Shown: piece after piece, positions 1-64,000 of the stretch | How the letters are laid out: each line of letters opens with the position of its first letter | Numbering within the stretch: the first letter of the stretch is position 1 | NCBI GenBank assembly: GCA_964276515.1 | Contig: OZ193910.1 | Coordinates: forward strand, 3,534,001-3,598,000 | Origin: Gordius albopunctatus | Lineage: Eukaryota | Length of the DNA: 64,000 bases | Direction of reading: 5' to 3' | Notes under the pieces: model-generated | What the model was told of the DNA's origin: nothing | Databases searched by the model: none | The model's input: only the letters and a program-made list of their open reading frames with translations | Program-made: the position numbers and the translations under genes

Positions 1-459
1 TCTAAAACCCCCTCAGATCCATAATACAATACTTTTACCTAGATAGGGGACGGCAGAAAGCATGTTAGTGATAACTGTGGCTGCCCAGAAAGATATTTGC
101 CCTCAAGGGAGGACATATCCTAAGAAAGTTGTGACTATAGATAGAGCAAGCATTACTCAACCTGTAATTCAAGTGTTCGGGTTTAAAGTATAAGAGCCGT
201 AAAAAGTCTACGAAAAATATGCAAGTAGATAAATATAAATATAAAGGATGCACCTAGTGCATGGAATCTTCGAAAGGTGAACCCTTCTCACACATTATTT
301 TCAATTATTAAAACAGATGTGAATGCTATGTGGGTGCTCGATGTGTAGTGTATAGATAAAAATAATCCTGACACGATCTGGGTTACTAGAAATAAACCTG
401 TTAGTGACCCTATGTTTCATCAATAGTTTAGATTAGGGGGTGTCGGAAGATCGATAATA

Positions 460-680
460 AACACTATGCGAAGATACAAATGAGAAAGTATTCGAGGATG
501 CCAAAAAGTGGTTAAAGCGCTTAGCAGGATATGGTTTAAAGGTCAACAATCGAAAAGGTATACATGAAGATGAACGTTAAAAGCACCCGATTGCTAGATA
601 ACCATTTAAAAGTTGACATGTTTATACCCATCCATAGATGTAGCATCAAGAGGGAGATTGCCCAGAAAGAGCCAAAGCAC
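460..680 (+). mobile_element. Decayed RTE LINE reverse transcriptase fragment
   Basis: Sequence resembles 24850-25080 of the second RTE copy (e.g. aagcgcttagc-ggatatggtttaaaggtcaac), with indels. Confidence 0.65.
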
Positions 681-924
681 CCATCAAAAACGGATGGCAA
701 ATGATAACTATCAAGCCCTAGGTTAGTAAAGTTTAAAGGCATTTAGGCAGTATTTCTGATATTAAAATTAATTTTTCTTATTTCCCTTTAAATTTTCATA
801 TAGATATAAAGATCGCGCTACCAACAATACGATCGTGCTACCAATATAATGTTCGGACTACCAATATGAATCCTGGTTTATTGTCAAAACAAATAAAACA
901 GTATAATGGACGTATCCGAGTTAT

Positions 925-3781
925 CTCTTCTTCTTTATCGTGTTGAAAATCCCACAGACGTGGAATACGTTTTCAGCAGCCTCTTCCATCTAAGTCGTGT
1001 GAATGCCATGCCAATTTCCATCTGTTTGACGTCCATATCCTTTTCGACCAGTCGTTTCCAGGTGGCACATGGTCTGCCCCTTCCTCTTCTTCCAGGCACA
1101 TCCATCTCCAGCGTTCGGCGTGTGACATCGTCTTCGTCTCTTCGTAATACATGGCCGTACCACCGCAGTCGATTTTCTCCTAAGAAGCCCTTCGTCGCTT
1201 GTAGACCCATCTTTGTCATCAAGGATTCGTTCGTCATGCGATCCAGCTTGGTGTAGCCTAAGCTCCATCGCACCATTCTCATTTCCGTGACTTGCAAGAG
1301 TTTCTCCTCCGCGGTGGTTACAGCCCATGTTTCGCTCCCGTAAAGCAAGACCTGTCGTACGATGGTTTTGTACGCCTTGCTTTTCAACCAAATTGGTATC
1401 TTTTTGTCATACATGACACCGGAGATGCTGCGCCACTTGAGCCATGCTTTCTTGATCCGAGAATGGACTTCGGCGGTACATCCTCCCTCTTGATGTAATA
1501 GCGCGCCAAGATATGTGAACTTATCAACCTCCGTGTACCTTGGACCGTCATTTTTGTGCATTTGCGGACTACCGCCCATCGTTTGCATGTAAACCGTTTT
1601 CTTCTCGTTGACCTTTAACCCGAATTCCGAAAAACGTTCTGACCATTTTTTCGCCTGATGAAAAACCCCTTCTCTTGTTTCATCGCATAGGACAATATCG
1701 TCGGCATATAGCATAGTCCAAGGGGCTGGCTTGTGCAAGTCCTTTGTTATTGTATCCATAATTAGATTAAACAAGAATGGGCTTAAAGCTGATCCTTGAT
1801 GTAGTCCGATCATTACTCGGAAGGGTTTCGTTACTCCTACGGTAGTCCTAACAGATGCAACCGCGCCATTATACATTTCCTTGATAAGTCGAACATATCC
1901 TTCGGGTATATTTCTGGCTCTAGGGGACCACCATATTAAGTCTCTCGGAACCGTATCGTAGGCCTTTTCTAAATCGATGAAGGCCATGTGTAAGTTCTTT
2001 CTTATGCCGCCATATTTTTCCATCGTCTGCTTCAACGCAAAGATTGGATCCATCGTTGATTTACCGGCCACAAATCCAAACTGATTGGGCGAGAGACAGA
2101 CTTCGTCATTGAGCCTTTTCACTAGCACCCTTTCTAGTAGTTTTAGTGAGTGGCAGGTCAACTTGATACCTCTAAAGTTGCCACATTCCTGCGCGTTTCC
2201 TTTGCCTTTGTATATGGGTATGATCGTACTTTCCCTCCATTGGTCAGGGATACGACTCTCATACAGCATAGCGTTAAATAGGCCTGTCATTATGTCGATT
2301 CCTTCTACTTTGCACCCAAGCCAAGCTTCGATCGGTAAATTATCGGGACCTAGCGCTTTTCCTTTCCGCATCTTCGTTAGTTGCGCTCCTACTTCATAAG
2401 CCTGCAATGGTAGAACCAAGTTCGAGTTCGGTTCCACCCTCTCTAGCGGTCTTCTATCATTCGTTTTGTTCATCATATTTTGGAAATAATCTTTCCATCT
2501 TTTGATGACTTCCTTCGGTTTGCACAACGTTCGTCCCTCTTCGCTTTTAATGACTTTAAGTGTCCCGACATCTCGACTTTTTTTCTATCTGATCTTTGCG
2601 AGTTTATACATGACTATGTCGCCGCCCTTGGTATCGAGCTTGTTTGCCATCTCGGTGTAAGCCTCGTTCTTTGCTATCGCAACCGCTATCTTAGCTTTGC
2701 GTTTCGCTTCACGATATGCCTCGTAGTCTTCTCCTTTCTTCGTTTTGTACCATCGTAGATACAACGCCTTCTTTTCTTCTATAACCTCTTTGACCGAGTC
2801 ATTCCACCACCATAGTTCACGCTTTGGAGCTCTGCAGGCCGTTTCCTTTAGAACATTTGCCACAGTGCCCCACCTTAGAGCTGAGTTGCTCGAGCGTGAA
2901 ACATTTCATTTGCACGATCATCCTTAAGCTTTTCGTACTTTGTCCTTGGTGTGTAGACTTTTCTCCTTACGGGAAAAATCTTTCTTGCTATTTCGAGGAC
3001 AACTGGACGATGTTGTTTGGCGATTTCTTCCCCCGATATAACCTTGCAATCTTTAACTTGCCACAAATTTTTGCACTTCACTAATATGTAGTCGACCTAT
3101 GTAAGGTGATCCCCACTACTGTACGTCGCTAAATGTTCGGTACGCTTCTGAAAGAAGGTATTCACAATGGCCATATCGTAAGCTTGCGCCATCTGTAGTA
3201 ACTTCTCTCCCTCTTTATTTTTCACCCCATAGCCATTCCCGCCATGATTTCGTTCGTACACGCCCCTTTCTTTCCCAACGTGCCCATTAAAGTCTGCTCC
3301 GATGATGAGATTCTCGTCAGGCTTCACGTAGCGTATTTCTTTTTCGAGCTTCTCATAGAATTCGTCCTTCTCACTTTCGGAACATCCAACCTGGGGCGAA
3401 TACGCACAAATAACATTGACAAGGCCGCCTTGATCCGCCAGCTTTATGCACATCAATCTATCTGAGCATCGTTTGACTTCGACTACCTTGTCCTTAAAGG
3501 AATCGCTAAGCACTATACCGACCCCGTTCTTCCGTGATGGGGAATCCGAGTAGTATAGCTTGTAACCATCTCCTAGCTCCCTGGCTTTTGTTCCATGCCA
3601 CCGCGTTTCTTGTAGACACGCTATGTGTATCCTTCGCCTTTTTAGCATCTGCGCAACCTCGATGCTCTTCCCCGTCAGCATGCCCACATTCCAGCTAGCC
3701 ACTCTTGACCGTTCGACAACTAGGTTCCTTAATGTATACTTTTCACATTGCACGGGCGGATGATGCAATGCGCGTCGTTTG
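925..3781 (-). mobile_element. RTE-clade non-LTR retrotransposon, near full length, frameshifted (AP endonuclease + reverse transcriptase)
   Basis: ORF 3097-3768 has APE motifs (SWNVG, ACLQET, GADFNGH). ORF 935-2527 has RT motifs (FIDLEKAYD, GLHQGSALSP, LYADD). Short (GAA) tail at ~925-934. Candidate 8-bp TSD CGAGTTAT at 917-924 and 3782-3789. Confidence 0.93.
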
Positions 3782-6540
3782 CGAGTTATAAATTAATTAA
3801 ACAAATCAATAGAATATAAGGCAGATGTAGGACGATGGCAGAGGGAAATATCCGTGCACCCAATAGGCTAGGTCGCGGTTATGCATAAGGATTAATGAAC
3901 GTGTTGGGTTAGGGGGTCGTTTGGTTCTTTGTAGATAATTGCAGTTACTAGGCAGAACAGAAAAAAATATATAAATTAAATTCAGGGTAAAAATCTAGCC
4001 TTATAAACCCTGTCGATGCGCTTCTCAATTTGCATGAGGGATGCCTTACGACAGGTCGACGTACTTCAGATCTCCACTAATATGAGCCATGCCTTTTACA
4101 TATTCGTCTGCTTCTAATTAGTGCCCATTTATTAACATAACTAACTACATTACATTTTATTCACATCCCTTATTACTTTAAACATTATTAATTCCCACCA
4201 TTAGTTGGCAGGAACACGCCGTCCCTCCTAGCACATTTGCGTAAGCGCACCACATTAAATTAAACTACTAAACCCCAACTGCAACAATAAAATCAAATAT
4301 ATATTAATAAATTATAAAGATTAATGTGGGCATATAAAAACTCATGAGTTATAAGGGAAGGCAGAAAAGGCTAAATTGGTAAAAAAGTGTAGCGTTTCTT
4401 TCGACTTTAAACATTTTAACAACTAAATAAAACAACGACTTTCAGTTGTTTCCTGGATATTCGTACCAATTTTGATTCGGGTACATCCATTAAAATTTTT
4501 GTATGCATGAATCAGAAATTAAAATCATATGAAATATTTAATTTGTACATATAAATATATATATTTTAATTATATTATATCAAATAAATTAGATTTAATT
4601 GTTAATAATGATAATAGTTAATAATTAATAAACATATATTATTATCAATTGGTTCAATGTGTATATGTAGCATAATTAAAGCTAGAGTAATGCTATAAAA
4701 CGTTTATTATTATTGTTGAAAGCTGGATCTTCACATAAACTATTAGGACTGGGATACAATAATCGAAAAGTGAGTTAAAACGTGTATATCCAACGCATAT
4801 ATAAGTTACATCCAATTAACGATAATTTGATCGACAACACGTAGGTAAATAACGTATTCCCGGAGGCACTTCGCACTCCTATTACCTCTCTACAATTATA
4901 TTGAATGTTATATAAAACACTTCAATTACATTGTAACAAATAAATTAGATGTAACGGTTAATAATAATAATAGTTAATAATTAATGAACATGTGATACTC
5001 TCAATTGGTTCAATTTGCATATATAGCATATGTAAAGCAAAAGTAAAGCTATAAAACGTTATGCATTTTATATCTGTTGTAATATGTATCTTATATAACA
5101 AAAATAAAACAATAGTTAATGATATATATAAAATGAATAGATATTATCACTGGTGCATATTATATCTGTTGTAATATCTATCGGATTTAAATAACATATA
5201 ATAATAGTTAATTATATACATAAAATGAATAAATATTCTCACTACTGTGTTTAATCTACAATATAGTTTAAGTAAAATAAGCTTAATACAATAAAACATA
5301 CTATTGCTACATTTAAAAATAAATAGTGTGTAAAATAATCATTGAAAGTTGTTAAAAGAATCACTCATGAATATAAGCCAAAAACGTTTAATAATAAAGA
5401 TCATTTACTATTGGCATGTAACCAATATAAATAGTAAAGACATTCCAAAATATTTAGTGAGATGATATAATTTTCCTAAAATATACAATTAAGTCTAATA
5501 ATATAAGATGGTCTATGAGTAAATATAAAACACATGCAGCGCGAATTATTAACATATTTTCAAGCTTGTATTTAAAAATTAAAATTTAAACAAATTTATA
5601 TTTATTATTGTAAATCAATTTAATCATATAACGGGGCATCGTGACCTTGTAAGTGCATATAAGGGGCATGGGGTTAGATACATTTGTATATTGAGCTATA
5701 AGGCGATTTATATTATAATTAATAGAAACGTATTTTTTATTTGTTTCATACACTCTCTTTCCCTGAGAGATGTGTAGCAAATCAACATTAGTTTTCTCTT
5801 GTAGGTCTTGCAGGAAATCAACAAACACATATATAGTAGGGTGGGTTTGTTTGAGCCCACTTCTAAGAGCATTATGAAAACCTTCCAAGTGGTTGTTGGT
5901 TCGGGGCCTCTCTGCATCAAGCCGTTGCCACATATCATAGGGCAACAAGGGGTCCCTCCTAAGCCCAACCCAGGTATTGTGGATGTACAAAAAAAAATTC
6001 TCAATTTCTCTATCGCCGCGCACATTGAGCTGAACCATGCAAAGGGTCATGACATCGCTGATGTGCCCTCTCTTCACAAATGGTAATGCTAAAAGACGAC
6101 GAACGCAGCGCTTGAAATCAGCATTTGATTAATAAAGATTCTTCATTTTGCCACACCCAGTGTGTCGATAGATCGCCTGGCCAAAATGAAACAAGCAACC
6201 TAAAAATTATATAAACAAAACTTTAAATTTTACCATTTAAAATAATATTAGGGAAACAGGCTACAAAGGCCCCGATGCTTGCCGGTTCGAAATCAACATG
6301 TGCATAGTTTGGGGCAAAAACTAGCTGCAAGGTAGCACAAATCTGAATAAGTTTCCTAAACACTTTCTTATATGTATCTTCCGTTTTATCAGGCAGAAGT
6401 GTATATACTACTGGAGCCATATGATCCCGGTAATGAGAATGAATTGTATAAATCTAAAAACAACAACGTTACGGATATATTAAAAAAATGTAAATACTTT
6501 AGTAAAATGTTGGGGCAACATTTAAAAGTACCGTCCCAAT

Positions 6541-7998
6541 CAGAGGTCAGATTTGTTGGGAATTTTCTCCCCGAACCAGGCCCTACTAAATTTTCTACCT
6601 TCATTGCCCGCCCGGGCCTGCCCGAACCCATCCAAGTGTCCGCCGGAGCCCGCCCGAATTGTTAAAGCTGCCCGAATAGCCCGGCCCGAAATATTAAATT
6701 TGCCCGTTAGTCCTGAATTTATGAGGTCCCAAAAAGAGGTCGGAGTAGTTTCAATTTTTCTGCCCAAACCCGGCCCGGTCCAAATTTTTAACTAAATTGC
6801 CCGCCTGAACCCTTCTAAGTGTCGGCTCAGCTATGCCCAAACCATTAGAGCTGTCCGGCCTGATTAATAAAATTTTCCCGGTAGACCCGAAATTATCCAA
6901 TCCCAATATCTTTCAACCACTATTACAAAATAAGCATTAAATTAATGGCATATTGATCCAAAAAAGATGACAATATTTTATTATTCATATCGTCGACAAT
7001 TTCCGGGGATAATCTTGTGCGTCTTTCCTCTATTAATCTTCCTGCGATAGAAAAACTTCTTTCACTAGCAGCACTCGTCGCCGGGATGGCAAAGAGTGTT
7101 TTTGTAAACCTTGCTAATTTAGGATACCGAAAATAGTTATAATTTTTAATAACTTTAATGTGACTTGTTTGCTTTATTTTTCAATTGTTTTTTTAGTGTT
7201 AAAAAATTAAATGAATTAAAATTATGCGCATTGTTAGAAAATGGCATGAGCCTTTGTTTTAAGTCTAGACGGCACACATGTGTAGTGTATTGCGAACAAT
7301 GAAATGTCTTTGGCTACTACATAAATATAAATAATACAATCCTTTCCATAATGGAGTAGGGCAAAGATTTAACCGAACGCGATAAAAATGTAATAAAATA
7401 ATTTACTACCAGATAGTAAAATGGTTTCTTCCATATTATTAGATTAGAGTAGCAGTTTACAGGGGCGTAGCCAGCATTAAAATTAGAGGGGGGCAATAAT
7501 GATTTAAGGAGGGGCAAAATGATCATTTTTTGAAAATTTAGCCATAATTTTAATGAATTTTAACAAAATTTTGAGTTTAGAGTGAGGCAGCTGCCCCTTC
7601 CTGCCCCCCACCCCCCTTGTCTACGCCCATGGCAGTTTAAATCGTTGTGATTTTATTCTTTTATAATATAATCTGAAAATTAAAAATTTTTGATCTTGAG
7701 ACAAACCAGTTAAACTAATTTATTCGAAATAAAATTTAATTTTGAAGAAATTGAAATTAGGACATTATATAAACGCACAATGAAGATTTAAGCGATTAAA
7801 AAACAATCTAGTCGAATTTATTATGGCCCAATATTATTTATAACCGAATTTTTTTTTCAAGGAAAATTAATTTGATAAAATTTTGGGCATGCCTGAATTG
7901 CCCGAATCTTATCAGCGTGCCCGCCTGGGCCCGCCCGAAAATTAAAATTTAAGGCAGTTGGCCGGGCAGCAGGTCGGGCCGGGCATTTCTGGTCTCTG
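6541..7998. mobile_element. Non-autonomous hAT-type element inserted in the MULE transposase
   Basis: Ends CAGAG...CTCTG, GCCCG-rich subterminal repeats, exact 8-bp TSD GTCCCAAT (6533-6540 and 7999-8006). It splits the MULE codons MYW|DGTFK. Confidence 0.88.
7460..7631. mobile_element. Small hAT-type MITE (CA(G/T)GGGCGTAG ends)
   Basis: Inverted ends and exact 8-bp TSD GCAGTTTA (7452-7459, 7632-7639). Relatives at 34240-34494 and 51928-52361, partial copies near 11070-11198, 31100-31253 and 62880-62999. Confidence 0.85.
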
Positions 7999-8799
7999 GT
8001 CCCAATACATATTTTTAGATTCACACATTATCTTTAACAGGTGAGCTGTCCCAAAAATAAAAATCCTATTGTCCTCGTTCCAAAGCAAAAAGTAATCGCC
8101 ATCATGAGTTTTTAAATGATGGGGCTTAAGGATAATATCATCATTATCCCTAGGCGTGTCGTACCTCAATGGATCCATTTTTTAAAGTTTTTTTTCGCCG
8201 ATCTTAAAAGTGGGGTGAATTCGGGATGGTCCCTGAGGTCGGGATTTTCCCTAAGCCTCTCCGCTATTACTTTGTAATATAATTTGCTTATCCTTTCTTT
8301 AGGGTCATTCAGAACCGCATTTTTTAATGAAATGTTTGTGATTATTTTTTCGTATTCCTCAATAGGGGGCGCGTGATTATGGGGACGCATTTGAGAAAAA
8401 ATTCCCAAAACCTCTTTTTCTCTGCCAGAACATGACAGTTTCCGGCACCCGTAGTAAGCGGTACCGTTCTTCTCCATATTCTTATGGTAAAGATAGTTTT
8501 GAAAATAAATCTAAGTTCCATTGTTTGACGGCAAAAACTCGGGACCATTGACTAAAAACTGTGATATAATTTACATTAGATTATTTGGAAAGCATCCAAT
8601 AATATTTGAGCATCTTCAAGAGAACCTTACATTTATACATTAAATCCTTTAAATAATTAACTTTACTTGATGTAGGAGTAACGTTATCAAGTGTTGATTC
8701 TGTCAGTATGTTTATTGGCCCTTTATTAAAAATTAAATATATTTGATATATTTTTACTTGGAAAAGACATAATATTATTTGAGATATTGTTATCAATAG

Positions 8800-9360
8800 T
8801 CATGGAAGGTAGAGAGGCTGGTCATATAAAAAATAAAAAATTCGCAAAATAATTTAATAGTTTAGAATGAGATCATAGGTAAGTTTTGGGCAATTGTATG
8901 GCTGGTCACAGAGGCCGGTCCTATAAAAAATATATAATTCACAATATATTTAAATACTTTGGAATGTGAGAAAAGGTAAGCTTTGGGCAATTGTATGGCT
9001 AGTCACAGAGGCTGGTCATATAAAAAACATATAATTCACAATATATTTAAATACTTGAGAATGTCAGAATAGGTAAGTTTTGGGCAATTGTATAGCTGGC
9101 CACAGAGGCTGGTCCTATAAAAAACATAAAATTTACAATATATTTAAATACTTGAGAATGAGATCATAGGTAAGTTTTGGGCAATTGTATAGCTGGTCAC
9201 AGAGGCTGATCCTATAAAAAACATATAATTCACAAAATATATACTTGAGAATGTAAGAATAGGTAAGTTTTGGGCAATTGTATAGCTGGTCACAGAGGTT
9301 GGTCCTATAAAAAACATATAATTCACAATATATTTAAATACTTGAGAATGTCAGAATTAG
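8800..9360. repeat. Tandem repeat, ~96-bp unit, about 5-6 copies
   Basis: Recurring aggtaagttttgggcaattgtat...cacagaggctggtcctataaaaaac, e.g. at 8877, 8974, 9071, 9168 and 9261. Confidence 0.9.
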
Positions 9361-10460
9361 TGTTTCGATCTCGCCTCGTCTCGGTCTCGAAAACAAAATC
9401 TCGTCTCGTCTCGGGAGCGATAATAAAAATATCGATCTAGTCTCGTCTCGGCCTAGAAAAATCTCAATCTCGTCTTGTCTCGACTTAAAAAAAATATACA
9501 TAATAAAAATTTCTCTTGTTTTATTAAAAATATTAAATAAGTTTTAAAAAATCCAAATCGCAAACTTTTATATTTTTTTGAAAAGCTTGAGTTCACAAAC
9601 TTTTAAAGGTTTAGCGGGACACAACATCTCATTGAAAATATCAAGGTATAAATTAATTCATAAAGATAACATTATCCGTGGAAAGTGCAGACTAAAAAAA
9701 CTATATATAAATTTAAAGTATAGAAAATTAAATTTTATTTTTCTAGCAAATCATAACATTTTTATAAAATTCACTGTGTTTGTAAACTATAAATAGACTT
9801 AGAAAATTATAAGTTCGCTTATAGTTGACTTAGTTGCATAATTGAGCAAATTGAGATCCTTTTTTAACCCTGCAGCTTCAAATAGACGATATCACCATCA
9901 TCAATTATAGCTGTGTTTATTGCATGTTTACTATAACGTTATAAACCGCAAAGTGCGAGTGCTCGTATTTAATTTTATGACAAAATTCATTAAAATCAAA
10001 TTTGTATTCTAATTAATTACCTTACAATCTAACTAACTTCGCCGTTAAATAGGAATTTATTTAGTACAATAGGGGTTCGTGTATTTATTTTGTATTGCAC
10101 AATTATAGAAATTAAATCTTATAATGTGAGAGTATTGCATATGACAAAAGCAAAACTATTGCAAAAATTTGGGAGGTATACTATTAGTTAAAGCACAAAA
10201 ACTTCTAGAAAACCCATAATTTAAGATTTAATTTATTAGGGTGTCATTAAATACTATATTGTACTTTTGAAATAGTTAGGCGGGTGCTCAAAAATCTCGA
10301 GCCACCTTAGCTTAATTTGTTTAATTATTCAAACTGATTGACCACCAATTTAAAATTACCGCATCATGCAGGATGAGTAACTGCGAAATTCAAATATGCT
10401 TTAGTAGTATTTACTATTCCATTAGAACTCATTCTAAGTCTAAAATTTGAAATATTTAAT
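9358..10460 (+). repeat. Dispersed repeat with GTCTCG-rich terminus (DNA-transposon derivative)
   Basis: Colinear similarity to 14806-15262 + 16774-17110 and to 20390-20620. The same terminus type occurs at 46920. Confidence 0.7.
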
Positions 10461-11656
10461 AATGCTATGAATACAAATATGTTATAAATATATTATAAAA
10501 TTATTCACATACCCTAAGGGTCAACCATACTTAGGTAAATGATTATAAAATTTTAACATTTTTGCAAAAATATTATGATAATACAGTGATAAAAGTAACT
10601 TGAGGAAATAAATTTTAGAATTTGTTTTTAAATTTGTTAATAATAATGAGTATATAAATTTTGGCATTTAGCCCGGGTCAGATAAAGTACAAGTTAGCAA
10701 CGGTCAGCATTAATTTACAGGGAATTATTTAGCCAGTTTCGCATTCATCCGTTATAAATTCACAACCTAGACAAATTGAAAAAATAAATTTATTAATAAA
10801 GGTAATCAGTCAGGCACAAAAACAATAATGAAATTTGAACTTAGGTGAGGTCGAAAAAAATAAAGCCAATCAATGGTCAGCTAAATAAAAGTCTTTCACA
10901 GAAACATAAGTCCACAGCCATTAAAAACCCGTATAAGCTTCCACGGCAATTATTGAAAAATTACAAGTTGGACACGACAGGACGGATAACCAAAAGAGAG
11001 CCCATAAATTGCATAGCAATTTAAATAAAAAATAATTTTAAATAATATTAAATTAATTCACTCAATATTGCTAGAGGGTACAAATGGGGAGACAAACATG
11101 GGCAGCTGCACCCCTCCAAATTCAAAATTCATGATGAAAAAACATTTTTTGCCCTATTTAAACTGCTCCCCTCAAATTTAAATTGGCTCCACCCATGGGA
11201 TCAAGTGTATAAATTATCTTTAACATTTATAATTTAATATACATAAAATAATTACAAATTAGAACATTATAAAAACACCTTCTTTTATACTAAATCTAAT
11301 TAATTTTTTAACGGGCCTTAATTATAACTAGGCCTGGCTCGAGCCCGTTACGTAATATATCGGCCCGCCCAGGCCCGGTCCGTTGTTTTATTTTTAAGCA
11401 GAAGCCCGTCCAAGTCTAGGCCCGTCCGTGGGCCAGGCCGGCCCTGGCCCTGCAGGTCTCCATCTCCAAGCAGTAATTTTGAGAGAAATTGTTTAAATGG
11501 TTAATTTAAGCTAAGATTGACTCTTATACTATATTATACTAAAACCTATTTAAGCATTTAATTTGATAAAACATACAAGATTTTTTATATATTTATAAAA
11601 AATATCCTTATAATTTATTTTACAAAACATCCACGGTTTTCTAATCATATGTTAAT

Positions 11657-22734: not shown

Positions 22735-25615
22735 TATAGAAGGCGGTTAAGGAAACTAGTTGTGGAAAGAATGCGAATTACGTGCTGGAATGTGGGAACA
22801 TTGACGGGGAAGAGCATCGGGGTCGCACAGATGTTAAAAAGAAGAAAGGTACACATCGCCTGCCTACAAGAGACGAGGTGGAACGGAACGAAAGCTCGGG
22901 AATTAGGAGAAGGATACAAGCTTTTCTACAGTGGGTCACCAAATCGTAGAAACGGGGTCGGGATCGTTCTAAGCGAATCGTTCAAGGAAAAGGTGGTGGA
23001 AGTCAAACGTTGTTCCGACAGGCTAATGTGGGTGAAGATTGCGGATCAAGGGGGCTTCCTAACCGTTATGTGCGCTTATGCTCCCCAAATTGGGTGTTCG
23101 GAATCAGAGAAAGACATATTCTTCGAATCATTGGAAAAGGAAATACAAGGAATCCGACAGGAAGAAAGGCTAATTATTGGGGCCGATTTCAACGCTCACG
23201 TAGGGAAAGATCGCCTCGGGTATGAACGCAATCATGGAGGTTATGGGCATGGTCTGAAGAACAAAGAAGGGGAAAAACTTCTACAAGTATCCAAAGCATA
23301 TAACATGGCGATCGTTAATACCTATTTTCAAAGCGCGAAGATCATATTGTGACCTATAGAAGTGGGAAGCATTTTAGTCAAATCGACTATTTGCTTATAC
23401 GGCGAAAGGACTTATGGAGTATCAAGGATTGCAAAGTAATACCGGGAGAAGAAATCGCCAGGCAACATCGTCCCCTTGTTATGGATCTTGACAGAAGAGT
23501 ATTTCCCGAAAGAAGAAAGGTATATGAACCTCGAATTCGATACGAAAGGCTAAAGGATACGTCGACGAAAGAAGAATACCATCAAAAAGCCTCCTCACTC
23601 TTGGGTGCAAGGAAGTTGCAAAGGGACGTAGACGAAGATTGGGAGACGCTATCTAAGGACATTAAGGAAACAGCGATTCGTGTTCTAGGACAGACCAAAG
23701 AAGGCAAAGCTATGAATAGGGAACTATGGTGGTGGGATCAATCGGTTAAAGATTTCATCGAAATAAAGAAAAATCTATATAGACGGTGGCATAAATCAAA
23801 AAAGTCGGAGGATTATCAAGAGTACAGGAACGCAAAGAGGGCCGTAAAAAAGGCCGTTGCAAAAGCGAAGAATGCTGCGTACACCGAGATGGCAAACAAA
23901 CTGGATCACAAAGGGGGCGATAGGCTTATGTACAAATTGGCCAAGATAAGGGAGAAGAAAAGTCGAGATGTCGGAGTTCTTAAAATAGTTAAAAGCGGGA
24001 AGGGTCAAACCTTATTCAAGCCGAAGGAAGTGATGGAAAGGTGGAAAGGATATTTTAAGAAACTTATGAATATTGCAAATGACAAGGATTCCCTTCCCGA
24101 AATTGAGCCAAATATAAGCATGGTCGAACTCTTTCAGAAGGATGAAGTTAGGACACAAATGAACAAGATGCAAAAAGGAAAAGCAAATGGCCCAGATGGA
24201 ATGCCTATGGAAGCATTGCTCGGATGTCGTGAAGAAGGAGTCACCACCATGACGAACCTCCTTAACAAGATATTGGTAGAAGAGCGAATCCCTAATCAAT
24301 GGAGAGCAAGCACGATTATACCCTTATTCAAAGGCAAAGGAGACCTTCAGGTCTGCGGCAATTACAGAGGTATCAAGCTAACTTGCCACTCCTTGAAGCT
24401 TATGGAAAGAATCTTAGTAACAAGGCTGAAAAACGAGGTGGAAATATCGGCTAATCAATTCGGATTTGTGGCCGGCAAATCCACAATCGACCCAATCTTC
24501 GCCCTAAGACAAATGATGGATAAGTATGGTGAAAAGAGGAAAGACCTACATATGGTTTTTATCGACTTGGAGAAAGCTTATGACACGGTCCCCCGCGATT
24601 TAATATGGTGGTGCCTGAGGAAACAAAATATCCCTGACGCATATATAAGGCTTATGAAAAATATCTATGAAGCCTCAAACTCTTGCGTTAGGACGACAGT
24701 TGGAGACTCTAAACCTTTTCGGGTTAATATTGGATTACATCAAGGCTCTGCTTTAAGTCCCTTTTTATTTAATATAATTATAGACACGATAACGAGGGAC
24801 TTTCAAAAGCCATCGCCATGGTGTATGCTATATGCCGATGATATAGTACTATGCGAGAAAACAAGGGAGAAGGTATTCGAAGAAGCAGAAAAGTGGTCAA
24901 AGCGCTTAGCTGGATATGGTTTAAAGGTCAACGATCAAAAAACGGTATACATGGAAATGAACGGTACAAGCACCCCATCGCTGGATGACCACCTAAAGTA
25001 CCCAAAAGTAGACAGGTTTACTTACCTCGGCTCTATGCTATATCAAGAGGGAGTTTGCGCAACTGAAATCAATGCCCGGATTCAAAAAGGATGGCTTAAA
25101 TGGCGAAGTATATCCGGTGTAATGTGCGACAAGAAAATGCCAATATGGTTGAAGAGCAAAGCTTACAAATCCATCGTAAGACCGGTGTTACTCTAAGGAA
25201 GTGAAACATGGGCATTAAACACCACGGAAGGAAAGCTATTACAAGCCACGGAGATGAGAATGATACGGTGGAGCTTGGGGTATACTAAGCTCGACCATAT
25301 GACGAATGACTTTCTCATGACAAAAATGGGTATTCAACCTATGGCGGACATGATTAACGAAAATCGGCTAAGGTGGTATGGGCATATACTAAGAAGGGAC
25401 CCGGATGACGTAAATTGAAAAGTGCTAGACATGAAAATACCGGGGAAGAGAGGAAGAGGACGACCCCGTGTCACGTGGAAAAGGCAAGTCGATAAAGTTA
25501 TGAAAACTAAAGAGATTAGTCAAGACATGGCACTAACCCGGTCAAGATGGAAGAGACTCATCAAAACAAACCCCACCAATGTGGGACCAAATGACTGATA
25601 AAGAAGAAGAAGAAG
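22735..25615 (+). mobile_element. RTE-clade non-LTR retrotransposon, near full length with few lesions
   Basis: APE ORF 22762-23352 with one frameshift into RT ORF 23349-25196 (LYADD). Premature stop at 25194-25196, coding similarity continues to ~25597, then a (GAA)n tail at ~25601-25615. Related to, but diverged from, the 925-3781 copy. Confidence 0.94.
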
Positions 25616-28600
25616 TAGCTGACCCGGCAAACGTTGTTTTGCTATATGTACATTCGTTAGTTATATATTTTATAACATCTTCTAATTTCGAGTCAGGATC
25701 TTATAATTTTAAATAAAAAATGGAATGCTGGCCAGCAATTTCCAAAATATAAATTTAAAATTATTATATTGATAACAACATAATTAAACATAATTAAATA
25801 ATGTGTTAATATACTTACCTAAAACAAATCCCTGATCCGTGTATAACCCGCCATCCCTCCTCTCCACCCCACCGTCCTTTTAATTGATCTAAAATAATAT
25901 ACTATAATCTACACAATATTTCCAATATTTAAAGTTTTAACATAATTAAATCCATCTATATTGTGTTAATATACTTACCTAAACAAATCCCTGATCCGGT
26001 ACGCCATCCCTTCTCCTCAAGCCACTGTCCTATGAATGGATACGATTCTTGTATAAAATAATGTACACAATATTTCAAATATTTAAAGTGTAACTTAATT
26101 AAATCATCTATAATGTACTATACCAAAACGATAAAAACAAATCCTTGATCCGTTTATAACCCGCCATCCCGCCTCCACCCCACCGTCCTTCTAATGAATC
26201 TAAAATTATATGCAATAATCTACACATTTGAAATATTTAAAGTTTTAACATAATTAAATCATCTATATTGTATTAATAGACTTACCTAAAACAAATCCCT
26301 GATCCGTTACGCCATCCCTCCTCTTCACGCCACCGTCCTATTAATGGATACGATTATTGTATAACATAATCGACACAATATTTCAAATATTTAAAGTTAA
26401 ACTTAATTAAATCATCTATAATGTATTGATATACTTAACGAAACGATAAAAAAATCCCTGATCCGTTTTACTTCACAATTAATCTCTACGTGCTATGGAG
26501 TATACAATATTTTTGGTTAGACCGTCTTTAGCCAACACAAACAAACTGGATGGTTTACCCACGCGAGAACATGCCACATATAGTTGTCAGTGGGAAAAGC
26601 ATGGTGGGCTCAAATCTAAGCCACAAATAGACATTGTTTGGCCCTGGGCTTTATTAATTGTCATTGCGAAAGCTAATCTAATCGGAAATTGAATGCGTTT
26701 GAATTGAATGGGTACATCTGAGGGAAAAATAGGAATTCGTGGCAGCAATACATTTTCACCTCGGAACTTTCCATTCAAAATGGTGACTTCGAGAAGATTC
26801 TTCATGCATTTTTTAATGACTAATCTTGTGCTATTGCACAGCCGTGGTAGGTTTAAATTGCTAAGCAAAATTACCGGAGAGCCAACATTCAATTGTAAAA
26901 GGTGAGGAGGCATGCCTGACAAATCCAATGAATTCAAAAACTCAATCGGATAATTTACAACTTCGTTGGCATCACATACTGTATCGACATATTTGTATGA
27001 TATTAAGTCACCTGGCAACAACTGTTGTATCTTGGAATTTAAATCATTGACGTCCACATTTTTTGCTGATTGCTCTTTCTGCCAGCAAATCAAGATTGTT
27101 GTATTCTGTGTAAAGATTTGGAAATACATGGTGAATGAGAGCAGTTTGCGTCTCTACAATTGTGCAAAAATCCGATGGTAATATTTTCAGCGGATGCATC
27201 TTTAGGCATTTGAACGCGCATGTTTACTTTCAGCTGTAGTTTCAAAACATGACACCAAAGTGAGGATGACTTTAAGCAGGCTTTGATCTCATCAGCGTAC
27301 GTTGAATGCGGAATAACGGGAATTGTTTGTCGAAAATCACCTGAAAGCAGTAAAAGAGTACCGCCAAAAAGTCTGTCGTTGTTCTTTAGATCCTTCAATG
27401 TCCTGTTCAATGCCTCAAGCGAACGTTTGTGTGCCATAGTGCATTCATCCCAGATGATAACTTTACATTGTTTGGGCACTCTGGCCATGGACAATTGTTT
27501 TTTTTATGTTGCACATTGCTTCAGGGTTATTTTGAATATTAAGTGGCAGCTTAAATGCTGAATGAGCTGTTCTGCCTCCATCTAATAAAGTAGCTGAAAT
27601 GCCAGATAAAGCAACGGCCAAGGCGATGCCATTTTTTGATCGTATCTCAGCAAGAATTAGCGAAATTAGAAATGTTTTGCCAGTCCCTCCCGGTGCATCC
27701 AAAAAAAAGAAACCCCCTTGTCCTTCAGAAATTGCAAGCAAAATGCGGTCGTAAATGATTTTTTGTTCGTTAGTGAGTAGCGGGACATTGCGAGTAACGA
27801 ATGCTGCCAATTCTATAGTATTGTATTGTCGTTCACGATTCATATCAGTATTGATTAAATCAGATGCATTTCGATTTGGTGACCGCATACCGAAATGGCT
27901 GATGTTTAAATTGGCGATGACAATGCAAAGATCCTCAATAGCTATCAATGCTTCATTGTACATGCAGTCGGTGAATGGTATCGTTAGATCGTTGCTCATA
28001 TGACGATATCGATGCAATATATCATCAGTCATAGAATCTTTGTCATTATCCCACAATGTTTGTGCTCGGGCCGAAAATTAGAAGAATTTGCGCTCCTGTA
28101 CAGTTTAATGATGCTTCCTTCAGTAAGCATACTGTCCCAATGATTGTCGTCTTCTAGCAATCCTAATTCAAGGCATGCATCTCTATAGGTTGGATAATGT
28201 TGTCCATTTACTTTACGGATATCATGAAAAGACAAAGGGCCGGTGAAATTAACCAACAACAGGTGCAGATAAAAGCACTCAGTCTGTCTTGGATTGACTG
28301 TATATACACGACCTAAATTGTTTGATTTAAATAAACCGGGGCATGCATCAACTTGTGTGCCTTGCTTGTGCGGCATCCATTTTCTCGATTGCGCCCACGT
28401 AAAATAGCGCGGTACTTCTGAATAAAGTAGTGTTCGTGCGAAGGCACCAAAAGCATCGGAGGAATTACACAAAGCAAAAAAAGCTGTTAGTGTGGTGTTT
28501 GGTGGATTTATTTAACGATCAAAAGCCGTCTCGTTTGTGAAAAAAACGCGTTGGCCGTTTTCAAGATGAACAGCTAAATGGATAACTGCTGGATGACGTT

Positions 28601-31600
28601 CATGAATTGGAAACCCGAAAATTCGCCAAATAGCTTCATTGGAGCTGATGTATCGTCCAATTTGGTAGTTGGTAATTTCATCACTGTAATTCAATGGCGT
28701 AGCATTCACATTGGTATTTTCAACTCTAAATACAGCCATATCACTTCCTTTATTAATATATTTGCAAATGTATTTTATGCTTTTGACCGAATTGCAGAAC
28801 TCAACATTAATATGAGCATTGAATGTTTTACAGAGGAGAGGTGAGTATGGTACGACCCAACGATTGTCGATGTTAATGTCTGCGTTACTGATAGTTTTGC
28901 TAAATAATTGTCCGCCATCATCGGTACTTCATCGACGATATATAGGATATCCGTCCCCATGTGTGACCCTATCGTTGGTAAAATCTTTAGGAAAACGTTT
29001 TGTACACTTTCCATCTAACATGTAAGACGATGAAGGATTTAAAGCACCGCATGGGCCATGAATCATATTTTCGGTGATAATATCAAACAATAATTGATTA
29101 GTAGAAGGATTTGGTATTTCTGCGGATACTAAACTATCTATGTCTTCTGGGCGTATTTTGTCAATGAACCAAATCAAAATATGTGCATGAGGTAATCCAC
29201 GCTTTTGCCACACAATCGAATACATCCAACAACTTGCGGGGCCAAATATGTGTAATTTTGTTATAAAGTTAACGAAAGACCTTAATTTTTGTTTAAACAC
29301 ACGGGCTATTATGTCATGACGATGTATTGCATTTTGTCGTGGTAAGAGTAACGATGTAATTTCCTGCTATTTTGGGTTACATGTAAAGGTGATAAATAAA
29401 AATGGTCGTCCGTATTCGCGTACGTAAGCCATGGCATCCTGTATGTATTCTTGCATGTGACGCGGACTACCTACGTACGATGATGGTAGAATAATGGAGC
29501 TACCAATTTCGGCAGCGTCAGCGTTGGTAGCGATAGTGTCTCGCAGGTGGATGTATTCTTCAGCACGCAGCATTTTCTGGTTATAACGTAAGAAGCGTAA
29601 GCGCTCGCTCTCAATCTTCACATACATATCCACAATGAACTGCTGGTAAAGCTCTCGACAGCGTAGAATGATGTTGTTTTCACCGTTTCTAATCATCAAA
29701 CGATAGGCATAATAATCCATCGAGCTCACTTTTTTGCTTGTTTCAGCTCCTGTGATATGATACATACAAAAAAAATTAAAAATGAGTAGTCATGTTTTAT
29801 GTTGTATAAAATACCATTTCGGGGATCCCGTTGTTTAATGTTTATAAAATAACCGTCTTGCCCCTTCCAAAAAATGAGCGGAGATTGGAGAGCGTCATAG
29901 GAACGGTGGGTATCAGGAATGAACTGTAGATTATCATCTCTTTTGCGAATCACGATTTGGCGCGAAGCTGTACGGTCGCCAATCATGATTCCAGCAACAT
30001 CGTCAACAGCAGGTGCATTAAATCTACGTAAATGCTGTCCCACAGGTGTTTTATCAGGATAGATGACAATAGCGTGTTTGTCACTTATTAATTTGGGCAT
30101 GTGTGCTTTAAATAATTTTAACAATTCATTGTGCTCAGTCAACAGAACGTCCAGATCGCTGACGATGCGCCTGGCAAAAGGTGAATTAATGTGATTGTAG
30201 CCGCAACGTGCATTTACGCGATTGGCTAGTGCGCGTTCAGAGTCCTCACCACCCATAAAGTAAATTTGTAAAAATTTATAGGAATCGTTTGGCATTAGCA
30301 GCAGTGAGCCAACTTTGTGAAAAACTTGGCCTTTGTTGAATTAAATAGCTGACCGTTTCCAGCATCAGTTTTAACTATTTCTGTTGCTCCGAACGATGTC
30401 ATTTGGAAGCATGAATTAAATGTGCGAATTGACTTTAGGAATAGGCTAGAATCAGGATCCGTGCCAATTAGTAAGCCGTGCAATGGTTCAGGTGGTGCTT
30501 CAATTGCCGTTAGTTGTAATTTTCCTGATGCGCAACACATCCCTGGTGGCTCATTTTTAAATTTAAGTGCATGACAATGTGGACATTCATTGTCTATAGT
30601 ACCAATTACCACTTTGGAATGAGCGTAATATTCAACGTCAGGCTCATAATGGAATGCTAGTCGGAGGAATGAAGCTGATGTAAATGCTCGATGTACTTGT
30701 TGGAGTTGTTGGTTAATAGCTCTACGTGTGTTAAACACGAAGCGGCGCTCTTGTCTTTCGTCTAATCTTCTTTGTAGATTTAGTTTATATATAGTCTCTT
30801 GCGATTGTGATTCACGGAATAAAGCCATACTAACACGCACATCTGCATTATTTTGTAAAAGTTGTTCATCTGTTCTCTGTGCTCGTTTATTGCGCAAGAC
30901 TGCATTATGTTTTGTTCGACGATCTAAATTGGCTCCTTTGCGTTTTGCAGGCATTGATAACTGTAAATAATTAAAATAGTGGCAATTTAATGATAACACC
31001 TACACTTATTATGAAGGTTAGAGACTCCCAATTTTTGCTTATAAATGCTATTTATAATCAAAGTTAATTTTAATAATACATTGTCACTTCAAGAATTTAA
31101 ATCAGGAAGGGGCAAAACATTTGAAATAATTTAGGGAGGGGCAGAAGGCATAAATTATATGATTATAATTTATTCGTATTAATTTTTTATATTTTTTTCT
31201 CATTTAGGGGAAGGGGCGGCCGCCCCTCCCTGTCCCCCTTGGCTACACCCATGAAAAATCGAGAGCTTCAAAAAAATATAAAAATTTTGGTTTGAAAAAC
31301 TTTCTAGTATATGACAGAAGAAGCCAAAGGAATGTTAGGGTTTCTAAATGTTGGGGTATTTCAAATATGATTAGTTTTTTATTTGATGCTGTTTAAAAAT
31401 TAAAAGTGTATTAAAAGATATTTTATAAAAAAAGTTAAATGATTACTTAATAGTACACTTTTCCAGTAAATGACAGAAGAAGCCAAAGGAATGTTAGGGT
31501 TCCTAAATGTTGGGGTATTTCAAATATGATTAGTTTTTAATTTGATACTGTTTAAAAATTTAAAATGTATTAAAAGATATTTTATCAAAAAAGTTAAATG

Positions 31601-31907
31601 ATTACTCAATAGCACACTTTTCCAGTATATGAAGGTTTCACAGTTATTGTTCAAGTTGATGCTCAAATTTTGGATACCATTTGAATTGCTTACGTCATAA
31701 GAACTTTGGTGATTGACATATAGGATGACTGAAAATACATATAAATCAATATTATTGGACCGATTTATTATTTGGGAGGTTAAAAAATAGATAACAACCG
31801 ATTCTCATACCTACCGAATATGCATGCAAAGTTTTATGAGAATCGGTTAAGCCGTTAAAGAGGAGTTCAGGCACAAACACTATGACACGTGATTTTTATA
31901 TATTAGA
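25616..31907 (-). mobile_element. Helitron with fragmented Rep (HUH) / Pif1 helicase gene
   Basis: FITFTCNP and WQKRGLPHAHIL (Rep); DAPGGTGKT, IIWDECTM, SGDFRQ and FAMTINKAQGQT (Pif1); CPHC...CC zinc motif. 5' TC end at 31907 preceded by A; 3' end ...TTTGCCGGGTCAGCTA at 25616. Confidence 0.93.
25780..26470. repeat. Tandem ~155-160-bp repeats in the Helitron 3' region
   Basis: aaacaaatccctgatccg recurs near 25822, 25981, 26135, 26289 and 26451. Confidence 0.8.
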
Positions 31908-33734
31908 TAAATGCATCTAGAGAGTTTATGTTAATTATGTATATAAGATCAACGCTATTTGGCACCAATCTGAGGATGACATTGCATAATAATCGAGTGG
32001 GTTTACTTGGTTGATAAGGTTTAATTTGCCTCTTATGGCCACAATTTTGGGTATTTTGTCATTAGCTAATTTGTTCCAGAGTTTATAATAACTCGGACCT
32101 AGCAAATATGCGGGAAAATGAAGATCTTGAAAACAAAAATGTTGCCTTTATATTAGATGATTTATGTTATTGCTCTTGTAATACGAAAACCCTTCGTTCA
32201 ACGATGTGTATATTAAAAAAATGCTTCGACTACATCGGACAAAAACTGTTCCCCCTGCAGCATTTTAGAATATATAATGCCTAGGAGGGGAAAATTAGCT
32301 TCAATAAAGTTCCAAAAGTTTTCCTTATCCAACAAAATTTTTCTTTGTCTTTATCTTCAAAACTTTCAATGATTGTCATTTCTTGAAGAATAGCTTAATT
32401 CTAAATCAAGCTCTCAAACATTATAACAGCCCCACCCCATTTAGTATGGCCTGGAACCTTCAGGTTCAGCGAAACTGACTTTCCTTTGAGCAATTGTTTT
32501 TCTTTTATATTTCACTAGATGAACCCGGCAAACGTTGTTTTGCCATTGGTAAATTTTATTATTAATGCAAAATAGTTGATTATTTACCTCAATTATGTTG
32601 GAATTTTAGGACATATATGATGATAAAGCGGTTATTGAAGTAAAAATAAAAAAATTATGTTTTGCCCCTCCCTAATTGAACTTTTAATCTTAAAGGATTA
32701 TCTCCAATAGTGACTTCCTAGGCCAATGCGATGTCACAAATAGGAGTGTACTGTTATAAAATTGATTTTAATATAACTTTTCATATTTAATTATCTGTTT
32801 TTAATTGGTTTTAAACAAGATTGAAACACAACAAGCAACTCTTCAACCTTTCCATGATATGATGTTCTAGTTCACTAATTGATTTCATGGGATCCTTTAG
32901 TTGGGCAACCCTTTTTAAATGGGGACTCTACAGGAGGAAAACTCAACAACAGGAACAAACTTCTGAAACATTATGGATTTATGTTCAAGGAAATCTAATG
33001 CAATCAATAAAACGGTAAATATTTTTTATATATATGTTAGAAACTGTATAAATATATTGCATTTTTATTTTATTAGAAAATCAAAAATTAGATACCTTAT
33101 TAATTTTTAACTATTAGAACTTAAATATTATCACTTTTATATTTATATCTAGAAGTAACTTTTAAAAACATTGTTATATGCTAGGTAACTTAGTTTTTTA
33201 GAATTATATACAATTTATTTCAATTTTATAATTTATGTAAATATTAAGTTTTTGTAGTTTGATATGGATTGAAAATTTTTTGATAATATATGATCTCTCA
33301 TTGTTTCATATATATAGAGAACTTTTATTATATGCGTGGTTACATAATTACTAAACATAAGTGTGATCCAAATTTTTAATAAATATCAAATTTGGGATTA
33401 TAAATTATTATAAGTTGTATTAATTGTTTTAGAGTATATCATACTGGCTTAATCTATTCTATAGTATTTGTTTGATATTGTTAAAACACTTCATTAAACT
33501 TATTCTATATAATGTGTCTTGTTAAAAGTTGGAAAGAGACCTAGGAGCCCCTTGCTAATAAGTATTCATTAACCCCTTAGGAACTAAAATGAGTAAAAAT
33601 TCAATTCATTATCCTAACTTTTTAGGATCCTTAAGAATAATCCTACTGGGTATTAATCACACATCCTATTAATTTAAATCTAAAAAAGTTAATTGACAGG
33701 TATAAATATTTTTGAGCCTCTTTATTATGTATAA

Positions 33735-34835
33735 CTAGATTAACCCGGCAAACGTTGTTTTGCCATTTACCTGGGTGTATTAAATTATGTTGAAATTTTA
33801 GGGCATATATGATGATAAAGCGGTTATTGAAGTAAAAATAAAGTTTGATAATTTTTAAACAAATAGTTAAAGAGGGTCCAAGGCCCAGACCCACCCAAGA
33901 GAAAAAACCTGGCCCCATGCCCCCCCCCCAAGGGAAAAATCTTTGGCCCCCTGGCCCTTAAAGCAATTTTTTATTATTATTTTGTAATTAAGAAACAATA
34001 TCATAATTATTTGTTTCTGAATAAAACTTTTAATTCTGAACTTAATAATGTCCGAAGAACTGAGATATATCAACATTTATTGGCACTTTGTTAATTGTAT
34101 TTTCATTTTTCTCCATATTTAACCCGCAAAAAATGACAAAATAAGATTTTTTATTTTATTTAGCCACGCAGGAGACACGACTGTCCTATAATAATAATAA
34201 TAATGGATGTGAAAAATAAGCGAAAAAATGAATTTGATTCATGGGCGTACCCCTCCCCTCCCTAATTTTTCAAAAAAAATAATTGCTCAATACAAAAATC
34301 CTTTAAAATATGTTTTGCCCCCCCCCCCCCTAATTAGTTAGGGGAGGGCGACTACCCCCTGCGGGTCTCAGGAAAAATTTAGGAATTTAGTAGTCGAAGA
34401 CCTTTTTTTGCTCTCAGAAAAATATTTGGATAGTCGAGAATAATTTTTTTAAAAATCTGCCCCCCCCCTAATTCAAAACCTGCGTACGCCCATGCTTTGA
34501 TTTAATGTTTCAAATCGTAAAAAGTTTCCATTTTCCGAAGCACATTCCTACAGTTATCACACTAAAACACTACCTACTCGCATGCACACACACACATAGT
34601 TTCATTTAGATAGGTGGTACGTCATGAGGTTGTGTTTGATTGACCGTTTATTAAACGGCAAAACATATAAAACAAACTAACTCAAAAACTACTGGACCGA
34701 TTTGGCTCGAACATATCTCAAAACATGCTCCGGAATGTGGGGAATAAACTATGAAATTTTGAGCCAAATCGGTCCAGTAGTTCTCCAAAATTTGTGGCGG
34801 CATACATACACACATAGTTTCATTTTTATATATAA
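33735..34835 (-). mobile_element. Non-autonomous Helitron (a second 3'-end fragment at ~32516-32700)
   Basis: 3' end ...TTTGCCGGGTTAATCTAG|T shared with the autonomous copy. The 5' end (TCTTATATATAAA) is split by the Harbinger insertion and completed at 42160-42161. Contains a MITE at 34240-34494. Confidence 0.75.
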
Positions 34836-35112
34836 GGGCTTGTCTTAATATCGGATTCAGATTCGAACCGCGCGATTTTTTTTGTCCATATATCAGATTC
34901 AAGCTCATGGTTCAAACTCGAATGTTATTATTAATTTTACTCAGCCGTTTATTAAAAACAAGTAATAGAAAGAAAAAAAGCATAATTTATCAACTTCGTG
35001 ATATATTTGGGGAATATAATCATATTTTGGATGATAATGCGAGGAGTGAGCAGAACTTTTTCAAAATCATTAAAGATATACAGCATCATAAATCCAAAGT
35101 TATTGCCATACC

Positions 35113-36301
35113 TAGAGATGGGTATTTTCCCGGGAATTTTAATTGAGCGGGAATTAATGGGGAAAATAAACAATTCAATTAAAAAATAAATAAAAAAACA
35201 TGCTAATATACAAAACGAAATTCTCATTAAGTTTATTTGTCCAATAATATACAATATTTTATCACAAATTAACATCACATTAAAAATTGTCAATATCTGA
35301 ACTTTGACTATCGTCATTAAGCGAGGAAATCGATTCATCAGAGGAAGATAATGATAGCGTTTTTGGTCTTTCAAGTGCATATTGTGTCTTATCGAAACCA
35401 GCTTCGTGACCTTGTCATTCTTCATCCTATTTCGTGATTTAGAATGCACATATCCAAACGTAGACCATATTCTTTCAGTGGAAGCATTAGTGGCAGGAAT
35501 CGAAAAATCTTTACAGCAACTTCTGGCAACCACGTCAAGGGTTAAGTGTAGCTTGCACTATCCCATATAAGGCTTTCGGCAAATAACCCGTCTTTTGCGC
35601 GAAATTCTGCCAAATTGACAATAACTTTGGCTACATTTAGATCCGCGTCTTGAGAAATAATTTTAATACCCTGAAAGGCTTGGCCAATTTCTTTACTCGT
35701 CAAATGAAGTCCCCAATACCGTGGATCAAGGAAATTTGCCGCCATATGAAAATTTCCAGATATCAGATGGTTTTCTCGGCATTTTTTATGAAAGAAACTA
35801 ATATAAAAATATTTTTAATAAGTTTTAATCATCAATATTAAATATTTAGATATTTACAAATAAGTAGACAAAATTTTTACCTAAATAAAAGTTTCCAAAA
35901 TGAATACAAGGTCTAAATTAAAAATGGGAAATTTATATTAATAATACTAAACTAAATTCAAATGGTCCAAAAATCTAAATACAACTTTGATTAAATTGCT
36001 TATAAGAATTTACTTGAGTTTACTGTGTGTGTGAAGTGGAATTTAAAAATGACAACTGAAATTTCAAAGTTAGAAATTAGTTTAATTTTAAATGTTTTTA
36101 AGTGTTAAAAAATAGTTTCAAGTAAAATAACAATAGGCGGAAAAATGCAAGATATAGGTTACCACAAGGAAAATATAAAATTATATATGATTAAAATTAG
36201 CTAACAAATTAAAAATTCCTAAATTTTATGTTTTTTAGGGGAATTTATCATTGGGAAAATTCATTTTTCCCGTGGGAATATTCCCCCTAGTGCCATCTCT
36301 A
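35113..36301 (-). mobile_element. Internally deleted hAT element (C-terminal dimerisation domain)
   Basis: Ends TAGAGATGG...CCATCTCTA; AANFLDPRY and FSIPATNASTERIWSTFGYVHSKSRNRM motifs. No matching TSD. Confidence 0.8.
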
Positions 36302-36386
36302 TATGGCAACCAAAACTTCTTCAATCACAATTTTAGAAATTTTATTAACAATATATCTCTTAAATGAGAATTGCTGGGCCTTGAAT

Positions 36387-37427
36387 TAGAGCCCTGCAAA
36401 GTCACATTTTTTCAACCCGACCCGAAAGTGTTTTTAATTTTTCAACCCGAACCCGACCCGAAAGCGTTTTAAATATTTTAAATTGATTTGCCAAAATAAA
36501 TTGGAGAAAAAATTTGACGCCACGAATTTGAATAATAAATTTATTTGAGAGAATTATTATAATTATGTATAAATATAATAGCGTCTACAATTTCAGGCCG
36601 TAAACTCGACCTCCTATCTTCTAAAATTCGTCCAGCTGTAGAAAAAGATCTCTCACTGGACGCAGAGGAGGCAGCAGGTATGGCCAGAAATTTACGAGCC
36701 AATAACCCTAAAGCAGGATATTTATAAGAATATATTCTCCACCATTCTAATGTGTCGTATGTTTCATCATTTTTTGCAAGTTTATAATGAATATATTCCT
36801 CAAGTTCATCTTTTTCTTGAACATTTTCATCTGCACATTCCTCCCAACCGGAAGAATCCATGAAAGACAAGTTAGCATTATTTTCTAAAATATATTTTAA
36901 CATGAAGTTATATGTTAAATACCTAGCTGATTATTTTCCTTTGATACCTCCCTTTCAACAACTGGCTTTTCCTTTAGACTTTCGCAACTTTTATCATTCA
37001 TTAATGACCTAATCTTAAGCTCTTCAGGCTGCAGCATTTTCATCTGTTTGTATTTCGGCGTTAAAAATTTAACTATCTTGTAGTACATATCTTGATCGAA
37101 TTTTTTATTTAATATTTGCTTGCACCTTTTGGCAAGACCATGTAGTTCTGATTTAATGTCGTAATTTTTGGTGAAATCATTTAATTTGTAAAAATATAAA
37201 AGAAATTTATTTAAAGTTGGGGCCTTATCAGCCTCAAGTTCTGTAATTGCCATATTGAATGGCGTTAAGAACTTTGTCAACTCATCAAGCATATAAATGT
37301 CAATACATTTTATCTTTGAAGAGTCCCCGGTAGAGGTCAAAAGCGTTTCGACCTCTTCATAATTCTTCAACACCGAGTCTAGCATTTTAAAACGGCTATT
37401 CCACCGCGTTTTTAAATAGTTCAATTA
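36387..37427 (-). mobile_element. hAT transposase 3' half plus terminus (left arm of palindrome)
   Basis: TRWNS, LEWW...YP.L..LARKFLAIPAASSASSERSFSTAG; terminus TAGAGCCCTGCA at 36387. Confidence 0.9.
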
Positions 37428-37920
37428 ATGAAAAATATGAATGGGTCAAGAAAAGGGTTTTGTGCCTAAACTGTCTTAGGCAAAACCATAATGCCTATCA
37501 ATGCAGGGCCGGAACTTGTAAGATTTGCCAGAAAAGGCATAATACCTTACTGCATAAATCATTCATTCATTGGCACGCCATTTTTATTCATATATCAGCA
37601 ATCCCTAAACTTCCTCCCTGTTAACACATTCAACAATCGCATCATCACCACACATTTTATAATCAATCACATTCATTCGCATTCCATAACGATACACATT
37701 AAGCAAGTTTTCACATTCGCAATCTCACATGTTATACGTTTTTAATTCATTCACATAATTCAATCTAAAACATTTAAATAAACAAAATCTTCAACATTTT
37801 GGTCCTTCGAGCCGGATATGAACCAGCGACCGAGAAATATAAGCGTAATGTTGAAGCGAAATGTGGAAATAAGTAGAAGTTATTGAACGCGCGAAGTTTA
37901 GAATAATATTAAAACGCGAA
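37428..37920 (+). mobile_element. BEL/Pao LTR retrotransposon pieces: gag zinc-knuckle fragment, LTR 3' end, tRNA-Tyr primer binding site (PBS), LTR 5' start (mirrored at ~39853-40345)
   Basis: EWVKKRVLCLNCLRQNHNAYQCRAGTCKICQKRHNTLLH (37439-37555). AATAAA then CTTCAACA (37789-37796). TGGTCCTTCGAGCCGGAT from 37800. TGTTGAAG at 37849. Confidence 0.82.
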
Positions 37921-38294
37921 AATATTGGAATCAGGCTCTGATTCAGCCATTCCCACAAGCACACTTCTCAGGCTTTCTTTTAGGATGAACTTATTGCCTT
38001 GCAACCTGATGAGGTCAACCTCACTTAGAACATTCACCCTACACACATCATCCACAGCTTGTCCATTGTAAGCCACCAGAGAGAAGTTCAAAAGATTGCC
38101 TAACTTCTCTCTCCTGTTTTTATCTCTAGGGTTTATTGTTCGGCTTCCATGGCAAGACTCATCTCCTCTCCAGACATAACAATAGTGTCAGTCATGTTGT
38201 ATTTAAGTAGAGAGCTTGTAAATAATGAGTATAGCAGTTATGGTAATTGGGTAATGGGTTTATCAAATATAACAATTGTAAGGCAGACTTTGTG
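37920..38294 (-). pseudogene. Endogenous viral element: internally deleted phenuivirus-like nucleocapsid copy with its 5' UTR
   Basis: ATG at 38195 (MTDTIVMSGEEMSLAMEA) is joined out of frame at ~38143 to the C-terminal RTINPRDKN... segment. CACAAAGTC begins 99 nt upstream of the ATG. Confidence 0.78.
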
Positions 38295-38327
38295 AAATAA
38301 AGGGAATAATTTAGTTTAGTCCGCATC

Positions 38328-38746
38328 ATGACTGACACTATTAGTCTTGCCATGGAAGCGTGCCAGGAATACTTCAGGAATCATTTGATCTACCCAACAA
38401 TTACTGAGGAGATCTATGATGCCATGAGATACAAGGGCTTTGATCCACAAATGATCATGTGGTCAATGTTCACTGCCCATAAAAGATCCCCACCTGTGAG
38501 GATCAACACTTTCAATTCTTCAGGATTTTTACACCACTTATGCCTTCTGGCTGGAAGTGCTTGCATGAGGGGGACTAAAGTTAAGAAGATCCTCCAAAAG
38601 TCAGAAGAGTCCTACAAAGAGGACATAAGGAAGTTGGTGGAACTCTACAAAATCAAGGATTCCACCCCCACTGACAATAAATTGAGCCACAGGAAGTGGA
38701 GATGAGGATGAAAATACCACTGACGAGACAACAGCAGGGGCCAGAC
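38328..38746 (+). pseudogene. Phenuivirus-like nucleocapsid N-terminal half (duplicate of 39117-39535, probably an assembly overlap)
   Basis: Appears identical to the copy 789 bp downstream, across the N gap. Confidence 0.6.
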
Positions 38747-38946
38747 NNNNNNNNNNNNNNNNNNNNNNNNNNNNNNNNNNNNNNNNNNNNNNNNNNNNNN
38801 NNNNNNNNNNNNNNNNNNNNNNNNNNNNNNNNNNNNNNNNNNNNNNNNNNNNNNNNNNNNNNNNNNNNNNNNNNNNNNNNNNNNNNNNNNNNNNNNNNNN
38901 NNNNNNNNNNNNNNNNNNNNNNNNNNNNNNNNNNNNNNNNNNNNNN
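38747..38946. other. Assembly gap (200 N)
   Basis: Run of n characters. Confidence 1.
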
Positions 38947-39116
38947 CTCATCTCCTCTCCAGACATAACAATAGTGTCAGTCATGTTGTATTTAAGTAGA
39001 GAGCTTGTAAATAATGAGTATAGCAGTTATGGTAATTGGGTAATGGGTTTATCAAATATAACAATTGTAAGGCAGACTTTGTGAAATAAAGGGAATAATT
39101 TAGTTTAGTCCGCATC

Positions 39117-39864
39117 ATGACTGACACTATTAGTCTTGCCATGGAAGCGTGCCAGGAATACTTCAGGAATCATTTGATCTACCCAACAATTACTGAGGAG
39201 ATCTATGATGCCATGAGATACAAGGGCTTTGATCCACAAATGATCATGTGGTCAATGTTCACTGCCCATAAAAGATCCCCACCTGTGAGGATCAACACTT
39301 TCAATTCTTCAGGATTTTTACACCACTTATGCCTTCTGGCTGGAAGTGCTTGCATGAGGGGGACTAAAGTTAAGAAGATCCTCCAAAAGTCAGAAGAGTC
39401 CTACAAAGAGGACATAAGGAAGTTGGTGGAACTCTACAAAATCAAGGATTCCACCCCCACTGACAATAAATTGAGCCACAGGAAGTGGAGATGAGGATGA
39501 AAATACCACTGACGAGACAACAGCAGGGGCCAGACAGGACCCTGTATTCATCTACGCCAACGCCTCCCTAGATGAGGAGGACAAGAAATTAATAGGCAAG
39601 GCTGCTTTTGCCTATGCTATCAAATTTGACCGAACAATAAACCCTAGAGATAAAAACAGGAGAGAGAAGTTAGGCAATCTTTTGAACTTCTCTCTGGTGG
39701 CTTACAATGGACAAGCTGTGGATGATGTGTGTAGGGTGAATGTTCTAAGTGAGGTTGACCTCATCAGGTTGCAAGGCAATAAGTTCATCCTAAAAGAAAG
39801 CCTGAGAAGTGTGCTTGTGGGAATGGCTGAATCAGAGCCTGATTCCAATATTTTCGCGTTTTAA
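39117..39864 (+). pseudogene. Endogenous viral element: Tenuivirus/Phlebovirus-family nucleocapsid (N) gene, frameshifted at ~39472
   Basis: N half: MRYKGFDP...RGTKVKKILQKS...IRKLVELYKIKDSTP (compare phlebovirus YQGFD...RGNKP..M..KMS...L..KYKLK.G.P). C half from 39475 in another frame: AAFAYAIKFDRTINP...FSLVAYNGQAV...R..VL..VDLI (compare AHSLYLLQFSRVINP...PMNAAVNSNF...RR.FL...GLV). Confidence 0.82.
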
Positions 39865-40345
39865 TATTATTCTAAACTTCGCGCGTTCAATAACTTCTAC
39901 TTATTTCCACATTTCGCTTCAACATTACGCTTATATTTCTCGGTCGCTGGTTCATATCCGGCTCGAAGGACCAAAATGTTGAAGATTTTGTTTATTTAAA
40001 TGTTTTAGATTGAATTATGTGAATGAATTAAAAACGTATAACATGTGAGATTGCGAATGTGAAAACTTGCTTAATGTGTATTGTTATGGAATGCGAATGA
40101 ATGTGATTGATTATAAAATGTGTGGTGATGATGCGATTGTTGAATGTGTTAACAGGGAGGAAGTTTAGGGATTGCTGATATATGAATAAAAATGGCGTGC
40201 CAATGAATGAATGATTTATGCAGTAAGGTATTATGCCTTTTCTGGCAAATCTTACAAGTTCCGGCCCTGCATTGATAGGCATTATGGTTTTGCCTAAGAC
40301 AGTTTAGGCACAAAACCCTTTTCTTGACCCATTCATATTTTTCAT

Positions 40346-41354
40346 TAATTGAACTATTTAAAAACGCGGTGGAATAGCCGTTTTAAAATGCTAGACTCGG
40401 TGTTGAAGAATTATGAAGAGGTCGAAACGCTTTTGACCTCTACCGGGGACTCTTCAAAGATAAAATGTATTGACATTTATATGCTTGATGAGTTGACAAA
40501 GTTCTTAACGCCATTCAATATGGCAATTACAGAACTTGAGGCTGATAAGGCCCCAACTTTAAATAAATTTCTTTTATATTTTTACAAATTAAATGATTTC
40601 ACCAAAAATTACGACATTAAATCAGAACTACATGGTCTTGCCAAAAGGTGCAAGCAAATATTAAATAAAAAATTCGATCAAGATATGTACTACAAGATAG
40701 TTAAATTTTTAACGCCGAAATACAAACAGATGAAAATGCTGCAGCCTGAAGAGCTTAAGATTAGGTCATTAATGAATGATAAAAGTTGCGAAAGTCTAAA
40801 GGAAAAGCCAGTTGTTGAAAGGGAGGTATCAAAGGAAAATAATCAGCTAGGTATTTAACATATAACTTCATGTTAAAATATATTTTAGAAAATAATGCTA
40901 ACTTGTCTTTCATGGATTCTTCCGGTTGGGAGGAATGTGCAGATGAAAATGTTCAAGAAAAAGATGAACTTGAGGAATATATTCATTATAAACTTGCAAA
41001 AAATGATGAAACATACGACACATTAGAATGGTGGAGAATATATTCTTATAAATATCCTGCTTTAGGGTTATTGGCTCGTAAATTTCTGGCCATACCTGCT
41101 GCCTCCTCTGCGTCCAGTGAGAGATCTTTTTCTACAGCTGGACGAATTTTAGAAGATAGGAGGTCGAGTTTACGGCCTGAAATTGTAGACGCTATTATAT
41201 TTATACATAATTATAATAATTCTCAAATAAATTTATTATTCAAATTCGTGGCGTCAAATTTTTTCTCCAATTTATTTTGGCAAATCAATTTAAAATATTT
41301 AAAACGCTTTCGGGTCGGGTTTGGGGTTAAAAAATGTGACTTTGCAGGGCTCTA
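40346..41354 (+). mobile_element. hAT transposase 3' half plus terminus (right arm of palindrome)
   Basis: Reverse complement of the left arm; ends TGCAGGGCTCTA at 41354. Confidence 0.9.
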
Positions 41355-43606
41355 GTATTAATATCAAAAAAGACCTCTATGCCTTGTGTTTATTTAAACA
41401 GTAACATCCAATATTTGCGAAGTTTTAGTAGGGACACATAATAAAGAGTGTCTATAGTTGTATTATTAGTTGTAATCATTTCAAACTGGGTTATTTTTTT
41501 CATTTAACCACCTATATTTAATGTAAAAATTAATTTAAAAATTTTATAATCTTACCATTTATCCGATTCTCACTTATACAATTTCGACTGTAATTACATT
41601 GTGAGGGGTATATTATTTTTATAGCAAAACACAATTTTCATGATAAATTCTTTACATTGTTGTTTTGCCATTACATCAAGAGATTGTAAATCTGGCAAAA
41701 GAGATTTAAAAATAATAAATTTGGATCCTCTTCTTTTGAGGATTTAGCCCCTTCTATATCAATCAGTCTATTGAGTTGATCAACAAACAGGATTCTTCTT
41801 TTACAAGGTCTATTTTCTTTATCTATATCATGTAAGGTGCTTGTGGTGGGAGTTTCATCAAAAACCTTTTCCACAAACATGATGTCATTCATTTTAAAAG
41901 TTTATCATACCTTCACACCATATAATTTTATTCTTTTCAACGCTTTTGATCAAATATAAACTTTGCTGATACCTAAAAACTCAAAATTCATATAAAATTT
42001 ACGCTTACGAAAAATCTTGCATCCTACAAAATCGCTGTTATGTTGTTATGCGTCTAAAATCGAAATCTGCTCTAAATCGGATATTAAGACACTGCTATGT
42101 TAAACCACGTATGACGATTGTTGCTGCGCATCAAAATCCGATATTAAGACAAGCCCTAAGATTTATCCTATTTGAATAGTTCTTTCTACAATACATATAA
42201 ATGCTAATTTTAACTTATTTGGATATTAAATTTGATATACAACAACCAACTTTCTCATTTTTTTACCTTCTCTAGTACATATAACCCTTATTAATTTGGC
42301 AGATTCTCTTTATATTTTGAACCCAATTCTAATTTTAATTTATATCCAATTCATTTACATTCACAATATTTATGCATGCTAATAATGTCAAAGTTATGTA
42401 ATCCAACCAGTATTAGCTTTTAAACAATATCTGAGCTTCTTTATTGCTTATGATTCATTTCTCTGTAAGAATTTGAATTTCAAATTTGATAGAAGTCTAG
42501 GGCCTAGATAGACGTCGTCAATACAAATATATCGAGATATAGACTGACCCCTTCCCAACGCATTTCTAAAAACAATTAAATCATTCTTAATAATATTCCT
42601 TCTCAATGGGTGGTCCTGACTTTATATTTATCCCTCCTCCCACCCACCCCCATTCCCACGCCAAAAACAACTGCGAGCTCAAGACGAAAATGCTACTAAT
42701 ATTTTATAATTTTATTTATTTTAAATTTAAACTAATTTTATTTAGAGCCACTTACTAGGGACGTTCATGCTTTTACTTTTACCCCCTCCCCTTCGAGAGT
42801 GTATTCTCGAGGTGCAAGACAAGAAATAACTACTCTATATTAAACAAATTTATTATTCTCCTGCTTATCGCTCCCGGAAAAAATCTGGCGTCAATACCCA
42901 ACTGTAAAATTAAAAATAAGTCGGAAGAAGTCTGGCGCCCTCTTATAAATAATATATTTCCCCACCCATCTACAAATAAGATGTTATTTATTTATAACGA
43001 ACAAATACTTGCTAAAATGCTGTAATATATGAAGCTGTAAATTCCGAGATATCATTTTTTGACGAGGAAGTAGAGGGCTGATTGGAGGATGATATCTTGT
43101 CGCGATTTTTTGAAGCGAGGGACAAAACTGTTTAATAGAATTCAATGTTAATAGTCACCAAGAAATTTAATTGTATCACCAACTCACTCAAATATACATA
43201 TATAACGAATTATTATAAACAAGAAAATATCTTCACCTCCCGCTCCCCTCTGCGTCTATTCCCTATCATGAAGCTACTCTATTTTTGAACAAATATATTT
43301 TCTACTGCTCAAATGCTTGCGGAATAGATCTCGCTTAATTACTAATTTACACTAAAAATAAGTGTGAAGCAGACTGACCCCCCCCCCCCCATTATAAGGA
43401 AAGGTAAGCTCTACCCCTCTACAAAAATGGTCTTATTTATAACCAGTAATTCATCTACCTATTCACTTCTAATATATTGACAATATACAAAACACAACTA
43501 CGCTTGCTTCGAATAATTTTCATATCTGCCAATTAAGTTTTAAAATTTGTTTACTAAATCCGTTTCATTCCACGCCAACTTTTAAACCCCTTATACTCAA
43601 ATTAAA

Positions 43607-45250
43607 ATGATTTTAAAACTGGCTTCACTCAATACTCAAACCTTAAGAGAACCAGGAACCTTGCAGATCCTTACTTTATTTGCCTCCCACCACAGAATTC
43701 ACATTTTCTGCGTTCAGCAAACTAGATACTCACATCGCAAAGTTCTCCCCATTAACGACTATAATTGCTATTGCACAGAATGCGGCCTTGAGACTGCATC
43801 AGGGGTAGCCATTTTTATAAAAAAGGAACTCAAAGTGATTAGCATCGACTATGTTAACAACAGATTATTAATCATTCACTTAAAAATAAAAAATCGTTGT
43901 TCATCAATTTTAAACATATACGCTCCACACTCTTCCAAAAATTCTCAATCGATGGAATCCCTCCTCCAAAACATCACAGATAAACTTAAAACTAAACATC
44001 TTAATATCCTCGTCGGTGACTTTAATGCTTCCGTCCAGCTTTCATTGGGTGATAATAATTTAATAATTGGCCCGACTAACCGAAACGGTAAACTGCCTAA
44101 AAAATTCTGCTACAAACACAAACTAAAGATAACCTCAACCTTTTCCGACCTTCCTCTTGATAACCTAATCACATACCAAAAAAATGAAAATCACCAAGGT
44201 ACCCAAATTGATCATATAATATGCCAACTAAGAAACCACAAAATGATAAAGAACTTCCACACCTTTCAGCCTCTCTTAAAAACAGATAATTTTGTCATCT
44301 CAGCCGATCTCTTTATTAATCCCTCCTCTCTCCACTCGTCTAAAAAACTGAAAAAATACCCATATCGAGCAAACATAATCAGGCATCTCTCAACTTGAGT
44401 CCAGATTACAAACAGACTCGAAGGCTCTTGGCGATCTTGCCCCCCTCTCAGTCAATGACCACAATTACACTTTAGCAAAGTTTTTCACCCCATCCCAGAG
44501 TAACCATCTCCATATCAACATTAAGTCCTGGTTCTCCATCGATACCATTAATTTAACCGAGTCCCGATATAACGTTTTTAAGGATAAGACATTTAAAAAT
44601 AAAAAGCATGGGTCCAACATCTCACAAAAAAGATCAAAGCGGCAATAAAAAAGGACAAGGCTAATTACTTATCAAGCAAATTAAAAGAAGTAGAATCTGC
44701 TGCTCGCACAAACAGTACACACACGACACACCATTTAAAAAATTCTCAGAAACATCGCCGCAAAATTTGCAGATAAATATAATCACAACACAATACAAAA
44801 CGAACATAGCTCCAGCGATTCTTTGATCCAAATGGAGGCTTGGGAGAACTACTTTCGTTCCATTCTAGATCGCCTTTATTCAATCACCTGTTCCGACATA
44901 TTCCTTGAATTCATTAATAACTTCAAAACACCCACCACCCCTTCTATCAGAGTAGAACCACCCCCCTTGAATGAAATAAAATACGTGTTAAAATCCCTCA
45001 AACTTCACAAAGCATCCGATGCAGACAAAATCACAGCAGAAGCCTTTAAAGCTGAATACACCCTGTTTAGCGAACTCTTGCATCAATTCTTCACAAAAAT
45101 CTGGCAACAAGAGATCATCCCCCACGCTTGGTCTACTTAGTAAAATCTATAAAAAAGAAGACCCATCCCTTCCCGATAATTATAGAGGGATCACAATTAT
45201 AAATAACATTTCCAAGGTTTTTATAAAAATAATATACAGGAGGATATATC
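43607..45250 (+). mobile_element. Decayed non-LTR retrotransposon (AP endonuclease and start of RT)
   Basis: ASLNTQTL, CVQQTR, SGVAIF, NIYAP, VGDFNA and QIDHI (APE); IYKKEDP...NYRGITIINNISKVF (RT N-terminus). Many stops and frameshifts. Confidence 0.85.
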
Positions 45251-46774
45251 CATTCAGTGGTTCCCCCGCATAATCCCGAAAACGCAGAATCGCGAATTTC
45301 GAAACTAGGTTTTTCCGCCAATTTCAACATATGGAAAATTTGGAAAACTCTTTAACTATTGCAAATCAAGATAACAAAGAGGCACCACAGTAGCTAAATT
45401 TGTATTAAAAAACTTTTAAGTTTCTTACTTTGGAGATTTTGTTTATGTATACAATTTTGGGAATGTTCTGATGTTATCATAAAATTATTATATCTAAGGA
45501 CAGCTCTTCCTGGGCATTTACATATACTGTAGTGCCTGCACTTATAGTATACTTGTCCCATCTTACCTGCTCTGATCTTGATATAGTCAAACTTTTTGAA
45601 AGTGACTATATAATTTTTTCTATTAGATTTTTTAAAACCTATAACAATATGTGTATGCTTGCATAATAAAGCTTACTTATATTCTCTTTGTTATCTTGAT
45701 TTGCAATAGTTAAAGAGTTTTCCAAATTTTCCATATGTTGAAATTGGCGGAAAAACCTAGTTTCGAAATTAGCGATTCTGCGTTTTCGGGATTATGCGGG
45801 GGAACCACTGAATGGATATATCCTCCTGTATATTATCTTTATAAAAACCTTGGAAATGTTATTTATAATTGTGATCCCTCTATAATTATCGGGAAGGGAT
45901 GGGTCTTCTTTTTTATAGATTTTACTAAGTAGACCAAGCGTGGGGGATGATCTCTTGTTGCCAGATTTTTGTGAAGAATTGATGCAAGAGTTCGCTAAAC
46001 AGGGTGTATTCAGCTTTAAAGGCTTCTGCTGTGATTTTGTCTGCATCGGATGCTTTGTGAAGTTTGAGGGATTTTAACACGTATTTTATTTCATTCAAGG
46101 GGGGTGGTTCTACTCTGATAGAAGGGGTGGTGGGTGTTTTGAAGTTATTAATGAATTCAAGGAATATGTCGGAACAGGTGATTGAATAAAGGCGATCTAG
46201 AATGGAACGAAAGTGGTTCTCCCAAGCCTCCATTTGGATCAAAGAATCGCTGGAGCTATGTTCGTTTTGTATTGTGTTGTAATTATATATATCTGCAAAT
46301 TTTGCGGCGATGTTTCTGAGAATTTTTTAAATGGTGTGTCGTGTGTGTACTGTTTGTGCGAGGAGCAGATTCTACTTCTTTTAATTTGCTTGATAAGTAA
46401 TTATCCTTGTCCTTTTTTATTGCCGCTTTGATCTTTTTTGTGAGATGTTGGACCCATTCTTTTTATTTTTAAGTTTCTTATCCTTAAAAACGTTATATCG
46501 GGACTCCGTTAAATTAATGGTATCGATGGAGAACCAGGACTTAATGTTGATATGGAGATGGTTACTCTGGGATGGGGTGAAAAACTTTGCTAAAGTGTAA
46601 TTGTGGTCATTGACTGAGAGGGGGGCAAGATCGCCAAGAGCCTTCGAGTCTGTTTGTAATCTGGACTCAAGTTGAGAGATGTCTGATTATGTTTGCTCGA
46701 GATGGGTATTTTTTCAGTTTTTTAGACGAGTGGAGAGAGGAGGGATTAATAAAGAGATCGGCTCAGATGACAAA
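44291..46774. repeat. Inverted duplication: ~1.09-kb arms (44291-45381, 45684-46774) with a ~300-bp spacer
   Basis: Mirror ORFs (44823-45140 and 45925-46242, among others) differ by few substitutions. The spacer encodes a FLYWCH-like peptide on the minus strand. Confidence 0.92.
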
Positions 46775-48080
46775 TCGACTATTTGCTTATACGGTGAAAG
46801 GACTTATGGAGTATCAAGGATTGCAAAGTAATACCGGGAGAAGAAATTGCCAGGCAACATCGTCCCCTTGTTATGGATCTTGACAGAAGAGTATTTCCTG
46901 AAAGTAAAAGGTCTATGAATAGCGTTGCGATCTCGTCTCGGTCTCGAAAGCAAAATCTCGTCTCGTCTCGGCCTAGAAAAATCTCGATCTTGTCTCGACT
47001 TTTAAAAATAATTATACCATATATTTTTCTTCTGACTCTTATAAATTATTATATAAGATATAAATTGGTCATAATGGAACAAATTTTTTTTATCTCAAAC
47101 CCCAAAAGACACACCAGATGGGTATCTTAAGGCAGGAAGCATTATTGGAGGTATTATATATACTACTTTCCTCGAAGGTATAAAGTTGCTAAACAATAAC
47201 TTTCATTTCCTGGCTAAGGCTCAATAAAAGGATAAAGTTTAATAATATCATCATATTTTAACATAATGAATTTATTGAGATCTTATATAATAACGCTTAA
47301 ATAATGACAATAATGCGAGAGTAAACATTTGAAGATATCATTATTAATAACAAATAATTATCTGAACATTGTAAATACAATAAAATAGGCATTTTTGTTG
47401 GATGAACATAACAGTTTTGAGATCTTACGTTAATTGCACATATATAACTTAAAATATAAAATTTTCTTTAAAGCACAATTTACATTTCTCCATTTTATTT
47501 GAAATGTTTGAGCAGCTTGCTCTTTTTTGTGTTGGATGATGAATTGCGCGAAGCGGATAATTATGTGCGTAAGTAATTACTATCAAAAGTTTCAAAATCA
47601 TATTAGTTTGCACTAAATACCCTAAATTTAAATCTCATAAAATAAAAATTCTTAATTAGCTAAATGAAGACTTAATAGATAAAAATTAAAGTCGAGATCT
47701 CGCCGATAAAATCTCGTCTCGAGGTCAAAATTCTCCTCTCGATCTCGACTTAATTTTTCAAAAACCGAGATTTTTCTCGGTTTTTCCGCATCAATATCTA
47801 TGAACCCCGAATTCTACGAACGACGAACAAAGAATACCATCAAAAAGCCTGCTCACTCTTGGGTGCAAGGAAGTTGCAAAGGGACATAGACGACGATTGG
47901 GAGACGCTATCTAAGGACATTAAGGAAACAGCGATTCGTGTTCTAGGACAGACCAAAGGAGGCAAAGCTATGAATAGGGAACTATGGTGGTGGGATCAAT
48001 CGGTTAAAGATTTCATCGAAAGAAAAATCTTTATAGACGGTGGTATAAATCAAAAAAGTCGGAGGATTATCAAAAATATA
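46771..48080 (+). mobile_element. RTE fragment (same subfamily as 22735-25615) split by an insertion
   Basis: 46771-46919 and 47797-48075 match 23379-23820. Confidence 0.85.
46920..47796. mobile_element. Non-autonomous hAT-type element with GTCTCG-rich ends
   Basis: Exact 8-bp TSD TCTATGAA (46912-46919, 47797-47804). Confidence 0.82.
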
Positions 48081-48949
48081 ATGCCACGTCCAGATTTGAA
48101 TGTCACACCCGATACCATTCAACCTCAAAGTACGAGACAAAAGGATTGGGATTCTGGACTAGTATCGCGCTCCGTTTATTACCTTTTATCGAGCAGCGAT
48201 GATAGCCAGCATTACAACCTTAGGTCCCTCGTTTTTGATGGTTCCGGTCACGAGTGGCCCTAAATATTGCCTAACCTATGCCACGAATATTTACAATTAA
48301 TTTATCGGAAATGAAACAAGGATAATTTGGCGTTAAAAAAGTTTAAAAAATAAATACCACACAGTATTATTTGGGACAAGCCCCTAAGTCAGTCCCTAGC
48401 GAAAGAATATTCTCGTTCTCTGTCAATACGCTGACTAATAAAATAAATAAATTGTCGTCTGCTAATTTGAAATATAGAGTATGTTTAAATAGCTGGAATA
48501 CTCTGTAAATAATTTAATTAGTTTATATGGTTATATTCTCACTGTTAATATTTTTTTTAAATAAAATGTCTGTTGTGCTTTAACTTATTACAGATAAAAA
48601 TAATTTATAATTTGTGTAAAAATTACAAGGGCTTAAGAACATTATATTTTTGTAGAGGCATAACAGAAACACATACTGATAAAATTTATTTGATATTGTG
48701 ACTCTCCATTCCTCTTATACCCCCCCCCCCCCCGCAAAAAAAAATTATGTTCACCCCTGGATTAATTGTTATAATAAAAGTTGAATGTCCTGTCCGGTAA
48801 TCGTTTCGTATTAGCTTAGCAAAGTCTTTAATTTAATATTAGTACACTTTATAGATAGAAAGATAGCTTAGATTAACAAGTTTGACTGCACGCACAACAG
48901 CAGCAGACATCGTGTTGATGATGATGACAATAACATCTAGCTAATAAGT

Positions 48950-51130
48950 AATAACACCCCCTTAGCATATATCTAAGGGTCCATCGGGTCTCTACGGAAA
49001 AATAATAGACTAGCGAATGGTCGGTATTCAACACACCCACACTCAATGTCTTCACTAGACAAGGAGACTAACAGTGTGAGTGTGGCTCTTTTTCTTAAGA
49101 CTATAATACCCTCTCAGCACACCTAAGGGCGCGCTACTAGTCTCTAATGACTTAACTTTTTAAATTTTGCTACCCCCATGGTCAACAACCTTAGATAACT
49201 CACACCTAGGCTGACCTAAATAATTTTTCGACCAAACAAGATCATTAACATTATATTTGTACCTGTTAAATGTTTAAATTTGCTATCCAGCAAAAAAATC
49301 AGGCGGAAAACGTAAATTATGACCAAAAAATTCAACACCAACTGGCAAACGTCTAAATCTAGGCGTCATGTTATGGTATAATCGACATAACCATGTACCC
49401 TCTTTATTAGGCTGTGCCAGTTTTATACCAATTGCTACATACCTCTCAACTTGTCCATTAGAACTAGGATCATACGGCGGCGTTAAAAAATGAATTATTT
49501 TCCAATTATTACAAAAATCTCTAAAATCGACATTTGTAAACGCTTTTCCTTTATCGGTTACTATAAATTTCGGAAAACCGTAAGAGCCAATTAATTCTTT
49601 TAAAAAAATTACAGTTTATTTTAAATTCAGTCCAACCTGAAAATGCATCTACCACTAATATATATATCTCTTTTTATTAAATTCAAAAAAAATCAACACG
49701 AATTCTACTCCAGGGATGATCTGCACGAGGGCATCGCGCCTTCTTATCCCTACGTGGCATGGCTGCCTTTAATTTACACATAGCACACTGCCGAACATAG
49801 ATTTCAACGTCCCTTGTAATCTTGGGCCACCAGACATATAGCCTCGCGAGCTCCTTCATTTTTACTATACCTGCATGCCCTTCATGCAAAATACTTAAAA
49901 TCTTACTACGCAGCTCAAAAGGAATTACCAGCTTATCATTGCGTTTAACTAAATTATCTTCAATATATAGTTCCTTAATCACATGTTTAAAATCTACAGG
50001 AACATTTTGAATTTGTTTAATATTTGCTAATTCAGAATTATTTTCTGTACTTTTGCCAATATCGTCAAGATCAGGGACTATCATTATTTGTAACAGATAT
50101 CTCTTTAGTTATATTATTCGCACTCATTCGTGATAAAACATCAGCCAAATGATTACTTTTACCTTCTCTATATATTAAAGTTAATGAAAAATTACCAAGA
50201 GTTAATAATCATTTCTGAAGTCGAGGCGAAATTAAAAATTCCATATTAATTTTCTCAAATAAAGCTACCAATGGCTTATGATCGGTATACAATGTAAATG
50301 ATTTACCAATTAAATATTCTCGACATCGTTTAAAACAAACCATCGCCAGAGCTTCTTTCGCTATGACTGAATGAATTAAGTTCAGCCTTAGTAAGCTCGC
50401 GAGAAAAATAAATGACAGGATGCTCTATTTCATCTTCTATCTGACATAAAGCACCACCAATACCCGTATTGGATGCATCAACTTTTTAAATATGCTCTTT
50501 ATCAGGATCAAAACATTTGTAGAGTTGCATCCATTACCTTACTACTTCGCGACGTTAATTGACTTATTCAATTAATCCGCGATTATAGAAAGTAGTTTAA
50601 AACACTTACCAATTTGCGAACTCTTTTCGTTTCCCTTTTTTATTAGTATTAAATAAAGTAAATTCTTAATTTAAGTTGTATACATTGCTCCACAGGGAAC
50701 ATAGAACTTAAGCGTACATTACACATCGTCAGTTATCCTCTACAAAGAGGACCAGAATAATTTGTATAATTTTCAATAAATTTACTGTAATAATTCATTA
50801 ATCCTAAAAACAATGCAAGTTCTTTTTTATCTACTGGTCTATTTATATTTTTTATCTTTTTCAAATTAGGTTTAACAAAACCGTCTCCTATTGTCCTATT
50901 ACATGAACCAAATAAATTACCTGGTCAGTACCAAAATTACATTTCTTAGCAGAAACTCGCAAATTTTTAATTTTAATTAATCGTAATACCTTCTGTATAC
51001 CTAAATCATGTTCGTCCTGATTTGAACCCGTAACTAATATATCGTCCAAATAAAAAAATACACCATCTATAGATGTTCGAGGCTTAATATTCTTCGATAT
51101 GTGAATCATCAATTTATTTCTATTCAATAA
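48950..51130 (-). mobile_element. Decayed Ty3/Gypsy pol (RT, RNase H, integrase)
   Basis: YLDDILV (50888-51151), DASNTGIGGAL (~50440-50480), LHEGHAGIVKMKELARLYVWWP...C..C (49683-50084), in RT-RH-IN order. Possible polypurine tract and LTR start near 48956. Confidence 0.85.
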
Positions 51131-51927
51131 TACGATAACAATATAATTCACATAAAATTCTTCAGGTATATAATGATATCCAATATTTTTATATCTTTTT
51201 TATATATGTTTGTTTCCAAATTAATAGTCATCATGATTTTTTACAATAAGCGCATCTCTTTTTGGTACAAGAGTATTTGTATCTTTCTGGATCGTGCTTT
51301 AGTCATTGATAGTTAGAGACCTGCACGGGCGGCCCGAGGCCCGATGTAAGGTTGTGTTTGTACGCTAAGATGGAAATGCCCTTATACATGTCAATCACAT
51401 TCAATTGACAGATAAACTTTGCAATTTCGACATGCGTCACATGACATCCATATAATTCAGTTTCATATAGAAAATTTTAGGCTATATAGTTAAATTAAAT
51501 TTTAATAATTATAACTGCAAATGTATACTTAATTTTGATGTTTTCTATTTAATTGTACTTAATATTTCTCTGTTCATCCATATAATTCAGTTTCATATAG
51601 AAAAAATAATAATTTAGGCTATATTACATTAAATTTTACTAATTATAACTACAAATGTATACTTAATTTTTATGTTTTCTACTTGATTTTACTTAATCTT
51701 TAAATTTGTATGTTTTCTGTTTCAATTCACTTAAAAAATATCTGTTTTATCTTTAAATTTCTGTTTTATGTTTGGATATACTTAATATATATCTGTTTTA
51801 TGTTTAATTTTATAGATCCTATCATTTGGTGGAAATAAATTTATTATTTTTAATCATATAAGTTTATTATAAAACAAATTTTCATTTTTTAAGATGAAAA
51901 AGGCAAATTTTCTTTTGTAGGCTCTTT

Positions 51928-52361
51928 CATGGGCGTAGCCAGCTTTCGGATCAGGGGGGGGCGAGCAAAAAAAATCGGCGAGACTAAGTGAGAGCAAAAA
52001 AAAGGTCGCCAAGACCTTTTTTTGGTATTTAACGTTAGTAATTAAAATATTTTGCTATTCTTTGGCCTCAACCCACATAAAAACTCATTATTAATCAACA
52101 GTACAGTGTACAGAGGATATGTAAACGATGTATGAAGGAACTAACACAAACGCAACTACTAATCTCAATATTTAATTCTTATATAATTTAAATTTGTGTC
52201 AAAAGGTCGTGAAATAAAATTTTCAACATAAAACTTAATTTCAATCAGGGGGGGGCGAAACACTAATTTTTTCCAATTTTTACATAAATTTACATTAAAA
52301 ATTAGAAAAATTCTCATTCAGGGGGGGGGGGCGGCCGCCGCCCCCCCTGCCTACGCCCATG
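51928..52361. mobile_element. hAT-type MITE
   Basis: CATGGGCGTAG...CTACGCCCATG with 8-bp TSD GGCTCTTT. Confidence 0.88.
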
Positions 52362-52454
52362 GGCTCTTTGATTTATGTCAAATGTTCCAGGCCTCTATAT
52401 ATTTAAGAATATCTAAACATTAGCATCAAAATCATATTTAGCCATTTAAAAAAA

Positions 52455-53120
52455 TAATTGAGCTTAAATATGATATAGTGACTAATACAATTAAGTTATT
52501 GAAGTTATGAGTTGTGTTTTATTTATAAAGTTTCATGGTCTAATCTACTGGGAAAAAGGATATCTAAGAATAATAGAGCTTAAATAGGATATATTAAATA
52601 ATACTTTTGAGATATTGAAGTTAGGAGTTTAGTTGCAAAGTAGAGCCACTACTATCTTGAAAAAAAGAATAACTAAAACAATAATGGAGCTTAAATATTA
52701 TATAGTACATAATAATATTGAGATATTGAAGTTATAAGTTAAGTGAATACTATGCAATGTTTGATGTACTATTATCTGAGTATAATAATATCTAAAAAAT
52801 AAATGATATTCAATATTATATAGTATATGATACTATTGAGATATTGAAACTATAAGTTAAGTAGATATTTTCCAAAGTTCGGTGTACTATTATCTTAGTA
52901 TAATAATATCTAAAAAATAGATGATATTAAACATTTTTTTTATAGTATATAATACTATTGAGATATTGAAGTTATAAGTTAAGTAGATACTTTGCCATGT
53001 TTGATGTACTAATAAAGAATACCTAAAAAATAAATGAGCTTAAATATTAAATAAAATACTATTGAGATATCGAAGTTTTAAGTTAAGTGGTTACTTTGCA
53101 AAGCTTAGTGCACTAATATC
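52455..53120. repeat. Diverged tandem repeat, ~110-120-bp unit
   Basis: Recurring gagcttaaata...attgagatattgaagttataagtt. Confidence 0.75.
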
Positions 53121-55059
53121 GTGGACAAAAGTGGATTTCAATAATGAATGCTTTGCGATAGAAAAATGGGATAGTAGCCCTATCAAAAATCGCTTTACTC
53201 CACGTGTTATAAACATTCACACTAATCAAATCGTATTTATCACATATAATTTTAACCAATCAAATTGAGGTGCACAAATATCCTGGCGTATTTTTAATAA
53301 AATTTTGAGGCTCTAAAATTCCGGGTCGGGCCTAATTCATAAATAATAGGCCCGGTGTAATCATCTGAAACGTCGACATTTAAAAAACGACGACGCTCAA
53401 TTGAACATTTCTATTGGTTAATATGGCATAATAACTAGTTATATTCCATATCACGTGATCTTCCTAGAAGGACAATTGGTTAGTTTTGGCACAAAATCAT
53501 CTATTTTTTGAAGACACTAAAATGACGACACAAGACTTTTAAAATAATACTAGTAATTACTAAGAATTCTTATCTTAATTATGAATTAGATTAAGAAAAT
53601 GGCCAACTGAGTCAGATTACAACTTATCAAAGTTGATATTTGAGTACATAATCAAATCTTTTTTTCATACCATATGTATTTGGCATATTAATTTATATAA
53701 TAATTTATATTAGATCACAAGAATTCATACTTTTAAGATAGTCATTTGAGCTAAATTACAATTTAATAAATTATCAAACTTGATTAGTATTAATCAAATC
53801 TTTTTTAAATAATATGTATTTGTAAATTGCAAATTAATTCATATAATAATTTATATTAGATGAAAATAATTCAGACTTTAAAAATATCTATTTGACTCAG
53901 ATTACAATTTAAACAAAATAACAATCTTGATATTTGAGTATATAATCAAATCTTTTTATGCCATACGCATTCTAAAAACTTTACCTAAATTGTATGAATT
54001 ATTGTTAAATTATGGAGTTTAAAGTCAAGTATATGTATTTTATTCCATTTAATATCTCTAATTTTATATAAAAATGCACATAATCACTTATAAAGCTTAT
54101 TAAAAATAATTTCATAATAATTTTAGCTTATAATTAAAATTAGCTAAAGTTATAAACTTTACATTAGGTATGTATTATATATATTTATTTTAAGCCTATA
54201 AACAATAGTAATAATTAAAAGGATAGGCCGGTAAAATCCCTTCGGGTCAAATTTTTCGAAGCGACAAATTTCAAATTGAACAGCTGTAAGTTTATCTGAT
54301 GTGTTTAGGGCAAAATTACTTACAATATTTTTAACTACATTTAAAGTATGCATTTTAAATACTTTACAATTGTGTCTTATTAATATTTAAATTTATTTAT
54401 TATATTTTTAATTTGTTTTATGATTACTATACATTTAAGATGCTTACTAGAAAGTATGATCTTCATAAAACTTTTTGATAACTCTAATTGCAGTGAGTTA
54501 TGCCTTTTTACTGCATAGCCTATCCTTTAATAATGTGTAATTCATTTTCAGGCAACCCAGCCAAACTTCACAAGATTACACTCTTTCTAAGCATTAGAAG
54601 TGAATTAGAAGCAAAGGAAAAGTTATTAAAGTCCAATCAAAAAACAAATTCTCAACTTCAAAAGAGTATAATAATTTAAATGTTTTTGCAACAAATTTAC
54701 ACTCTAACTTTTTTACTATTTTTTTAGAATTGCTTATTCTTTTTACAGAATTTTAAAATAAAATATATGCTTTAACATTCATTAAACTATTTATACTCAG
54801 ATTTTAAAAAACCACTTATTTTATTGATTTATTAATATTTAATTTTATTTATTATATTTATATATGTATTGCACAAACCACAGCTCCTATTCCTACTGTT
54901 ATATTTGATATGCCCATCAAATTTAAATTTACTCAAAATAAAAACCCAATTTTAGTCTTAGAGGAATATGAGTATACCCAAGCTGGAAAGACTTATAAAT
55001 CTTGTACGAGCAAATTCAATAAATCCTCAAACTATTAGAGGTACTTACAGCGAATATAC

Positions 55060-57280
55060 ACCTTCAATTTAAATATATTGTGAATTATATATTTTTTATA
55101 GAACTAGCCTCTCTACCTTCCATGACAATTGATAACAATATCTCAAATAATATTATATCTTTTTCAAGTAAAAATATATAAAATATATTTAATTTTTAAT
55201 AAAGGGCCAATAAACATACTGACTGAATCAACACTTGATAACGTTACTCCTACATCAAGTAAAGTTTATTATTTAAAGGATTTAATATATAAATATAAGG
55301 TTCTCTTGAAGATGCTCAAATATTATTGGATGCTTTCCAAATAATCCAGACAAATAACCAAAGTAATATTCTTTTAATGTAAATTATATCACAGTTTTTA
55401 GTCAATGCTCCCAAGTTTTTTGGGGAATATGAAAAAATAATCACTAACATTGCATTAAAAAATGCGGTTCTGGATGACCCTAAAGAAAGGATAAGCAAGA
55501 TATATTACAAAGTCATAGCGGAGAGGCTGAGGGACAATCCTGACCTCAGGGACCATCCCGAAGCCACCCCACTGTTAATGTTGCCCCCAACATTTTACTC
55601 AAGTATTTACATTTTTATAATATATCCGTAACGTTGTTTTTAGATTTATACAATTCATTCTTATTACCGGGAGCACATGGTTCCGGTAGTATATACATTT
55701 CTGCCTGATAAAACCGAAGATACTTATAAGAAAGTGTCAGCTAGTTTTCGCCCCAAACTATGCACAGGTTGATTTTGAACGGGCAAGCATCGGGGCCTTG
55801 GAAGCCTGTTTCCCTAATATTATTATAAAGGGTAAAATTTAATGTTTTGTTTATATAATTTTTAGGTTACTTGTTTCATTTTGGCCAGGCGATCTGTCGA
55901 CACGCTGGGTCTGGCAAAATGAACACTCTTTATTCATCAAACGCTGATTTTAAGCGCAGCGTTCGTCGTCTTTTAGCATTACCATTTGTGAAGAGAGGGC
56001 ACATCAGCGATGTCATGACCCATTGCATGGTCCAGCCCAATGTGCGCGGCGATAGAGAAATTGAGAATTTTTTTTGTACATCCACAATACCTGGGTTGGG
56101 CTTGAGAGAGACCCCTTGTTACCCTATGATATGTGGCAACGGCTTGATGCAGAGGGGCCCTGTACCAACAACCACTTGGAAGGGTTTCATAATGCTCTTA
56201 GAATTGGGCTTAAACAAACCCACCCTACTATTTATGTGTTTGTTGATTTCCTGCAAGAAAAAACTAATGTTGATTTACTACACATCTCTCAGGGCAAGAG
56301 TGTGTATGAAACAAATAAAAAATACGCTTCTATAAATTATAATATAAATCGTCTTATAGCTCAATATACAAATGTATCTAACCCTATGCCCCTATTTCCA
56401 TATGTTGATGCCATCTCTAATTATATGCACCTACAAATTATTAAACGTTTCAATTTCACGCTCTAAAAAATCTTTTGCCCATATGACCCATGTCAAAATG
56501 ATAATTTGAATTACTTTTACTGATATTACAAGCTCAAACATATAAATAGTTTGGAACGGCTTAAATATATTGGCTAGATGCTAATAATTTATGATGTAAA
56601 TACTCTTTATTTTTAAATGTAACGATAGTATGTGTAACTGTATTAAGCTTATTTTACTTATACTATATTGTAAATTAAACACATTAGTGATAATATTTAT
56701 TCATTATATATATATAATTAACTATTATTATACATATGTTAGTTATATAAAATAAATGTTATATCAGGTATAAAATGCACTAGTGATAATATTTATTCAT
56801 TTTATATATATCATTAACTATTATTATGTTATTTAAACCCCATAGATATTACAACAGATAGAATATTTATTCATTTTATATATATCATTATTATTATCTG
56901 TTATTTAAATCCCATAGATATTACAACAGATAGAATATGCTCAAGTGGTAATATCTATTCATTTTATATATATCATTAACTATTGTTATATGTTAGTTAA
57001 ATAAGATACATGTTACAACAGATATAAAATGTATCATGTTTTATAGCATTACTTTAGCTTTACATATGATATATACACACATTACACCAATTGATAATAA
57101 TACATGTTCTATAATTATTAACTATTATCACTATTAACAATTAAATCTAATATATTTAATACTATATAATTAAAATATATTATAATATCCATATGTTTAT
57201 ATATACACATTAAATATTTCATATGATCCGAATTTCTGATTCATGCATACAAAAATTTTACTGGATGTACCCAAATCGGC
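55060..57280 (+). mobile_element. Second, deleted copy of the 4470-8830 MULE family
   Basis: ORFs 55129-55344, 55871-56335 and 56074-56466 are near-identical to the minus-strand ORFs of the first copy. Shared 3' AT-rich repeats. Confidence 0.88.
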
Positions 57281-58004
57281 TTATAATGATGTATGAATAT
57301 AAGCGTAAAAGAACAATCAATTAAATTAGCTTAGGTTATAAGCTTTACCAAAATTACATAAAATGCATAGTTTTATAAAAATAGATATAATGATCATCAG
57401 GTCAATGTCAAAAACACATATCAAAGGATAAGTAAATGCATAGTGTGCTAAATATGATAAATTTAATTAATCTTGTAAACCAACCATGGTTGAATTATAA
57501 CCAATACGGCCCGGAATAATTTAGAAGTAGTAGCCTAAGTAGTCTTTTATTCTGTTTAAAACAATAATTACAAAAAATTAATTAATTACAAGTTATTGAT
57601 TCATTCATTTTACGTGTTTTCTAGTATACAAAAAATTGAGTATGGAACAAAAAAATCTAATAGCTGAAAATATTCGGAAAGAATTTTATAAAGTAAAGGA
57701 AATCCACACCTACATAAAGTTAAGGATTAACGAGAAAAAATAGAAATATTGGTATGGTGGAAAGTACACCTTTGGTAGATATTCGATTCGAAATTTTGAA
57801 TCAAATCCGAATTCTTAGGTCTGAATTTCGACTCAAATATTTACCTGGTGAGATTCGAAAATCGAATTTTTAAAAAGGGATTTGAAAAATTATTTATACT
57901 TGATAGTTATTTTAAACTCGGGCCTTCGGCCCTCGTGGGAAGGGGGAAGGGGAGGAGGGGAAGGAAGGGGGAACTCATCTACACTCCGTATAAATGTATC
58001 ATAT

Positions 58005-60278
58005 TTGCTATGCAATTTATGGAAATACTTACGTGAATATTGCAAAACGAAGGTTGGAAGCACTAAATAAGTGTATATGCCAAATATCATAAAGGGGGAG
58101 AGAGGGAGCGAAGGGGAAGCTTTATGGTTAGTTAAATTCTACGGGAGTTGTATTACCAAAAAGTCATAATAGCAATGGTAGGAACAGGAACAATCATAAT
58201 AGTCAAAAAAAACGAAAAAAAAATTTTCGAATCACATTTTGGCCAAAGGTCATTTTTTTCCATTGGTCAGCAGCCAGGACACGGTAAAAGTGGATATAAA
58301 TTTATAATAGTCAAAAAAAACGAAAAAAAAGTTTTCGAATCACATTTTGGCCAATGGTTATTTTATTCCATTGGTCAGCAGCCAGCGGACGGCCAAAAAG
58401 TCATAATAGCAATGGTAGGAACAGGAATAATCATAATAGTCAAAAAAAACGGAAAAAATAATTTCGATTCACATTTTGGCCAATGGTTATTTTTTTCCAT
58501 TGGTCAGCAGCCAGGACACGGTAAAAGTGGATATAAATTCATAACAGTAAAAAAAAAACGAAAAAAAAATTTTCGAATCACATTTTGGCCAATGGTCATT
58601 TTATTCCATTGGTCAGCAGCCAGCGGACGGCCAAAAAGTCATAATAGCAATGGTAGGAACAGGAACAATCATAATATTCAAAAAAAACGAAAAAAAATTT
58701 TCGAATCACATTTTGGCCAAAGGTCATTTTTTTCCATTGGTCAGCAGCCAGGACACGGTAAAAGTGGATATAAATTTATAATAGTCAAAAAAAACGAAAA
58801 AAAAGTTTTCGAATCACATTTTGGCCAATGGTTATTTTATTCCATTGGTCAGCAGCCAGCGGACGGCCAAAAAGTCATAATAGCAATGGTAGGAACAGGA
58901 ATAATCATAATAGTCAAAAAAAACGGAAAAAATAATTTCGATTCACATTTTGGCCAATGGTTATTTTTTTCCATTGGTCAGCAGCCAGGACACGGTAAAA
59001 GTGGATATAAATTCATAACAGTAAAAAAAAAACGAAAAAAAAATTTTCGAATCACATTTTGGCCAATGGTCATTTTATTCCATTGGTCAGCAGCCAGCGG
59101 ACGGCCAAAAAGTCATAATAGCAATGGTAGGAACAGGAACAATCATAATATTCAAAAAAAACGAAAAAATAAACTCGGATACACATTTTAACCAATGGTC
59201 ATTTTTTTCATTGGTCAGCAGCCAGCGGACGGCCAAAAAGTCTTATTATCATTGATAGTAACAAGAACAATCATAAGAGTCAAAAAAAACTCCGGGATTC
59301 TAACCCAAAAACTAGATAAATTGCATAGCAATTATTAAAAAGTATAGGGTAATTATCAATGTTAACCTATTCAAAAACGAACAAAAATTTTTGATTTATT
59401 TGGCCAATGGTAATTTTTTTCAATTATCAATGTTAACTTATTCAAAAAGGAAAAACGAAAAATTAGGATTTATTTGGCCAATGTTCATTTTTTCATTGGT
59501 CAGTAGCCAGCGGACGGTCAAAAAGTCATATTATCAATGGTATTAACAAGAACAAAATATTAAATTAATTAAAAAAATAAAAATTTTGCCCTCTCCGGGA
59601 TTCGAACCCACATTAAATAGAGGCATAAGCCTTTGGAGGGGAACAGGGAACCATATAAATAGAGCCATAGGCCCTTGTAGGGGAGGCCATAGGGTAATTA
59701 TCAATGTTAAACTATTCAAAAACGAAAAATTAAAAATTTGGATTTATCTGGCCAGTGGTCATTTTTTCATTGGTCAGTAGCCTGCGGACGGTCAAAAATT
59801 CATATTATCAATGGTATTAACAAGAACAATATATTAATTTAATTTAAAAAAAAATAAAAAATTTTGTCCTCTCCGGGTCTCGAACCATCAATTTAGAACG
59901 TTCGCCGGGATTCAAACCCACATTAAATAGAGGCATAAGCCTTTGGAGGGGAACAGGGAACCATATAAATAGAGCCATAGGCCCTTGTAGGGGAGGGCAT
60001 AGGGTAATTATCAATGTTAAACTATTCAAAAACGAAAAATTAAAAATTTCGATTTATCTGGCCAGTGGTCATTTTTTCATTGGTCAGTAGCCTGCGGACG
60101 GTCAAAAAGTCATATTATCAATGGTATTAACAAGAAAAAAATATTAATTTAATTTAAAAAAAAAAAAAATTTTGTCCTCTCCGGGTCTCGAACCCGCAAC
60201 CTCCAGGTCGGGAAGCTGGTGTAAATAACTTGGTGGACGGACGGACAACCAAAAACGAGCCCATAAATTGCATAGCAA
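58005..60278 (+). repeat. Element with TTGCTATGCAATTTATGG inverted ends containing a satellite array (alternating ~108/129-bp units, 474-bp higher-order duplication)
   Basis: cattggtcagcagccag at 58261, 58369, 58498, 58607, 58735 and onward. 58215-58688 is repeated 474 bp downstream. Confidence 0.85.
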
Positions 60279-63027
60279 TTAATATACAAGACGAAAAAAT
60301 TTAAGCTGTTTTCATCTTTCCGCAAATAAGTTATTTTCCTCAATCACTAAATTTAAATTTTATAAGCATACATAAAATATATAAATAGCACTTTACATAG
60401 AATATGGGGTACTTCAAAAAAAAAATCCAATATTTTTGCTAACATTTTTTGTCAACTATTATTTCATGTTTATTATTATTTTTGTACTTATCCATTAAAC
60501 TATAAGATAAATCATTAAACTATAAATAATATATTTTGATATGCATTGACCTTATTTTAATAAGAGACTATATTAATTTAAATAATTTTGATACTGAAGA
60601 ATAAAAATAAGTTAATGGTTTGGGACCATACAAAATCATCAAATTTTCAACCTGCAATCATCGTTAAGGTTTTTGTATATATTTAACAAAGACTGACTAA
60701 AATATCGATATTTTATACTTCTTTAATATTTTATATTCAATCATTGCATTTTTATGAATAAATTCATTTATAGTGATATTTAGAAATTAAAAAACTTTAA
60801 AAATATTCGAATCAAATCTTTAAATTTTTTTGAATCGAATTCGAATCCTTATTTTAATATTCGACGTCTCGAATTTAATATTTTTTCAAACAAAATTATC
60901 GAATTTGAATCGAATACTAAAAATATTCGATTTCATTCGAAATCCAGGGGCGTTGTGGAAAGACCATAGTGGTCAATTTCTAGCGCTTAGGTCCCTTGTT
61001 TCAAGATTTTTCGACACCTGCTTCATTTGCCTAGAGTGAGAGGTGTTTTTCGTTAGCGGGCCGGGTTTATTAAGACCGAAGAACAAATTTAAACGCGGAA
61101 GTTTTTGATGCCTGTGTTTTTTGCATGCAAAATAGTTCCATTATCGATTTATAATTATATTACCTGCGTTTTATTTTTTAATTAAAAATTTTATAAAAAT
61201 TGAGTTTGATTAAATTCCTGCAATTCTAAAAATTCCGGTTTAAAGATGCTAAAATTCGGGCGCGGGCCGGGCCTTAAAAAATTGATTTTGCAGGTCTTTA
61301 TTGATAGTATACGCACGTGTTATCGACATAAGTAGGATATGAAGGAATTAACAAAAAAATAGAATTTAACATTAAGTATAAAAGGGATGAGGATTATTTG
61401 GCAAAGATCAAAGAGGAGAAGGATGATTAACAAAGATAAAAATGAAAATAGATAAAATATCAGATCTCAGAAAACCGATTAAATAATAAATTTCAGCATA
61501 TATGCTACAGAAGGAGCTGACCACTAGTGTGTCTATAGAGCTGACCACTAAGTGTGACAAACAGAGAGGAAAAAAATTACTACCATCTATGGGCGATTTT
61601 AATTTTGCGAAAATATAGTTTATTAAGGACGTGACCAAATGGTAAGTTTTGTAAATTAAAAACTATATAAGAATGCTTTTGTCTTATAAAACGGCATGAT
61701 TGCATCGTTCACAAGTCAACCCAACCATTTGACATTCATTAACAATGAGATTTAGAGCTATGTTTGCAACCTTTCGATATATATCCCAAAATATTTTTGT
61801 TAGTTGTTCATAATGAAGATAAACCAGCTTTATTCTACAAATATCGGCCTATATTAACAATTGCATATGCAAACACTGATAAGTTTTGGAAATAAGAAAC
61901 CTAATTATCATAGATTTTTCAATCCCAAAATTACATTTATTAATCGATAAACATACATTCAAAAATATTCAGAGATTTTATCTTCAAACACGACACCCCT
62001 TTTTCAATTCATAATTATAGTAATCTTTACAATTATCTTGAAAATGCTGATCTTGTTTACATATAATATAACTAACTTAATATTTTTTATCTCGATCCAT
62101 GTTTTTAAATAAATAGAGATAAAACTCAAAAATGTTCAATCCATTGCATAAGAAAGTTGGTTTTATTAATGGTGGCGGCTGATTGATAAAAAAAGTGAGA
62201 TAAAAAGGGTTGCAAATGCAACCCCTCTCCCACTTTTACTAAACCGACAAGATCGTTAATAAATAGAAACAGTGGTTGAATGTATGTAAAATTTACGATT
62301 ATGTGGTTCAAAACGTAAGCACCTAAAGCGTTTCAATTGTAATAGAATTATCTAATTACAAATATATTCTCAAAAGGGTATAATTATGATAAGTGAAACA
62401 GAATTTATAATCAAATCAAAAAAGAGCCACATTATTCATATTTATTCTGCCAAGGAAATTCAACTTAAAATCGGAAAATACAAATTAAACAATTAACTTC
62501 GGTATTCAAATTTATTAATTATTTTTAAAATTAAAAGAAAGTAATTTTAACTTTAACAGTTACTAAAATAATAATCCCAACTACACTTACAATTCCCCTA
62601 CAATTCAAATAACCATTTACGGTTACATTAAATTTTTTCCAACTAATATAAATATTTTAAAGACTTTGAAATTTGCCTTGAAATTGAACGTCACCTACAG
62701 GTTACACTGGCATGATAAAGTCAACAACATAATCCGAAACGACAACAAAACTCCTATTTTTTATGACTATCGAATATTGAAACGTTTCACTAAATAAATA
62801 TTAATTATGTACACTTTTGATAGCAGAATAACACACATTTTACATATCGAAATATCTTAAAAACATTGGAATTAAATGGGGCCAATAATTATTTAAGGAG
62901 GGGCAAAATGATCATTTTTGAAATTTTAACCGTGACTTTAATAAATTTCAACAAAATTTTGGGGCAACCGCCCCCCCCCCCCGCCCGCCTAACCCCATGT
63001 ATAGATATGCCAAACAAGTTAAAATAA

Positions 63028-63996
63028 TCATTCGTTGGAAGTTCCAGGACTATTTGCCGTATCATTTAGGACATGGACAAAATCCCCATTTTCAGTTCCA
63101 AGCATAAAAGAGGAATTTGTGTGCGGGTTGACGGCTATAGCTGTAATGGCAGATTGAATAACTACTTGACTTAGCTCAGATGTGGCAATAGGTCGCCATG
63201 TCTTTATAATCCCTCCACTTTGGGCGTTGTAAATGTAAACTTTGCCATCGCTACTACCTGATAGCAGATATTTACCGTCGGCTGTTTGATCCATGCCTAT
63301 GGCGTAACCTTCTACCTGAATGAGAGATTAGAATTAAATATTACTAACAAAATCGTGAAATAGTTAGGATATATTTGCTTTGCAATTATTATAAGTAAAC
63401 TTTTTTAATAGAATTATATTGGCCCAGTAGAGTTGTTAAATAGCTTGCGTAAGCAATGCTCACTATGTGCTTTGCTGGAGCACGCACACTGAGCTGTTTA
63501 ATATGCTCGTTAGCACGAGTGCTCTCTGTTATGTGCAGTAGGCAGAACAGTAGCATATAAAAATGCTCGAGAGGCGAGTCAAATCAGAAAAATCTGTTCA
63601 AGCATTGACCCGATTGCCCGAGCATTAAACTTGAGCAGATAGCAAATTTAATAGAAGCAATTGCTACAAGTTAGTAACTTTAAATATTTGTTCATATTAT
63701 ATGCCATAAATAAATTAATAACTTTGTCCCCTCTCTTTTTTGTCCCGTTGGTTTCACATTTTAAGTTAAATAATTATAAATATTTTTTAATTAAGTCATT
63801 TTCAGCAACTTAATATAATCAAGGCAGTATATCTAGGTAAGGTTTTTCATAATACCCTATGTCCTTGATATCTTTTATGTTTGTTCATTTTGTATGGAGC
63901 ATTAGCTTGAAATATCGCAACATAATTTCCATTGGACTGGGCATAAAATTCTTTTTTATTTTTGGCCAAGCTCAACTTTGGGCAGGTGTATTTTTC
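63028..63996 (-). CDS. WDR25: WD repeat-containing protein 25, last two exons (63996-63856, 63315-63028); the gene continues beyond the window
   Basis: EKYTCPKLSLAKNKKEFYAQSNGNYVAIFQANAPYKMNKHKRYQGHR/VEGYAIGMDQTADGKYLLSGSSDGKVYIY matches the WDR25 pattern ERFTCPSL...FLAQTNGNYLALF...PYRM..RRRYEGHKVEGYSVG. Phase-0 GT-AG intron at 63855-63316. Confidence 0.88.
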
Positions 63997-64000
63997 CTAA

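Follow-up and report, generated by a model that had tools for sequence, protein, structure and literature searches.

The analysed window, a stretch of 64,000 nucleotides from Gordius albopunctatus, is rich in broken LINE, hAT, MULE, Helitron and LTR pieces, and one host gene was found in it (Table 1). In this setting lies an inverted duplication whose arms form the longest of the 161 inverted pairs in the window and are reverse complements of each other in 1,723 of 1,725 paired columns, in keeping with the near-perfect arms described in an earlier note on this DNA. From the outside toward the loop, each arm carries the 3' end of a hAT transposon, a BEL/Pao-like gag knuckle, an inward-facing LTR end, a stretch resembling a primer-binding site (PBS) and about 230 nt of what is likely a divergent phenuivirus-like nucleocapsid (N) gene. 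The outer limit of each arm coincides exactly with the hAT terminus, and no target-site duplication flanks the unit. Five differences separate them, including the substitution and the 2-nt indel that had been noticed before: two substitutions (36449/41322 and 37691/40082) and three places at which the left arm is longer, by 1, 29 and 2 nt (36413, 36417-36445 and 36547-36548). Four of the five fall within the outer 165 nt, and three of these four may represent a single event in an unstable repeat.

Table 1. Features of the palindrome and its surroundings (positions in the window).
Feature	Position	Strand	Basis or remark
DPAGT1, intronless	11772-13007	+	host gene
Left arm of inverted duplication	36387-38143		self-comparison of window
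hAT 3' part: terminus 36387, subterminal repeats, frameshifted transposase C-terminal part	36387-37409	-	Pfam, translation
BEL/Pao-like gag piece, CCHC knuckle then C-C-H-H motif	37409-37556	+	mirror 40217-40364
LTR 3' part facing loop: TATAA 37658, AATAAA 37777, CA end	37557-37796	+	mirror 39977-40216
PBS-like 18-mer, TGG start, 3 nt past LTR end	37800-37817	+	mirror 39956-39973
Leader of the retrotransposon, running into antisense viral sequence (approximate border)	37818-37911	+	sequence
Nucleocapsid-like 3' part, left arm	37912-38143	-	mirror 39630-39861 on +
Reversed nucleocapsid-like start, ATG 38195, plus ~100 nt likely viral 5' UTR	38144-38295	-	without ~480 nt of gene middle
Left contig end, same 589 nt as 38947-39535	38158-38746		unmerged overlap, single-copy in genome
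31-nt spacer at true symmetry centre	38296-38326		sequence comparison
200-N scaffold gap	38747-38946		sequence
Forward nucleocapsid-like copy, two frames, break near 39475-39490	39117-39864	+	ATG = 38328 in left contig
Right arm of inverted duplication	39630-41354		self-comparison; inner part 1.5-1.9x loop depth in X1, X2
Mirror hAT 3' part, terminus at 41354	40364-41354	+	Pfam, translation
Second inverted duplication, broken LINE piece	44291-46774		arms 1,091 nt, 14 substitutions, 302-nt spacer, no gap

Scaffold gap, loop and length of the unit

The two arms sit on opposite sides of the scaffold gap, no single assembled contig covers both, and the gap is flanked by a direct repeat with an identity of 589/589. 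Such a layout could arise as an artefact of assembly or amplification, either by mirroring of one arm across the gap or by a scaffolder joining two loci. Of nine runs, X1, X2, X3 (organism B) and X8 (organism C) were compared with the locus; X1 and X2, in which 0.69 and 0.63 of the words sampled were present, come from the same study and may share a source with the assembly, perhaps including the assembled sample itself. Each of these two runs gives one unbranched loop contig of 757 nt, which starts with 44 letters predicted from the left junction and ends 30 nt into an arm at either end. Since 757 nt equals 697 + 2 x 30 nt, the 589-nt repeat is an unmerged overlap, the loop is 697 nt long, and the whole unit spans 4,179 nt once the 200 N and the overlap are removed, instead of the roughly 5 kb given previously. 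A tandem duplication within the loop was rejected on the same contig. Contig depth is 13.5 for the flank, 15.1 for the loop and 28.5 for the inner arm in X2, and 256.9, 337.8 and 491.5, respectively, in X1, which places the inner arm at 1.89 (X2) and 1.46 (X1) times the loop. Together with the five arm differences, the differing flanks and a head-to-head arrangement of N starts already present within the left contig alone, these data render an artefact very unlikely, and the earlier view that the palindrome is not a pure assembly mirror is upheld. The inverted duplication is real DNA and young. The short reversed second copy of the N start in the loop places the symmetry centre at the 31-nt spacer; the forward copy misses 21 nt near the start that the reversed copy keeps.

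X3 and X8 contain related transposon families and do not cover 38947-39846, although contigs of this kind cannot prove absence. For 38947-42400, the listing of runs that share its sequence named no RNA run, a result that does not bear on expression. The outer junction at 41354 was bridged by none of the pieces listed (32 of 13,550). Just beyond it, X1 and X2 contigs join 41355 to 42507 on opposite strands, suggesting an adjacent inversion; an inverted 8-mer was sought at this joint and not found.

Mobile-element and viral pieces

The hAT piece matches Pfam Dimer_Tnp_hAT (PF05699) with an E-value of 5.2e-21 and 74.7 bits against a cut-off of 21.4, and behind its C-terminal dimerisation domain come subterminal repeats and then a short terminus, the arrangement of a hAT fragment. 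At 40364, where the inner hAT junction is mirrored, a hAT contig of high depth is attached. The 8 nt outside the two hAT termini agree at 4/8 positions, in place of a perfect 8-bp target-site duplication; insertion of a foldback element as a unit was rejected for want of such a duplication. The 2-nt variant that distinguishes the arms occurs on about half of the depth of other family contigs (X1, X2 and X3), as expected if two family members gave the tips.

These observations bear on how the palindrome arose. One route is transposase-driven alternative transposition, as in the composite insertions of maize Ac, whose geometry in the available text of that study (bioRxiv 10.1101/2020.01.07.897926) is matched by arms that end at a hAT terminus and have unequal inner ends. 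This route concerns the origin only and would fit either functional outcome, but the tip variants are common to other copies of the family, and we regard it as conceivable yet unlikely. The differing flanking 8-mers (4/8), the position of the differences near the tips and the sharing of the 2-nt variant by family contigs argue instead for recombination or template switching.

Adjacent to the hAT part, the gag piece contains the motif CX2CX4HX4C followed by CX2CX3HX4H. The hAT and BEL/Pao-like pieces named earlier are present, the former with the Dimer_Tnp_hAT match (E 5e-21). The published BEL/Pao motif, in the available part of its source, has HH where the present piece has HN (PMC4580426). 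Pfam gives a weak zf-CCHC match (E 0.44-0.51), and a database search yielded no homologue of the gag piece. LTR-related contigs are present at high depth in the runs. The 5' TG of the LTR was sought and not found, and the 5' end of the LTR is likely truncated. The PBS-like 18-mer, at whose mirror the match of a related contig breaks off exactly (39956), fits a PBS in its position and its TGG start and may match tRNA-Tyr; Rfam returned no tRNA match at this site, no tRNA gene lies in the 64-kb window, and our literature search found no relevant paper on tRNA-Tyr primers in BEL/Pao. LTR end, PBS-like site and leader lead directly into antisense N. The BEL/Pao-like fragment in the unit contains no pol in which the PR-RT-RH-IN order of the family could be read. 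The inner-arm contig of X1 stops at 39891, with a branch placed near 39861. Contigs without any difference cover the virus-leader junction of the right arm (39630-39891 in X1, 39630-39985 in X2), as expected of viral sequence integrated in host DNA.

For the viral piece, the earlier estimate of about 220 bp of nucleocapsid sequence in the stem holds (220-230 nt). Both N halves match the Tenui_N profile (PF05733) in collinear order, at 19-95 for P0002 (E 1.9e-4) and at 148-211 for P0001, the N 3' part (E 0.1), and these are their sole Pfam matches at E up to 10, but with 21.5 and 12.6 bits both remain below the curated cut-off of 25. The PDB contributes weak phlebovirus N matches (E 0.034-0.87) and none for the second half. 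In addition, positions 38286-38295, which precede the reversed ATG by 100 nt, match a tenuivirus segment terminus (motif taken from PMC8148189) at 9/10 letters; since 3.4 such matches are expected by chance in the window, the information lies in the position alone, whose chance is about 0.0035 (post hoc). Relatives of N were sought in viral contigs (65 pattern matches, none confirmed), in a longer-protein search (none among 57 candidates), for the first half in 1.84 billion representatives (none at E up to 0.001) and in the Atlas, which returned unrelated matches or nothing. The single-sequence predicted fold of P0002 has a pLDDT of 42. Judged from these sequence comparisons, the insert is likely a piece of a divergent phenuivirus-like nucleocapsid gene.

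Host small-RNA setting and known inverted-repeat loci

The earlier note had placed the locus in an arthropod frame, which does not fit the sole host gene found: among the matches listed for this one gene, DPAGT1 is 76% identical to a Gordionus-labelled hairworm protein and at most 59% to others, so that a horsehair worm is the likely host. In Paragordius, neither Piwi nor piRNAs were found (PMC4323106), and four hairworm genomes were described as 'largely devoid' of PIWI, with the marine Nectonema, which keeps PIWI, as the stated exception (PMC13650160); freshwater hairworms are also reported to be without RdRP (PMC4323106, PMC13650160). For Gordionus, the accessible portion of PMC12505628 lists a single Dicer, 2,349 aa in length. 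Given the reported absence of PIWI and RdRP in freshwater hairworms, a piRNA route is unlikely, and Dicer acting on dsRNA is the route left. A counterpart of the dedicated Dicer-2 of flies is not known in hairworms.

A piRNA-cluster-like region, comparable to those that hold endogenous viral elements in mosquitoes, would share with the partly available Aedes account (PMC6797480) a transposon-dense surrounding and a viral insert linked to an LTR element, and Nectonema shows that PIWI can persist in the phylum (PMC13650160). Yet the reported lack of PIWI and piRNAs in freshwater species (PMC4323106, PMC13650160) and the grouping of DPAGT1 with the Gordionus-labelled protein make this reading highly improbable, and with it the 1U piRNA alternative raised earlier.

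The following comparisons draw on the parts of the cited papers that were available. With the maize Ac killer composites (bioRxiv 10.1101/2020.01.07.897926) and Mu killer (PMC3440606), the locus shares an inverted duplication of a partial DNA transposon with kilobase arms and, with the Ac composites, termini of the same type that face outward and unequal broken inner ends that are fused. In contrast to Ac, it has 3' rather than 5' hAT ends and hence no hAT promoter, and it differs from both maize systems by the missing 8-bp target-site duplication, the LTR and RNA-virus cargo and the animal host. The locus looks like these killers, whereas a killer-type action here, with transcription into dsRNA, 21-24-nt siRNA and silencing in trans, is hypothetical. 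The inverted-repeat endogenous pararetroviruses of tomato (PMC9868043) likewise are viral inserts with a proposed heritable siRNA memory; there, however, the host is a plant, the virus a reverse-transcribing DNA virus and siRNA was shown, whereas the present piece stems from a negative-strand RNA virus in an animal and is known from DNA. Non-retroviral endogenous viral elements of Aedes (PMC6797480) combine viral RNA sequence with an LTR element in a transposon-dense region, but act via PIWI and piRNA clusters, which are reported absent in freshwater hairworms, while the insert here is within a palindrome. Hairpin-RNA loci of Drosophila (PMC10317233, PMC10292708) are young inverted repeats in an animal and a possible source of endo-siRNAs against selfish elements, although their targets are meiotic-drive genes and not viruses. 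Within the phylum, palindromes of mitochondrial coding genes (PMC6649704) are also near-perfect and break contigs; these are up to 284 bp long, whereas the present locus is nuclear, with 1.7-kb arms and pieces of mobile elements.

A predicted source of double-stranded RNA

As the best explanation, which we hold tentatively at a little under an even chance, an accidental inverted duplication in transposon-rich DNA is predicted, if transcribed, to give dsRNA from which Dicer would make siRNAs directed at a phenuivirus-like virus and at a BEL/Pao-like element. To begin with, a BEL/Pao reverse transcriptase may have switched template onto viral RNA to produce the order LTR end, PBS, leader and antisense N; the accessible text of PMC6797480 documents LTR-virus hybrids that reverse transcription had produced in mosquito cells. 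This chimera lies against the hAT 3' fragment, a structure that is present in the DNA and would have been assembled as the second step. Then, the block could have been copied in reverse, most likely by template switching or by recombination between two hAT copies in opposite orientation, and the 31-nt spacer would be the joint of two inner ends that had broken at different points. In the resulting unit, the LTR ends face each other; RNA begun in either one would form a hairpin with a stem of about 450 bp, and the two LTR transcripts together would represent both strands of the viral loop. The structure supports the palindrome as a possible Dicer substrate, as had been proposed. The accompanying claim of siRNA against the virus and two transposon families was overstated: RNA started in the LTR would pair over the LTR end, PBS, leader and N 3' part, but the hAT part would pair only under read-through from outside.

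It is, with slightly less weight, quite conceivable that the locus is inert, i.e. a neutral palindrome left by rearrangement in a graveyard of transposons, untranscribed or undiced, that would probably decay or be lost by deletion. The window is crowded with broken transposons around one host gene, and a second palindrome, about 3 kb from the first and derived from a LINE, carries no viral sequence. Since the LTR looks 5'-truncated, its promoter may be dead, and poly(A)-type AATAAA hexamers in and near the loop (+ strand at 38296, 38676/39465 and 39636; - strand at 38132) could stop transcripts short of a long stem. The many perfect inverted repeats of hairworm mitochondria are, in the available text, considered by their authors to be perhaps non-functional (PMC6649704). 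Against inertness, the inward LTR ends retain TATAA, an AATAAA-CA end and the PBS, and the similarly built maize Ac inverted repeats gave rise to dsRNA and siRNA in each of the two cases examined, as far as the accessible text goes (bioRxiv 10.1101/2020.01.07.897926). If silent, the palindrome would be an ordinary rearranged insert, its length inflated by an assembly gap.

The locus is also a likely trace of a divergent phenuivirus-like lineage, and among the literature matches listed, there was no viral insert of a hairworm and no animal RNA-virus insert in a hairpin locus. The near-perfect stem contains viral and leader sequence specific to this locus, and LTR hairpins, convergent transcription and read-through are each predicted to leave a small-RNA footprint of their own. 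A broader proposal, which we consider rather improbable, is that freshwater hairworms, having lost PIWI and RdRP, store an inherited protection from transposons and RNA viruses in groups of inverted-repeat 'killer' loci, which Dicer would read; the window would hold two of these within 10 kb, one of them recording an undescribed phenuivirus-like lineage. The palindrome bears on how animals that lack piRNAs as well as RdRP, as reported for freshwater hairworms, restrain transposons and viruses.

The palindrome and its loop

Global alignment confirmed the arm positions given in the earlier note (36387-38143 and 39630-41354). The left arm and the reverse complement of the right arm agree in 1,723 of 1,725 paired columns and differ by two substitutions and three gaps (1, 29 and 2 nt), with the extra nucleotides always in the left arm. 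With only two substitutions per 1,725 columns, the duplication is, judged by sequence, young or recently converted. No other of the window's 161 inverted pairs is as long as this palindrome (36387-41354). Eight pairs measure 80 nt or more and have their arms less than 6 kb from each other; only two of the eight, the present one and a second palindrome at 44291-46774, are longer than 300 nt and more than 95% identical.

The loop includes 200 N at 38747-38946, and the 589 nt preceding this gap are identical to the 589 nt after it. The right half of the locus was compared with four of nine listed public runs, all of them as assembled contigs. In X1 and X2, two samples of organism A from one study, a single 757-nt contig covers 38947-39659 without differences and carries 44 additional letters at its start. 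A single-copy loop of 697 nt plus 30 nt of arm per end yields exactly 757 and 44. Hence, the 589-nt repeat is an unmerged assembly overlap, and the true unit measures 4,179 nt rather than the ~5 kb previously assumed. Contig depth, a rough measure, amounts to 13.5, 15.1 and 28.5 (X2) and 256.9, 337.8 and 491.5 (X1) for flank (42134-42436), loop and inner arm, i.e. near 1:1:2 over three contigs with 0 differences. Both runs, in which a share of 0.69 (X1) and 0.63 (X2) of the sampled words is present, may include the assembled sample itself. No contig bridging 41354 was found among the 32 matches listed of 13,550 pieces, and the left-hand junctions are inferred. Overall, the palindrome is very probably a genuine DNA structure, while an artefact is highly improbable.

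The second palindrome lies 3 kb away, with 1,091-nt arms (98.7% identical; 14 substitutions, nine of them transversions) and a 302-nt spacer. Its sequence is a broken LINE piece, situated between the endonuclease and the reverse transcriptase (weak match on the latter side, E 0.002). This palindrome contains no gap and shows no transposon terminus at its ends, the right one of which adjoins a piece of another LINE family. Two palindromes in 64 kb may represent a hairpin cluster or a palindrome-prone lineage, with the window alone compared. Abundant perfect inverted repeats are reported for hairworm mitochondria in the available part of PMC6649704, and hairworm genomes are described as transposon-rich (bioRxiv 10.1101/2024.06.11.598342, in excerpt).

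Viral and transposon sequence in the arms

Components of the left arm and loop, and other features of the window
Feature	Position	Description
hAT 3' part	36387-37409	terminus, subterminal repeats, frameshifted transposase tail (PF05699, E 5e-21)
gag piece	37409-37556	CX2CX4HX4C, then CX2CX3HX4H
LTR 3' part	37557-37796	ends CA; TATAA at 37658, AATAAA at 37777
PBS-like site	37800-37817	putative tRNA-Tyr match
leader	~95 nt after PBS-like site	runs into antisense nucleocapsid-like sequence
spacer between nucleocapsid-like copies	38296-38326	31 nt
satellite-like arrays	20600-22100; 58100-60300	units ~108/129 nt, both orientations; 351-aa open frame made of repeats in the 58-kb array
two further hAT-like termini	14460; 51314	
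hAT dimerisation fragment	34955-35557	different family
broken MULE, Helitron, LTR integrase/RT pieces	19038-20024; 26587-30999; 49283-51199	
LINE copies	935-3792; 22639-25196	opposite orientation, ~69% alike
inverted matches	4474-8858; 55067-57277	83-94%, separated by ~50 kb; probably one element present as two dispersed copies
DPAGT1	11772-13007	intact, amid transposon debris

A high-depth hAT contig joins the palindrome at 40364, the mirror of the inner hAT edge; contigs in X1 and X2 also link 41355 with 42507 in opposite strand orientation, immediately at the hAT terminus. The gag motif is near the Pao-type motif in the available part of PMC4580426, with one His fewer here. A contig of organism C, from a run presumed to be RNA, matches the entire 148-nt gag piece (40217-40364) without a difference, pointing to a close relative or a shared element. 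The LTR and PBS features used follow the ICTV Belpaoviridae profile (PMC8742986). Both LTR ends point to the palindrome centre, and the LTR is likely truncated, as no TG start was seen. The match of a related public-run contig ends exactly at the mirror end of the PBS-like site.

The nucleocapsid-like sequence occurs in two head-to-head copies. The reversed copy comprises ~100 nt of likely 5' UTR, the gene start and the 3' part, with the middle ~480 nt missing, and the forward copy starts at ATG, lacks 21 nt near its start and is split into two frames near 39475-39490. Both halves match Tenui_N (PF05733) as their sole Pfam family, collinearly (profile 19-95, E 1.9e-4, and 148-211, E 0.1) and below the 25-bit cut-off. 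Phlebovirus nucleocapsids make up three of the seven weak PDB matches of the first half; the second half has none in PDB. Searches of viral contigs and protein collections returned no relatives, nor did 1.84 billion representative sequences for the first half at E up to 0.001, and the predicted fold was of too low quality for use. The likely 5' UTR ends in a 9/10 match to the tenuivirus segment terminus (motif from part of PMC8148189). Since 3.4 such matches are expected by chance in the window, only its position is informative (post hoc chance ~0.0035). The label 'phenuivirus-like' likely fits, although the Pfam scores are sub-threshold.

Origin of the palindrome

As LTR end, PBS and leader are fused to viral sequence, a retrotransposon reverse transcriptase may have switched template to viral RNA; LTR-virus hybrids are reported from mosquito cells (PMC6797480, in part). 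Both arms stop at a hAT terminus and their inner ends are of unequal length, the geometry described for maize Ac composite insertions (bioRxiv 10.1101/2020.01.07.897926, available part), which would suit a transposase-driven insertion. However, four of the five arm differences fall within the outermost 165 nt, and other hAT family contigs carry the 2-nt variant too, at about half their depth in three runs. The outer flanks lack an 8-bp target-site duplication (4 of 8 nt match), which sets the palindrome apart from an Ac-type composite insertion. Transposase-driven insertion therefore appears rather unlikely, and copying or recombination involving a pair of hAT copies in opposite orientation is preferred, at roughly even probability. 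One event in an unstable repeat may account for three of the outer differences, and this would weaken the recombination case.

Host and predicted RNA output

The scan of 42 frames yielded a single host gene, an intronless DPAGT1. Its best match, labelled '[Gordion' and read as Gordionus, is 76% identical, and the other 119 of 120 listed matches 52-59%. In a nematode-free tree of the window protein and 22 hand-picked matches of these 120, the window protein groups with this best match at 100/100. Hence, the host is likely a horsehair worm, as placed by one gene. For Paragordius, the available part of PMC4323106 reports miRNAs but no Piwi, piRNAs or 5'-triphosphate small RNAs; that of PMC13650160 describes four hairworm genomes largely without PIWI and RdRP, with PIWI present in Nectonema. 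One Gordionus Dicer is listed in the accessible part of PMC12505628. Given the reported losses, the earlier note's arthropod piRNA frame was dropped, a piRNA-type role being very unlikely, and Dicer acting on double-stranded RNA remains.

If either LTR end still promotes, its RNA would fold over ~450 bp (LTR end, PBS, leader and ~230 nt of nucleocapsid-like sequence), and transcripts from the two LTR ends would between them span both strands of the loop. Pairing of the hAT and gag parts would require read-through from outside. We tentatively favor an accidental siRNA source. The likely truncated LTR and AATAAA hexamers in the loop as well as just inside each arm argue against an LTR-started hairpin RNA, and an inert rearrangement is almost as probable as the siRNA source.

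The palindrome resembles the Ac/Mu killer loci in build, but its silencing activity is only predicted. Viral inserts forming inverted repeats that give siRNA are already known from tomato (PMC9868043, in part). In the literature covered, mostly outside subscription journals, neither a viral insert from a hairworm nor an RNA-virus insert within a hairpin locus of any animal was found. A selected immune role, putatively, would be a subset of the accidental siRNA source; that hairpin loci would serve as heritable defence of an animal lacking PIWI and RdRP is conceivable, though improbable.

Follow-up and report, generated by a model that had tools for sequence, protein, structure and literature searches.

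The locus analysed here raises the question of whether a 32-nt copy of tRNA-Tyr, lying between an LTR-like piece and a virus-like N sequence, is the trace of a reverse transcriptase (RT) that read through m1A58 of its own primer. The window, that is, the whole 64,000-nt stretch of DNA that was analysed, holds the following features at this place.

36387..37420, − strand: hAT transposon, 3′ half including a terminal inverted repeat (mirror at about 40353-41354, + strand; Dimer_Tnp_hAT at E=1e-20 on the mirror copy)
37421..37573, + strand: BEL/Pao gag zinc-knuckle fragment, directly fused with the LTR-like piece (all 5 homologs are 52-66% identical)
37575..37799, + strand: G-poor LTR-like 3′ part with its CA end at 37796 and then a TTT spacer, recognized by GC skew and end geometry; its 5′ boundary is not defined
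37800..37817, + strand: 18-nt primer-binding site (PBS), antisense to tRNA-Tyr(GUA) 76-59 (probe matches; same place after CA and TTT as in the BEL/Pao loci L002 and L003)
37818..37831, + strand: 14-nt extension, antisense to tRNA-Tyr 58-45 (13/14 against Drosophila probes)
37818..37818, + strand: A facing tRNA position 58 (T58 in tRNA sense), a mismatch against the probes and likely an m1A misincorporation
37832..37926, + strand: purine-rich linker of about 95 nt, putatively element leader or U3 end; right boundary approximate
37927..38195, − strand: phenuivirus-like N copy that lacks 482 nt internally and runs antisense to the BEL piece
38747..38946, no strand: 200-N scaffold gap with an exact 589-nt direct duplication on its flanks, likely an assembly overlap
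39117..39846, + strand: phenuivirus-like N copy, frameshifted and internally deleted, with its 5′ part present again at 38328-38746 on the other side of the gap
39942..39973, + strand: the 32 nt mirrored, reading in tRNA sense (exact reverse complement of 37800-37831), a duplicate of the same event

The tRNA-Tyr copy

A by-eye comparison with the published Drosophila tRNA-Tyr(GUA), a reference from Drosophila and not from the host, gives agreement at 31 of the 32 nt of 37800-37831 across tRNA positions 45-76, the sole mismatch being position 58. Counted back from A76, position 58 is a T at 39955 in the mirror copy and an A at 37818 on the left arm. Two Drosophila northern probes give the same picture: The first (PMC13730582, Table S2) agrees with the copy at 21 of 22 bases over positions 73-52, and the second, dmtRNAYr1, which spans tRNA-Tyr 65-41 (PMC4536317), at 20 of 21 over positions 65-45, both with their miss at 58. 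The last 12 nt of the copy are identical to the Tyr_GUA 3′ end including CCA (PMC13524379 supplement). The sequence-only reading had taken the mirror copy to be tRNA-Tyr 45-76 with a T at position 58, and both coordinates and probes bear this out. It should be noted that the non-A at 58, where Drosophila tRNA-Tyr has A, is defined against Drosophila, from which the host genes may differ.

Agreement with the tRNA stops after G45, where 1/4 of the next probe bases agree. The T stem is complete within the copied bases (5/5 pairs, one G.U among them), and the chance of matching 13 of the 14 specified bases behind the PBS is ∼4e-8. A full cloverleaf with a 5′ half is absent at the 32-nt copy, the match ending at 45, so that this is not a tRNA gene; Rfam returned no tRNA match for the fragment, and ARAGORN found no tRNA gene in the 64,000-nt window.

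Complementarity to the tRNA thus extends over 32 nt, beyond the 18 nt at most of a canonical PBS, the usual length being 8-18 nt (PMC13524379). The antisense tRNA sequence runs from the PBS past position 59 and is contiguous with U5, as in over-extended plus-strand strong-stop DNA. The CCA had earlier been read as a sign of a mature RNA template. That argument fails, given that ordinary BEL/Pao PBSs encode CCA (both comparison loci with a PBS do), and we rejected CCA as proof of an RNA template. Since every such PBS already encodes it, the evidence for read-through consists of the 14-nt extension and the mismatch.

Both 32-nt copies sit inside an inverted repeat of 1.7 kb (36438-38143 / 39630-41333) that surrounds the 200-N gap and whose arms are 99.6% identical, with one mismatch in the inner 1595 nt. 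The mirror copy was therefore rejected as an independent replicate: As both belong to one inverted repeat, the two copies count as one observation.

The BEL/Pao remnant and its linker

On the + strand, the left arm runs from the hAT 3′ half through the zinc-knuckle fragment, the LTR-like stretch, TTT, PBS, extension and linker to the antisense virus-like N. On homology, we assign the fragment at 37421..37573 to BEL/Pao gag because its homologs carry DUF1759 (4/5) and the Pao peptidase, Peptidase_A17 (2/5), and the Cys/His residues are invariant; the 51-aa fragment by itself has no Pfam match. A BEL/Pao remnant is thus indicated by gag zinc knuckles together with an LTR end of CA, a short spacer and a tRNA-Tyr PBS. 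An intact element was not found: There is no second LTR outside the mirror, pol is missing, gag precedes the LTR, and the window holds no other LTR copy of this family. The gag-LTR-PBS order is rearranged, and more deletion junctions lie within 400 nt. Helenus/Ajax-type elements were rejected as an identity, their tRNA-like part being inside the LTR and not a PBS.

A scan of metagenome contigs yielded three BEL/Pao loci (L001-L003) among 41 candidate stretches; none was found in viral contigs (0/60 and 0/15) or prokaryote genomes (0/29). L002 and L003, two loci that belong neither to this family nor to this organism, both show the CA-TTT-PBS geometry of the window, and this shared geometry confirms the PBS of the window; in both of them, the tRNA match stops at 18 nt. 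L001 has no PBS match of 9 nt or more. The GC skew of the LTR-like end is −0.70, compared with −0.57 (L003) and −0.40 (L002) for the LTR ends of these loci. At PBS position 12, L002 (1263-1280) and L003 (195-212) have A, against G in both the window and the Drosophila probe, which reflects either another isodecoder or a tolerated mismatch.

Within the linker at 37832-37926, the 10 nt at 37847-37856 repeat the LTR end in inverted orientation (shuffle p=0.0035), which suggests that the linker belongs to the same BEL/Pao element. It could be a leader that pairs with U5 or else a U3 end, in which case the junction would be of the circle type and would have kept a copy of the primer. Its GC skew of +0.52 is nearer to the leaders (+0.09, +0.22) than to the U3 starts (−0.13, −0.05) of the two comparison loci available for each, and it lacks a G-run like the PPTs of L001 and L003. 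From its composition and the missing G-rich PPT, again with two comparison loci each, we lean toward a leader, an identity compatible with a mis-transfer that happened once and also with an extension that was inherited. The leader of L003 also carries a 7-nt complement of its LTR end, which is not significant (p=0.10). We rejected the idea that the linker is the same LTR folded back or present a second time, as the match is only 10 nt long (local-alignment shuffle p=0.32).

Origin of the 14-nt extension

The account that we favor, with some reserve, is that the 32 nt are a BEL/Pao PBS extended by 14 tRNA-Tyr bases, probably as a one-off scar from an RT that did not stop at m1A58 of the mature tRNA priming it. 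The proposal made from the sequence alone, that the primer was read through and position 58 misread, is well supported by the 14 extra tRNA bases, the lone mismatch at 58 and the BEL/Pao context. The weights that we give to the one-off scar and to its four rivals are judgements, not computed values.

During plus-strand synthesis, the BEL/Pao RT would pass m1A58 instead of stopping there and place a dA opposite; it would then copy the T arm and variable loop and stall after G45, at the base of the anticodon stem. The strand's 14-nt tail, being unpaired, would preclude a clean plus-strand transfer and lead to a jump or joining to another piece of the same element, either the leader or, as in a circle junction, the U3 end. 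That piece would itself be attached to cDNA of the virus antisense strand, and the aberrant chimera would enter the genome, the mirror duplication arising later, in the cell or in the assembly. The chimera would have no function of its own and could at most be a putative piRNA source.

Each step has precedent. RT normally halts before m1A58 (PMC8599865), RTs that pass m1A misincorporate (PMC4787781), minor retroviral plus-strand products reach positions 55, 54 or 37 (PMC13191261), and over-extended plus-strand ends fail normal transfer (PMC13191261, PMC8599865, PMC11251516). The m1A-A context has a low C signal (PMC4787781), and since the base following here is A59, T58 is an expected outcome. 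The presence of m1A58 on the host tRNA-Tyr is an assumption from conservation, the primer list in the accessible part of PMC13191261 not naming tRNA-Tyr.

The closest known products are the over-extended plus-strand strong-stop DNAs P3-P5 of HIV-1 RT, in which U5-PBS is likewise followed by antisense tRNA beyond 59 after a failed m1A58 stop (PMC13191261, PMC8599865). Those products are transient and end at 55, 54 or 37, whereas the sequence in the window belongs to a BEL/Pao element, ends at 45 with a mismatch at 58, and is found in an assembly. The reverse-transcription signature of m1A (PMC4787781, PMC8062790) likewise consists of a non-A at A58, with T fitting the m1A-A context, although it was obtained in vitro from many reads with other RTs and the window offers one molecule, made presumably by a BEL/Pao RT in vivo. 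Retained tRNA copies are also on record. A reverse-transcribed mature tRNA-Gly with CCA abuts the LTR end of an HIV provirus, with deletions nearby (PMC12220202), and the same paper describes tRNA copies kept at retroviral U5 ends in the MLV circle of Colicelli and Goff 1986 and in HITME 2006. These copies are near-full-length, non-cognate and from cultured cells, in contrast to the apparently cognate primer, 32-nt length and T58 seen here.

Against a one-off scar, the end at 45 is neither the tRNA 5′ end nor among the known stops at 58, 55, 54 and 37 (PMC13191261), and the linker is leader-like, so that an intact PBS-extension-leader could have been inherited. Under this alternative, which we regard as rather unlikely, the extension is older, probably also derived from read-through, was fixed in the family or a subfamily, and was carried along when the virus was captured; it perhaps aids primer annealing, with position 58 free to mismatch as m1A cannot pair. 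Lentiviruses and spumaviruses do inherit primer over-extension sequences, that is, genome-encoded primer complementarity beyond 18 nt (PMC8599865, PMC13191261), and the nonsignificant LTR-end complement in the L003 leader points the same way. The conserved over-extensions in those viruses are nevertheless only ∼4 nt long compared with 14 nt here (PMC13191261) and reach ∼54-55, not 45 (PMC8599865, PMC13191261). Neither of the two other, unrelated BEL/Pao PBSs has an extension (0/2), and the locus is heavily rearranged.

The mismatch itself bears on a second alternative, in which A58 either carried no methyl group or was read correctly by the RT, and T replaced A only afterwards through an ordinary point mutation. 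RT at times inserts the correct base opposite m1A (PMC4787781), and the 67-nt tRNA-Gly copy beside the HIV U5 matched its gene perfectly, without the mismatch that the window shows, so that a misread at 58 need not accompany read-through (PMC12220202); the single substitution between the two arms shows that mutations or errors do occur at this locus. Given one mismatch in 32 nt, however, the chance that it falls on exactly 58 is 1/32, and the likelihood ratio for a misread over a later point mutation is at least 9 (range 9-240), a rough figure under an assumed background divergence of 0.07-0.005 and misread rates of 0.2-0.4. The upper divergence follows from 0 stops in 292 gag and N codons, which implies less than ∼0.07, a bound lenient to the misread reading in that the frames were picked as open. 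Taken together, we consider a later mutation improbable.

More improbable still is a capture at the DNA level, by which a break in the PBS was repaired by copying 14 nt of a genomic tRNA-Tyr gene or pseudogene, with 15 shared nt as homology: Positions 59-73 are indeed common to PBS and tRNA genes, and with CCA already in the PBS no RNA template is needed, but a gene template would supply A58 according to the Drosophila probes, A58 is among the most conserved tRNA contacts (PMC8599865), and the ARAGORN search of the window gave no tRNA gene. An assembly chimera or consensus error is barely credible even at a gapped, repeat-rich locus with an exact 589-nt overlap at its N gap, near-identical mirror arms and hAT ends without 8-bp target duplication, given that the gap is more than 900 nt from the PBS and that an assembler is unlikely to create an LTR, CCA and tRNA 45-57 with a change at the one biologically special base.

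The virus-like sequence and the duplicated unit

The one-off scar of read-through, if this is what the extension is, lies ∼95 nt from a deleted phenuivirus-like N sequence. We call the latter phenuivirus-like from sub-threshold matches: Pfam Tenui_N aligns with 39117..39846 in two collinear segments (E=2e-4, profile 19-95; E=0.09, profile 148-211), both below the curated cut-off, and PDB nucleocapsid matches are weak (E 0.03-0.7). Other searches for virus relatives gave no match, the Atlas search having covered the sequence without its C-terminal part. The two N copies lie head to head with different deletions, the left one holding 21 nt near its start that are missing from the right, and the right one holding 482 nt missing from the left. 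They are separated by ∼130 nt of unique spacer (38196-38327), and the frame entering this spacer has no Pfam match.

Provided that the linker derives from the element, the viral cDNA is likely to have a BEL/Pao origin; that the cDNA is tied to a BEL/Pao RT event we only infer. Possible, if doubtful, is the further proposal that read-through took place in the same RT cycle that copied the virus, and that over-extended plus strands, being untransferable, are a route by which retrotransposon-virus chimeras enter insect germlines without normal integration.

The insect literature includes the element Diver, which we take to belong to BEL/Pao. Diver accounts for 44% of mapped chimeric reads, and Pao/Bel is enriched near EVEs (PMC5857290, PMC6797480, bioRxiv 10.1101/127498). 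In infected fly cells, LTR elements form circular chimeras with deleted viral genomes, the two parts lying in opposite orientation (PMC5857290), and mosquito EVEs are located near LTR elements, Pao/Bel among them (PMC6797480, bioRxiv 10.1101/127498). The locus would resemble these chimeric vDNAs and nrEVEs in joining deleted virus-like to LTR-element sequence, and its geometry fits theirs; the accessible portions of the three papers mention no primer over-copy or modification scar at a junction. Most Aedes EVEs, as far as those portions show, share the polarity of the LTR element, and the Pao/Bel link is with chuviruses; here, in contrast, N is phenuivirus-like and opposite in orientation to the BEL sequence.

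Primer over-copying, the signature of misread m1A and the joining of LTR elements to viral sequence have each been published before. One case, with no family copies beside it, neatly confirms known chemistry and does not amount to a new mechanism. The literature searched, which included few subscription papers, contained no description of an EVE junction bearing an m1A58 scar. EVE-retrotransposon links rest mostly on proximity. A primer scar whose error is specific to a modification identifies, at the level of sequence, the RT and tRNA behind a DNA molecule. Should such scars recur at EVE junctions, one could test directly in genomes how RNA viruses other than retroviruses are copied into insect germlines, and would have a fossil record of m1A58 and of retrotransposon RT behavior in vivo. 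If read-through and virus copying did share one cycle, over-long PBS scars would be enriched at EVE junctions, naming RT and primer for each capture and recording tRNA modification in vivo.

Either a genuine fold-back composite or a mis-join in the assembly would account for the unit 36387-41354, which carries the same hAT end on both sides and has unrelated outer flanks. A second long inverted repeat lies at 44291-46774 (1091-nt arms, 99% complementary, 302-nt loop), and more nested inverted repeats are spread across the window. The window is dense in transposons, with a broken Helitron (26587-30999), two oppositely oriented LINE-type elements (935-3792 and 22639-25196) and a MULE-type transposase fragment (19038-19667). 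Amid these, 11772-13007 holds an unbroken DPAGT1-like frame of 411 codons with glycosyl transferase 4 and DPAGT1 insertion domains.

Follow-up and report, generated by a model that had tools for sequence, protein, structure and literature searches.

Here we report the analysis of a 64,000-nucleotide stretch of a Gordius albopunctatus contig, referred to as the window, in which two overlapping frames related to phenuivirus nucleocapsid (N) proteins are embedded in a composite element flanked by hAT-type ends. The features of the element are collected in Table 1. The whole unit extends from 36387 to 41354, 4968 bp in length, or 4179 bp when an assembly gap and one duplicate are left out. The initial annotation had placed an N gene at 39117..39864: these coordinates hold for the N frames, but cover only part of the element. 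Features not described there are a second N copy with a viral terminus, a junction of tRNA, LTR and gag sequences, an inverted repeat with hAT ends, and a duplicate across the gap.

Table 1. Features of the composite element (window positions; strand left empty where not applicable)
Feature	Position	Strand	Basis
Left 26-bp hAT-type terminal inverted repeat	36387..36412	+	100% inverted match to 41329-41354
Left arm, inverted copy of 39630-41333	36438..38143	-	99.6% over 1706 nt
Second, heavily deleted N copy	37909..38195	-	exact-match map; profile E 3e-7, positions 193-255
Exact duplicate of 38947-39535	38158..38746	+	100% over 589 nt, ends at gap edges
Viral 5' UTR of N segment (likely)	38196..38294	-	repeated at 38985-39083
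Head-to-head centre, 33 nt	39084..39116		only short AT-rich matches (~12-13 nt) elsewhere in window
N-terminal half of phenuivirus-like N	39117..39494	+	125 aa from ATG
C-terminal half of N	39475..39864	+	129 aa, +1 frame
CpG-rich non-viral spacer, retrotransposon 5' leader (likely)	39855..39941	-	CpG shift
tRNA-Tyr match	39942..39973	-	18-nt primer-binding site 39956-39973 plus 14 further bases
LTR-like stretch, 178 bp	39977..40154	-	TGTT...AACA ends, AATAAA, 3 nt from primer-binding site
Gag fragment, two Cys-His knuckles	40212..40355	-	CX2CX4HX4C, CX2CX3HX4H
hAT transposase 3' half and right terminal inverted repeat (41329-41354)	40349..41354	+	Dimer_Tnp_hAT E 9.7e-21

The motifs on which the initial annotation had based its assignment to a phenuivirus-like N (YKGFDP, RGTKVKK, LYKIK..P, FDRTINP and AYN) are all found in the two frames, which overlap at 39475-39494 and, joined with one X at the frameshift, give 248 residues. 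The assignment is borne out by the profile search proposed there: the joined sequence of 39117-39864 scores 30.8 bits against Pfam Tenui_N (PF05733), above the curated cut-off of 25 bits, which neither half reaches alone, the N-terminal half scoring 21.7 bits (E 1.8e-4, profile positions 19-95) and the C-terminal half 12.6 bits (E 0.1, positions 148-211). HMMER, run over the full set of 1.84 billion representative proteins, produced four matches at E<=1e-3, all Tenui_N proteins: the N of Cumuto virus, of Gouleako virus and of a termite phenuivirus, and one unnamed Logan protein. A better match to a cellular or transposon protein, named in the initial annotation as a result that would speak against a viral origin, is not among them, all four being phenuivirus-type N.

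The two halves are colinear with a profile of 10 relatives, from which the window sequence had been left out: the N-terminal half scores 61.3 bits (E 7.7e-18) and the C-terminal half 49.3 bits (E 3.3e-14, positions 170-255). Shuffled controls (1000 per half, of which 774 and 735 scored at all) peak at 5.0 and 3.5 bits, respectively, a margin somewhat inflated by the fact that the relatives had been chosen for matching the query; reversed sequences score 0.4 and -2.7. Residues G37, F38 and P40, R81 and G82, and F170, N175 and R206 are invariant in all 11 rows of the alignment, while Y35, the base-stacking tyrosine ahead of GFDP, is found in at least 90% of them; this role is described for Tyr30 of RVFV in PMC4027202.

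A homologue search with alignment retained 4 of 5134 candidates, two of them new, while a word-indexed search with the joined N as query retained none of 234; no related N locus was found in 8 stretches from IMG/VR, and no usable match to the N-terminal half in the ESM Atlas. One locus was retrieved among 175 metagenome candidates; its genes form a cluster of bacterial appearance, and it was dismissed as a chance match. Within the window, no other viral Pfam domain was found in 203 translated frames, and the relatives' profile recognized, among 1394 frames, only the four known N pieces.

The internal deletion at the frameshift suspected in the initial annotation is confirmed by the spacing of the conserved anchors: Y107 and F170 are 63 residues apart, versus 81-91 residues in 10 out of 10 relatives, and no part of the window N aligns to profile positions 116-169. 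The plus-strand N lacks some 18-28 central residues, including the T-L-x-R motif and the following helix found in the 10 relatives. This region is needed for an intact protein: the sequence is of phenuiviral origin, but the copy is not an intact N. The first ~30 codons of the C-terminal half are acidic and not homologous to N; the corresponding stretch, 39475-39560, has no match in N, whichever frame is read, or elsewhere in the window, with the exception of 9 nt common to the 5' piece of the minus-strand copy. The earlier remark that 39475-39681 was absent from the list of open reading frames is accounted for by the first in-frame start of this half, a TTG at 39682. At the opposite end, where CpG-rich sequence begins at 39855, the last few codons are likely non-viral. 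No XXXYYYZ slippery heptamer was found in 39430-39500, and programmed frameshifting was rejected on this ground; any read-through product would in any case still lack the central segment.

The second N copy, on the minus strand, begins with an ATG at 38195, and its first codons are joined at 38144/38143, with about 1 nt of microhomology, to the C-terminal part. Positions 38286-38294, 99 nt ahead of the ATG, carry 9 of the 10 bases of the phenuivirid segment terminus ACACAAAG(U/A)C, a conserved decamer given in PMC8148189 and PMC6001614, only the first base being absent; the probability of such a match by chance is about 0.003 for 200 nt on both strands. This copy also contains 21 nt after codon 5 which are missing from the plus-strand copy; the latter has no viral UTR and carries the frameshift. 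The two arms are thus derived from one template, of which different parts were lost. Neither arm holds an intact N frame.

The sequence following the N frames reads, on the minus strand, as a gag piece, an LTR end, 3 nt, a primer-binding site, 14 extra bases, a leader and antisense viral sequence up to the segment end. The limit of the viral portion, at about 39855, is marked by a change in CpG observed/expected ratio, from 0.14 in the N frames to 2.59 in 39844-39975. As in LTR retrotransposons, a TG..CA end is followed by an 18-nt primer-binding site for a mature tRNA; a second LTR copy was not found outside the inverted arm, and no RT domain within the unit. The two Gag knuckles correspond to sub-threshold Pfam zinc-knuckle matches (E 0.58-0.64), and the best PDB matches of the fragment, weak as they are (E 0.03), are retroviral nucleocapsid knuckles. 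By its knuckle pattern we take the fragment to be BEL/Pao-like; confirmation of such features was not found in the literature. The gag query also retrieved, as 1 of 11 candidates, a tailed-phage contig, which was discarded.

The tRNA match is longer than a usual primer-binding site: 31 of 32 bases are complementary to mature tRNA-Tyr, including the post-transcriptional CCA, an identity derived from six eukaryote-type tRNA-Tyr-like loci rather than from the host's own gene, and called tRNA-Tyr by ARAGORN for one of the six. These loci reside in contigs assigned to bacterial genome bins; the genes are eukaryote-type and intron-containing, and likely reflect bin contamination. Rfam analysis of 39850-40050 gave two chance matches and no tRNA, and no primer-binding-site pattern was found in viral contigs. 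The single mismatch corresponds to tRNA position 58 (window 39955). This position is an m1A, at which reverse transcriptase normally stops after 18 bases. Read-through of m1A by reverse transcriptase leads to misincorporation, according to PMC4787781, while the 3' end of tRNA-Tyr(GTA) with its CCA is given in PMC12095417 and PMC13537249. As the mismatch falls precisely where read-through misincorporates, the 14-base extension is likely a fossil read-through, which may predate the capture; the chance that one substitution in 32 bases hits position 58 is about 3%. Extension and mismatch may, alternatively, have been passed down throughout the retrotransposon family, or the mismatch may be an ordinary substitution.

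In the assembly, N copies, spacer, tRNA match and retrotransposon pieces are part of a near-perfect 1.7-kb inverted repeat, whose arms face outward from the 33-nt centre. The left arm contains the N end, the spacer, the tRNA match, the LTR-like end, the gag fragment and the hAT 3' half, and differs from the right one by one substitution and one 2-nt indel in about 1690 nt, plus three substitutions at the outer border. Beyond it, left-specific subterminal sequence runs to 36437, and the first 10 bases of the left end are found nowhere else in the window. The hAT transposase is frameshifted and split in two frames; a C-terminal dimerisation domain and 26-bp terminal inverted repeats identify the family. 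Insertion of hAT elements produces an 8-bp target-site duplication. None was found around the unit, the flanks CCTTGAAT and GTATTAAT agreeing at 4 of 8 bases, so that either the unit was not inserted as one piece, or a flank changed later; this argues against a clean single hAT insertion. The window contains one gap, at 38747-38946 (200 N), and the centre is found on both sides of it. Because the exact duplicate at 38158-38746 ends precisely at the gap edges, it looks like unmerged contig ends, and likely represents an overlap rather than a real third copy.

Other hAT-related sequences were observed in the window. Subterminal-type repeats resembling those of this element are found at 22153-22271, and further dimerisation-domain remnants at 34952-35557 and 6926-7180, both on the minus strand; no similarity was found between the remnant at 34955-35557 and the middle part of this hAT (E 0.07).

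From base 1 to 38746 the window is free of gaps, so that N pieces lie on the same contig as the host DPAGT1 gene and transposons, in agreement with the endogenous status originally proposed. The best relative of DPAGT1, at 76%, is labelled 'Gordion...', while the other 119 matches listed are at 52-59%; Gordionus is a horsehair worm, so that this one gene points to a likely nematomorph host. The gene (11790-13004, plus strand) is intronless (Pfam E 1.6e-25) and has a CpG ratio of 0.08, versus 0.89 for the whole window. Its GC3 is 0.24, compared to 0.55 and 0.48 in the two N halves. Since, to our knowledge, negative-strand RNA viruses have no DNA stage, N sequence in a chromosomal contig points to an endogenous viral element (EVE); as judged from its sequence, the locus is an EVE of non-retroviral origin, derived from a very divergent phenuivirus-like N.

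Other features were noted in the window. Non-LTR retrotransposon remnants are found at 935-3792 (minus strand), 22639-25196 and 43586-44398 (both plus strand), all with an endonuclease and the first two with an RT; a fragmented Helitron with Helitron_like_N and PIF1 matches occupies 26587-30999 (minus strand), and MULE/SWIM-type transposase remnants lie at 19038-20024 and 6226-6453 (both minus strand). A decayed LTR-retrotransposon pol at 49286-51199 (minus strand) retains RT, RNase H and integrase pieces, with no match linking it to the LTR of the EVE. A 237-bp tandem array at 58136-59290, with related arrays at 20932-21691, accounts for a spurious open frame of 351 aa, and weak Pfam matches mark a WD40-like exon or fragment at 63031-63327 (minus strand).

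Absence of internal stops had been taken in the initial annotation as a sign of recent integration: both halves are indeed open, but this is weak evidence of age, because, with neutral divergence set to 5%, both remain open in 31% of 2000 simulations, and with 10% still in 12%. As the arms are nearly identical, the duplication looks recent, unless their likeness reflects an artefact or gene conversion; this likeness dates the duplication only, not the capture.

The divergence of the lineage, claimed at the outset, is evident at the protein level. Full-length identity of the window N to the four nearest proteins is 22-26%; with goukoviruses it is 22-24%, versus 41% between the N of Cumuto and Gouleako viruses. 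The motifs YxGFDP, MRGxK and FDRxINP are common to the window N, goukovirus N and the N of the Hodotermopsis sjostedti phenuivirus. In a sparse tree of 7 taxa, which contained no phlebovirus, tenuivirus or nematode-virus N, the window N joins goukoviruses and the termite phenuivirus with support 98/99, outside the Cumuto and Gouleako pair, on a long branch (1.73) flagged as unsure by the tree program. The AlphaFold model of the window N is poor (pLDDT 46). Its matches are consistent in identity: among Foldseek PDB ranks 1-39, the 21 rows listed are all phlebovirus or bandavirus N (best E 1.7e-3), and all 35 named rows of 50 in BFVD are bunyaviral N, the other 15 being unnamed; VIA comparison gave Z 8.9 and 8.1 (rmsd ~8 A), the next value being 5.8. 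These fold matches are not independent evidence, because the alignment underlying the model consisted of N proteins.

Some alternative explanations concern the nature of the N sequence itself. A non-viral origin, either by chance match or from a cellular or transposon protein, might be argued from the failure of each half alone to reach the Pfam cut-off, from the empty word-indexed search with the read-through, and from the lack of a usable ESM Atlas match for the N-terminal half; it is refuted by the Tenui_N score of the read-through, the identity of all four HMMER matches, the colinearity of both halves with one family, the shuffle control and the terminal motif. Retention of the locus for a truncated N protein of 125 aa interfering with the virus is very improbable: the N-terminal half does begin with an ATG and stay open for 125 codons, but at low divergence chance alone can keep such short frames open, the plus-strand copy no longer has a viral UTR, and no orthologue was found in the homologue search, IMG/VR or metagenomes.

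Other alternatives accept the EVE, and question its structure or its source. The EVE could be real but single, the inverted arm being an assembly or library artefact, either a foldback chimera or two joined haplotypes, helped by the contig break at 38747. The very few differences between the arms, the duplicate stopping at the gap edges and the missing target-site duplication speak for such an artefact, but we regard it as unlikely: a viral UTR, 21 additional nt and a distinct subterminal end are peculiar to the left arm, which continues into unique flank, and the centre is present on both sides of the gap. As to the source, horsehair worms are parasites developing inside arthropods, and Cumuto and Gouleako viruses are mosquito-associated. 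The nearest named relatives being these two and a termite phenuivirus, the virus might have been one of the worm's arthropod host, its cDNA having moved sideways into the worm germ line, possibly on the hAT element. At an identity of only 22-26%, however, the insect bias of databases can explain such neighbours; the subterminal motif recurs at 22154-22231, indicating that a related hAT element is resident; and Phenuiviridae occur in nematodes, as reported in PMC12770441. Sideways transfer is thus rather improbable, and the virus likely infected the horsehair worm itself.

Our preferred reading, to which we assign a probability of about 0.7, is that the locus is a broken chromosomal copy of a phenuivirus-like N, likely acquired through an LTR retrotransposon, later likely duplicated head-to-head inside a hAT element, and likely without a working nucleocapsid. 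The virus would have replicated in nematomorph germ-line cells, where a tRNA-Tyr-primed, BEL/Pao-like reverse transcriptase would have switched template to viral S-segment RNA: the junction is seen in the sequence, and the presumed product is an LTR end, a primer-binding site, a ~90-nt leader and antisense virus up to the segment terminus. The captured piece would then have come inside the hAT transposase gene, a junction also seen. Finally, aberrant hAT repair or transposition may have generated the inverted duplication present in the assembly, with the arms losing different parts of N.

The antisense orientation would be compatible with two routes: the minus strand was made on the viral genome strand, or plus-strand synthesis went on along N mRNA. 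The 33-nt centre and the absence of the first terminal base would be in keeping with a putative cap-snatched mRNA; the centre may be a remnant of its leader, or filler. LTR/virus hybrids arise by copy-choice in mosquito cells, as described in PMC6797480, and for the switch of mosquito LTR elements to viral RNA 10.1101/127498 is a further source. The position of the viral strand antisense to the LTR element counts against the capture model, EVE-LTR pairs in Aedes being enriched on the same strand according to 10.1101/127498.

In its present state, the locus is best regarded as non-coding. A putative read-through transcript would fold into a 1.7-kb hairpin, of which ~220 bp would be viral. In a more speculative and improbable view, the foldback with hAT ends could be a mobile, heritable antiviral hairpin cassette, movable by hAT transposase and giving rise to small RNAs directed at virus, LTR element and hAT family at once; in this same doubtful picture, the tRNA read-through would mark the template switch of a BEL/Pao element onto phenuivirus RNA.

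In maize, the Mu killer and Ac killer loci contain an inverted duplication of a deleted DNA transposon, which could yield hairpin RNA. An inverted duplication of a deleted DNA transposon is also found here, where hairpin silencing is putative; in contrast to the maize loci, the arms contain retrotransposon and viral sequence as well. Goukovirus N and the N of the termite phenuivirus, among the best matches, remain only 22-26% identical to the window N, which sits on a long branch.

Phenuivirus N EVEs, and their link with LTR elements, are already well known. Ixodid ticks carry Phenuiviridae-like nucleocapsid EVEs, assorting with Ixovirus, Phlebovirus and Uukuvirus, as reported in PMC10675110: these, too, are phenuivirus N genes copied into invertebrate chromosomes, but are found in arthropods and lie near named genera, whereas the horsehair-worm N is far from them. 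For Nematomorpha, no report of a phenuivirus or EVE was found in the literature covered, mostly outside subscription journals; PMC11097642, which sampled the phylum among 31, names it only in passing, and its supplements may list viruses of this phylum. The locus likely gives direct evidence that a deep, as yet unnamed lineage of phenuiviruses is associated with Nematomorpha, and its interest lies in a likely new host phylum, an unnamed lineage, and the junction of a likely BEL/Pao element with a phenuivirus.

The LTR/virus hybrids and nrEVEs of Aedes, for which PMC6797480 and 10.1101/127498 list Pao/BEL among the partners, also join virus to LTR sequence without long homology. Here, in contrast, the virus is antisense, the segment terminus is kept, and a hAT-ended inverted repeat surrounds the junction. 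In the belpaoviruses of nematodes, a related worm phylum, phenuivirus sequence is also joined to a BEL/Pao-type element: Atlas virus, as described in PMC9094657, has a phlebovirus-like Env, whose functional GN-GC env is read in sense as part of the polyprotein, while the horsehair-worm element holds a dead antisense N fragment. Whether nematode belpaoviruses acquired phlebovirus-like RNA through splicing or because it served reverse transcriptase as a substrate is called unclear in that report, and a readable capture junction, in which LTR end, primer-binding site and viral segment end are all preserved, bears on the origin of the belpaovirus envelope.
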